A stretch of DNA of 64,000 bases from assembly GCF_000143415.4 (NCBI RefSeq), contig NW_003314293.1, positions 248,001 to 312,000 of the forward strand, written 5' to 3'. A program made the translations under genes and the position numbers. Below the pieces are notes generated by a model. That model was given only the letters and a program-made list of their open reading frames with translations. It was not told where the DNA came from and did no database searches. Position 1 is the stretch's first letter; every line of letters starts with the position of its first letter. Source of the stretch: Selaginella moellendorffii (Eukaryota; Plantae; Lycopodiophyta). Positions 1-64,000 of the stretch are shown one piece after another.

Positions 1-3000
1 TATGGGAAAGCCAAACTTGATCCGGAATGGAGGGAGTGCTGGGAGAACGAGCGCCTCAAAATAAGCCGTTTTGTCGAGGACTGGAACTGGCGCTTGCTAG
101 TGGTTGAAAGACTGATTTTGCGTCCTGAAGAACAACTGTCGTGGAAATCAGCTCTTGGTATTCTTCACTCCGCACCTCTTTCACTTCTAAACATGTAAGT
201 TGCTTGGTTCTTTCTTTCTTTCTTTCTTTTCTTTTGTTTTTTGCTAATCCTTTCCCATTCGGGTCTCTAGGTGCATTTTGAGATCTGAATATGACTTAGC
301 TAAGGATGCAGTCCAGCGGTACTCGCTTACGCTTGAAAATAATGTGCTACTGCATTTGGCTGAATGGCTTCATAATGCTGCTGGGGAAAAAAAGGTACGG
401 GTTCCGCTTTGACACTTTGGCATTTGTACTGAACTTTCCTTCAGGGTCCAGAAGAATTACAACGCTTTACTCGTTCATTGGCGCCAGAGTCAAGTGTAAG
501 CTGATATTTTTTAGATCCACATTCGAGTTTAACGAAATTTCAGTGTGTAACTTGTTTGGATGTTGCTGCAACGCGCACATCATCTATTGAGACCTCCATG
601 CTGCTTTTGGAAGAAGTAAGGGTTGAAACACATTTCTCTGTAATTCACATCTCTTTCCATTTCCAGTCACGATCGTTGGTATCTGAGGCCACACATGAGC
701 AGCATTTCGTACCACTTTTCAAGCGTGTTCTTCAAAGGTTTTACGAGTTGCTGGAACAGGTCGGGCTCTATTTCTTTCGCGTGTTTCGTGTGTAACACTT
801 TGCGTTTTTCAGGGACATAATCAACCCCTTCCTGTTCTTCTCTCTGGCACTAGTGCTTTTTCTGGCTCCGAAAGCCTGCGCCAGGGATCAAAGCAGCGGG
901 CCTTGACCATGTTACATCAGATAATCGAGGATGCACATAATGGGAAAGGCCAGTTCTTAAGTGGTAAGTTCGTTTAATACCTGTTTGAGCTTGTTTAATT
1001 TTCTTGTGTAGGCAAGCTTCACAACCTTGTAAAGGCCTTAGCGGATGAGGAGCACGAGGATCCTGCCTCGAGGCTGTTGTTTTATCGAAAGCAGCAGGAG
1101 AATGGTTTCGCACTTGGTCTGGGATTTCGTCCTTTATTATTGAGGACACATGAAACAGCCGGAAGCACTGACGAGGCCTTACATCAAAGGCCGATAGGAA
1201 GGAGATATTTGGGACCGTTGCTGAACAAGCCTATGGCTTACTTGTCCGCGTTCATCCTCTATGTGGCAACCATTGGAGATATTGTCGACGGTGTGGATAC
1301 AACTCACGACTTCAACTTTTTCTCGCTTTTGTACGAGAGTCCGGGTGATGTAAGAATGTTTCAGAGGATTTCCATTTTAAATTTTCCATGGAATTTATCT
1401 ATTTTGCAGTTGCTAACTCGACTAGCATTTGAGAGGCGCAGCACGGATGGAGCTGCTAAAGTTGCTGAAGTGATGGGAATAGATCTGGTGCATCAAGTAA
1501 TTTCTGCTTGTGTGTCGCCAGTTCTTCCTCCCAGCGCATCAACAATTTCTCAGCACCCATCCCATGAGCTGGACTTGGACACCATTAAGTTCTTGAGTAC
1601 ACTCTCCCCCGTGCGAACTATCCTGGCATGTGTATTTGGTAACAAGGACTCGAAAATTGGAAATGATTTTGCTGTCGAGCAAGCAGAAAGGTATCCTGTA
1701 TTTTGCTAGTCGATGTTTCTCATCCGTTCCTTTGCTCACAGGTTTCCTTCATTGCAAAGATGGATTCAAATGCAAGCGAATTTGCAAACACTTCGTGACT
1801 CATCTATTCTGTCANNNNNNNNNNNNNNNNNNNNNNNNNNNNNNNNNNNNNNNNNNNNNNNNNNNNNNNNNNNNNNNNNNNNNNNNNNNNNNNNNNNNNN
1901 NNNNNNNNNNNNNNNNNNNNNNNNNNNNNNNNNNNNNNNNNNNNNNNNNNNNNNNNCTGAAGGTGCTGTCATCAAAGAACAATCTATTCCTGCTAATCAC
2001 GTTTGGGAAGATGAATATCCATATCACGAGGCTGTGGAGAGGTAAGCGTTTATTTATACTTTTCTTTGACATGTCTTTTCTCCTTTCTGTTTCTTCCAAA
2101 GCTTAATCAAGAATGGGAAGCTTGTAGACGCGTTAACTTTTGCCGATCGATGGCTAAAAGCTGGAGCTCCGGACAAACTCTTGCAACTTCTTATCGAAAG
2201 AGGTGAAGATAGCGTTCCGAGCTCTAGTCATTTGAGCCTCCACCATAACTTGTGGAACAGTAGCTGGCAATACTGTATACGTCTGAAGGACAAACGCCTA
2301 GCAGCGACGCTTGCTCTCAAGTAAGGCATGTAATTTGTGTTGTATATCTGAAACGCCGGCTTGGCGTTTAGGTACTTGCATCGTTGGGAGCTGGATGCGG
2401 CTATCGACGTGTTGACCATGTGTAGCTGCCATTTGCCCACTGATGATGTTCTTTATGAAGAGGTATTAGCAGTTTCGGGTTATTCTATCAACGTTGTGTC
2501 TAAATGCTAGTCTTGCAAAGGTCATTCGGGTTAAAAAGCATCTGCAACAGTACCGCCAAATATTGCGAGAAGACGTCAAGTTTGAGAACTGGCAAGAGGT
2601 TTGCGACATTATACTTCGCGTCTTGTTATGACTGTCTTGCCTTCAGGTTGAGTCCTTATGTGATAGAGATCCCGAGGGCCTAGCTTTGAGGCTTGCTGGC
2701 AAAGGAGCTGTTACTGCAGCGCTAGATATTGCTGAGTCCTTCAAACTTTCAGATGACTTACGGAGGGAGCTCCAAGGTCGGCAGCTAGTGAAGCTACTTA
2801 CAGCAGATCCCATAAGTGGTGGAGGTCCAGCTGAGGCTATCAGGTTTCTCGGTTCACTGAACAACCCCGAGGACGCATTGCCGGTTGCAATGGCTGCGAT
2901 GGAGCAGCTACCAAATTTGCATTCTAAACAGCTTCTGGTAACATTTTGTTGACTTGAACCTTCTTACACTATTAAAATTAAACTACCGCATGCAGGTACA

Positions 3001-6000
3001 CTTTCTTTTGAAACGGCAGATTGGCGTTCTCTCGGAAGAAGAGCACGACAGGATGGATCGACTGGCATTGGGCCTCAAAATGCTTGGTGCACTTCCCTTA
3101 CCTTGGCAACAACGATGCGTAGGCTTACACGAACATCCGCAGCTTATACTAGAGACACTCCTTATGTGGAAGCAATTCCAGGCAGCGTCACAGGTATCCA
3201 ATAATTTTTTGGCTGTATTTTGGTTATAACTATATCGAGTTTTTGCAGCTTTTGAATGCTTTTCCATCGTTGCGCAATGACAAACTCATAATCACATACG
3301 CTTCAAAAGCTGTATATGTTGCACCTGCATCTCCCGAACGGCAAACACATTATCTTCCAATCAAGCCGGCCTCTGGGAACAAAAATGGCAATAACCGAAG
3401 ATTCACCTGGACACCGAGAGACGCGAGGAATAAAATCGATGGTACCCGAAAGAGAAAAAGTACCCTTCCACCATCACAGAAGGCCGCTTGGGAAGCTATG
3501 GCTGGGTATCAGGAGGATAGACCAATTGGACTCGGACCGGAAGGTTATGAGAAGCTTGCACCTCTAACTATGACAGATGGAGTTCTCTCTGGTGATCCTG
3601 TCAAAGACGAAGCCGTTCGTAGCTCTCATAAGTACGACAGTGCACCTAGTTTTGTCTTGTTCAAGGTAGCTATCGCTGGTTGTTTTGTTTTGTTTTTATT
3701 CTCACTAGCGTTCTGTGCAGGCACTTCTGTCTCTTTGTTTTGATCAAGCAAGTGCTGCCAAGTCTGCGGTTGAACTGGCCGTTTCTCAAGTCCAGAGTAT
3801 TCTCAGTGCAGACTGTTTACCAGCTGGAGCGAGCTCGGAAGCAATTGAAAGAGCATTTCATGCAGCGGGAACTTTTGTCCAGGTACCACTTTCTTGGCTT
3901 GTTTCTTCTTCGCCAATCCTTTTTGCAGGTACTACTGGATGCTAGAACTCAGCTTCATAAACTCTTGGGCAACAAAGAAGCACCGAGCCAGGAAAGTCCA
4001 GATACTGTTTCAGAGTCCGGTACTGACAGTCAGTCTGCGACCAGTCTCACGAAACTATTGTCAGAAGCTGACATATGGTTAAACCGGGTGGAACTGCTAC
4101 ACTTTTTACTCGGTTCTGGTGTCACTGCCTCTGTAGGCGATGTGGCAGACGAAACCTCGGCGCTTCTCCTTCGTGACCGTTTGATCCAGGAGGAGCGATA
4201 TGGTATGGCCGTATACACATGCACGAAATGCAAGGTAACTATTTCTCGGTGCTGCTAGCTTTGTGTGAGACCAATACTACTGTTCAGATCGACGTTTTTC
4301 CGGTTTGGGAAGCATGGGGTTACGCACTACTTCGGATAGAACATTATGCGCAAGCCAGGCTAAAGTTCAAGCAAGTATCTTTTTGTTTGACCATCTTATC
4401 ACTCTAACCTGGCAACTTACAGGAAAGCATTTCAATTATACAAGGAAGATTCATCCAAGATTGTTCAGAGAATAGTTGACAATGTGGAGGCATGCCCTGC
4501 TGCTGATGTCCATGCTGCACGTTCTCTGTATGTTGTCATTCTCTCTCGACTTTGTTAACCTGTTTGCCTGCTATAGGTACGTTCACATGGCGAAGAGCGC
4601 TTCAAGCTCATCGGATGACTCGCTTTCCGCAGACTCATATTTGAACGTTCTTTACATACCAACATTCACAAGAGCTGATCGATCCAGGAGGACTACGGAA
4701 GAGGCGTCAGAGCGACTTTCTTATTTTAATGCGGACGAGATTTCGGTTCCTTTGAGCAACTTGGATAATGTCCGTTTCGAGGAATGCAAGTACTACTTGG
4801 ACGAGGTAACTATTTCGATTTACCAGCTGGTAGATAATCAACTGTGGCTGGTTGGGCAGTATGGTCGTTCGCTGCTTCTTGGCTTCATGTTTCGACATGG
4901 TCGTTATCGTGAAGCTTGTTCGCTATTCTTCCCTGTGGGTACTCTTCCTCCAATTCCTGCAAACTTATCATCTGGAAGCGTCACAAGCTTGACAACAGAA
5001 TATGGAACAGTGGACGATTTATGTGACTTATGTGTTGGATACGGAGCTATCCCGATTTTGGAGCATGTGATAGAGACTCGGATTTCTCCTGCTAGCAGCG
5101 AAGATACTCAAGTTTCGCAACATACATTTGCAGCACTGACTCGCATATGCTTTTATTTCGAGACACACCGGCATTTCAACCATCTTTACCGGTTCCAGGT
5201 ACCGGTTTCCTGCATGGTTGAACTTAAACTAAGGGGGATGGTTGTGCAGGTTTTGAAGAAAGACTACATTGCAGCCGGTTTGTGCTGCATCCAGCTCTTT
5301 TTAAACTCTGCAACACAAGACCAAGCTCTTCGAAATCTTGAGCGTGCTAAGGTACGCTTCTTCATCAATGGTTTGTGAATGATTGTGAGCTTATTTGAAT
5401 GACAGGGTCATTTTGAGGAAGGGCTCCTTGCTCGTCAGCAAGCGATTGAGAACGTGAAGTCGGCGGCAAAGGCTTCTCGTGGAAAGAGTCCATCTGAAAA
5501 GCTGACTGACGAGGACTTGATAAAATTTTCTGCACGTTTGTCTGTTCAGGTACTGGCTCTTCTGAAACTTCGCGTGGGCCTGACGCTTATTTCATCTTGT
5601 TTTTCAGATGGAAGTGGTGAAATGCTTCAGCGACGCGGACGGCCCTCCATGGAAACGCTCTCTGTTTGGAAATCCTAATGACAACGATACTTTCAAGTGC
5701 GTATTTCCTTTTACCTCGCGTAGTTTCTCACGAGTGTTCATCGCGCTCCAGACGAAGGTGCGAAGTGGCTGAGGCGCTTGTGGAGAAAAACTTTGACTTG
5801 GCATTTCAAATAATCTATGACTTCGGACTTCCTGGTGAGTAATCACTCTTTCAAAAGTCGTGCATACCATTGTCTGGCGTTCTGTTTGCAGCTGTCTACA
5901 TATATGCTGGTGTAGCTGCTGCGTTGGCAGAGAAACGCAAGTACAATAACTTGGTAGATCTGCTACGAAACATCAAAGGAACGATCGACAACGAGGACCT

Positions 6001-6424
6001 CGACCAGGTTATTATTTCGAAGGAGGTGCTTTGCAGCTAACGCTTTTATAACGTTCCAGATAATTGGAGCGGCCATTTCGGTCTATGCCAACAGGCACCG
6101 TGAGAGGCCCGACAGGCTTATTGAGATGTTGTCGAGTACTCACAGGTGCGTGGCGAGCTCTTTTGCTTTCCTTTTTGGTTAAACATTTGCCCCTGTGCAG
6201 GAAAGTTTTGGCGTGTGTCATGTGTGGACGTTTGAAAACGGCATTCCAGATCGCCTCTCGCAGCAACAACATTGGAGATGTTGAATGGGTTCGGCAACAG
6301 GTAAGCAAGCAAGACACTTGCATGCCATGTTTTATCTTCTGTCTTCTTTTCTTTCCAGGCTCGAATGACTGGCGCATTGCCAGTCGAAGACATGTGCAAG
6401 CAGTGGCTTGCGCGTGCATCCTGA
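1..6424 (+). CDS. SPG15: Spastizin/ZFYVE26 (SPG15) homolog, multi-exon, 5' end outside the window
   Basis: Many short GT-AG introns join exons reading ELQGRQLVKLLTADPISGGGPAEA, DSLSADSYLNVLY, CFYFETHRHFNHLYRFQ, KVLACVMCGRLKTAFQIASRS and terminal ARMTGALPVEDMCKQWLARAS* (TGA 6422-6424). These match my recollection of plant ZFYVE26-like proteins. An assembly gap lies inside the gene. Confidence 0.85.
1815..1957. other. Assembly gap (N run)
   Basis: Run of n characters. Confidence 1.
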
Positions 6425-7238
6425 TCATCAGTTTGGCTTTTGTAAGTTTTGGCATGTATCATATCGACACCGGTTTGTAAATTCGACACACAATACTCTC
6501 AATACGCTTTTTCTTTACGAACCTGCAGGGTATAAAAGAGGTCTAACTATAGCTCAAAGCCTCAAAATCTCTATCATAGAGCCTCCACGAAGTCCATGAA
6601 CATGGCGGTCTGGTTCTTTTTTAGTTTAACCTGTGGATCTTTGGCACAAGCAGGCTGACAGCAGCGCTCTTAATTTTTTACTTGTTACACGACGCATGGC
6701 TCGCTCGCTGGACTGGCAAGATTTTGAGGATCTCCACAGTAAGTACAGTAAGTTCTAGTGGCACTTGAGATTTTTAGAGAAGAGAAATCGGTATCGCTAC
6801 AGTTTCGATTTACATAGACATTTCTTTTCACGTTTGGCAGATGATCATCTTCGCCTCTTTGAATTTTCGGAGAAGAGACGGGTCGGACACCATTGCGACG
6901 AAAAAGGTTCTTCAACACTCTTCTACTTCTCTTATTTTTTGCTTTTATTTTTATTTTTATTTTTTTGGAACTACCGGTCAATCTATTTCTTACAGGTCAA
7001 AAAACGAATCAAAGAACGAGGAGAAGACAACCATATGTTTTATGTCCGCAGAGCATCTCCATCCGAAGCACTGCAGCGATGGAAACTTGCTATGGTGGTC
7101 AACAATTCGCAGCTAAGCTTTTCCAGTATATAATCAACCCATACTTCTCTCTGGAATGCCAGGGCTTTTCTCTCCAAAGAGGAAAGAAAGAAACCAAGAT
7201 CTCTCGAGCTCTCCATTAGTACACCTTTCAAAGAAGAA

Positions 7239-7817
7239 ATGGATCATAGAAGTTCTTGCAAAACTCTCTTCTGTGAGATCATCCTCGTCGCTCTCGCTCT
7301 CTTGATCCTCCCCGCTCGCGCCGCTCATCACTCCTCCAGTCCCAAATCGCCCAAGAGGCCCTCCACGTACAAGTTCTTCTGGCACGACACCCTCCAAAAC
7401 ACGACGCATCCATGGACGAACACCGCCGCGGAGGTGGCCGGCCCAAACCACAACATCACCGGCCTGGGATTCGGCAAAGTCATCGTCTTCAACGATTCGC
7501 TCACGCTGGCGCCAGCGCTGGAATCCAAGCTCCTGGGCCGCGGCCAGGGCGTCTACATCTACGATCGCACCCAGGCCGGGATCGCCTTCAACGCGCTGCT
7601 CCTCTTCTCGGCGGTGATCGAGAACGAGGAGTACAATGGCACGCTCAACTTCATGGGAGCGGATCTTATCCTGGCGCCCAGCAGGGACATCTCGGTGGTG
7701 GGCGGCACTGGCGACTTTGAGATGGCGCGCGGGATCGCGAACCTCATCACGCATTCCATCGATGGCGATACGTTCATCGTCAATGTCACCAGTAGATTGT
7801 ACTACCCAAACTATTGA
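7239..7817 (+). CDS. DIR: Dirigent protein (secreted, single exon)
   Basis: Hydrophobic signal peptide and dirigent motifs FFWHD, FGKVIVFNDSLT, LLGRGQGVY, RDISVVGGTGDFEMARG; several N-glycosylation sequons. Confidence 0.93.
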   Translation: MDHRSSCKTLFCEIILVALALLILPARAAHHSSSPKSPKRPSTYKFFWHDTLQNTTHPWTNTAAEVAGPNHNITGLGFGKVIVFNDSLTLAPALESKLLGRGQGVYIYDRTQAGIAFNALLLFSAVIENEEYNGTLNFMGADLILAPSRDISVVGGTGDFEMARGIANLITHSIDGDTFIVNVTSRLYYPNY

Positions 7818-7836
7818 TTGATCGATGCTGCGCACC

Positions 7837-8180
7837 TGGATCATCTTTTTCTTTGTGGACCAACAATAAGAGAATTCCGTACGGCTTTACTTGAAGAGAT
7901 TGAAAAAGGTGGCATGGGCCTGGCACTATACTTTTAAAGTTTGCCTTCTCTCGCAAGAACCCTATAATTAGCTTGCCAGCGAGGCTATCTTGATCTATGT
8001 GTGAGAAATCCATTTAAGTTTTGTTCTTGGTTTCTCAAGACTTGGATTATCTTTTTCTTTGTGGAAGATAGATTGATCGAGATGCTTGGATCATCTTTTT
8101 CTTTGTGGAAAAATTGATGGTGGCGTACACAAATAAGAAGAAGAGATTCCCCTGCCTTTATTCGAAAGAGTGATTGAGTT
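7837..8180. repeat. Degenerate local direct repeats downstream of the dirigent gene
   Basis: tggatcatctttttctttgtgga recurs at about 7837, 8043 and 8087; the sequence following the first and third copies is also similar. Confidence 0.6.
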
Positions 8181-8429
8181 GACCATTCTAAAGTTTCTCT
8201 TCTCGGATTTTTAGAGTTTTTCACGAATAGTTCTTACGTTAGACCCTTTTCTTGATACTTACGAAAACCCTAAAATTAACTTTAATCTTTGTCGAGGGAT
8301 ATGCTTGGCCTAAATGCCACTTCATCGGTTCTTCTTTAAACCCTAAACTCCTGTGCTAGGGAGGGGAGAAAGAGCTTGCGGCGAGGTATGTGATCTTAGA
8401 GCAGCGAGGAGGATTTTCTAGAGAGGATC

Positions 8430-10285
8430 ATGGCGGAGGAGGAGGCTTTCAGTGACGCGCTCGCCTTCCCGGATGAGCCCCGCAAAGAGATGAGTAGCGG
8501 GCGGAATGGGAGCTTGAGGAACAGGAAGAAATGCAAGGATCGTTCGCTGGACTGGCAACGCGAGGAAGAAGCTGCTCTAGAAAAGGGGGAAAACGGGAGC
8601 CATAGCCTTACAGGAGGAGAAGAGGATAGTCACTCGGAGATAAGCGAAATCGAGCAGGCTTCCGACGATGAAATCGTCCAGCCAGAGCGAGATTCGCGAC
8701 GAGAAAGCTTGGACGGGATCGGCGAGCTCGAGCAAGTTCCCAGGCATGACACCGACGAGACGAGCTCCACAGAGACATTAGATGAAGTTGATGGAGGAGA
8801 AAGCCACCACCCCGAGGTGAGCTTAGAACCGAGCGAAAGAGACTCGCTCGAGCAGGTTCCAACGCTTGACACGGACGAAACGAGCTTCACAGATCGACTA
8901 AGAGCTCTTCGTCAAGCTGGAAGTGACCACCAGTCGGAGATAACCGCAGAAGTGATTGGAAGCGAAGAACTCGAGCAAGTTTCCAAGCGCGACGCCGGGA
9001 TTTTTTACGACGTTATCCGGCCAGTTTTCATGGATTCAGCAGAAGAAGCTGGCGAGAAGCCTCAAGCAGCGAGGCGAGAAGTTTACAAGATGCCGGACAG
9101 TGTCGACAATGGCAACGAGAGCAGTCTCATCTTCTGGCCAGCGAATTTCATCATTCTTGCCGTGGCCTGGCAGCTCAAGGTCATCTTCCTTGCGTGCACC
9201 ACTGCCGTCTCCACCCTCGGGTTGCTCTATGCCTTCGTCCTCGACCCGGTACAAATTACCAGCGCTGCGGGAAAGAACCTCTCGGAGCTTTTCAACTCTC
9301 GCGTCAAGCCACTCGCGTCGGACTTCGCTCCACGGCTCGCCAGCTTCGTCCAGAGATTTGGATGGGGAGTTTTAGCGGTGACTTACGCCCTGCTCATGCT
9401 CGCCTTCCTCGTCCTGCCCGTGCTACTCGTCGAGTACTTCTACGTGACCAAGTTCGTGGAGGTGCCTCTCGACGTCAAGGCTCCGCTCTACTTCAACTAC
9501 ACCGAGGCTCGCCCCAGCGCATACTTTAGATTCATCTCCGAGGCCGGGACTGGCGAAGAGCTTTCACGGTGGCCGCCAGCATTCTCCTGGGATAAGCTCC
9601 GCGTCGGGGTGTCGTTAACTCTCCCAGAGTCAGATTATAACCGGCAACTTGGAATGTTCCAGGTGAGAACTCACTCTCTTTTCTTCCTTGCTTTGCTTTC
9701 ATTTTCTTTGTTCGACTTCAAGCATGTCCTTTTTCCGTGAAGGTGGCAGCGGAGATACTCTCAGCGCGGAACGAAGTCGTCGTCAGATCCAGTCGCCCGT
9801 GCATGCTCCGCTTTCAAAGCGTCCCGATACGCTACGCAAGGACGCTCATCTACTCAGTGCCGGTCCTTCTCGACGTGGCCGGGGAGTACCAAATCCTGGA
9901 GCTGGAAATGATAAACCTGAGACGACCGCGCGCGAGTCCCGTGCACGTCGCCAGCGTGAAAGTTTTGCTGGAGCCGAGAGCTGGATTCGGGCCGGGATCT
10001 GGTCTTCCGGAGCTCTACGCGTCGGAGATCCAGATCCGTGCCGACCTGCCGTGGAAAAAGTCGCTGGTTTACAAGTGGAGGAGGACACTCTACGTGTGGA
10101 GCGCGACGGTGCTGTTCGTGACCGAGCTTGGCATCGTCCTGTGCTGCTTCCGCCAGCTGCTCATCCCGAAGAAAACGAGGCAGCGCCAACTCCAGCACAA
10201 CAATTCTTTGGATCCGCCCTCCACTACAGCGTCCCGAAGAGCGAGAAGTCAAGTGAAGAAGCGCGTTTCGTTCCAGGAAAACTAG
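8430..10285 (+). CDS. SEIPIN: Seipin (long acidic N-terminus, SEIPIN2/3 type); exons 8430-9662 and 9743-10285
   Basis: TM segment, then PLYFNY, LTLPESDYNRQLGMFQ|VAAEILS, SSRPCMLRF, LPELYASEIQI, WRRTLYVW and a second TM; 80-nt GT-AG intron. Confidence 0.92.
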
Positions 10286-11677
10286 ACTTTCCAGGTATGG
10301 TTTCGCCTTAAACTTCTCTTTTCTTGCACTTATTTTCCAGCTTTGTATGACACGATCCAGGTGATATACAATCTTTCTCTCGGGTCTGCCTTATAGTAGG
10401 ACCGGTCACGAGCAACGATCGGTACGTTTTTTTATATGCTACGAGAGGGAAAATTTATACCATTGAAGAAGCGAGAGAGATGCGGGAGCATCGACGTCAG
10501 GATGCATTTACGAGGGTGATGCTGATGTCTGGAGATCACAAAGAGCAAAAGCACGGAGAGGCGAAAAAATAATGGGCGAAACAACGATCTCGCCATGGAC
10601 TTTGTGAGTGATTACTTCCATTCATTCCACTTTTGTTCTAACTCTCTCTGTTCTTCCACTCCAGGAACGCGAAAGTAGGAGGCCGAGCACCGAAAGAAAG
10701 GAAAAACTTCGCGATCAGTTACAACCGCATCCCCTTAAGTCGTCTGCAAGCTCTGGACAAATTCTGGGTGGTCTTGGCGGGATTTGCAGCATTTCCTTTC
10801 GCTCATCCCGGCCGTCGAATCCATCCGACGGCAGCCAGCAGAGCACACTTGTCCTATAGAGAAGGTGCTGTAAGGTTTTTTTTGTTTTGTTTTTGTTTTT
10901 GTGAATTTTTTTTTTTTCGTGTTTACGTGCTTGCTCTGCAGACATGGTTGGTGCCATTGCTGCCTAGCAAGTTGTTCGCCGGTCACCTCAAGAACAGGCT
11001 TTTGCTCGCTCCTTTTCTCGGCTCTTCCGACTTTATTCTAAGTGGAAGAACACTTTGATCCGGAAGCGCGAGTAATCTAATCGCTAGCTCCAATGCTGCC
11101 GCGGAGTTTTCTATCGATCCATCGCGAGAGAGGTGTGTTTGGCGCTTTCGATAGCTCACGTCTGGCTAGAGTTTTTTTTGGAGATCATGGATAGAATTCA
11201 CAAGAGTGTTATTTACCTGTGGAATGGAGAGTACAAATTTTTCTTTTCTTTACACGAGAGCGAGGAGGAGAAACACAAATGCTGCACGCTCGAGAGAATC
11301 GAGAGTGTTATTTGGAGGGCGCTATCCTCTGATCGAGAGAACCAAGCGATAGAACCAAAAAGAAAACGTTGACAACGAGAAAACGAGAAAAGGGGAAAAA
11401 ACTGCTCACAACTTCCACAAACCTGGGGAAAATGCTGCCTCGCCTACAAACAATCTTATGGAGGAATCGAGATCGCCAAATGGAAGGAGGAGGAAGGAAT
11501 CCAGCGGAAGGAAAGCGAAGAAGTCCAAGGAAGAACGACGAAGAACTCTTCTCCTCCCCGCTTTTGTGCTGCTGCTACTTATACTAGACCAGTGAAAAGA
11601 ATAAAAATCCCTCCTTTCGCTCCAATCCACCCCTCCCCATTCCATTTGGGCGATTCCCTCTTCTCCCATGCTCCAAT

Positions 11678-11917
11678 CTAGTAGGTCTTGTATGGATCCT
11701 CTGCGAGGAGCTGCCTGGTGGTGGCATCCATCTTCAATCCCAGATCCATGACGCCCTGCTGCTCCGCGAGGGAGAGATCATCCATCTCCATCGCCGAAGA
11801 CATGGCCCCTGCTCCAATTCGTGCTCCCTGCGCTGCCATGGGCATCGCCGCCGCGATGACAATGCCAATCAGCAGCACCAGCGCTGCGATCTTCCTGAGA
11901 ATCGCCTGCAATGCCAT
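11678..11917 (-). CDS. 79-aa secreted pre-propeptide (signal peptide, pro-region, RQLL site, short C-terminal peptide AEDPYKTY)
   Basis: MALQAILRKIAALVLLIGIVIAAAMPMAAQGA is a signal peptide; GC-rich coding-like sequence; CT-repeat 5' region; no family recognised. Confidence 0.65.
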   Translation of the reverse strand: MALQAILRKIAALVLLIGIVIAAAMPMAAQGARIGAGAMSSAMEMDDLSLAEQQGVMDLGLKMDATTRQLLAEDPYKTY

Positions 11918-12861
11918 CGCGCCGAAGAGATTTCGCTGCGGGCTGGAAAGAAATTCTTCCCTCACTCTCTCGCGCAGAGCTCTCTCTCTCTCTCTCCCTG
12001 GCGAAATAGGGTAAGCCCAGGGCCGGGTATTTATCTTCTGCAATTACTCCACGTCGAAGAAGTTACCCAGTCCCTCCCTGGGCCGGGGATTTTCTTCACA
12101 CACGCTGAGACACGCTCTTTGTTTTTACGTGGGGTAAGTCGCGAATTGGGCCAGCTGTCAGAGTCTCCTACTGTAACGTAGTTATGTGTAACTACCATTT
12201 TAGGTCATCTTTTTTACGTTACATTCCACGGAATATTCCCCTGCATGACGACGGCTGATCTCAGCCGTGGGTTCCTTAGCGTACGGCAGGCGTACGAAGG
12301 GGATATTCTTGGAGCATATGCTGATCCCACGGCGGTCGCTGTGATGGAGATGGTTGTTGCGCCGGCTACGTGCCACGATGGGAACGACGCAACAACGCAA
12401 AGTTTTAATTTTTGTGCGACAACGTGAAGTTCTTTTTTATTTTTTGGTACTTAGTTCTTTTCTATTTGGAGTTCTTTTCTTTGGGTTTTTTTTCGCCACA
12501 ACGTGTTTCCAAGGGGGACAGCAATGCTTAACTTCGTGTTTATGGACGAGCTTGGGAATTCTGTGTTGGCCTTTTCTTGGGTGTGTGGAGGGTTGGGCCT
12601 TGTCATAATGAGCTGATTGTGATTTCTTTGGTTGAGACGTGTGTTTGGAGACCTGGCGGTGGTACAAGGAACCCTAAAAAATTCCCGGGATCTTGGAGCT
12701 TTCTAGAAACTTTTGGATGGACCCCAAAGGACCAATTCAAAGCTCTCCACTTTTTTTAATTCGTAGAAACCCTAAGAGGAGGAACCCTAGCATTTGCATT
12801 TTTACTATCCTACATTTGATCAGGCTCTCTGCAGGGAATGTCATGAGCTACCATCGATCAG

Positions 12862-13260
12862 TCAATCCTCGGTCAGTACTGGAGGAACATCCACTTCAAG
12901 AGAATGCCTGTCGAAAAGCTCAAAGAACAACCAACTGATCGATCTCTCGATCGCGAGAAAAGCGAGAAAAAGCTAACCTTCCCAGCGCGTCGCCTCGGAG
13001 CTCACCGCGATCCCGGTCACCAGTCGCGCCGCCGCCGTGGCGCTGTGCTTGGGCACCATGGACGAAATCCCCCTGTGGATCCTGGAAACAAAATCTCCTT
13101 TGTGCTCGATCGATCGAATCCATGCACTGGAAATTCACCTGATCCTGGCGCTCGCCTGCCCCTCCGGCGATGGAATCGCGATCGATCGCCGCAGTGGCCG
13201 CGCGCCTGGAATCCCGAGCTGGGGAAGCAATTCTAGCCGCCTCATCACTCTTGCCGCCAT
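12862..13260 (-). CDS. NFD6/NOXY2-like organellar protein, copy 1 (exons 13260-13139, 13081-12978, then acceptor at 12907 or 12878)
   Basis: Not in the ORF track as one ORF. Spliced product MAARVMRRL...IRIHRGISSMVPKHSATAAARLVTGIAVSSEATRWE has an Arg-rich presequence and the family core S..P.HSA.A.ARL; intron phases 2 and 1 check out. Confidence 0.75.
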
Positions 13261-13283
13261 GGCTTTTCTTCTAGAGAGCTTAT

Positions 13284-13297
13284 AAACCCTAGGGTTT
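13284..13297. promoter_or_regulatory. Palindromic double telo-box AAACCCTAGGGTTT between divergent genes, overlapping TATAAA at 13281
   Basis: Perfect 14-bp palindrome giving AAACCCTA on both strands within the 49 bp between the two ATGs. Confidence 0.55.
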
Positions 13298-13309
13298 TAG
13301 ACTAGGGCT

Positions 13310-13832
13310 ATGGCAGCGGCCAATGTAGGTCGCATGGCGGGGCGCTTCGCATTCCGCGCTCGCGCTGCCAGGCCGCAATTCCATCCCAGGTCCTCCGGCG
13401 CCCAACCGCAGTACCAGTTCCATCGATCGTTGCCTCGATCGTTCGAAGAAGCTCGAATCAAGACCAGGTATACATTTATTTCTCTTTTGGCATTCTTTCG
13501 ATCGAATTGCTAGGCTTCGTCGGGAGCTCGTGTCGCTGTTTCCTTTGCACAATGCCACGGCCTCGTCCAGGCTCGTCTCGCTGATTTCCGGTGGATCGAA
13601 GAGCCTAGAATGTAAGGAAAATTCTTCCTTTGTCTTTGTTTGCTATGAAGCTTGCTTGCATTGTTTTTTTTTCCTTCTCTGTGTGGATCTAGGGGTGGTC
13701 TCTCGTTCTGTCTTGCGGCATTTTTTGTTTTTTTTTTTCATGCGTGTTTTCGGGTTGCAGGCATTTTCTTGAAGTGGGTGTCTCTCGATAATTTCAGGCC
13801 GCTGCTACAGTCTAGAGGACGATGATGGCTGA
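13310..13832 (+). CDS. NFD6/NOXY2-like protein, copy 2 (exons 13310-13467, 13514-13611, then acceptor at 13761 or 13798)
   Basis: Arg/Ala-rich presequence, core RLRRELVSLFPLHNATASSRLVSLIS, C-terminus CRCYSLEDDDG*; intron phases 2 and 1. Confidence 0.82.
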
Positions 13833-14407
13833 GTCTCTCAGAATTTAGCACACTATCCTTGGAGTCCATCGTCCGTTGTCACAGATGAATCTGTGGCTTT
13901 TATTTCCGTGTTTTTTCTTTCTTGTTCTTGTCTTCCCTGAGCTATGATCACCAGCTAGAGGTACCTGTATCAACCCAGATTTTCAGGCAAAACGAATTTT
14001 TTCATTTGGTCCAGCTTTTCTAGTGCCTTTGTATTTCCCTGTTTCTGGATGGTGGTTCATGTGTTGTGTTTCTCTACCCAGGTTGGCTCCAGCACTGCCT
14101 AAGGTCTCCGAAAAGCGTAGCGTCAGAACCGTCACGAGAGCAGTGTTTTGAAGCATCAAGGTTCTCTCTTGATTTCATTGCTTTGTTCTTTTCCATGGCA
14201 TGTTTTACTGGTCTCTTCCTGCCAGGTGATGCTATTGAATTTCTTGAGGTGCGTGGATAGTCTTCTTTGCTTGTTGACAAGATTGGCGAGAGTTTATCAT
14301 CGCGAATAACAAGAGCTTTTTCTCCAGTGTTATCTCTCGGCCAGTCGGAATTAAGTTCCCAGTCAGAAACGATAAGAGAGGGTGTGGGGTTTAGACGTGT
14401 TTTGGCT

Positions 14408-14836
14408 ATGGCTGCGAGATTGGTGGTAGCAGGGCGAGTAGCAGCTCCTCCCGCCCGACTACTTTCGCCCTCTCCTCGCGTCCATCGAGCTACATTCGTC
14501 ACAACGTCCCGCTCTTCTGGTGGTTTTCATTTGGAGCAGGATGGATTATCCTCTTCCAGCTCCGGGTCTTCTTGCTTTTCCTCCTTCCAGTTCCTGTTTC
14601 TCGGTCTCTCACGAAAAAGCTTGTTTGTCCTTCCAGGTCTGCTGTACCTTTGTCCCCTGTCCCCAAGAAACGTAATGCTACGAGGATTTCGCTGGGAGCA
14701 GCAGTGCTTCGCAACTTTCAAGGTTTTGCTCGCTGTAAATGCCTCGGTGAGGCATTTTAAAGAGTGTCTAGCTAAAAGTTCGAGTTTTTCTCCAGCAGGA
14801 TTCGAGCATTTCAGCCGTCTCAAGGATGATGGGTGA
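14408..14836 (+). CDS. Divergent NFD6/NOXY2-like protein, copy 3 (exons 14408-14565, 14637-14722, 14799-14836)
   Basis: Presequence MAARLVVAGR, 158-nt first exon like copy 2, same intron phases, ends LKDDG*. The core is degenerate (SPVPKKRNATRISL) and the first donor is weak. Confidence 0.5.
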   Translation: MAARLVVAGRVAAPPARLLSPSPRVHRATFVTTSRSSGGFHLEQDGLSSSSSGSSCFSSFQFLFLGLSRKSLFVLPGLLYLCPLSPRNVMLRGFRWEQQCFATFKVLLAVNASVRHFKECLAKSSSFSPAGFEHFSRLKDDG

Positions 14837-15016
14837 TGTAGTAAGATTGATTCGTTTCTCATTTACTCACCTGTGTGCTCTTACAGTTGAGAAGAAGAAC
14901 AAGAAGCTATGGAGGATGCCAGTCTCTTGACTTGTAGCACGGTCACGGTTTGACGAAATTTGAGCTCTTTTTCTTTTTGTTCTACTGAGGGTTTGATAGG
15001 GTTTTGTAGCTTAGGA

Positions 15017-17482
15017 ATGCAGAGGATTTCCAGTCCAGAGGTAAGGAGCTCCCAACAGCGCACGCTCGAGAGACTGGAAAAAGCCAAGAGGATTTTCATT
15101 CTGGTGTCCGAATTGAAGGCTTGCAGCAGCTCTAAGGACTTGGACAGAGGTAGGAAAATCCATGCCCGAGCTGTAGCAATTGGAGAGAGCTCCAACATCT
15201 ACGCAGCGACAACTCTCATCAACATGTACTGCAAATGTGGAAGCCTGGTGGACGCTCGCAGCGTGTTTGACAGAATGCCACTTTGCAACGCCGTGGCATG
15301 GACTGCTCTCATGCTGGGTTATGCGGAGAACAGCTTGGAGGAACAGGCCTTGGAACTCTTCTCCGCTATGCAGTCGCGGAGGTTTAGCTGCGTCCCTGAC
15401 TCGCGCACCTTCGTGGTGGCTCTCAAGGCGTGTGTTGGACTGGCAACGAAGGAAGCTGTCCAGGACATCAACGGGAAGCTTGTGAAGATGAAGTCACTGG
15501 AGAAAGGAATGGCTGTTCACCACCAAGCCGTAAGGGTATTACAGGGAGCTTTAGCTATAGCACAGGATATCTACCTGGGAAGTGCGCTCGTCAACTTTTA
15601 CGCAAGATGTGGGGACTTGAGCAGCGCTAGCAGAGTTTTCGACGAGATGTCGAGCCGGAATGCTGTCGCCTGGAACGCTCTGATGCTCGGGTATACGGAG
15701 AGTGGCGATTCGGAGCGGGCTTTGGAGCTGCTGGAACGGATGCTGGGCGAGGGATGCACTCCCAACGCCAGGAACTTCGTGGTGGCGTTGAAGGCCTGCT
15801 CGAGTTTGGCCGGGGACGAGGCTGGCAGCAAAGTCGATGGGAAACTCGTCAAGGTGGTGTGCTTGGAAAAAGGCGTGGCCGTGCACTCGCAGGCCGTCAA
15901 GTATGGCTGCGAGGCGGATATCTTCGTCGGGAGCACGCTGGTGGACGTCTACTCCAAGTGTGGAAGCCTCCTTGACTCTTGGAGAGCTTTCGAGCGAATG
16001 CCGAGGCGGAACGCGGTGTCGTGGAACTCACTGATGCTGGGGTATGCCGAGAACGGGGAGCCGGAAGCAGCACTCGATTTGTTTGTCCGCATGGCCAACG
16101 AAGAAGACGAAGCTAGTCCAGACGATCGAAGCTGTGTTGCCGCGCTCAAAGCCTGCGTTATTCTGGCAGCCAAGGAAGAGGAAGGCCGCGGAGAGAAGCT
16201 GGTGAAGATGGGAGCGCTCGAGAAAGGGATGGCTATTCACGCTCGAGCTGCGAGTAAGCACTTCGAGCGGGATATCTTCGTCGCCAACACGCTCGTGGAC
16301 ATGTACTTCAAGTGTGGAAGTATGGCGGACGCTTCCCGAGTCTTCGGCAGGATAGAGAATCCGACAGTGGTTTCCTGGACGTCGTTGATACTGGGATACG
16401 TCGACAACGGCGAAGGAGCTCTGGCTCTCGGGCTCTTCGATCAGATGCAAGCTCGGGGTTGCCGGCCGAGTGCTCAGACTTTCGTGGCCGCGATGAGAGC
16501 TTGCACTTGCGAGGCTTCGAAAGATGGTGGCGATGGGAAGCTTGTCAAGAAAAAACAGTGGCTGCAGCGCGGGATGGCCGTCCACGATCAGGCAGTAAAG
16601 CGGGGACTGGAATCCAACATCTTCGTGGCAAGCGCAGCGGTGGATCTCTGCTCCAAGTGTGGCAGCATGGACAACGCCCGGAAGATCTTCGAGCAAAGTC
16701 CCTCGAGCCACGGTTTGGCCTCGTGGAACGCACTGATGCTCGGTTACGTGGAGAACGGCGACGCAGCATCGGCACTCGGCTTGTTCTCGCGGCTCCAGAG
16801 GCAGAAAAACTCGTGGAGCTCGTCACCCAACGCTAGAACTTACGCTGCTGCGCTCAAGGCCTGTGGAGCTCTCGGTCTTCTCAGCTCAACCAAGCTCGTC
16901 CACGCGGAGATCTGCCGCTGCAGAGCCTCGTCCGACGCAGTGCTGGCCAACTCGCTCGTCGACGCCTACGGCAAGTGCGGCGGCCTCGACCACGCGCAAC
17001 AAGCTTTCGACTCCATCGCCAGCCCGGACGCCATCACCTGGAACGCGCTCATCACGTCTTACAGCTCCCAGGGAGACACCGACCGAGTTTTCCAGCTCCT
17101 GGGCGAGATGCTAGGCCGGGGATGGGAGCCGAGCGCCGTGACTTACACCTCGCTGCTCATCGCGTGTAGCCGCGGGGGTCTGGTGGATCGGTGTTGGAAG
17201 TTCTTCCGGGAGATGGAGTCCAAGCACGGGGTGGCTCCTCGCATCGAGCACTACCACTGCGTGATGGACACACTGGGGCGAGCCAACCGGGTGGAGGAGG
17301 CGGTGAGGCTGGCGGAGGAGATGCCGTTTGAGCCGAGTGGAGTGACTTGGACGACGGTGTTGAGCGCTTGCGAGAGCGTGGAGGCCGGGAGGGGCGCGTT
17401 TGGATCGTTGCTCGGGATGGAGGAGGCGGACAGGAAGGCTGGCTGCGCTCTCATGTCCAACTTGTGTAGTAGTAAAATCTAA
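15017..17482 (+). CDS. PLS-class pentatricopeptide repeat protein with partial E domain, no DYW; intronless
   Basis: Repeated MYCKCGSLVDARSVFDRMP / AVAWTALMLGY / PDSRTFVVALKAC triplets; HYHCVMDTLGRA and MPFEPSGVTWTTVLSAC E-domain motifs. Confidence 0.93.
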   Translation: MQRISSPEVRSSQQRTLERLEKAKRIFILVSELKACSSSKDLDRGRKIHARAVAIGESSNIYAATTLINMYCKCGSLVDARSVFDRMPLCNAVAWTALMLGYAENSLEEQALELFSAMQSRRFSCVPDSRTFVVALKACVGLATKEAVQDINGKLVKMKSLEKGMAVHHQAVRVLQGALAIAQDIYLGSALVNFYARCGDLSSASRVFDEMSSRNAVAWNALMLGYTESGDSERALELLERMLGEGCTPNARNFVVALKACSSLAGDEAGSKVDGKLVKVVCLEKGVAVHSQAVKYGCEADIFVGSTLVDVYSKCGSLLDSWRAFERMPRRNAVSWNSLMLGYAENGEPEAALDLFVRMANEEDEASPDDRSCVAALKACVILAAKEEEGRGEKLVKMGALEKGMAIHARAASKHFERDIFVANTLVDMYFKCGSMADASRVFGRIENPTVVSWTSLILGYVDNGEGALALGLFDQMQARGCRPSAQTFVAAMRACTCEASKDGGDGKLVKKKQWLQRGMAVHDQAVKRGLESNIFVASAAVDLCSKCGSMDNARKIFEQSPSSHGLASWNALMLGYVENGDAASALGLFSRLQRQKNSWSSSPNARTYAAALKACGALGLLSSTKLVHAEICRCRASSDAVLANSLVDAYGKCGGLDHAQQAFDSIASPDAITWNALITSYSSQGDTDRVFQLLGEMLGRGWEPSAVTYTSLLIACSRGGLVDRCWKFFREMESKHGVAPRIEHYHCVMDTLGRANRVEEAVRLAEEMPFEPSGVTWTTVLSACESVEAGRGAFGSLLGMEEADRKAGCALMSNLCSSKI

Positions 17483-17873
17483 GTCACACGTCCTTTTAAA
17501 TAGCTGATAACTAAAAGCTTTTCACTCTCTGAAGCTCGTATCGTTTGATGGTAGCTATATAATAATTTTTATAAATGTAGAATTGTGTAGTTATAAGATT
17601 AAAAGAAGTGCTCTTCATCCAGTTGGTAGAGGAATCAGCAAAAATCATGAGACCCCGTAAGCCTCGGAAGTTCCTTCAACAAATGAATGGTGGGATGAAT
17701 AATGTGATAAAGCTCATCACGCATATGTTAGTCCAGTAACTTCAAGGCTTGAGCTTTTTCTTTGCAGGAGGTTCTTCTTCCACCATCGTCTTCTTAGCAG
17801 CCTCAATCCCCACCCGAGAGCTCTAGACGGCGCCAGTGGCTCTCGTGCTTCAAAATCCACTGAAAGAAAGGAC

Positions 17874-18930
17874 TCAAATCCCAGGCCTTCCAAACGCCAT
17901 CCTCAGATCCTGAAGCACATTCCGGAAATATGCCTCCACAAAGGCACGCTCGTCGCAGCTAGCTGGAGCAGCTCCAGTGTGCCAAGCGCAGAAATAGCCA
18001 TAACCCTTGACAGGACAAACAGGCGCTCCACAGCTTCCACACAGGGCACTACAAGTTGTCCTCCACCCACATTTAGAAGAGCGCGCCATCTTTCCAATCG
18101 ATGCAGTCTGAACTCCTGTACAGTGATTTCCCAAGGCTTCATGCAGCTTGCTAAACAGGATGTTCTTGGCCATGGCTTCAATATCCACTTGTGAGCTATA
18201 TGGGAACATGTCTCGGGCTTCCATCACCTCTGCCTCCATCGCGTCCCTGTAGATGCTCCAGATGGTGCCATGCAGTCCGCTCGCATCAACACAGAGCTCA
18301 CTCCTGGGAAAGAAGTTATGCAGCACGGCTCCTTGTCCACGGGGGAGCACGGCAGCAAGAAGTACTGGAATGATCTGAGCAGCTTTGGCTTTTCTGTCTT
18401 CTTCTTTAAAGTCCAGAGGATCCCAGCACTAGATGAAGTCGTGGCACGCATCAGCGCAAAGTCGCAGCCCTCGTCTCTGGATATGTTTTTCAGATTGTAC
18501 CGTGGCTTGTCTGCCATATCGAAGTGCTCTGGTCGCACAAAATCTCCATTCAGGCACCGGGTACACGACTTGGTCACACGAGCAGATGTAAGGAAGAAGT
18601 GCGGGCTGAGTGCTATGCCACTGCCAAAGCTAACGATCCCACTCTCATGTGTTGCACGAATGGCCTCCTTGAGTATAGCTGGTTTTCCATACACTGAGCT
18701 TCCCAATCTGGGTGGATCACCCGCTGGGAAGATAACCGTGCCCGATTCAAAGTCGACGCCCAGAATTCTACTGAACTTACCTTTCCTAGATGGATCTGTC
18801 TCAAGTTTCTAAAACCTCCTCTTGAAGTTTTGCCTGTTCTTGGCCAATAGCCGAATCTATAGGTGCATAGTAAATAACATAAAACTCCCCACGAACAAGG
18901 CTCTTCCAGAACAAACCCTAGCAGGAATTA
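17874..18930 (-). pseudogene. Frameshifted chymotrypsin/trypsin-fold protein with GSCG motif
   Basis: GSGIALSPHFFLTSARV, CDFALMR and CGSCGAPV...AWHTG in trypsin-fold order, split across frames (ORFs 18224-18706 and 17874-18350). Confidence 0.55.
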
Positions 18931-18987
18931 GACCTTCCTTTTATAGCTGTGTGCGAGGTAAAGGTTTACCTCCTTAACCAGTCCATT

Positions 18988-19425
18988 ATGATAAACCTGA
19001 GACGAGAGTCGGCGTCGAAGTTTTGCAGGAGCTGGTCTTCCTGAGCTCTACGCGATGGGGATCCAGGTCCGCGCCGAGCTGCCGTGGAAGAGAGGAGTGT
19101 GGAGTGCGTGTCCGAGCTTGTGCTGCTTCCGCCAGCTTCTCATTTGAGAGAGCTTGATTTAGCATTCATTCAGTCTAGTTGTCTCTGGCTTTTGAGGAGT
19201 TGAATTTGAGGGCGCAATAGTAATAGGGGGCTCTCGTTTGAAGATTGTTCCACCTGAAGAAGACGAGGCAGCGGCAACTCCAGCACAATAATCTCTCGGA
19301 TCCTCTCTCCCGAAGGGCTTCAAGTGAAGTGAAGAAGTGTGTTTCGTTCCAGGAAAACCAGAATTTCTTTTCCAGCTTTGTTTGACACGACCGAGGTGGC
19401 GGACACGAGCAACGTTTTTTATATG
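18988..19425 (+). pseudogene. Seipin exon-2/3' flank fragment with many deletions and a ~110-bp insert
   Basis: Collinear with about 9908-10440 (atgataaacctgagacga..., tgtgctgcttccgccagct, acgaggcagcg.caactccagcacaa, gtttcgttccaggaaaac). Confidence 0.85.
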
Positions 19426-19489
19426 AAAAAATCATACCGGGAGAGAGATTCGTCAGGACATTCCCTTAAAGAGGAAGAAAATTTCTCCT

Positions 19490-20259
19490 TAATAAGGGTA
19501 GGAATAGGGTTTGCAATGCGGGAGCCTTTCGGGTATGTGCCTTATGTCTGTGATCTGCCTTATTATGTAACTCCTAGTATCCAGCAGATGTGTCGAGAAG
19601 AACAAAAGCTCCTGAAAGAGGTTTCAGGAGAGGTAGCAGTGAATCTAGGAAGGGAAAGTTTAGTAGAGTTTTATTTTCCCGAAGGATGATCTTCCTAGTT
19701 CTACAAGCCCAAGCTGGTCAGTATATGGAAGGAATCCAACCATACTCAAGAAAGCCATTCGCGCAACACACAGGCTCCAGAGTGTGGATGAGAGTAGGAT
19801 GGTTCACTTCGGCAGTGGCGTGGCGCTCAGCCCGCAGTTCCTCCTTACGCCTGCTCGTATGGCCAAGTCGTCTACCCAGTGCCTGAATGGCGATTTTGTG
19901 CGATCAGAGCACTTCGATATGGCAGAGAAGCCACGGTACAATCTGGAAACTGTATCCAGGGACGAAGGCTGTGATATGGTGCTGATGCGTGTCAAGACTT
20001 CAAGCGCTGGCGCGACTCTAGAGAAGGCAAAGCTGCTCAAGTCTTTCCAGTACTTCCTGCTGCCATGCTCCCCAGTGGACAAGCGCCATGCTGCATAACT
20101 TCTTTCCCTGGTGTGAGCTCGCTGTTGATGCGAGCGGACGCAGGCCTCTTGCACGGCATCATTCATGGAGGTACTGAGGCTAGTCTCGGGGGCATTTACA
20201 GGGATGCGATGGAGGCAGAGGCGATGGAAGTTCGAGCCATGCATCAGTACAAGCCATAA
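19490..20259 (+). pseudogene. Inverted, 3'-truncated second copy of the trypsin-fold gene
   Basis: FGSGVALSPQFLLTPARM...CLNGDFVRSEHFDMAEKPRYNL...SFQYFLLPCSPVDK, then a frameshift to CCITSFPGVSSLLMRAD; clearly homologous to 18220-18700. Confidence 0.8.
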
Positions 20260-21159
20260 CGTTTGTAGATCACTACCAAATCTCGTCAAGTTCCACTGAT
20301 TCGAGGCCGGGATGCGACGCACTTGATTTTCTTGGGACGGTAACTCATTCTTTTGGCTTTGCTGTTCTTTGTCCGTATCAGTCAGTGAGTGACGCAAGAC
20401 CAGAAATCTGGCGAAAGCCACGGTATGCCCCATCGGGCGCCACGGAGACCATAAAATCTTTTCTTCTTCTTCTTCTTCTTTGTCTCGTTTTTCTTTTTTA
20501 TACACTTAAACTTATTCTTTGCAGGCTCCTTCCCGCGCTCTTTTACAGTGGGGGGAGACAACGTTTTGGCTAGCATGCCCCACTGTATAAAAATCTGTAT
20601 GTTCGTGATTGGACATCTCCAGATTCCTAAGCTCAATATTGAGCTCAATCGAAGCTATTGTGGAGACAATATCCTGTCAAGAGAACAGTCTCTATAACTT
20701 TTACCAGGCTTGGAACTTGAAGGAAGAGAGAAAAAGGTTTCCTGGGATTTTAGAATCTTTCATGTATCAATTATCGCAGGAAAATGTCTTGCGTTTAGTC
20801 ATGTAACATGACTAAACCTCTGGGCTTTCCTCTCTAGTGAGATTCAGGAAGAACGATAACAGTGGCTTATGTTCTTTCCTAGCACGTTGTAGATCAAACA
20901 GATTCAAGTAGAGCAGTAGCCTCAAGGAGTCTTCATTCGCAGCAAGCGTATGTTTGATTTTTTTTAGAATATTTCTCATTGTGGCATTTTTGGTCTAGAT
21001 AGTGGATCTACGTAGAAAGCTTCATCTCACATTGGAAATTGCAACATCAAGTAACACCATTTCGATTTCCTTTTACCATGCCAGCTGGTTTTCTGGTGTT
21101 CTTTTTCCAATCACAGGAAACCAAATGAAACAGAACGAAAGCTAGAGCTCCATCAAAAA

Positions 21160-23052
21160 TCAAGCGTACTGGATGCTGGCCCCCTTGAACGTGAAGACTT
21201 TCTCCTTGTCCTTCCCGCGCGGCACCAGAGTGACAACGAGCTTGTCCGCGTCCTTCAAGCCCAAGATCTCGACGTTGGGCTTGATGGAGAAGCGGGCGTT
21301 GGTGGTCCGAGTGCTCGACTCGGTCATCCCGGGCATGAAGTGGGGGATGTTGTAGAAAGAGCCGACGTACTCGGCGCAGGAGAGCGTGGTGGTCTCGTTG
21401 GCCTCAGGGAGATTGATGAACACGTTGAACGTAGTGTTATTCTGCATCCCAACCACCATCTCTTCCAGGACCAGGAGCTCGTCCGAAGCGCTGCCTTTGG
21501 GCTGCGCCACCGTGATCGTCAGCGGGCCCGCTCCAACCTTGACAGGCTCGGCGTTCTGGGACGAGGATTTCACGAGTGGATACTCAGCCGCCATAGCAGT
21601 AGCTCCAGGAACCAACGAAGCAACGATCGAACTCTTGGGCTGCGCGAAGGCCGTCTTTGCGAGCGGCAGTGGCTTGTAGTTGATCCAGACCTTGTCCTGG
21701 GGCATGGACGCGTACTTGTACTTGAGCTTCGTCTGGTTGTCGATGGAATCTTTCACCTTGACGCGAACGAGGTCCTGGTTCTCATCGAAGAAGAGGAACT
21801 CGGTGTTGAGGTAGTCGGCGTCCGTGAAGTCCTGGTTTCCCAGGGACCTCCACACGTCCCACATCCTGTCCACGTTACCGTGGTGGCAGTAGAAGAGTGG
21901 ATCCTTCCCGGCAGAGTAGAAGTTGCCCAGGTCCTCGCCATTAGGGTTATTGGGGCTGCCACCAAAGACGTGCACGGCCGTGTGTGGGGCTTTCTCCAGA
22001 GATCCATCGCCACCGTTATTGTTCCCTTTCCTGCATAAGACATGGCTCCGTCACCTTTTTCTAGCCATGCACACGTACCTTATGGGAGCGCCGAAGAAGG
22101 CGTCCTGGAGCTTGACCTTAGCGACGTTGTTGTACATGACGGAGATGTTGTCCTGGCGGATCTGATCGTCGGTCTTGTAGGTGGGCTCGCCGAAGCTGGG
22201 GTCGACGCCGGGCGCGTAGCCGAGATCCACTCGCGCGGGCGCGTAGTTTGCCTCGTTGCGATTGGCGTCGAAGATGGGGGTGCCCTCGCGCCGAAACATC
22301 TCCGGGATGTAGCTCCCCCCGTCCTGGTTGTCCCAGTTCCAAAACGGCAGCGCGAAGGTTGGATCGTTGATCAAACTGCCCAAGATCTTCTCGTGGTAGT
22401 AGAGGTACCAGCGGTGCCACGGCAGGAAGAGCCAGTTGAAGTGGATCTGGAGCGTTGACTTTGGATCGCCCTCCTGGCGGTAGCCGTAGTTGCAGTAGAC
22501 GCAGTGGACGTTGGCCTGCTGCCGGAAGCTCCGGGGATCATCCGAGGGGAGCGCGCGCATCTTGGCGTAGGCCTCGTTGTACTTCTGGATGTAGTCCTCG
22601 TCCACGAGATGGGCGGCGGGGCGGGTGCGCATGGGGCCGGTGTCGGGCTTGAAGTCGATGGTGTCGCGCTTGGGCTTGGGCGGGCAGCACGCCACGAAGG
22701 TGTTGGTGTTGGCGATGTTGGCGGGCTGGCAGCGCTTGAAGGTGGGCGATCCCACGGGCTCGGCGAGCGCGGGACCAGTAGGGGACGCCGCGAGCGAAGC
22801 TCCGCCGGCGATTGTTCCCGCCAGGAGCTCGCGGCGATCGATGATCGAGGCCGGAGTGGAGCTACCTTTCTTGGAGGGGAAAGAGGGATTACCAGACTCC
22901 CCTGTTGCTGCATTGGCTTCTTTCCTGGCATTGGCGGTGATCTTGAGCGCACCCCGGGAGCGATTGGGCAGAAGTGGGCATGGGCTCCGGTGCAGGAGCT
23001 TGACGCGATCGAGCGAGAGTGCCGCGGAAGACATGCCCAGCAGCGAATCCAT
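21160..23052 (-). CDS. PPO: Polyphenol oxidase, copy 1 (intron 22031-22078)
   Basis: Transit peptide, Tat signal DRRELL...ALA/EP, CuA HCVYC...HFNWLFLPWHRWYLY, CuB PHTAVH...DPLFYCHHGNVDRMW, DWL-like and KFDV-like domains; 48-nt intron. Confidence 0.96.
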
Positions 23053-23929
23053 GCTGGATGAGAGATTCCAAGTCTCGACTAAGGACGCAGTAGGAACCGT
23101 ACCTTTTTAAAGGGCGAACGAGATCACATGGTTCTCGTGGGCGTAGTGGCGATAATATTTCAGACCAAAGTGATCCACGAGAACCCCGTGTTAGAATTCT
23201 TATCAAAACTGCCACGTCATTGCAGCCTTTAGTAGGGTTACCATTTTTTTCAGGAGACGAGCAAAGATATGCTTGAAACAGCAGTGAATGAGGGGAATTC
23301 GTACCTAGTTGGTTTGATATCCATCTATTTCCACGGTACGGCCCAGCTTGTTCTTCCTTGATTCCGTTCGCTTTGAACTGTAGTTGCCACTTTCTTGAAC
23401 AAGATGGAGCGCATGTAAAGCTTTTAGCAGAACATCGCCACAAGGTAAACACTTAATTACCTTCGCCTTTGATAGGCTAGGTTGTGTTCGAAGTGTTTTT
23501 TGAGCCGCTGCTCACCCACCTTTTAAACGGGTCGATTGCCACATTCATGGACATTAGTCGTCACCTTCGCCTAGAACATTCGAGGTACGTGCTGAATGAA
23601 TCTCACGCTTAACTGTTCGATTTGTGAGAGCTTAAGGAGCTCCGGGAGGGCACCGAAGGTACAAACAAGAGCCGAGGGGAGGGAGTTGGCCAGGTGTTTC
23701 CTAGGGTTGGGTTTCATAGCAGTTTGATCAATCATGTGGTGTAGCTTGCACCAGTGTCGTCATGCATACACCACGCCCCGTTACTGTGGATCATAAAAGA
23801 AAGCTCGAACTAAAGAGAAGGAAAAACAGAGAACACGAACTCGAGTTGGCCGGGCGACGACTTCGTTCCTGCCACCTTAACGGAAAAGGGACGTCGAGGG
23901 GGGCTAGGGCTTGATCCAAGGTGACCACT

Positions 23930-25130
23930 CTGACCGTACGCCTGGATCATCGAGTTCCAGGACCTCTCCGCATTCGATCAAATACTCTCCTAGCGTCCTC
24001 CAGGTGACCGCTCTCAGCGTACACTGCGATCATTGCGTTCCACGGGAGCAGCCTTGCTTCTCGCTCCTCCCTGCTCCGAGTTCCAAGACGTGACATCCGC
24101 CAAAACGCCAGCTTGGCATCGCTGATATGCCGGGCATGGGCATATCCCGTCCAAGAGATGATATTCTTCCAAGGCATTTGATCAGAAATTCCCTTGGCTT
24201 CCTCCGCAGATTGACACTGCACGCAAGCCAGAATTGCTGCACCAAGTCCCGGCAAGGCACTTTTTCAAAGACCCTGATACAATCCTCTTGGTGCCCAGAT
24301 TGGGCATAAGCTGCTGATCTTGCGTTCCACGATGTTATATCCCTTCTCGGCATTTCTTGAAAGAGACTCAAAGCTTCCCCGACATGACCATTCTCTCCAT
24401 ACGCTACTAGTATGGTCGTCCACGCCACGGCATCCTTGTGAGCAATCCCATCAAACAGCCTTCCCGCGAGAACCACATGCCCGTTGTGGGCATACGCTGC
24501 TACCATGGTCGTCAAAGAAACAACGCTTTTCACTGGCATCTGACCGAATCGGAGCCTTGCAGTGTGATAATATCCAGCGGTTCAATACGCGGTGATCATC
24601 GATGCCCATGATGCCAATCCCAAAACGGCATTCTATCAAAGAGCCACTGTGATCGATCGATATGCCAAATCTGGGCATTTTCTTAGACCAAAACGTTCCA
24701 GGATACTTGATCCTTCTCTAGAACAGCGATGGCGTGCAATAGTTCTTCCTCGCTTTCAGGAACTATAGAGCGTCTTATTATGATGTTTCTCCTCAAGGTC
24801 GCTGTCTTGCAAATACGCCTGACCGATCGCGTTGAGCGATTTCACGCTCCAGCTAGCAAAGAACCCTCAGATACCCCTCCTTGGCATACATTGCAACCAA
24901 TGATGATCCCACGCTCTGAGACGCGCTTGGCATGGCCACCGGTAGATCACCGGTTCCGGGACAAGAGCGCTGGAGAGCTCGCATTGTATGGCGGGATTGC
25001 CGTTGTCGGGTTTGCGATTGGAGGTAGTGTGCCGAGCTCGCTGGAAATCTTGCTGCTGGTTCCCGAGGCGCTCCAGGCAATAGGCAGTGGGCGTGGGCTA
25101 CCTGATCCTCATCGCTGGTAAGCGATCATA
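23930..25130 (-). pseudogene. PLS-class PPR pseudogene
   Basis: Broken frames with SSLVAMYAK, AYAHNGHV, AWTTILVAYGENGH and WNAMIAVYAESGHLEDARRVFDRM; several frameshifts and stops. Confidence 0.85.
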
Positions 25131-25296
25131 TGATCATCCCCCAATTTTCCTCGCATTTTCTCTTTTGAATGTAAAGTTTTCTTTTCCTGATAATCCCTTT
25201 CGTTTCCCAGTTTTTTCTTTTTTCCAGCGATGGTGGAGGGAGCACACTCGTGCGAAGCCAAAAATCGTGCATCGAATGGTTGAGTGGAGCTATACC

Positions 25297-26040
25297 AAAT
25301 GATAAACTTGAGACGAGAGTCCCGGTCGTCAGCGTCAAAGTTTTGCTGGAAGAAGTTGAGGAGCGCGACGGTGATGTTCGTGGCCGAGCTTGGCATCGTC
25401 TTGTGCTGCTTCCGCTAGCTTCTCATTCCGAAAGGATCCGGAAAACTAGACTTTCCAGGCATCTTTATCAGCTTTGCTTGACACGATCGGGGTGACATAC
25501 AATCTCTGCCTTGGGAGCGGACACGAGCAAGGATCGGTACGGTTTTTATATGCTAGGCGAAACGCCATAGACTTTGCGAGTGATTGTTGTCTCTTAACTC
25601 TCTTCTCACTCCAAGAACGCGAAAGTAGGGGAAAGGAGCACCGAAAGAAAGAGGGGAAGAACCTCGCGAATCGCTGATCCTCCTTTGCAGCATTCGTCCA
25701 TCCATCCGACGGAGCGTTTCTTTTTGCGATTTCTTTTATTCTTTTTTTTTTTTTTTGTTGCAGACATGCATGGTTGCTGCCTAGCAAGTTGTTCGCCGGT
25801 CACCTCAAGAACAGGCTTTTGCTCGCTCCTTTTCTCGGCTCTTCCAACTTTATTCTAAGTGGAAGAACTTCGTCTATCCACTGAATTTTACATACAGAAG
25901 GGGTGATTTGGCGCATCTCTGATCTTTGGATCTTCGTACGAATTCACAAGAATGTTATGGAATAAAGTGTTCTTTTGAGTGAGGAGGAGAACTCAGAATC
26001 GGCACTATAAACCTGGGGAATCTTAAGGTGGAATCGAGAT
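25297..26040 (+). pseudogene. Third seipin 3' fragment plus downstream flank, heavily deleted copy of about 9906-11470
   Basis: Collinear blocks such as gagcgcgacggtg, ccgagcttggcatcgtc, ggaaaactagactttccagg, and a near-exact ~95-bp match of 25775-25868 to about 10957-11051. Confidence 0.85.
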
Positions 26041-26239
26041 ATCCAGGCGCCCATGATCTATGCCTCGAACACTGCCACGGTGATCCTTGCAGTGTGCTTC
26101 TTCGGGAACTTTGTAGAGAGGTGACGTAATGGCAAGCAGATCCTTGTGTGAGCGAGTTGACGACGATACTTGATCTTCCTCTCTTTGGGCCGTCATAAGG
26201 TTCCCGTGGCCGAGGCTAGTGGATCTTCCAAGCCTTGTG

Positions 26240-26375
26240 CTTTGAGGGACTTGAGTTTCTTCTTTGCAGGAGCTCCTTCTTCGACCATCATCTTCTTGGC
26301 AGCCTCAATCCATCGCAAGGCACCACATGAGAGCTGGAGGTGGCGCCAGTGGCACTCGTGCTTTAAAATCCACTG
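26240..26375 (+). repeat. Dispersed duplicate of about 17740-17862
   Basis: Shared tctttgcaggag...gcagcctcaatcc...ggcgccagtggc.ctcgtgctt.aaaatccactg. Confidence 0.75.
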
Positions 26376-26424
26376 CGTGCAGCTTACTGAACAACACTCT
26401 ATCGCAAAAAAGTTTGATATCCGC

Positions 26425-26817
26425 TTAGCTCAAATGAAAGGTCTGTCCTCCTAGCCACGGGAAATGAAGTAGCGGAGGCTTGCTCTCTAAAATCTCTGGA
26501 AGTGTAACCAAATGAGACCGGACGAAATGTTGCAAGCCTCCATGTTTGTGTCATAGTGCTAACCCAAAATACTTTACTTTGCTTAAGCAAACCAAAAGAC
26601 ATGCAATAATAGCACATGCTCATTTAGCTGATTTTTTGCCAAAAAGCTTGACGCACGTGTCTAAAAGACGTACAAAACTTTGTAGAGTACCTGTGACTTT
26701 TTCGTCTGGAGTACTCCCACGAGAACCGTGTGACTCGAGTTCGTTCGTAATTAAGGGCTCCGCTTTGTAAGAAAGCAAAGCACCATTCTTACAAATGTGC
26801 CACGCTTAGCCATGTCT
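26425..26817 (+). repeat. ~390-bp direct repeat also at about 29545-29943 (upstream of PPO copies 2 and 3)
   Basis: High identity from tagctcaaatgaaa to ttagccatgtct. Confidence 0.9.
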
Positions 26818-26899
26818 GTAGGATTTGTGGAAAATGGCTCGGTAGCTACTTCATTACGTCTTGATGCTGTACATGAGATAGAGCCTTGGTCTAAACGTC

Positions 26900-27025
26900 C
26901 TGCAGCAACAAAATTCCAGAAGAATTTTGCCTTTGTCGATGAGTTCCCGGATGAAATAAAACCTCAGTTCGATGTGCTTTGTTCTTGAATGGAATTGAGA
27001 GTTCCTTGTGAGAGCAATGGCAAAT
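26900..27025 (-). mobile_element. Ty1/copia RNase H fragment upstream of PPO copy 2
   Basis: AIALTRNSQFHSRTKHIELRFYFIRELIDKGKILLEFC is the typical copia RNase H motif. Confidence 0.85.
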
Positions 27026-27191
27026 GACACGGGGTTCTCGTGGATCAAAATGTCCGATCACAATGGACAGCTTTGGTCCCTTCCGATGTGAAATATTATC
27101 TCAGCCCAGTACTCCCACGAGAACCATGTGAACTCGTCCTTTAAAAAGGTATCGCTTCCCAATGCGTTGATAGTTGAATCTCTCATCCAAC

Positions 27192-29084
27192 ATGGATTCG
27201 TTGCTGGGCATGTTTCCCGCGGCACTCTCGCTCGATCGCATCAAGCTCCAGCACCGGAGCCAATGCCCACTTCTGCCCAATCGCTCCCGGGGTGCGCTCA
27301 AGATCACCGCCAGTGCCAGGAAAGAAGCCAATGCAGCAGCAGGGGAGTCTGGTAATCCCTCTTTCCCCTCCAAGAAAGGTAGCTCCACTCCGGCCTCGAT
27401 CATCGATCGCCGCGAGCTCCTGGCGGGGACAATCGCCGGCGGAGCTTCGCTCGCAGCGTCCCCTACTGGTCCCGTGCTCGCCGAGCCCGTGGGATCGCCC
27501 ACCTTCAAGCGCTGCCAGCCCGCCAAAATCGAGAACACCAACACCTTCGTGGCGTGCTGCCCGCCCAAGCCCAAGCGCGACACCATCGACTTCAAGCCCG
27601 ACACCGGCCCCATGCGCACCCGCCCCGCCGCCCATCTCGTGGACGAGGACTACATCCAGAAGTACAACGAGGCCTACGCCAAGATGCGCGCGCTCCCCTC
27701 GGATGATCCCCGGAGCTTCCGGCAGCAGGCAAACGTCCACTGCGTCTACTGCAACTTCGGCTACCGCCAGGAGGGCGATCCAAAGTCAACGCTCCAGATC
27801 CACTTCAACTGGCTCTTCCTGCCGTGGCACCGCTGGTACCTCTACTACCACGAGAAGATCTTGGGCAGTTTGATCAACGATCCAACCTTCGCGCTGCCGT
27901 TTTGGAACTGGGACAACCAGGACGGGGGGAGCTACATCCCGGAGATGTTTCGGCGCGAGGGCACCCCCATCTTCGACGCCAATCGCAACGAGGCAAACTA
28001 CGCGCCCGCGCGAGTGGATCTCGGCTACGCGCCCGGCGTCGACCCCAGCTTCGGCGAGCCCACCTACAAGACCGACGATCAGATCCGCCAGGACAACATC
28101 TCCGTCATGTACAACAACGTCGCTAAGGTCAAGCTCCAGGACGCCTTCTTCGGCGCTCCCATAAGGTACGTGTGCATGGCTAGAAAAAGGTGACGGAGCC
28201 ATGTCTTATGCAGGAAAGGGAACAATAACGGTGGCGATGGATCTCTGGAGAAAGCCCCACACACGGCCGTGCACGTCTTTGGTGGCAGCCCCAATAACCC
28301 TAATGGCGAGGACCTGGGCAACTTCTACTCTGCCGGGAAGGATCCACTCTTCTACTGCCACCACGGTAACGTGGACAGGATGTGGGACGTGTGGAGGTCC
28401 CTGGGAAACCAGGACTTCACGGACGCGGACTACCTCAACACCGAGTTCCTCTTCTTCGATGAGAACCAGGACCTCGTTCGCGTCAAGGTGAAAGATTCCA
28501 TCGACAACCAGACGAAGCTCAAGTACAAGTACGCGTCCATGCCCCAGGACAAGGTCTGGATCAACTACAAGCCACTGCCGCTCGCAAAGACGGCTTTCGC
28601 GCAGCCCAAGAGTTCGATCGTTGCTTCGTTGGTTCCTGGAGCTACTGCTATGGCGGCTGAGTATCCACTCGTGAAATCCTCGTCCCAGAACGCCGAGCCT
28701 GTCAAGGTTGGAGCGGGCCCGCTGACGATCACGGTGGCGCAGCCCAAAGGCAGCGCTTCGGACGAGCTCCTGGTCCTGGAAGAGATGGTGGTTGGGATGC
28801 AGAATAACACTAACTTCAACGTGTTCATCAATCTCCCTGAGGCCAACGAGACCACCACGCTCTCCTGCGCCGAGTACGTCGGCTCTTTCTACAACATCCC
28901 CCACTTCATGCCCGGGATGACCGAGTCGAGCACTCGGACCACCAACGCCCGCTTCTCCATCAAGCCCAACGTCGAGATCTTGGGCTTGAAGGACGCGGAC
29001 AAGCTCGTTGTCACTCTGGTGCCGCGCGGGAAGGACAAGGAGAAAGTCTTCACGTTCAAGGGGGCCAGCATCCAGTACGCTTGA
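27192..29084 (+). CDS. PPO: Polyphenol oxidase, copy 2 (intron 28166-28213)
   Basis: Same motifs as copy 1; 12 amino-acid differences. Confidence 0.96.
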
Positions 29085-29938
29085 TTTTTGATGGAGCTCT
29101 AGCTTTCGTTCTGTTTCATTTGGTTTCCTGTGATTGGAAAAAGAACACCAGAAAACCAGCTGGCATGGTAAAAGGAAATCGAAATGGTGTTACTTGATGT
29201 TGCAATTTCCAATGTGAGATGAAGCTTTCTACGTAGATCCACTATCTAGACCAAAAATGCCACAATGAGAAATATTCTAAAAAAAATCAAACATACGCTT
29301 TCTGCGAATGAAGCCTCCTTGAGGCTACTGCTCTACTTGAATCTGTTTGATCTACAACCTGCTAGGAATCTCACTTGAGAAAAAATCTTCATAGGCCGGG
29401 AAAGCCTGAGAACATTGATACATGAAAGATTCTAAAATCCCAGGAAACCTTTTTCTCTTTCCAAGCCTGGTAAAAGTTATAGAAACCGTTCTCTTGACAG
29501 GATATTGTCTCCAGAATAGCTTCGATTGAGCTCAAACAAACGTTATAGCTCAAATGAAACAAGCTGTTCTAAGGTCTGTCCTCCTAGCCACGAGAAATGA
29601 AGCAGTGGAGGCTTGCTCTCTAAAATCTCTGGAAATGTAACCAAATGAAACCGGACGAAATGTTGCAAGCTATGTTCGAGTATAGAATCACATGGTGCTA
29701 ACCCAAAATAATTTACTTTGCTTAAGCAAACCAAAAGACATGCAATAATAGTACATGCTCATTTATCTGTTTTTTTTGCCAAAAAGCTTGACGCACGTAC
29801 AAAACTTTGTAGAGTATCTGTGACTTTTTCGTCTGGAGTACTCCCACGAGAACCGTGTGACTCGAGTTCGTTCGTAATTAAGGGCTCCGCTTTGTAAGAA
29901 AGCAAAGCACCATTCTTACAAATGTGCCACACTTAGCC

Positions 29939-30813
29939 ATGTCTCCCGCGGCACTCTCGCTCGATCGCGCCAAGCTCCAGCACCGGCTCATGATCACCGC
30001 CAGCGCCAAGAAAGAAGCCAATGCATAAGGTACGTGTGCATGGCCTTGATTCTAAAAGGTGACCAATGTCTCGCGCAGGAAAGGAATGTGGGTGGCGATG
30101 GATCCCTGGAGAAAGCCCCACACAAGTCTTTGGTGGCAGCCCCAAGAACTCTCATGGCGAGGACCTGGGCAACCCACTCTTCTACAGCCACCACGGTAAC
30201 GTGGACCGGACGTGGAACGTGTGGAAGACTGAAAAGCGGAAACGAGGACATCACGGATCCCAACACCAAGTTCCTCTTCTTCGATGAGAACCAGAACCTC
30301 GTTCGCGTCAAGGTGAAAGATTGCATCGGCAACGAGCAAGCGTATGGCCGTGGCTTGAAGTTGATCCAGCTGCTTCGTTGGTTCCTGGAGCTACTGCTAT
30401 GGCGGCCGAGTATCCACTCGTGAAATCCTGGGAGCCTGTCAAAGTTGGAGCGGGCCCACTGACGATCACGGTGGCGCAGCCCAAAGGCAGCGCTCGGGAC
30501 GAAATCCTGGTCCTGGAAGAGATGGAGATTGGGATGCACAAACACCGCCTTCAACGGGTTCATCAATCTCCCTGAGGCCAACGAGAGCACCACGGTCGTT
30601 GAGTACGCTGAGTACGTTGGCTCCTTCAACAACATCCCCACTTCATGCCCGGGATGACCGAGTCGAGCACCCGGACGCCCGCTTCTCCATCAAGGAGAAC
30701 GTCGAGATCTTGGGCTTGAAGGACACGGACAAGATCGTTGTCACTCTGGTGCCGCGGGGGGAGGACAAGGAGAGAGTCTTCACGTTCAAGGGGGCCAGCA
30801 TCCAGGACGCTTG
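29939..30813 (+). pseudogene. Polyphenol oxidase pseudogene (copy 3); most of exon 1 deleted, intron remnant retained
   Basis: Jumps from aaagaagccaatgca directly to taaggtacgtgtgcatgg (loss of CuA); frameshifts in exon 2. Confidence 0.92.
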
Positions 30814-30982
30814 ATTATCGTTGGAGCTCTAAGCCTGTGCTGTTTGATTTGATTTGCTTTGCTTTCCTGTGTATTGGAAAAAGAAAACCAGAAAACCAGC
30901 TGACATTGTAAGAAGGAAATCGCAATGGTGTTACTTGATGTTTCAATAACCAATGTGAAGCTGGCGGAAGCTCTCTACTGCA

Positions 30983-32247
30983 TCAGGATGACGATGTCTT
31001 GTAGATCCAACTGTCTAGGCAGTATCCTACCAAAAATGCTCCGGCTAAGTCGCCAACGGCCAGACCTGGTCGAACACGCACAACGAAAGGAATGTAGCTG
31101 GAAGCGAAGAAAAGGAAGCACTCACCAATCCATGTCCCCGTGGAAGGCTTTATTAGCACAGCCCCACACCCGGCTCCAATCGATGCACACGTTAGCGATG
31201 CCACTGCCTTTAAGGAGTTCCCAGCTGTTCTTCGTGCCAAGCTGTGGAGGACGTCTATCTCTTTCTTGTTCCCTTTGGCGCGGCCCGGGTTTTGCCTGTG
31301 AATGTAGATAACTCTCCCGGATCTGTAAATATCAAGAACTTCTTGGACCAGGCAACTCGCTCCAACTCCGAGAGCATGCGCTAAGAAAAAAGAAGACCAA
31401 AGTAAAATCGCAGCTGCTTAGAAAAACTGTGTCTAAACCTCGGAAGGTTGTTTTCGCGACACCCGTGAATAATTCGATCTTCGTGATGTGTCTTCTGGCC
31501 TTTCTCACGGCAGACTTTGGAACGTCTGCAAGATAAAAACGGGTTAGAACGAGAGCAAAGAAGCTCAGACGCAAACCTTTTAAAAGCTTCCAAGCAGTCC
31601 GGGCGGAGACGACTTGCTCAACAATGCGCTCCAAAACTCGCCTCACAGTGATTACAGAAACCTGTGCTTAGAGAACAACAACAGGAAAAGAAAAACATAA
31701 GCTCTCAGGCAAAGAAAAAGAAAGAAGATAGTTTACCTCGCGGAAAGCGTGAGTCCCCGAGCGCTTGAAAGCCAGCCTGAAATCCGGAGAAGTCTCCGTG
31801 GGACGATCCTCTTCGTCGTCCTCGTCCTCCTCGACCTTCATGTACGCCTCGAGCAGCGGGAGGAAATTCACGAGCAGCGCTCGCAACCCAGTGGTGCCGA
31901 GAGCTTTCGGCCGGAACGCCGAGAAGAGCGGCTTGAGCTCGATGTCGTAAGTCTTGAACGCATATCGCTTGCTCTCCTCGGTTCCATACGTAGGCATCCA
32001 TCTCCCCAGCCAGTCGTCCTCGGACGAGTCGACTTTGGCATCGCAGAACGCCCAGTTCCTGGACAAGCGTCAGATCACGCAACCCGGCATTGAAATCTGG
32101 AAGGGCATTTCCCTAGAAGTATCGATGGAAGGTTTCTTACCTGGGAAACAGAGACGCGATCCCAGCTACCGATGAAGCGCTTAAGAGCGCGGCGGAATGC
32201 AAGGCGTTGCTCGATGAGGAGTCGAGAGCCAGCGCCAAGCCTTCCAT
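30983..32247 (-). CDS. Conserved plant protein of unknown function, multi-exon
   Basis: Spliced reading MEGLALAL...SLFPR|NWAFCD...YDIELKPLFSAF...RRVLERIV...AWKLLK|DVPKSAVRKA...KTTFR|...CASIGAGCGAVLIKPSTGTWIG|LAVGDLAG, with canonical short introns. Confidence 0.78.
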
Positions 32248-32400
32248 CGCCTAGAACGAAGAATTAGGTCACACAGACAACAAAGAACAAAGAAGCGAGT
32301 ATATTCTAGTTTTATTCTAAAGAATGGATGCCGCCGAGAGAGAGCTTCGGATCGATTGCCGCATCGTCGTGTGGGAGGAGCTGCGATCTCGCAATGCTGA

Positions 32401-32834
32401 TCAGAGGCAGATCTCGCGGAACACCGGCAGCCTGGATCTTGGAGCCATGGCGGCCGCGTTGTCGTGGAGGAGGAGCTTGGTGAGATTCATCGCCGGCGCG
32501 ACGAGAGGGGGGAGCTTGACGTCGGACAGCTTAGGCGTGGCGTGGATGAATCGGCAGCGCTTGCCGTAGGGACAGGTTCCAGCCGCGGAGAATGTCCTGC
32601 AAACCTGGATTTGAAAGATTATCGATCGATCAACGAAATATCTGTGAGAGAGGAGATCGAGGAGAGCGAGATTTCTACCTCGGTCTTGTATTTCGGATGC
32701 CGATTGACTGGCCGGAGATCTTCCTTGCCGTGAGCAAACTGGCACTTGTTGCCGTAGCGACAGGAGCCCGTCTCCTCCCACGATCGGCACAGCTCCGTCT
32801 TGTACAGCTTGCTCGCGTCAGATTCCTCGGCCAT
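32401..32834 (-). CDS. Tristetraprolin/TIS11 (ZFP36)-type tandem CCCH protein, 119 aa (exons 32834-32679, 32604-32401)
   Basis: YKTEL-CX8CX5CX3H, 18-aa linker, YKTEV-CX8CX5CX3H; C-terminal [12 protein letters not shown]. Confidence 0.92.
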
Positions 32835-33170
32835 CGCCTTGGCGATCGATCGATGGAGAGGACAGTGGAAATATTTCGAGCGCTCAAACGAGCGCTCTCC
32901 CAAGAACTCCAAGAACAATGAGAGAAAGAGAACTAAAAAGAGAAATGTGAGTAAAGCCTAGAAATCTCTCGTCCTCTCGTATTTGTACTCCCGCCAATTC
33001 CCTCTAGAAAGTTTTTAACCCCACTCATTGTCACAATGATTGCCAGGTAAGAAATCCAAAGCTTCACTAGCTTTCAAACTCAACCGTTCGCACGAATATC
33101 CCCTAAACCCCCCGTGATTATTCGCATCTTTCAACCGGCCACTGGAATATTCACCGTTAGAACCCTAAAA

Positions 33171-34259
33171 ATGCTGGTGTCTCGATTGGGCTATGGCGGG
33201 CGAGCTCTCCTCTCCAAATGCCGGCGCCTGGCGCAGGGTAAGCGCAATCTCCACACCATCGACTCCTCCGACGAAGATCGCGGCGTCGATCACACAGGCT
33301 TCACAGAGGACGACGAGGAGGAAGCGCAGGAACAGGAAGAACAAGGGCGTAGGGTAGTGATCGTGTGGGATATTACGACGAGCAAGCCGCCGGTGTCGAT
33401 GGATCCACAAGTAGCGGCGCTCCGGGTCAGGGATCTCGCCGACGCATTCGGCTTCGTGGTGGATCGATCGGCCTACGCGGAGCCCCGGATTCCAGTGACC
33501 GATGCCCGGCCCAGGACGTATTACGAGGAGAAATTCATGGCATCACAGCTCAAGCCGGTGTGGTACCAGGACGTCCCCCATCAGAGCGCCGAGGACTACG
33601 TCTACAAGTGTGGCTACTGCGGGAGAACGCTAAGCAGCCACCACTCGCTCTACAAGCACTTTAAGCAGATCCACGCCCCGGAGAGGGCCAAGCGCGTCCA
33701 CAAGCTCAACCGGATCCATCGCGGGCAGCGGCGGGACGAGTACGCTCTGGCGATGGCGGACAAGGAGCAGCGATACCGAGCGGCGCTCCGAGAGATCGTC
33801 ATGCCCAAGCTGGTCGTCAGCGATGAGCTTTGCAGCGCTCTCACGAGGGCGGGATTTCTCGTCAGGCTGGTGACCGAGAAGCCACTTCGCCATCTCTTCC
33901 TCACCGCCCAGGAGTCGGCCGTGATCAACCATCTCTGGCAGGCGGCCTGGCTCAACATTGCGTGCATCGTGCTGGTGAGCGATTCGTGCCGGTTCGGGGA
34001 TTTCATCCGGCTGGCCAGGGAGCAGCGCGGGGTGAAGTTCGTGGGGATCAGCGATGGATTGAGCGAGTTCCGGATGGGTGTGGATTTGTTTATCAGCTGG
34101 GAGGAGATTGAGCGCGGGCGGGGGTATGTGTGGGCGACCGAGGCTGCGCGGGCTTGGTTCTCGGGGCCTCGCTTGTTCGCGAAGAGATCGACGCTGCGAA
34201 AGAGGCAAAAGTATGGTGGCGGTGGCGGTGGGGGCGAGTTTGATCCCTTTCGCGAGTGA
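33171..34259 (+). CDS. Organelle-targeted C2H2 zinc finger protein with NYN/PIN-like fold
   Basis: Presequence, VVIVWDITTSKPP, CGYCG...HFKQIH finger, CIVLVSDS...F; intronless. Confidence 0.78.
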   Translation: MLVSRLGYGGRALLSKCRRLAQGKRNLHTIDSSDEDRGVDHTGFTEDDEEEAQEQEEQGRRVVIVWDITTSKPPVSMDPQVAALRVRDLADAFGFVVDRSAYAEPRIPVTDARPRTYYEEKFMASQLKPVWYQDVPHQSAEDYVYKCGYCGRTLSSHHSLYKHFKQIHAPERAKRVHKLNRIHRGQRRDEYALAMADKEQRYRAALREIVMPKLVVSDELCSALTRAGFLVRLVTEKPLRHLFLTAQESAVINHLWQAAWLNIACIVLVSDSCRFGDFIRLAREQRGVKFVGISDGLSEFRMGVDLFISWEEIERGRGYVWATEAARAWFSGPRLFAKRSTLRKRQKYGGGGGGGEFDPFRE

Positions 34260-35349
34260 GAAGAGGAGTCAAGTTACTTCGATCTGAATCGACCATTTTG
34301 TGATGTAAACAAAGCATATTCTAACTGATGCTTATCTAACGGCTTAAAGATATGTGTTTTAAATTGGAATTAATTAATTTAGAATCCAAGTATTTTAATA
34401 TATTTTAGATTATCTTTTTTATTAGTAAAAATGTTGTGATAGTCTTCTTTTTCTAACAAACTCAAATAAATTTAATAAGTTTTATTGCTCCCACTCTTGC
34501 ATCACCATTTTTTTATGATTGGAATCATGCAAATAAATTTTTATTTCCCAATAATTATATAAAACATTATTTAATATAATTTTACATTTAAATATATTCA
34601 TGTATATTCTCTATATTTACCCAAAAACAATTGCTGCAAAAAATATAATTAACTAGTTATTTTAGTTTTCTTGTTCAGCATTATGTCTACTAAAGAAAGA
34701 TATTTTAAAATTAGTAAAAAATTATATAATTAACTATATTATTTTAATTTATAAATTATTAAATTATAAAAATTTAATATTAAAAGATTTTAACCTTAAA
34801 AAAATTAACAATCAACACTATTTATATCTTGTTTATTTTGTATTTATGATTGTTTGAAAGTCCTCACAAAACTTATAATAAATTTTTGTTAAGTTTAGCA
34901 AATATATAAAATATCTATTTAGTCTATAACAGACCAAATCAATAACAATTGTTTTGTTCTTTTTACAAAGTATTTAACATTTTCAAATTGTGCTTTTCAC
35001 TCAAAAAAATAAAAATCTAAATTATTAATTTTTATAAATTGTTAAATATAGATATAAAAATTACTTGTCACGTAGCCATTAAAGACTATATAGGGTAATA
35101 AAACTTAATAAATTTATTTCTTAAAGCTACTATAGAAGTCATACATGCTTTATAGAAAAAAATATTCTACAAAAGTCAGAACCTTTTTTATTTTTATTTT
35201 TCTACTTTTAGTTTTTATATACTTTGTTGTATATTACTTTTATTATGTTTTTTAAGGTCTCTAAGTACATATGTTCCATTGAATAAAGGCTTGTTTGTTT
35301 TCCAAAACTTAGGGAGGTAACAACACTTGGCAAATTCAATCATCCTACA

Positions 35350-35600
<251 letters not shown>

Positions 35601-35639
35601 TAGCCTACCTTGGTAATACACTAATTAAAATACTATAGC

Positions 35640-37050
35640 ATAATTTGGGATTGAATTTTATCCATAGGGTTTAAAACTTAATTAATATACAATTTATCCC
35701 TAGAGGGCAGAGTTTTCTATTGAGATTATGTTTTTTCTTTTATTTTATCATTTTCCTTTTCTTTTTTAGATTTGCTATAGTTTTTTGCTAGATCTAGGAT
35801 TATATCTTTTTGAAATGTTCTTCTTTTAATCTTTATTGCATTCTCTTCTTTTGCCATACCACATTATTATTAATCAAGGAGTATGTCACTTTAGGTTGTT
35901 AATGCTATTCCATTGGATTGAATTTTTAGTGTTATAGGGTGTAATTATATTAGTGTTGCTTTAGTCTTTGATATGTTGTTGTCTTTAGCTTTTGGAAGAC
36001 ATGATTACATAAGTTCTCTTGTTGTTGGTGTTTTATCCCATCTCTTATTGATGTGAAATATGATAGTGACATCAATTGGAGAGTTATAGATGATATAGTT
36101 TAGTTCTTGGAGAATGTTCAAGGATTAAGTTTATGAAAAGATGATATGTACAAACTCAAATGGATTCTAGATTATTATAAGAAGACTAATTATTATAAAT
36201 ATAACTTTGAAGATGAGTTGAAGATTTCACAATCCTTCAATTTGCCATTTAATGCTTTCTTTTTGCCTTACCAGCTGTATTGAACCGTATGGCAATAAAG
36301 AGAGAATGTCCATAAGGATTGACAGACATTTTACATTTTTCCAATTTTTTAAAAAATTTTATATCTATTATTTCTTCCTTATTTACAATATTTCCTTTTT
36401 TTAACATGTTAATCATTTGTGACTTTTATAACTTTCATTCTCAATCCAATGTTAAACTAAGTGTTTTCTATCATACTTATATTACGTGTGAAGTTTGAGA
36501 ATCTTACTTTTACTTCTTTGGCAAAATCTTTGATTAGTTCCTATGTTGAGTATGCCTCTATTCCAAGATTGGACCACTTTTGCTAGAATTTTAGTTTAAG
36601 TGTATATCCCTAATTATTAATGCTGTTAAGAGCCTTTGCTATATTATTATTACTAAAGACTTTATGTGTTCCTTGGAGAATATGGGCATTTTTATTAATT
36701 TTTCTATTTCAAGTGTTGAATGGTATATTGAGAAGGTTGAGTGATTTGAATCTTTTACTTATACTATAATTATGCCCTATAATACCAAAAGCTTGATCCA
36801 ACATACTCTGTGGCATGGCAAAAGAAGAAAATGTAATAGCTATAATCCTAAACTTAGAGAAAAGTTAATATAAATCTAGATTTAAAAGAGAAAGAAATAA
36901 ATAAAAATAAAAGCATGATCCCAAACACTAGAACAAAACATTGCTAAAAATCTCCGCCCTCCTAACAAAAATTGCAATAGTTCTCTCTTCCACTAATGTG
37001 AGTGTTTAGTATAATATTAATTAGGGTTTACAGACCAAATTAAGTCCTCA
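35640..37050. mobile_element. Degenerate non-autonomous DNA transposon with long (~250 bp) terminal inverted repeats
   Basis: 35640-35890 is a diverged reverse complement of 36800-37050 (for example ttctcttcttttgccataccaca vs tgtggcatggcaaaagaagaaaa; gagggcagag vs ctccgccctc). Ends and TSD not resolved. Confidence 0.5.
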
Positions 37051-38371
37051 ATAAGGTAATATATAATTTTATATATTTATAGACCCTACAATAAAAAACT
37101 AAAAATCTTAAAATTTATAATATATATTATTTATGCGGGGAAAACATTCTTGGACATCCTTGTGGACAAGTCCTTGAAAGAAAAATCTCTCAGCCTTTCA
37201 CCATCCATTTCAATTTACTTAAAGGTTTATAAATTATAAATATGTTTATAATTTGTAAACATCAGTAAATTTTGTGGTGGCAGCATCTTACACCCCACCA
37301 CAATATTTGTAGCATTTTTACTACTAATTACTGTAAACTAATATAGTCGTAGTACAAAACTGCTTAGGCTATATAACTAAAGTATATTCCTATTATGTAT
37401 GAATACCTAAAAAATAAACTTAAAAACAAGATTTTAGTGATCACAACAAAGTTGAAGATACATTCTAATTTTAATAAATATAAAGTAAACTATAATTACT
37501 GTAAATGAGTATATTTTGATTTTATTATATAGAATAAGTAATGCGCTCATTCAAATTTATATTTAAATTTTTCTAATGTGCATTCATAAAAAAGTTATAA
37601 CTTTTTTTAACCCCTTCTACATTTCTAAGTTGGAGTTGGCTTAGTTTCTGTGAAGTAGCCAGTAGCCAATCCACCAAAACTTGCTACATAATTTAATCAA
37701 CATGTGCAGCATAGGAGTGTTACTAGGCACTCCACAACCTCGCAGTGCCGCTCTGAAACATCCTTACCTCGGTGTGCATCTGCAGAGGTGTTTGATCGGC
37801 TTCCTTTTTGGGATGAGAATGCTGCTATGGCTTCCTTGCCCAACAAAATTCTATAGTCAGTTCAAGATCTCTCCTGCATGGTTGCCAAAGGCTGGGACGC
37901 TCTCAAGAACGTTTTGTTTTTGGTTTTATGTTGAATTTCATCTCCTAAAACCTTTCTTACCTCAACTTATAGTCTTGTTTATATTTTGGCGGGAGGAACT
38001 CTTGAACACAGGTGTTTGGTGTACGAGTTCTATATCACAGATTAATATATTAACGAGAGATTTCTAAGCTCCAGGCGCAAATTTCTGCTCAAGATTTCCA
38101 TAGCGACTTCTTATTTCTCCCTTGTAAAAAGGAATCACTTCTTTATTAAGGATAAGATTTTTATTGTATGAAATATCTCTTTTTGAATCATCTCACGTAA
38201 GGATTTCTTTTTCCATCTGATTGTATATGTAAGATTTCCTCCTTTTTACAATCTTGTAAATTCCTATGATTCTTATATACATGTAGTTACAAAGTCATTT
38301 ATTCGCCCTCTTTTCAAAATTTCACGTAAATAAGTGAAAATAAGTACTTAAAACTTCTGCTTTCGTCTCTA

Positions 38372-40620
38372 TCACGAGATGCTGCAGCCAAATTTTTGCG
38401 ATCGCTCCATGTCTTCCAGTTCCGCAATTATTTCCCGAAACGATGGCCTCTTTTTGGCATCAAAGTCCAAGCAACGAGTGAGAAGCCTGTCAATCAAAGT
38501 AGAGCTTCATAAAAAAAACTGGAGGAACGGAAAAAAAAAAAAACGAGAGAGAGAGAAAGATCAAACTAAAGTTCTGGGCTTAACTGTTTCATATTCGTCG
38601 GATACTTTGCTGTGAAAGCTGGTTTATAGCCATGCCTGGCCCTGTCCTCCACAGCGTGAATTGGATTCTCATATCTATTCCCTACATGACCTTCAAACAT
38701 CTGGAGCAAGTTGAAACAAAGTTCTCTTGGGGGATCAGGTGTGAAAATACCTCATAGACGATGAGAGCAAACGAGTAGACGTCGACGCTCTTGTCATAGG
38801 ATTGATGCTTGAACACCTCCGGCGCCATATACCTGTCTGCTTCTTCACCGTTGAGCGTAAGAACGAAACCATGTCAAGGATCTCGCCATCGAAATTAAAA
38901 GAGAACTTACAAGATCCTGTTTCTCCGGTCATCTTGTAGACTTCGTCCACCGTAGCGCCGGAGGCTTTAACAAGCCTGCTCAATCCAAAATCGCCAACTT
39001 TCAAATGGCCCGCGTCGTCCAGAAGTATGTTTCTGTTGGAAAGAACAAAACATCTCTAGTTTGAGTGTTTTGTTCAAGTGATAACTTACGTGGGCTTCAA
39101 GTCCCGGTGTATAACTGGCTCTGGCTTGTGCTCGTGAAGAAAATTCATGCCTCTAACGAAAGGAAAACATATAGAAATGAAGTGAGTTCATGAGTTTACC
39201 TTGCAATGTCGAGAGCAAAATGAAGAACTTGTTTCCCGCCCAAGGAGCCTTTGCTCTTTCTTCTGAGTAGAGCTTGTAAGTCGCCCTGTGAGAAGAGGCA
39301 CGCATGAGTTTCATGACAAGCAAACCACTTACTTTGGGGAGGTATTCTGTGATTATGATCAGGTTTTCTTGCTTAGTGACGGCTCCTAGAAACTGGACAA
39401 TGTTTGGATGATGGAGCTTTTGCAGCAAGACGAGCTCCCTCACGAACTCTCTTCTGCAAAACCATGATATGTTGGTGTGAAACAAGGAGTTCACTCGAGC
39501 TCTCGTGTCAGCAAGCTTACACGACTTGCTTGTCCTGTAAGAGAGATGTTAAGATCGTCTTTGCAGCAACCTTTGTGCCTCGCCATTTGACCACTCGGAT
39601 CTCCCCAAAAGCACCCTGTTTGAGTTTATCAAGCAAAGCAAATCTAAGCTTCCAAACAAGAATCGAAGTGACAAAACTTACTCTCCCGATGGGATCATTG
39701 TTGCCAATCCTCTCAATCTCCCCAGGATCTATTTCGTACTCGGGTACAACTGATTCCTTGACAAAGGAAATCAAGATCACTCATAAACAAGGATAAAGAA
39801 GAACAACAAAGAACTTACATAGTCCATGGCTTCGTGGGCCTCGAGAAGCTTGCAAATACGCATGTGTCCATAGCGTCGCGCATCAGCTAGAGGCTTCACA
39901 AGAAAAAGAAAGAAACCGAAGAAATCAATCAAAAAATGAAGAACTCATACCGTTCGTCCCCATCGATCTCTGGGGCTAAGATCGACTCCATGCTGGATGA
40001 GAAGAAGCACACAGTCGGCATGGCCCTCACTGGCAGCCAAATGTAGCGCGGTCCTCTTGTCATAGTCGGCAACGTCCTTGTTCACGCCCTCTCGCAAAGC
40101 TTGGCGGAGACCCTCTACGTCGCCACGGCTCGCGCAGTAGAGCAACTTCACCGTGTCAGCTTCCTCGCGCGACGTGATATCATGATCCTGTTCCTGGATG
40201 GCTCCCAAAGAAACAGTCAAGAATACATATGGACTGTTCTTCCAGTTTTAGATCTCTCTCGTACCGTCATGTTTGACTTTGGAAGAGCTCAATCCATGCG
40301 CGAGCAGGCGTGTGGATCCGGATCCATTCTCTTCCTTCCCTGTAACACATGCATGAACCCCAAATCTTTGCGGAAGAAAAAATGCGCGATCGACCTGGAC
40401 GATCGAGAAAAGGATGAGAAGCTCAAGAGCCAACCTTGAATCGATCGAGCTGCGCTCCTCAAGGAGAGGTGTCCCAAATCGTCATCCACAATCGCGGTTA
40501 CCGAGAAGCCCTGGATAAAAATCCTTCCAGCTTGAGCTGGTCCGCCGGTTTTAGCACCCTTCGATCGTGGCTTGTCCTGTCCCTTAGCGCGCAGTGAAAG
40601 AAGAGAGAATATCTGGGCAT
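38372..40620 (-). CDS. Ankyrin-repeat Raf-like protein kinase (ILK/VIK/BHP group); multi-exon, 5' exons uncertain
   Basis: DYDKRTALHLAASEGH...DRWGRT ankyrin repeats; GRGAFG, VAAK, LHHPNIVQFLG, HRDLKPTN, DFG, MTGETGSYRYMAPE; ends KFGCSIS*. Confidence 0.9.
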
Positions 40621-40771
40621 CTTGCCACCACGCGTACGCTCACAATAGGCCTTCCGTACGATGGATCCAGTGGGACAAAACCCTATCGATGATCCCGAAG
40701 ATCCATTTGGAGGGAATCCAAATGCCGCCTAAAGGTATCAAATATTGAATTTAGGGTTCTTCCGGGGTTGG

Positions 40772-42625
40772 ATGCGAGGATGGAGACGATGGAGCCGAGA
40801 TCTCGGTTGTGTCGCGCTGGAAGCTTTCCCACAGAGCAGGAAGAGCGGCGGCGCTGCCGCATTGTCGCCGCCAGCGTCGGATCTCCTCGGTGTCCTCAGG
40901 CAAGGGCTTCTCCAGGGGAAGCGCTGGAAGGAGATTGCCGCGGCTTACCAGGGGGCGATCGACCCGCAAATCGCCGGCCAGGTACTCAAGAATGTGTGGG
41001 ACATCCGCCTGGCCTGCTGCGTGTTCTTCTGGGCTAGACGAGAGAAGCAGTGCGTCCACACGCTGTGGAGCTACCAGTGTTTCCTGGAGGCGCTGCTTCG
41101 ATCCAGGGGAGGCTCGCTCGTCATCCGGCACTACGTCGAGATGGTCAAAGCGGGGATTGGGCACGACGAGTATGGATTTTGCCTCGCGCTCGCGGGGATT
41201 TGCGAGACTGGATCGTGGTTCCAGGCGTTTAAAAAGCTCAAGAACAGGACCATCTTTGGGAAGCCACTGAGCTCCAGCATGTTTAACGTGGTCTTGGAGG
41301 GAGCTTGCAAGCGAGAGCGATTGAGAGGAGCTGCCGATATCCTGCGGTACATGACGAGCGTGGCGATGGTTTCTCCGGACGTTTTGAGCTACAGGATCGT
41401 GATCGAGGCTTTTGGTGCTGGGCATTGGATCCAGCAAGTGGAAACTTGTTTCCGGGACATGGTGGAGCGTGGTATCGAGCCGGACGCTGGCATTTACGAG
41501 GCTTTGGTGGATGCTTATAGCGGAGTTTACAGGCAGGAGGAAGCATGCAAGGCTTTTAGCTCGATGCTCGAGCGCGGATGGAGGCCGAGCTCTGACGCTT
41601 ACTCGGTTCTTTTGCGGTGCTGCCTCAAGAACTGGGATGGAGTTTCCGGCTACAAGCTCTTCCGAGAGATGGAAGGTGTTGGCTACGAGCTGACGGGAAC
41701 TCTTTACCAGGAGATGATCCATGGCTTTGTCAACTCGAGGATGTTTAGCGAGGCACGGGCTCTCACCAAGGAGATGGTCTCAAAAGGATTTAAGCCGTCT
41801 CCCAGCGGCTACTCGGCTCTCATCCTGGCATTCGCCAGCCCGGCACGGGTGAACGAATCATGGGAAGTTTTCCAGGAGCTTCTCCAGCAATGTGGGAACG
41901 TCCTTGACCGGGAAACTTACTCGGCGTTTGTGACGAAGCTGGCAAAAATGGATCGAGCAGCCGAGGCAGTGAGGGCCTACGAGGGAATGACTGAGTCGTG
42001 CGATCGCAGGCCGGATGAGAAAACGCTCCAGGAACTGGTGGGATGCTTGTGTAGAACTGGCAGCGTGGATCTAGCGCAGTGGCTGATCAACCAAGTCGTG
42101 CACGAGTTCAAGAACATCGTTCCCAGCGTGGAGACTTTCAACATGGTGCTATCCGAGTACTGCTGCTTTGGGCCGAGCTACGGCAATCTGAGGTCCCTGG
42201 AGATCAAAAAGGCGATGGAGCTGCTGGACGAGATGGTGAAGCTGGGAAGGCGGCCGACTGTCAACTCTTTCCAGATCGCCGTGCATGGGCTTTGCAAGGC
42301 GGGGCGAGCTTTCGACGCGTACAAGCTCTTCCTCACTATCCGGGACTTCGATCTAGCTCCTGACGCTGCGACGAGCAAGACGGTGATCATGGGGCTGTGT
42401 AGCATTGGCAGGATTGTGGAAGCCGAGCTCGTGTTTGATCATCTTTTATCGGATCGAAGGGAGGTCAAGGAGAGCAGCTTGGTGGTGTCCCAGGTTTATA
42501 AGGTGATTGTGGATGCCAGGTGTAGTGATTCAAGGAAGCTCCAGAGGAAAGGAAGGAGATGGTGGAATGAATCCAGTGTAAGTTTAGAGATCGATTTTAC
42601 TGAAAATAGTTGCTTGGGATGGTAG
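40772..42625 (+). CDS. P-class PPR protein, intronless
   Basis: Tandem 35-aa repeats (PDVLSYRIVI, PDAGIYEALV, PTVNSFQIAVHGLCKAG) after a basic presequence. Confidence 0.9.
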   Translation: MRGWRRWSRDLGCVALEAFPQSRKSGGAAALSPPASDLLGVLRQGLLQGKRWKEIAAAYQGAIDPQIAGQVLKNVWDIRLACCVFFWARREKQCVHTLWSYQCFLEALLRSRGGSLVIRHYVEMVKAGIGHDEYGFCLALAGICETGSWFQAFKKLKNRTIFGKPLSSSMFNVVLEGACKRERLRGAADILRYMTSVAMVSPDVLSYRIVIEAFGAGHWIQQVETCFRDMVERGIEPDAGIYEALVDAYSGVYRQEEACKAFSSMLERGWRPSSDAYSVLLRCCLKNWDGVSGYKLFREMEGVGYELTGTLYQEMIHGFVNSRMFSEARALTKEMVSKGFKPSPSGYSALILAFASPARVNESWEVFQELLQQCGNVLDRETYSAFVTKLAKMDRAAEAVRAYEGMTESCDRRPDEKTLQELVGCLCRTGSVDLAQWLINQVVHEFKNIVPSVETFNMVLSEYCCFGPSYGNLRSLEIKKAMELLDEMVKLGRRPTVNSFQIAVHGLCKAGRAFDAYKLFLTIRDFDLAPDAATSKTVIMGLCSIGRIVEAELVFDHLLSDRREVKESSLVVSQVYKVIVDARCSDSRKLQRKGRRWWNESSVSLEIDFTENSCLGW

Positions 42626-43179
42626 AAGAGTACTTTAAACACTAACCGATTCTAGCTTCTAATTCCCTCATATAAAAGTATGGATTTCTATATATAATGA
42701 CTATAAGTTAGGTAGAGACCACGAAACCACGACCACACACCTATGTAACGTAAATCACTAAGCCATATAAGCATCAGGAAACTAAGGAAAACTAATGGAT
42801 TAATTGCAACTTCATTTGCAACTGCAAAATGTTTGAACTAATGAGGATAGAAGTAAATTATATCTTATATCATGTCAAAAGCTTGATATGAGCCTCTAGC
42901 AACATGCTTTATCGACATCATAACATGGTAGAAGAAGGGAATGAATGTAATTATATCTGGCAAAAAGCAAGATTTAATGAGGGAATCAGAGAAGAATAAT
43001 CTAGAAAGGGAATAGCTGGGGCAAGTTGGAAGCTTTATGTGATAGTTAAATTTGCTATCTAATTTTCTTTCTCTGCATTTTCATCTATCTTTCTCAGCTT
43101 CTTCTTTCCCTTTATCTTTTTTTTCCTAATGCGTTAATCACTTCTAGCTTATAAGTTATAGTTAAGTGCTTTCAATCCC

Positions 43180-43870
43180 TCACCTCAAATTTTTTGCTTT
43201 CTCATGACTCAATATACATTCTCCATGTCAAGTTCTCCATAACCCAATATGCATCTGCTAACCTATTTGCTCTGATGAATCCATATTGAGGAGATTTGCA
43301 AAACCAATCATTAAGCTGTCATAAGCTACAACCACATCTAGCCCACAATTCTTCTCTATCATCTTCTCAAGGATTTTCTTCAACTTGTAAATGTAAATAA
43401 GTCATAAGTGTTTTAGCATGAAGTATATGGCTTTTTCCCAGCTTTATTGACCCAGGTAATTTTGGTAAAGAGTTGTTTATAGCATCTATTAGCTGTATGA
43501 GGGAAGTTCAAAAGTAGCTTTGTTAATATCCTTATTGACAGGGGTTTTTGATAATTTTGTGGTTGCAAGTATAGTTTGACAAGCTGAACTAATGGTGCAA
43601 CAGTTAGGAGAATCATAGACTATAGAGTTTGTTCAAGGTAACCAAAACACTGATGAGGTACTTTGACAATCAAGAGTTGAAATAAAGACTTGGAAAGTGG
43701 ACATAGATTTCATTGTTTTGGACATAACAGAATTTGACGTGATCTTTGGGATGGTTGATTCAATTGGTTTGTGGTCACTTTGTATAGATAAAATAGGAAC
43801 CTGGTGATATTGGCAAATGCAAATATCATATATTAGGACCCGAAAATGTGCCAAAGGTAAGTTGACCAAA
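43180..43870 (-). mobile_element. Possible highly decayed retroelement integrase remnant
   Basis: Stop-riddled frames with only weak integrase-like character, set among LTR debris. Confidence 0.25.
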
Positions 43871-44269
43871 GTAAGTAAATTAGCATAGGTTTAGATAAGT
43901 TGACCAAGCATAAGGAGCTATGCTTGACTCCTCGAGGGGATGTCGAATCTGTAAGCATATTCTACAGAGGTTGAATTCAAGTCCCAAGCCTTTACTAGGG
44001 CAAGGTGAGATGAGGGGTATAGAGATATTTATATTTCATTGTTATGGGCTCTTAGTCGGGGAGGCTAATTTAGACACACTGCTAAATGGGGGGATGCCCC
44101 TTAAAGCATAGTCAACAAGTCATGGGATTAAATAGAAATGTTCGATGTGGGTATCAAACTTCTTTTATGGGTGGTGGAGTTATAAAGAACTAACTCCCTG
44201 AGGTGTCATAGGCTAAAAGATCCCTGAAATCATGATTGGAATCATAAAAAGTTCATCAAATGAGACTAA

Positions 44270-44440
44270 GTATGAGATTGACTCCAAGACCGAGTTTGAG
44301 ACTGAGTTTGAGACCAAATTCGAGATCGAGTCCAAGACCAAATCCGAGATCCAAGATTGGGTCTGAGACTAAGTCTGAGATTGAGTCTGAGGTCGAATTT
44401 GAAATCGAGTCCAAGATTGAGTTTAAGACCGAGTCCAAAT
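44270..44440. repeat. Degenerate 6/12-bp tandem repeat (gagtcc/aagacc); a shorter reverse copy lies near 48240-48285
   Basis: Visible periodicity; produces low-complexity ORFs on both strands. Confidence 0.85.
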
Positions 44441-44486
44441 ACTAATATAAATCATGGATTGAAAGCCCACAACAATTGTCTTCCAA

Positions 44487-45130
44487 GGGGGGTTCCAAAA
44501 GTATAGTAAGGATAGTGAGGTCCAAAACTCAATTTTAAGAACTCTCTAATGGTGATTAGGGATTAATGGCCTTGGGTGGGAGTGAGTATAGATTGGGTGG
44601 TGCCAAGGCACTCTTGAAAAGGAAATCAACTATGGTGGTCTTAGCTTATGTGGAATGGTGCCCCACTTGAGTACTATATAGCTCATTAGTCTTCATTTCT
44701 TCCTAGAGGCTTCCCTTTGGGATGGAAGTGGGGGAGTAAGAGTACTCATAAAAAGTTACTAGGCCATAGTGTTTTTCCCTAATGCCCCGAAGTAAAAAAT
44801 GCACTTAAGGCTTGGGATTTAGAAGGTCCCATAATCAAGTCTTATTGTACTTAAGGATGTTAGAAACTTAAAAGCATGGTGTGTTTAGCTGTTTGTACCT
44901 ATAAGGAGTGTAGTCAAATTTTAAGTTCAATCTAACATGAGGAGGGGGATTGGGAGAGAATTTGGGAATCCATAGATGGATGGCTAACACCCCATTACTT
45001 GTGTAGTGAGTAGTTAAATTTAAATAAGACCAAGTAGGAGCTAATACAATATATAAAAACTTTGGCAAGGGAACTTAACTAAAGCCAAAGTAAAGATGGT
45101 TAAATAAACAAAGTAATTTAGCAAATTGGA
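44487..45130 (+). mobile_element. Decayed LTR of the same gypsy family as 62752-63470, opposite orientation
   Basis: Reverse-complement similarity, for example gcttgggatttagaaggtccca vs tgggaccctctaaatcccaagc. Confidence 0.75.
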
Positions 45131-45555
45131 AAATAAAAATTTATGGCTTATAAATAGGCGTCAGATTGGTTTCAATCTAGACCACTCAAATTAATATGCA
45201 CATCACTATATTTTTATTAATAAGCCACTTTAAATAATTATATTTAAAATAAAGTTTATAAGCTTGTAAATATGTATATCTACATAGAAAATTACTGTAT
45301 CTAAGAAACATAAATCCCTAATTGATATGCCAGTTTGTGGGTTTGATACAACGTATATATACATTATCAATATCCCTTAGAGATTAGTACAAAAAGTACC
45401 CATAGTGCTATTTTTTTATTGTTATTCTTATGCTACCTTCAGCCTAGCAATGCTCTCCACCCTCACACAAGAGGGCTGCTATGGTCATCTCCTTATATCT
45501 CCTAGCCTTGCCTCTTTTTCCATGGTGTTTAGTGGCCGTCACATCCATTTGATTC

Positions 45556-45737
45556 CTCTTTTGTATACCCCACCATAGCAAGGGATCTAGTGTTGTTGCC
45601 AAACTTCAAGTGTCTCTCTTTTACCATGCTCTTGCAGCATCATCTCTTTGTATACCCCACCATAGCAAGGGATCTAGTGTTGTTGCCAAGCTTCAAGTGT
45701 CTCTCTTTTACCATGCTCTTGCAGCATCATCTCTTTG
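45556..45737. repeat. Two-copy tandem duplication, unit about 88 bp
   Basis: tgtatacccc(c)accatagcaagggatctagtgttgttgccaa...gcagcatcatctctttg occurs twice. Confidence 0.95.
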
Positions 45738-45860
45738 AATCAAATTGCTACCAACATGAGGCTCTATCTATTTGCCATAATTGCCAATGTTTGTGGGTTT
45801 GAGTACAATGTCCACCTATAATCATGGTTGACTTCTTGTGTGCATCAAGTGTGACTAGTA

Positions 45861-46438
45861 TGTAAGCGACTTGAGTTTAAACTTCCCGGGAGGTCACCCA
45901 GCTCAGTACTATTCAAACCCAAAGACACTTAACCCCAAATATCCCAAAACCCTTAATTGATTAGAAAAGGGGGTGCACTCTTGTTTATGGGCCCTTTCCC
46001 TCTATATTTGAACCCCATGTATCGTCTCTCAAATCGTTCTCTTTGGTTGCCTACAATCCACCACACTTCCCTGCAAGTTCATGCCCTCGTGAACGGAAGC
46101 TGAGAGCCCCGCTCTCTTGACACCCTACCCCTTAGGTCGAGCCCAGCAGGAGGAAACTAGACCAGCCAGATGTCAATCAACATGTGGTGTGATTCCCTTA
46201 GCCAACTAACAGAGTCGAACTTGAGACCCTCTCTGATACCAAATGTAAGCGACTTGAGTTTAGACTTCCCAGGAGGTCACCCAGCCCAGTACTATTCAAA
46301 CCCAAAGACACTTAACCCCAAATATCCCAAGACCCTTAACCGATTGGAAAAGGGGGTGCACTCTTGTTCATGGGCCCTTTCCCTCTATATTTGAACCCCA
46401 TGGATCATCTCTCAAATCGTTCTCTTTGGTTGCTTATA
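45861..46438 (-). mobile_element. Complete Cassandra-type TRIM retrotransposon (LTRs 45861-46055 and 46244-46438, 5S rRNA-like core)
   Basis: 195-bp LTRs with TG...CA ends (last one mutated to TA), TSD TAGTA on both sides, PBS tggtatcagag (tRNA-iMet) at 46231-46241, PPT gggaagtgtggtggat, 188-bp non-coding interior, 5S A/C-box sequence in each LTR. Confidence 0.93.
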
Positions 46439-46899
46439 TAGTATTCATAAATCAACTGCTAAGTGTCCTGTATTTATGTGAATTTTCTGCTTCAAGACAA
46501 TCTACATCATATTTTAAGTTTGATATATGCTTTTTGCTATATATGATGTATGCATAATGAGAAGTATGTGTAAATTGGGTGGGCAACTATAACAAGAAAT
46601 AAACAGTGTTGGAGAGAATAGTTGAATGAATAGATTATGATTGTGAGTGATCTACAATGATGGACATGGAAAATGGAGTGGAATGATATAGTAAGACCCT
46701 TGAAAATGAAGTGAAAAATGCATGAGCTTTCAGATGAGAGGAGTTGATACCACCTTGAGGTGAAAATCCAGGCTCATGCTTTATGGTATCATATGCTGGA
46801 AGAGAAAAGAGAGGTAAATGTCACCTATGATATTATAATATCACCATTTCTTTTAAGAGCTTGTTTACTTTTCTAATGAGTAACTTTGAGTTAGGGACT

Positions 46900-48340
46900 A
46901 GATCATGTACTTTAATTTTGACTTCACTCAACCTAATGGCTATATTAACTCTAACCTTCTTCAATTAAGAACATTTTTGTAAGAAGTGCCCCACTTCTTC
47001 ACAATTGTAGCATATGTTGTTTCCTACACTATTACCAAACTTGATTTTTTTATTAATGGGTTTGTCCCTTTTCACTTGACTCCCCCACATACTTGCTCTC
47101 TGGCCATCAGATCTTCTGAAACCCTGAGGATTCCTTCTTAGAAAAACTTTTCTTGAATTTCCCTTTAGTATATACCCATTTGGTTTAGCTCCTTTGTTAA
47201 ATATAGACTCCAACTTTGTTGTGTTCCTTTTTTGTATGTTATTATTGAAATGCATCTTAATAAGTGAATCCAATACTTCATTGTAGTTGGTTGGGTTCGA
47301 ATGCATCACCTCGCCTTGAGCCCAAGTTTATAAGCCTAATATGAAGGCATGGAACACATCTATATCTCCCATATTTATGACAAAGATCCTTTAAGTCAAA
47401 TGCATTTATATACTCTTGAATGATTTTTGTCTGCTTTAGCTTACTCAACTCATCTTTTGGGTATAGAGTAGCATTTAGAGAATATAAGTTGCATAGATCT
47501 TCATCTTCATTACTTCCCAAATGGCTATTGGTCCTTCATTAGACTTTATTATTTTCCACTAAGATTTAGCATTATCTATTAGTTATGGTTTTGCATATAG
47601 GACGTTTTTGAGCTTAGTAGCCATAATATTTAGAAATAATCTTCCATATTATAAAATTAATCTTGCACCACTTTATAGTCATTTACTCCCTTGAAGATTG
47701 GTGGGGGCTTTAGTATATGTTTGAGAACTTCTTGAGGAACTAACTTTACCTTAGTTTGTTTGACTTTGTTTGGTTTTGCCTTAATCCCCACTAAAATGTT
47801 TGTATCTTTTGTACTATCAACATTTGCAGTCTTTTGCTTTTTCTTCCATATCTTGTCATGCTTTAACTTACGTATAAGAGTGTTTAGTAAAGCATTAGTC
47901 TGTGCCAATTCTCCTTTTAAAGCGTCTAATTAAACCTTAGATAACCGAACCCCACCATTAAACTCCTATTTAGAAGTTTCCTCACTATAATGTTCCTTAT
48001 GCAAAGATTCCTCAACTATAACTTTTTGTTTGACCTCTTGTTTGAGAAAATTTTGTCTTTGCCTTGGTTCACTTACACTCTACCTTAGCCCCCCCCCCCC
48101 CCCCAAGTTAGATTGGACTTAAGTTTTAGCTACACTCCTTATAGGCACAAAAACTTAAGTGGGGCACCATTCTATATGAGCTGAGAATGATAACAACGAT
48201 TGTTGTGGGCTTTCACCCCATGACCTATATTAGTATAAAGATTTGGTCTTGAACTTGGTCTCAAAGTTGGTCTCGGACTTGGTTTTATTTAATAAACTTC
48301 TTATTATTCCAATCATGATTTTAAGGATCCTTTAGCCTAC
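46900..48340 (-). mobile_element. Decayed Ty3/gypsy gag (zinc knuckle) with LTR remnants
   Basis: CYNCEEVGHFLQKC knuckle; LAQTNALL..L..KLK and KPPP.FK shared with the gag at 61922-62692. Confidence 0.85.
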
Positions 48341-48402
48341 TTGGGGAGTTGATTTGTTACACTATTATCCTTTCCTTTTAGAAGGATGGAAAACATTTAA
48401 GG

Positions 48403-48564
48403 TGTAAATTCCTGAATTTAGACTTAAGAGGTTACTAAAGACACTTAACCCTAAATATCCCAAACCAATTTAAAAAGGGGTGCACTTTTATTTTATAGGC
48501 TCTTTCCCTTTATATTTAAACCCTTATGGATTATATTTCAAATTGTTCTTTTTGGTTGCTTATA
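48403..48564 (-). mobile_element. Old solo LTR of the Cassandra-type element
   Basis: Collinear with the LTRs above (aaagacacttaaccc.aaatatccc, ggggtgcact, ttggttgcttata); flanked by taagg/caagg; 5S C-box region largely deleted. Confidence 0.8.
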
Positions 48565-48599
48565 CAAGGTTCTGGACGGGCTAGGATTTGGAGGAACAT

Positions 48600-51450
48600 T
48601 AGGAGGAAGCATTAATAGATTTGTAAGTGGTGTTAGTTGTTCCTAATCCCTTTGTACAAAGTGTTTTAATTGCTGCACATGCACAATTTTTAGAGAATTA
48701 GTTTGTTAGATATCATGCAAAACCTTATAAACTTGCGATCCAATTTGCTGCAGCATATAAACCGATCCCTTCCATTAAGCAAGGAGCCTTTTAGACAAAT
48801 AACATATCACAAGATTAGAAAAACAAATTAATATTAAATCATCCACTTTGTGCTATGTAGGTGGACAATGATAGAAGTTATAACACTATTGTTATCCTAT
48901 TTGTATGTAGCCCAAGTGTTTAGTAGACTCTACTCGGACAAATGGAGAATTTTATATGGTGAAGCACTAATAAAAATTTATACCCTATGATATATGTAGT
49001 CATTCTTCCCCATTCTTTATTTTGGGGAGGTCTTCTTGCAACGATTGCGGAGAATGATGACTCTAGATTGGTTGAATTTGCATCAGGCTACCTATCTCAA
49101 ACATCCCGGTTGACCAGTATTACTATTCCAATATAAATATCACTGTGCCAGGCTCCATAACGGCAAAGATAGTCCTCTCCAGAAATAAGGCTTGAAAACA
49201 TAATTCAACAATCATTTGTTGCGAAGCTCACTCACACTTCGGTTGCCTTTTTTGGATTGCAAGAGAACCAGACATTCCCAAGAATGCTTGTTAAATATTG
49301 ATCCTAAGACTTAGCATCAGTAGCTCGTGGTAATCATGAAGGTAAACTCAACTCTATTAGCAATATCAAATCATAACTATATCATACCAAAGATATAACA
49401 AATAACCATCCCAATTCGAATGCTAAAAGTTTATATACTTTTTGCAACCATCCCTTGAAAGTCCAAATAAGCATTCCACCAACCCATTTGTTTATGAATG
49501 ATAAGCACTCGTGACAGTGTGATGTATTCCCAACCAAAACATTAAAAATATAAAATGCTTCAACTATAAATATGGGACCATTATCTGAGAAAATCTACTT
49601 TAAACAGGAAAAATAGTTAGAGACAATAATGACATACTCATTGCAAAAATCAACCATAGAAGGCCCTATCAAATAAAATGCCACTAACTTAAATAGATAG
49701 AAAATTGCAATTGACTCCAACTATCCTTCTACAACACAAGGAGGAGTATTATGAGCTTGGCATCAAACACAATTATGCACATATTAGATAACATCACGTT
49801 GCATCTCCGGCCAATAGAAAGATTTATGTAACTTCTCAGTTATACACTAATGTTTTATATACCCGCCTAGAAGAAGAGAGTCATGATAAGCATAAAGAAA
49901 GTACGGAATAAATATCTAAGGTACCACTAGACATAAATGACTATCAAGATCAATCCTAACAAAATGAAGAAAGTCATCCTCATGACAATATTGAGAATGT
50001 AAATGCCAAAATAGCAAGTCATCAGCAAGTGATGTAAGCCTTTGGATTCATGGCCCAGCCTTTTAAGCCTCACAAATCTCATTAAGAGAAGGTAAATTTT
50101 GCTCTTCACCTTGTGGATACTAAACATTAAGTATAGCAATTGCCAACAGCATGGAATCCTCATTTGGAACATCCACAAGTTCTAGAACAACAAGTTTGCT
50201 AAGAATAAAAAAAAAGAGCGAAGAAGGGAGAGGAGCTTGAAAAAGAGTATTAGCATTAGCCATAAAACTCTCTAAAAGATGAATAATTAATATTTATAGC
50301 CCACTAAGCAATACAACCAACTAATTTCTTCCACTTTAATAACAAAGTAACTATAGTATAATCACTTTCTAGCAATGTTTAAGAACTATACAAATACATA
50401 TGAAACTTATCAAAAACTCTAAATTGTTGCTAAACACTTTTTCTTTGTTGTAGAGTAGTTTACCTTTGTTAGTTGTAATATATACCTAATGTTCGTAATG
50501 GGATGACACTGACCAGGCATATTCGTACTCTCTTGCATAAAGACATCCCTAAAATCGATATCCAAAGCATCCATATGCAAAATAAAAGATTAAGTATAGT
50601 GAAAATATGCCAAAACTAGAAGAATTGTCAATAACTCTTTAAGATCCATAAATTCTTGTTTATAGTCCTCAAACCAAAAAGATGATCAATAAAATGATCG
50701 AGACATTGCATGTTGCTAAAAAAGTATTGCACATTATTCATATACTTCAGAGTAAGAAACTTTAGAATAGCTATAAGTTTGTTAAGATCATAAGAAATAT
50801 AATACTCAAGATAAGTCATGTCCTTAAACCCAAATACACACTTCAACTGCTTCAACTTCAAACCAACTTCTTGCAACTGATTCAACATTTTTTAAACATC
50901 ACAGATTATATCCCCTTTGAGTGAATCAAGATATTATCAATGAAGTTAGCAGTCATTTCTGGCATATTGCAAAGAACCTCATCTATTATTTGCTGGAAAG
51001 TTGCTAAAGCATTGTTTAAAACGAACAACATCACCAAGAATTTGTACAAACCAAATGGTGTACAAAAACTAGTCCTTAGAACATTCTTAGCCATCAACAC
51101 TTATCAGTAGTGTGAGGAAGAGGATATAGATATAAGATAGTCACTTTGTTTAATGGTCAATAATTGATGTATAAGTAAATACTCTTATCAAGCTTTGTGA
51201 CAAGATGAAGTTCATACACCCAAAGACTCCATGCCTTTCGGATAACACCTTTCTCCAACATTTTCTTGATATTTACACATAAAATCTTAATTTTTTTTTA
51301 TGACGAATGACGAATAGAAATATTGATTAGACAAGCATCCCTAGTTAGAATATAATGATATGTTGCAATCTTTGCTCTAAACAACAGGTCAAATTCAAAT
51401 AAATTAGTACATTTCTTCATAAATTGGTCAACCATTGTGACTCAAAGACC
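48600..51450 (-). mobile_element. Decayed Ty3/gypsy pol (RT followed by probable RNase H and integrase)
   Basis: RTSFCTPFGLYKFLVMLFVLNNALATFQ, FIDNILIHS and LQEVGLKLKQLKCVF RT motifs; many stops downstream. Confidence 0.85.
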
Positions 51451-52949
51451 ATTAGATGGATTTGAAAAGCCAATAGAAGAGCAAGATGGAAACATAATAA
51501 TAGAGAGACAAAAGTGATGGAAGCAAAAGTAGAAGCAAATAAATGAAGAAAAATATAAGTGAAAGGAATGGAAAAAATATGTGACAAGGGGGGAAAGCTT
51601 TAAAGTCATATTTCACATAATTATGCTATAACTAATTTATACTAAAGATGAGGTCAAAAGTTTGGCTCAACATCATCTGCAACAACTGAAGCTCAAATTT
51701 GAGATTGCTCACATAGACAATTAATTTTACCTCATCTCGTACACATGCATATGCATAACTGTTAGCATAAAGAATGAAAACTAGCTTTCTCACACAATGC
51801 AGATATCAATAACGTGTGGCAATAGGCTGAGTAATAAAAGATAAACTCAAGCCTATATCAACCAATATAGAGAGAATAATAAAAGACCTTTTGTTATAAA
51901 AATAAGCTTGAAAAGTAAACACTAAATGAATTAGTGCTAAATGAACCCCTTGATGATATTTCTAAAAGAAGAATAAAGAGTCATTAATTTATTCATGCAA
52001 TGACCATCCACTACTCATGCAACTCCTCATTTCCTGGAAGAATCTCAGTGTCTAGACCTTTCATTACAACAACACTAATAAGATATTATTAACGCTAAGG
52101 CCTCCATCCAAGAATGGAGGATGCCAATTCGAAAAACATCAACAATGCCAATATGTATAGCTAACCTCATCATATGCCTAGTAGATATCATAGCCACGAC
52201 TTTGTTCTCACCTTTATCCTTGAATATGAGCAACAATAATATCAACCTCTATTAGAACATGACCATTTCCCATAAAAAAATTTAGTCTATGATATTCTTA
52301 TGGTTTTAATCACTATCTGAAGCATCTGTCCAAGTAAGATCAAGATTGCAATTGCTAATTAACTTTGAAAATGACTCTAAGAGAAAACATTATGAAGTAA
52401 TCCAAACTTTTTCCTTGTTACATCACTCATATATTGTTCTTCAAACCCCTCTCTACTCACTCAACTCTTTTTTACTTCTGTACTTCTTTCTCATTTTCCT
52501 CTTTCTTCCCTTTGTAATTTTTACTTGTACTTTTAATGTTCAACAAAATTATCATTCTCATCTAACTCGGTTTTTCCTCTTTTTTGTTCTTTTTATTCGT
52601 GTCTTTCTTCTCAAGCTACACTATTCTTCCTTCAGACTCCTAAGATTTTCTTATCTAAAACTTTTTTGATTTTTTAAATTATTTGTTCTTTTTATCTTTA
52701 TGTGTTTGCCTTATATAACTTTATTTTGCTTTATATTTAGATTAATTTTCTTTATGTATTTTAAGTTTTTATTTCAATTTCTTTTTTCTTGCTTATCACT
52801 TCTACTTGTTTTTGTAGACAAAGATATGTAATATTTTGTAAAATATTATTTGAGATCTAGATAAAGTACCAAACTTTGATATTGTTAACCTTAAACACTT
52901 AAAGCTTTTCTAAGATAAATAATATGCATTTATGTTTTCTATTATTGAT

Positions 52950-53320
52950 TTTCATAAATATATTCATAAAATCTCTTTGCTATTCAAGCATTGCTAGTGA
53001 ACGTTGTTATGTATATAATTGGCATTTAAGAATTACAAATGGTGAGTATTGTCGTGCTTCAATAGATATGTTAAATGAATGACTAGAAATCCATACAGAG
53101 TAACTTATACTCACTACTCTCAATATCTTAATTTTAATTTAGTAATAACATCACCTCAGGATATTGTAGAAACTAGAAGTGATATTATACAAGCTATAAG
53201 ATTTATACAAAGAAATTGTATTAGACGTCAAATAGGGGGTTATGTTCAACTTATAAATTGGTCTCTATATTTATCAGTACAAATAACATCATCTGAATTA
53301 AATTCATTACAAGACTAGAA
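52950..53320 (+). repeat. AT-rich dispersed repeat, second copy at about 57520-57870
   Basis: tagaaactagaagtga.att..acaagctataagatttata...aaattgtatta shared; similarity extends on both sides. Confidence 0.75.
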
Positions 53321-53567
53321 AATCAATAATTGGGATATTTATTAAAGTTATTTATCATTGGACTCGAACAGTTTCAGACATTTTCTTGCAAGATATCAAG
53401 AGACATAATACATGATTAAGGATTATTAGCAATGGATATTGAAGTATTTCAAAACCATAATAAATAAATAGAATATATCTTTTGTATGGTGTTTAAAAAT
53501 ATATTATGTTCAAAACTGATATTCTTTGGAATATACTTAGGAATGCCCTAGATTTGTAGTAGGCGCC

Positions 53568-55824
53568 ATGGTGCTGCGGTGCGCCCTCCTCCAGCTCCAA
53601 TCATCCGCATTTCGGCGCTATGCCACTGTAAGTACCTCACATCGCATCACAGCGCTTTATCCTACGAGATATCGAGCGAGGCAGCAGCATTTCAGCACAG
53701 GCCTGAGCTCCGGCACAAGCGCCGCGGGTGGATTTCCTTCTCCTTCCCCGGTCTCGGACGAGCACTCCCTGAGTGTGGCTAGTATGACGATCGCTTTCGA
53801 CAGGGCGCTGCTGGAGCGGCGAACGGAGGATGCTGTGTTTGCGGTAGATGGGCTTAGAAGGAAAGGCTCGTTTCCAAGCCGGGATAGTCTCAGCACTCTG
53901 ATATCGCAGCTAGCCTACAAGCAGACACCGCTCAGTCTTTCCCAGGCTGATAGATTGATCCAAGACTTGGTGGCGTCGCGCAGAGAGGATCTCTTGGATC
54001 AAAATAGCCTCTCGCTTCTAGCGCTCGCCTACGCCGGCGTTGGCATGGCCAACTTCTCTCGGTCGACTTTGCGGCTCATGTTCCAGACCGGGCTCTATCC
54101 TTCGGTGAGAGTCTGGACAGCGGTGGTGAGCAAGATCGCCGAGAGTTTCTCCGAGGCTCCAGCGGCCCTGGAGCTTTTCAAAGAGATTTGCAAGCTCACG
54201 GGTGGGACTGTGGACGCGAGCAGTAGAGAGCCGTGTAAGATGGTGGAGGAGCCGGACCCGGTGGCCAGGATCATCAAGTTGATGGACTTTGCAATGATGC
54301 CGAAAGGCAACGAGGAGCTCTTGGTTTCGATGAGGCCGGACGTCACGTCGTTTAACTCGGCTCTCCGGATCTGTGCGACGCTGGCCGACACGCAGAATGC
54401 CGAGGAGATCTTCCACAGCATGAGCTTGTTTGGTGTGCTTCCAAACAGCGACTCGTTTGAGCTGCTTATCAAGGTTTATGGGAAGGCCAGGCGATTCGAC
54501 TTGTTCCGGAAGGTTCCACAGAGAATGGAGGCTGCCTGCGTCAGGCCCAGTGCGTCGACTCTCAAGGCTCTCGTCGACGCTTATGTGGAGTCGGGCAACA
54601 TAGAGGAGGCCGAGAAGGTTTTGCAAAAGACGGTGCAAGGGAAGAGCAGCTTGTGGAACCTTGTGAAGCTGGAAGGAGACGTCTACAACAGCTTACTCAA
54701 GGCGTATGCGTTAGAAGCGAGGCTGAGCGACGCTGCCAACCTTTTGAGCAGCGTGCCTCTCGAGGACGCAGGGACGGGGCTGGATCAAGCCAGAGTCGTG
54801 GCGAGCATGATAGCGTCGGGAATGCTCAAGGAGATTTGCTCCATTCTTCAGTACATGCTACAGCACAGGATGGAAGTCTCGTTCTCGGCCTACAAGTCGC
54901 TAATGCACGGGTTCTGCGCCAACAATCAGCTGGACAAGGCGGCGAGCTTTATAATCCTGATGAAGAGAGCCGGGATCAAGCCCGACTGTTCCATCTACGG
55001 CCCTCTCATCCAGGGACTCGTGAGGTGCCGAGACAGGCTACTCGCTTATCACACGTTTCTGGAGATGGTCGAGGCGAGAATCGTTCCAGACGAGGCAACT
55101 TACGTCTCCTTGCTGAAGGCCTTGACGGTGGAAGAGCGAGCGAGCAAGATGGTTAGAGTGCTGGAGGCGGTGATGGAGTTCCCGAGCGTCAAGATCAGCC
55201 TCTTCTCGTGGAACTTGGTGATCGAGTACTGCTCGAAGAAGAAGCTGATAGGGGACGCGCAGAGGATGCTGGCTAGGATGGCTCCGGCGGGTGTTCAGCC
55301 GGATAGCTACTCGTACTGGTACGTTGTCAAGGGGCTGATCACGCGGAGCCGGCTGACAGACGTTCTGGGACTTTGGCCACAGATACAGTTTGCATCGAGG
55401 AGAGATCGGCCAAACAGGATAATCCTCCACAAGCAGCTCGTGGAGACGCTCATGTATGCGTTCGTGAAGGGTGCTAACTTCGCCCAAGCGCTGGAGCTTC
55501 TCGAGTATGCCAAAGAGGAGGACATCCCACTGGACAGGGAAGCGTTCAAGGACTTGTTCCTCAAGTACCACTCGCATCGTTTCACCAGCAAGCACAAGTC
55601 TCCGTTGAGAGTTTACGGGCGCCAGCAGCAGCTCCTGGAGATGGAGGAGTTTAAGAAGTGGCTCAGCCTCGGTGCGGTCAAAACTCCTGCTCGCTATGCT
55701 AAGTACGTAATCCATCTTTGTTTCTTTAATTTGTTGTTTGCTTGGTTGCTTATTTCTTTGTTGGACTTTGAGCAGGATTCTGAAATATGGACCATTCAAA
55801 CGCGATGAAGGGCCGTTCTTTTAA
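53568..55824 (+). CDS. HCF152-like P-class PPR protein (probable terminal intron 55703-55775)
   Basis: RPDVTSFNSAL and PPR repeats; C-terminal HSHRFTSKHKS...EEFKKWLSL resembles the HCF152 tail as I recall it; spliced end KILKYGPFKRDEGPFF*. Confidence 0.8.
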
Positions 55825-56134
55825 AATTGTAAATATGTTTCTGGCATCAGAAGTAGGGAGTCTGGCTATTATCTGAGAGGAGGAGGAGGAAGCTCTTTCG
55901 TTTGGTTCATGTAAAGTGAGCAGATTGATAAGTCCTTCAATTTAAAGGATAACTCTGCAAACTTGAAAAATGGAGAATGACACTACTGACAGCACAGGAA
56001 GATTTTGTTCATTACAGAACTTGTCTTGGAGAATATGTTGTACAAGTGAGCATGAGGTTGATGGCATTGATGGCATTCAAGTCCCAGCCACAAATACTTT
56101 AGTCGTCCTCACATGAGCATGACTAAGAGCATGC

Positions 56135-56470
56135 ATGGCTCATACTCTATGTAAAGACTCAATCTATATGGCACAAATGGGTAACAAACTCATTTTTTAT
56201 TCTAACTTTTGTGTTATTATTGATGTTAACACTGGTGCAATCATAACAACAGCTCCAAGAGAAGGTAATCTTTATTACTTGGGGAATGAACAATTTAATC
56301 TTGCCACTGCCAACAAAAACAACACTGAAATATGGCATTTAAGAGTTGGCTATTTAAGTCTTAAGAGTTTAAAAACTTTAGAAGGCATGGTGACAAGCCT
56401 AACTCTTCCTATTTCTTCCACTATCAGCTTGTGAAGCTTGTGTTTTGGGGAAGTAACATGGAAAATCTTT
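56135..56470 (+). mobile_element. Ty1/copia GAG-pre-integrase fragment
   Basis: GNLYYL...IWHLRVGYLS...GMVTSL followed in another frame by CEACVLGK. Confidence 0.85.
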
Positions 56471-58764
56471 TACAGAAGAAGAAGAAGGGTGAGCGGGTGG
56501 TCGGTGGGTCGTCACGAAAAGGGCTCCTGGTGGGTGGCCTCCCCCAAACCCTCTGCTCAATGTCGAGCCACTCTGATGCTGGGATGGACACGACGGGTGC
56601 TGCTCTCGGTCCGGGGCTGTATATGGTGATGGGTGGCAGCAGTGGCAGTGCATGATTGGTTCATATGCTATTAACCCCTTAGAGCTAATTAAAAATCAAT
56701 TCTAGATTTTCTAGAGATTACTTTACAGCTTCATATCCACTTGTTATAGGCAAAAATTCCATGAAAAAACAGTCATGCTTAGTGACAAAGAAAGAAAAGA
56801 TTTGGTGCATGATCACATGGTTGAGTTGTCTTTAGCTCTTTTTTTTAAAGGTGCATTCTTATAAATCATGTAGCCCCTTTTAATTTTGGATTTCCATTTT
56901 TCTACAATCACCATTAGCCATTCTCCTCAAACAATTGCCAAGGCCTTTTCATTAAAAGTGTCACTAGCACTAGCTTATATCCAGACACTACAACACAAGC
57001 ACATTTCTTGAGAAATCCTTGTCTAGATCTTTATATTGGATTTGTGAACTGGTCAGAAGCATCAATCATGGGTAATGCTGATATAACCACAAAATAAATT
57101 AGAACCATCAAAAATAACATTTTTATTAAGATAATTCAAACTTTTTGGGAGAAATAAGTATGCAAGGCTTAATAAGAAAAATGAATATTTTTTAATTTAT
57201 TTTTGTATTATATGTATTTACAGATGTTCTGTATTGTTTTCTAAGTTAAATTTCACTTTCTTTCGTCTTTAAACGTTCTTTATTAATATTTTTCTCTTGT
57301 AATACATATTTTATACACCTTTATTTATTAATTACATTTTTCTTTTATATCTTTATATTTTAATATATAAATAACAAGGCAGTAAGGATTAATAAAGGCT
57401 TAATTTTGTGATTTATTAGCTCAAAATTACAAGCCATTAGTGTTAAATATTATAAAAAATGATTAAAGTTTTTTAAATAATATGTGTTATAATATTATAT
57501 TACTATTTTATGTATATAATTTTATAAAAAAAATTGGTTACTTCAGCCCTGCTATAGAATCTTGTTATATAAATTGTCAATATTCAAGAATTAGTAACAG
57601 TGGATATTGTAATGTTTCAACATGTATGTTAGCTCAATGAACTAAAAATTCATTTAAAAGGTACAGAGAAATCTTAAACTTGCTTTAGTAACATTAACAA
57701 GAGCAACTTGTCATCTTATAGAAACTAGAAGTGACATTGAACAAGCTATAAGATTTATAAAAATAAATTGTATTAAAATAATTTAGAGGGATATGTTAGA
57801 CTCAGAAATCGATCATTAATTTTATCAGTAGAAATAACTCCTTTTCAATTAATTATGCTACAAGATCAAGATTTTAATTTCACATGAATACATTTCTTAT
57901 ATTAATAATTATAAACAATGACACATACTTTTATCTTATATAGGATAGTTTGTGAACTGCTAACCATTAAGTAGATTGATAGTTTTTAAAATCTTACTAT
58001 TAGTTAAATTGATAGTTTGTGAAGTCCCACAATTATGCAAATTGATAGCCTCTCTTTACTATAGTGTAGCATATGTAATGTATAACTTAATTTTTGGTAA
58101 ATAACGACAATTGATCTTTTATGGTGCAAGTGTTACGTATACTGAGGTAAAACCAAAATTATGATTCAATATTTTACAAAATTAAATATGAGTAAAGGTT
58201 TATAATATATATTTTACTAGACTAAGTTTGCATGCACTACCAAATAACTAATGATTCACATGTTTTACCTTTGACCTATTTTTAAATATTTCAATGAAAA
58301 GTGAGTCAGCTAGAATTCCTAATGACAAAAAATGTACAAATTAGAAGTTTGTGAGGCACATCCCATGCAATTAAAATAAATGCAAGTTGTTATTGCCTCA
58401 TTGTTAGAAGTTCTTGCATCTATAAGCAACATTAAATTAGACAAATAGTACTAATTTAATGAGCCTATTTAAATTTTATAATTTAATAATGCTAAACTTA
58501 TGTCATTTGTGCTAATACTAATGTTAGAAATTCTTAACAATAAAATAATTAATGAAAACATTCATTTAAGAGTTTTTGCAGCCTTCCTTCCTTTTCACTG
58601 GGAGGTGGTGGTCCATTCATGGGGCCACCATAAGCATTGCACAAACACCTATAATAGGCATCTCATTGGGCTAATTCATGACATTGATGCACTATTATGC
58701 GTCCACACTCCCATAGGTGTGTAGAAGAAGGGGGATTGGTTTTTTTTTTTAAATATATACATAG

Positions 58765-58928
<164 letters not shown>

Positions 58929-59269
58929 GCTAAATGGGACTACTCTCACTTTCCATTAATAACTCCCAATATAAAAATAATAGCCTCAAAGTTATAAGTT
59001 TAATAAGATATTTCTCTAATAAATTATACCTGCATGCTGAATAAGAAAAGCAGTGAACATCAACAGTTATAAAATAAAAAATATTAACAAGAGAACCATA
59101 ATATTGTGCTTCTCATCTAACAAATTAAATTAACTTTAAATTTATTTATTATCCTGTTTTAATGCTAAATTAAGTAGTATTAATTCATAGATTAATATTT
59201 GACCCCAAGTACATTTATGTATGTAAAACATAAAAATTGGCCTATAAAATTAACTAAAATAAGTTAATG

Positions 59270-60130
59270 TATGTTCAAATGCTTCAATGGCCTTTGCCAC
59301 GGAATTGTCTATGATTTTCTGGATGAAATCAATGTCTTTGCCTTGCTTCTTAAGAACCAATACAAGGCTCTGTCAAGAGCAAGAAAGAAAGAAACAGAAA
59401 ATCACTTCTTGCAAATAAAAAAGTTCTCTGAAGCTTATCTAGAGTGCTCTAAGGGACAGAGGATCCACCTTTATGGCATCTTCAAACTCCTTGAGAGTGT
59501 TGTCCAAATTTCTAATGTACTCGTAAGCATGGCTGTAAATGAATCTAAACTGTAACTGTGACAGATTCATGTTGATGAGCTTGGAAAGGACCTTGATCAC
59601 CACTGGCATGTCCTTATTTAGCTCTAAACTTTAATTTTTATAAATTTCAACCAAAAATTTTAATTAAACCTAATATACTTTAATTCATTAATTTAGTTTA
59701 ATATCTGAGTGGAAATTATATGTTTTAAGTGATCATACTAATAGTCATCTTTGTTCTTCATGCTCAAAGAATAGACAAGTCCTTGTAGAAGCATTACTAG
59801 TATGATTATTTGGGTAGTGGTGAGTTTGATCAAATGGTGATGATGAAGATTGTTTGCTGATGCTCATGCTCTATAGAAGCACTCCATAGAAGTTTGGAGA
59901 AATGCATAGGTCTTTATACATGGTGGTGGTGAAGGATTGCTAGCGGCACTACTCTAGAGGGATCAAGATGGCACCAATAACACTAAAAGATCTACTTACA
60001 TAGGCCATTATGGTTGATATCATTTTAAGTTGAGCATTGCCTCTTTGTCTTTAGACGGGGTAAGCAATAGAACCAAGAACATCCCAAATCTCTTCAGCTG
60101 CTTCATAGTTATTGAGGCCATCAACTTAGA
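59270..60130 (-). pseudogene. Intron-bearing gene relic of unknown family
   Basis: Exon-like blocks (DGLNNYEAAEEIWDVLGSIAYPV; HAYEYIRNLDNTLKEFEDAIK|SLVLVLKKQGKDIDFIQKII) with GT-AG gaps and in-frame stops. Confidence 0.3.
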
Positions 60131-60887
60131 GAATAATAAAACAAACAAAATCTAGCTAAGCCATAAATCCAAGATCCAAGAAAAGGCAGACATCTTTATC
60201 TTTAAGTTCTAGCTTTAATTTTATAATTATAATACAATTTCAAAATAAAGATTCTTCAAATAAATCTACTAAATTGAAAGTCATTCAATTTAAAATTGTC
60301 ATTCAAATTGCAAAGTGGCAAAATTACAAGGGAGCTTAGAATCAAAGAGGACTTTGAGCTACATGCTTTCATGGTAAACTCTATGCTATGAAAGGGGTTT
60401 ATTGCTATTGACCTCAAAAGAATTCTGACATAGGGCAACTATATAGAAGAGTTATATTTTGAAGTATTAATCTGCAATATGCATAGGGATGTAAATGTGG
60501 ATCCCTAATCATTATTGTGGTCCCTATCATTCTTACCACTACCTCTACTAATGCCACAAGGGAGAAAAAATTGATGCTCTTTATAAAAAAAATGTTTTGG
60601 CCATTTTACTCTACAAAAACGGGTGAAATTTTGATATGCCTTTTAAATGTTGGGTAAAAAATTAATTAAATTTATTCCATTGAATTAAAATAAATATTCT
60701 TTCTGAATATTCCTTTATAGGCTAGAATATTTTAGGTTGATTAGAACTCTTGCTACTTCCAAGAGTCTGATCATACTCCTTACTCCTGCTTTCAAGGGAT
60801 AGAATGAATACTCTTTTTCTCAACAAGCTAATTTAGTCAAGAAATGTATAAACCCTATTACAGCAAGAATTATATATACTGCCTACT

Positions 60888-60948
60888 TATTAGTGCTTGT
60901 TACAACAGGAACCATTTGTATTAGTGCTTGTTACAACAGAAACCATTT
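60888..60948. repeat. 31-bp tandem duplication
   Basis: tattagtgcttgttacaacag(g/a)aaccattt occurs twice. Confidence 0.9.
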
Positions 60949-60959
60949 AGAACATACTC

Positions 60960-63470
60960 ATGAACTTAGTATTCTGGTGTGAGACAATATCCTAAGAAAG
61001 TCCATGGTGACAAATGACTTTCAACCAAAACACCTCAGCAACTTGTTTAGCTAAACTGATTGTGGGCCACATTTGTAAAATGATTTACCACCATAAAGAT
61101 GGAATCATAACCTTGCACTATAAAAGGCCAACAATAAAATCCATAGAAATGCTGCAAAAAGAGGCTGTAATTGATAGTAATGGCAAAAAAAGTCTTACAG
61201 TAGCCATAATTTCTACCTTCTTGACTTGACAAACTTGCATTCTTGGATCCATTCCCAAACCTCCCTTTACAAACCCTTCTAGTAAAACCATTGTTGAATA
61301 GTAATTGTAATTCCCTTGACTCTTGGATGTCTAGCCAAAAGACTAGAGTGGCATTCTTGAAAAATATCCTTGATGATCAGCACTCAAAATGATCATACCT
61401 TTCCTTCGTCATATGTATACTTATCATGAGTGTAGTCCTTAGAATGAAAAGAATGCTAAATTGCTACTAAGTCTTGATTTTATTTATATCCTTCCTAAAT
61501 TTTGTCAATATATACAGCTAAAAATGCTAGACAAAGAGGATGTTTCTAGTTGCTTAAAGCAATGCAATAAAGCATCAAAATGGATATTACTTTGTTTTGG
61601 GCAAAATTCAATTGTGAAGTCCAAATCTTAGAGAATTTTGACCCACCATTATTGTTTCTTGAAGAGATGTTGTTGCTCCAAGATAAATTTGAGACTATAA
61701 TGGTCAATGCGAAGAATGAAATGTTGAAGCAAAAGATAATGCCACCTCTTTTTGAATTTCCCTTTGCTATATATTCCCCTTGGTTTAGCCCTTTTGCTAA
61801 ACGTGGACCAAAACCCTATTATGTTCCCCTTTCACAAGTTATCGTTGAAATGCACCTTAATAGCCGCATCCAATACTTCTTTGTAATTGGTCGGGTTCCA
61901 ATGCATCACCTCGCCGCAAGCCTAGGTTTGCAAGCTTGATATGAAAGCATGGAACATATCCTCCATGACCAGTATCCTCTTTGCCATAAATCCATTCACA
62001 TACTCTTGAATGGTTTCGGTTTGCTTCAGCCTACTCAGCTCATCCCTTACGTGCAAAGTAGCATTCAGAGGAACGTATATTGCGTGGATCCTCGCCTTCA
62101 TCATTTCCCAAGTGGCCACCGGTCCTTCATTGGCCTCCGTCGTTCTCCACCAAGACTTGGCATTATCTGAAAAGTATGGTTTTGCACATGGGACCTTTTC
62201 CGAACTCGATAACCACAATGCTCGGAAGTAGTCTTCCATATTGTAAAACCAATCCTCCACCAATTTATAGTCATTCACTCTCTTGAAGACCGGTGGGGGC
62301 TTTGGTTTGTACTTGGGAACTACTTGAGGAATTGATTCCACTTCGGTCTGTTCGACCTTGTTTGGTTCTACCTCAGTCCCTGCTGAAAGGTCCGCACCTT
62401 TTGCGCTACTAACATCCGCAGTCTTTCGCTTTTTCTTCCGCTTCTCGTCACACTTTAGCTTGTGTACGAGAGTCTCTAGCAGGGCATTGGTCTGTGCCAA
62501 TTGTCCTTCTAGAACGTCCAATTGAGCCTTGGACAATCGAACTTTGCCATCAGACTCCTGTTTAGAAGTTTCCTCACTGGAGTCATCCTCATTCAAGGAT
62601 TCCTCATCTATAGCCTCTTGTTCGACCGGAGGCTCCAGCTCTGGCGGAGGTTCTGTCTCTACCTTGGTTCGTTTCCGCCCTGCCTTTGTCATCTCCTAGC
62701 AATCCGCCTCTATCCTTCACTAGAACTAAGGAAAAGGCTCCGATACCAAATTGTAAGCTTCCCAATTTGCCAGCTTACCTCGTCTATCCGACTGACACTG
62801 CTTTGGCTTTTGCTAAGTTCCCTCACCAAGGTTCCCGCCTATTGTATCAGCTCCTACTTGGTCCTACTTGGTTTCAGCTACTCACTACACAAATAATGGA
62901 GCATTAACCATCTATCCACAGATTCCCAAATCTCTCCCAATCCCCCTCCCCGGATTAGACTGGACTTAAGGTTCGGCTACACTCCCCACAGGCACAAGCA
63001 GCCAAACACACCAAGCCTCCAAGTTCTTAACATCCCTTGATACAATAAGACTTGACATGGGACCCTCTAAATCCCAAGCTTTGGGTGCAACACTTGCTTT
63101 GGGACGCTAGGGCGAAACACCGTGGCCTAACGGCTTGGTATGGGTGCCTTTACCCCCCACTTCTATCCCGAAGGGAAGGCCCAAGCCCCTAGGAAGGGCA
63201 AGGACCAATGAGCCACAAGGTACTCAAGTGGGGCACCACTCCACATGAGTCGAGAGCACCATAGTTGGTTTCCCTTTTGAGAGTGGGAGCTGCTCTTGAG
63301 CACTTCCTTGGGTGGCCCCTTTGGCACCACCCTAGTCCATGCTCACTCCCACCCAAATCCCCTCAGCCCCAATGTCAACCTCAAGTCAGTTTGAAAGCAC
63401 CACTAAAGAGTTCCTTCAAAAGTAATTCCTAGACCTCACTATCTCTACTATACTTTTAGAACCCTCTACA
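60960..63470 (-). mobile_element. Ty3/gypsy element: 5' LTR about 63470-62752, PBS 62736-62748, gag 62692-61922 (premature stop), integrase fragment about 61000-61400
   Basis: LTR ends ...TTACA, then tggtatcggagcc (tRNA-Met PBS); gag with WFYNMEDYF, AKSWW, LKQTETIQEY; integrase-like GYDSIFMVVNHFTNVAH. Confidence 0.88.
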
Positions 63471-63484
63471 ACCCCCCCCCCCCC

Positions 63485-63800
63485 TCCTCTAAACCAAACC
63501 CTCCTGTTGCAATTCATCCACCATGTAATCAATGATCATTTGCTCCTTGCAACTTATATGTATAGCTGGAGAGTTCATTGCTACTAAATGCAACTCCAAC
63601 TCTATTCAATACGTAATACCAACCACCTTGCTATTATTGCCCATAATGCACTTAGCAAACATGCTAACATGTCACTTAGCCACTTCTTTAAACTCTAGAG
63701 CTATATCTGTAAAAAATATATCTAAAATAGCCTCATCTAATATTGCAGTCTTTGTTCTCATTTGATCCTCTTGAAGACCTAGATCAACTTGCTGGTTGTG
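63485..63800 (-). mobile_element. Older gypsy pol fragment (protease-RT linker) abutting the LTR
   Basis: IELELHLVAMNSPAIHISCKEQMIIDYMVDELQQEGLV resembles the segment just before gypsy RT. Confidence 0.4.
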
Positions 63801-64000
63801 GCTTGTTCCCAAGGACTCATGATGCACCACCACTTTCTTTGTTGCTTTCTTCTGGTGCTTTGGCCTCTAAAAAATCAAGTCTCCATTGCTTTCTTCACAA
63901 TGCTTTTCCACTATCTGTGCACCAAGCCAGAGTTAAAAGCTTGAGCCCTATTGCTTTCTTCACAGTGTGTTGCTACTTTCTTCCCACCCAGCTCAAGCTG

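Follow-up and report, generated by a model that had tools for sequence, protein, structure and literature searches.

We identified a real, intact two-exon gene of Selaginella moellendorffii on the minus strand of the window, by which we mean the whole 64,000-nucleotide stretch of DNA analysed here. The gene encodes a protein of 119 residues that belongs, by every sequence criterion, to the TTP/ZFP36/TIS11 family. We consider it probable that this is a bona fide, weakly expressed TTP-family gene whose product, reduced to two modules, acts as a decay adaptor for mRNAs with AU-rich elements (AREs) by means of a NOT1 hook. Reading of the sequence places the gene so that positions 32401-32834 are exactly the span of its coding sequence (CDS), from start codon to stop codon. 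Neither the minus strand nor the intron had been mentioned in the preliminary description of this DNA. The features of the gene are as follows.

32834-32679, minus strand: CDS of exon 1, 52 codons, with the ATG at 32834-32832; it encodes a short N-terminus, the LYKTEL lead-in, finger 1, the 18-residue linker and KYKTE.
32678-32605, minus strand: intron of 74 nt, GT..AG, phase 0, between E52 and V53; the spliced form is present in X1 contigs.
32604-32401, minus strand: CDS of exon 2, 67 codons plus the TGA at 32403-32401; it encodes finger 2, a 32-residue linker and the C-terminal motif.
32789-32730, minus strand: zinc finger 1, CX8CX5CX3H, C16-H35, from the pattern scan, Pfam PF00642 and identity to PDB 9y10.
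32601-32542, minus strand: zinc finger 2, CX8CX5CX3H, C54-H73, from the pattern scan, Pfam PF00642 and identity to PDB 9y10 residues 47-70.
32433-32404, minus strand: putative NOT1-binding-type motif, R110-L119, aligned with RLP[IV]F tails, with RRLPVFETIC of Closterium and with the contact residues of human TTP 312-326.
32316-32311, minus strand: AATAAA hexamer resembling a polyadenylation signal, by consensus match only, 84 nt past the stop; transcripts of the next gene start further downstream, at about 32268-32280.

Joining exons 1 and 2 gives the 119-residue protein. In the 166 nt read upstream of the start ATG there is no other ATG, and the nearest lies at about 33028. Three independent lines of evidence support the splice junction 32604|32679, namely the X1 contigs, the 119-aa model on the other haplotype and the residue numbering of PDB 9y10, which is continuous across the exon junction. 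Two X1 contigs of ~150 nt each, at a depth of ~6, cover 32465-32606 and 32677-32819, and both continue over the junction, indicating that the intron is really removed. Their cover ends at 32465, short of the last 21 codons and the stop. Linker residues 74-105 (32446-32541) include a hydrophobic 16-residue stretch, for which a nuclear-export-like or LxxLL-like motif would be speculation only. Rfam and tRNA scans of the 64-kb window were empty.

The tandem fingers place the protein in its family. Both fingers are of the form CX8CX5CX3H, and 18 residues separate H35 from C54 across the splice junction, a linker length found in 192 of the 194 finger-bearing homologues fetched. The lead-ins to the fingers are LYKTEL and KYKTEV, whose Y, K, T and E do not vary in the homologue alignment. 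A pattern scan of the window in any frame found no CX8CX5CX3H fingers elsewhere. The fingers, their 18-aa spacing, the YKTEL/YKTEV lead-ins and the length of 119 aa had all been given in the preliminary description and are confirmed here; so is its RLPVFREI tail, except that the protein ends not there but two residues further on. All homology searches were run exon by exon. Each exon passes the Pfam zf-CCCH threshold (E 1.3e-13 for exon 1 and 7.3e-9 for exon 2). After an identical chain described below, the best relatives among solved structures are TIS11d (1rgo; E 3.5e-24 with exon 1 and 7e-12 with exon 2), TTP (1m9o; 1e-23 and 1.8e-10) and C. elegans POS-1 (6nzl). The finger domain is ~69% identical to that of human TIS11d, and both fingers have the aromatic residues of CxYG (Y) and CxFxH (F); we take these aromatics to be the RNA-stacking residues of TIS11d (1RGO structure). 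When an AlphaFold model of exon 1 alone (pLDDT 69.7) was compared with a fold library up to 2026-04-08, the matches were weak, with 1rgo on top at Z 3.7. The ZFP36/TIS11 architecture proposed at the outset is thus well supported, with exact fingers, spacing and lead-ins and with 1rgo and 1m9o as the closest relatives after the identical chain. Judging from this domain identity, the tandem fingers would bind UUAUUUAUU-type AU-rich elements with high affinity.

We compared the C-terminus of the protein with the CNOT1-binding domain (CNBD) of human TTP. The human peptide that binds CNOT1(800-999) is APRRLPIFNRISVSE; its L316, I318, F319 and I322 enter the CNOT1 groove, R315 makes a salt bridge, and the F319A change weakens CNOT1 binding ~thousand-fold (PMC11939966). 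The Selaginella tail lies in register with this peptide, R110, L111, P112, V113, F114 and I117 being the counterparts of R315, L316, P317, I318, F319 and I322; all are identical except for Val in place of I318. The R-L-P-[IV]-F-x-x-[ILF] pattern of the CNBD is thus present at the extreme C-terminus. The Selaginella tail is two residues shorter than that of human TTP, and it has Glu at the position of R321, which in the human protein hydrogen-bonds Q848 of CNOT1 (PMC11939966). At the position of the regulatory S323, whose phosphorylation lowers CNOT1 affinity in mammals (PMC8180021), serine is replaced by Cys118, and Closterium has Cys there too. This replacement indicates that the phospho-serine switch is absent from the Selaginella tail; S323 is a regulatory feature and not one that defines the motif.

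The same motif recurs across the family. R-L-P-[IV]-F is invariant in the aligned tails of short family members, other short members (131-173 residues), among them the Anaeramoeba 'tis11', have the motif at the C-terminus, and 27 fetched homologues carry it no more than 25 residues from the C-terminus. A rough estimate from amino-acid frequencies puts the chance of RLP[IV]F within the last ten residues at ~1e-5, and we therefore dismiss a chance origin. The tail had been read as a CNOT1-binding-type motif from the start, and at the level of sequence this reading is supported, the human contact residues being matched.

Together, the two modules suggest how the protein may work. The tandem fingers would bind single-stranded RNA at AU-rich elements of the UAUUUAU type in mRNA 3'UTRs, and each of them would read one UAUU half-site, as happens in TIS11d. 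On the RLPVFxxI helix, L111, V113, F114 and I117 would enter the hydrophobic groove in the HEAT domain of NOT1 and R110 would make the salt bridge; the hook would in this way bring CCR4-NOT to the bound mRNA, leading to poly(A) shortening and decay. With a linker of only 32 residues and without long disordered regions, the protein probably contacts the deadenylase through the NOT1 hook alone. The absence of such regions also implies that the NOT9, NOT-module and PABPC1 contacts of human TTP would be missing here, and the CNBD alone provides only part of the activity of human TTP (PMC12350847).

A role in decay only is not assured, because AtC3H14/15 have been reported also as DNA-binding transcriptional regulators (PMC9698766). 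The Selaginella protein might work mainly as these TTP-type proteins reportedly do, as a nuclear or dual regulator that recognizes DNA or other RNA motifs and uses its tail for another partner. Besides AREs, AtC3H14/15 and PdC3H17 are reported to bind DNA elements and to regulate transcription (PMC9698766, PMC11524242), and many higher plants are without the CNBD, indicating that plant members can work without it (PMC12350847). However, in both hTTP and PdC3H17 the transcriptional activity maps outside the fingers (PMC11524242), where the Selaginella protein has almost nothing, and the Selaginella tail closely matches the CNOT1-contact residues and is conserved as far as a zygnematophyte alga. 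We regard a mainly transcriptional or dual role as rather unlikely and favor the ARE-mRNA decay adaptor.

The annotation of this locus differs between the two haplotypes. On scaffold GL377597.1 (GCA_000143415.2), where the window occupies about 248001-312000, NCBI annotates one gene at 30983-32834 with a 425-residue product, fusing the finger gene with its downstream neighbor. Scaffold GL377610.1, of the sister haplotype, has in the same 434-nt span a separate gene for 119 aa, followed by a gene for 312 aa. The two genes that flank the finger gene are the following.

30983-32247, minus strand: downstream neighbor, six exons, 312 aa, ATG at 32247; its five introns of 51-82 nt are confirmed by RNA junctions, and it is well expressed.
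33171-34256, plus strand: divergent neighbor, single exon, 362 aa, with a sub-threshold C2H2 finger match only and a depth of ~5.

Could the true product be the fused protein of 425 residues, in which the fingers continue into the 312-residue protein and the tail is spliced out? When all GT/GC-AG introns were tried by script, only 32424-32251, a GT-AG intron, gave exactly 425 residues, and read-through splicing of this kind is compatible with an RNA cover that stops short of 32401-32464. This splice would leave ...SRLP and remove VFREICL, cutting after RLP a conserved motif that is intact in the homologues, including that of Closterium. The RNA data also speak against it. In RNA-seq runs X9-X11 the downstream gene has a depth of 25-80 up to about 32268-32280, whereas depth is zero over 32281-33120, the finger gene included, while both neighbors are covered; no junction in these runs enters the downstream gene from upstream. 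The edge in depth and the absence of an upstream joint together show that the downstream gene has its own start. In X1, the depths of the two units differ ~60-fold. Moreover, an AATAAA lies between them, and on the other haplotype the annotation has two genes, for 119 and 312 aa. A genuine fused product is thus highly improbable, and the 425-residue model of GL377597.1 probably joins two genes falsely and so conceals the 119-residue protein together with its tail.

Such a false fusion is the likely reason that protein searches limited by length missed the 119-aa protein. A word search with the exon-2 tail among candidates of 71-226 aa gave no matches, and a word search with exon 1 in a set of 5.8 billion proteins gave no 100% match, the best being at most 88% identical. 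The 119-aa protein is likely hidden in a cluster represented by the fused 425-aa model, outside the length window. Because of this probable clustering, we rejected the blank word searches as a sign that the protein is absent.

Expression of the finger gene is low or conditional in the sampled material. We likewise rejected the zero reads in X9-X11 as proof of silence, since spliced contigs are present in X1. Between the haplotypes, the CDS has 2 synonymous and 0 nonsynonymous differences, the intron is identical, and the short 3' flank has 4 SNPs and a 23-bp indel. The absence of reads in three RNA-seq runs in which both neighbors are covered might suggest a silent or decaying copy without current function. 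This is scarcely credible for a gene with an intact ORF, a protein that is the same in both haplotypes (all differences being synonymous), correctly spliced transcript contigs in X1 and all family-defining residues in place.

We also noted several features of the surrounding DNA. The 312-aa neighbor has no Pfam family on record, and none was found on scanning its largest exon ORF; its transcript starts only ~30-50 bp past the AATAAA of the finger gene. The 362-aa neighbor has a haplotype mate, SELMODRAFT_420162, of 359 aa, in the same 90%-identity cluster. Over 30601-32280 and 33240-33960, about half of the RNA reads show the other base at many positions, and the X1 base at 32506 is C, the allele of the sister haplotype; both observations fit a two-haplotype assembly. 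Just past the 312-aa neighbor, at about 30040-30814 on the plus strand, is an annotated gene of the polyphenol-oxidase type (PPO1_DWL domain), and 30601-30720 has strong RNA reads in the opposite orientation. Long AT-rich blocks (26-40% GC) at 34001-38000, 42001-53000 and 56001-62000 alternate with gene-like blocks of 50-56% GC, and are probably rich in repeats or transposons.

We then asked how much of this was on record. The 70-residue chain of PDB 9y10/9y13, a 'C3H1-type domain-containing protein', is identical to residues 10-76 of the Selaginella protein (67/67). Given this identity, and since no other protein among the 5.8 billion is more than 88% identical, the chain is almost certainly the finger domain of this protein. 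N and A at positions 2-3 of the 9y10 chain differ from the Selaginella protein and look like a vector remnant. The structures stop at the finger domain and include neither linker nor tail. A literature search found no relevant paper on 9Y10/9Y13 or on a Selaginella tristetraprolin. In the wider literature, the NOT1-binding tail has been described as kept in 'primitive plants' (PMC12350847, citing Blackshear and Perera 2014), AtC3H14/15 and PtC3H17/18 as orthologues of hTTP with the same 18-residue finger spacing (PMC9698766, PMC11524242), and a published TTP tree included a spike-moss member (PMC11524242). The finding is therefore already known, through the annotation of the protein on the sister haplotype, the deposition of its domain in the PDB and published accounts of NOT1-binding tails in early-diverging plants.

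Two parts of the preliminary description need adjusting in this light. Its remark that novelty might be partial, made with earlier plant TTP-like proteins in mind, understated the case for a protein that is annotated and has its domain in the PDB. The difference in spacing from typical angiosperm RR-TZF proteins holds, but the contrast with angiosperms was overdrawn, since AtC3H14/15 and PtC3H17/18 have TTP-type fingers with 18 residues between them. What is added here is the probable annotation error on GL377597.1 and the intron and tail common to Closterium.

Evidence on the age of the gene comes from the zygnematophyte alga Closterium sp. NIES-68, whose protein CLOM_g243 (P0139, 223 aa) is 84% identical over the exon-1 fingers. 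Its gene also has two exons and a single phase-0 intron between KYKTE and VCRTF, at the same site as in Selaginella.

BQMA01001012.1, L003:1501-2277: Closterium NIES-68 orthologue, with its phase-0 intron of 105 nt at L003:1816-1920.

The Closterium tail reads RRLPVFETIC, against RLPVFREIC in Selaginella, and CLOM_g243 differs in that its N-terminus has 60 residues, its linker is longer and rich in Ser and Ala, and its chain runs on for 24 residues past the motif. The models P0052 (Closterium NIES-64) and P0004 look like read-throughs of the intron at that site. The common intron position and tail speak for an orthologue of long standing in streptophytes rather than an oddity of one lineage. 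Tentatively, and with more doubt than certainty, we suggest a conserved streptophyte lineage that runs from zygnematophyte algae to lycophytes and is marked by a gene of two exons with its intron at a fixed site and by an RLPVFxxIC tail; in this lineage the 119-aa protein would be a natural single-interface TTP, with fingers and NOT1 hook only and no phospho-serine switch in the hook. A single-interface TTP, if true, bears on the debate over multivalent contacts between TTP and CCR4-NOT. If its biology is unpublished, the protein would let one ask of a natural molecule whether a hook on its own is enough for targeted deadenylation. Being so small, it is also a handy natural construct for studying the action of the NOT1 hook in isolation. 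In practical terms the value is modest.

Among known systems, human TTP/ZFP36, ZFP36L1 and ZFP36L2 (1rgo, 1m9o, 4J8S) have the same two CX8CX5CX3H fingers, 18-residue linker and YKTEL-type lead-ins, and share with the Selaginella protein the C-terminal R-L-P-I/V-F-x-x-I motif. The human proteins have at least 326 residues, against 119 in Selaginella, which is without their long disordered N- and C-terminal regions and without a counterpart of the human tryptophan/NOT9 and NOT-module contacts (PMC12350847). The Selaginella protein further differs from human TTP in having Cys for Ser323 and Glu for R321, and its gene has an intron inside the finger domain.

In plants, AtC3H14/AtC3H15 (CDM1) and poplar PdC3H17/18/20, of CCCH subfamily IX, have the same finger spacing and lead-ins, a likeness drawn from their descriptions, and are about 300-360 residues long. 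AtC3H14 binds AREs (PMC9698766). The RR-TZF proteins (AtTZF1-11, OsTZF1) also have tandem CCCH fingers and are regulators associated with RNA granules. They are defined by an arginine-rich region followed by CX7-8CX5CX3H-X16-CX5CX4CX3H. A grouping with RR-TZF proteins, which would have spoken against the TTP assignment, was checked by a pattern test, and the RR-TZF pattern is absent: both Selaginella fingers are CX8CX5CX3H, the spacing is 18 residues, finger 1 has only 15 residues before it, and there is no arginine-rich region. Fungal Zfs1, Cth1 and Cth2 have the TTP-family finger domain in common with the Selaginella protein, but they are without the metazoan-type NOT1-binding tail (PMC8180021, PMC12350847), which the Selaginella protein has.
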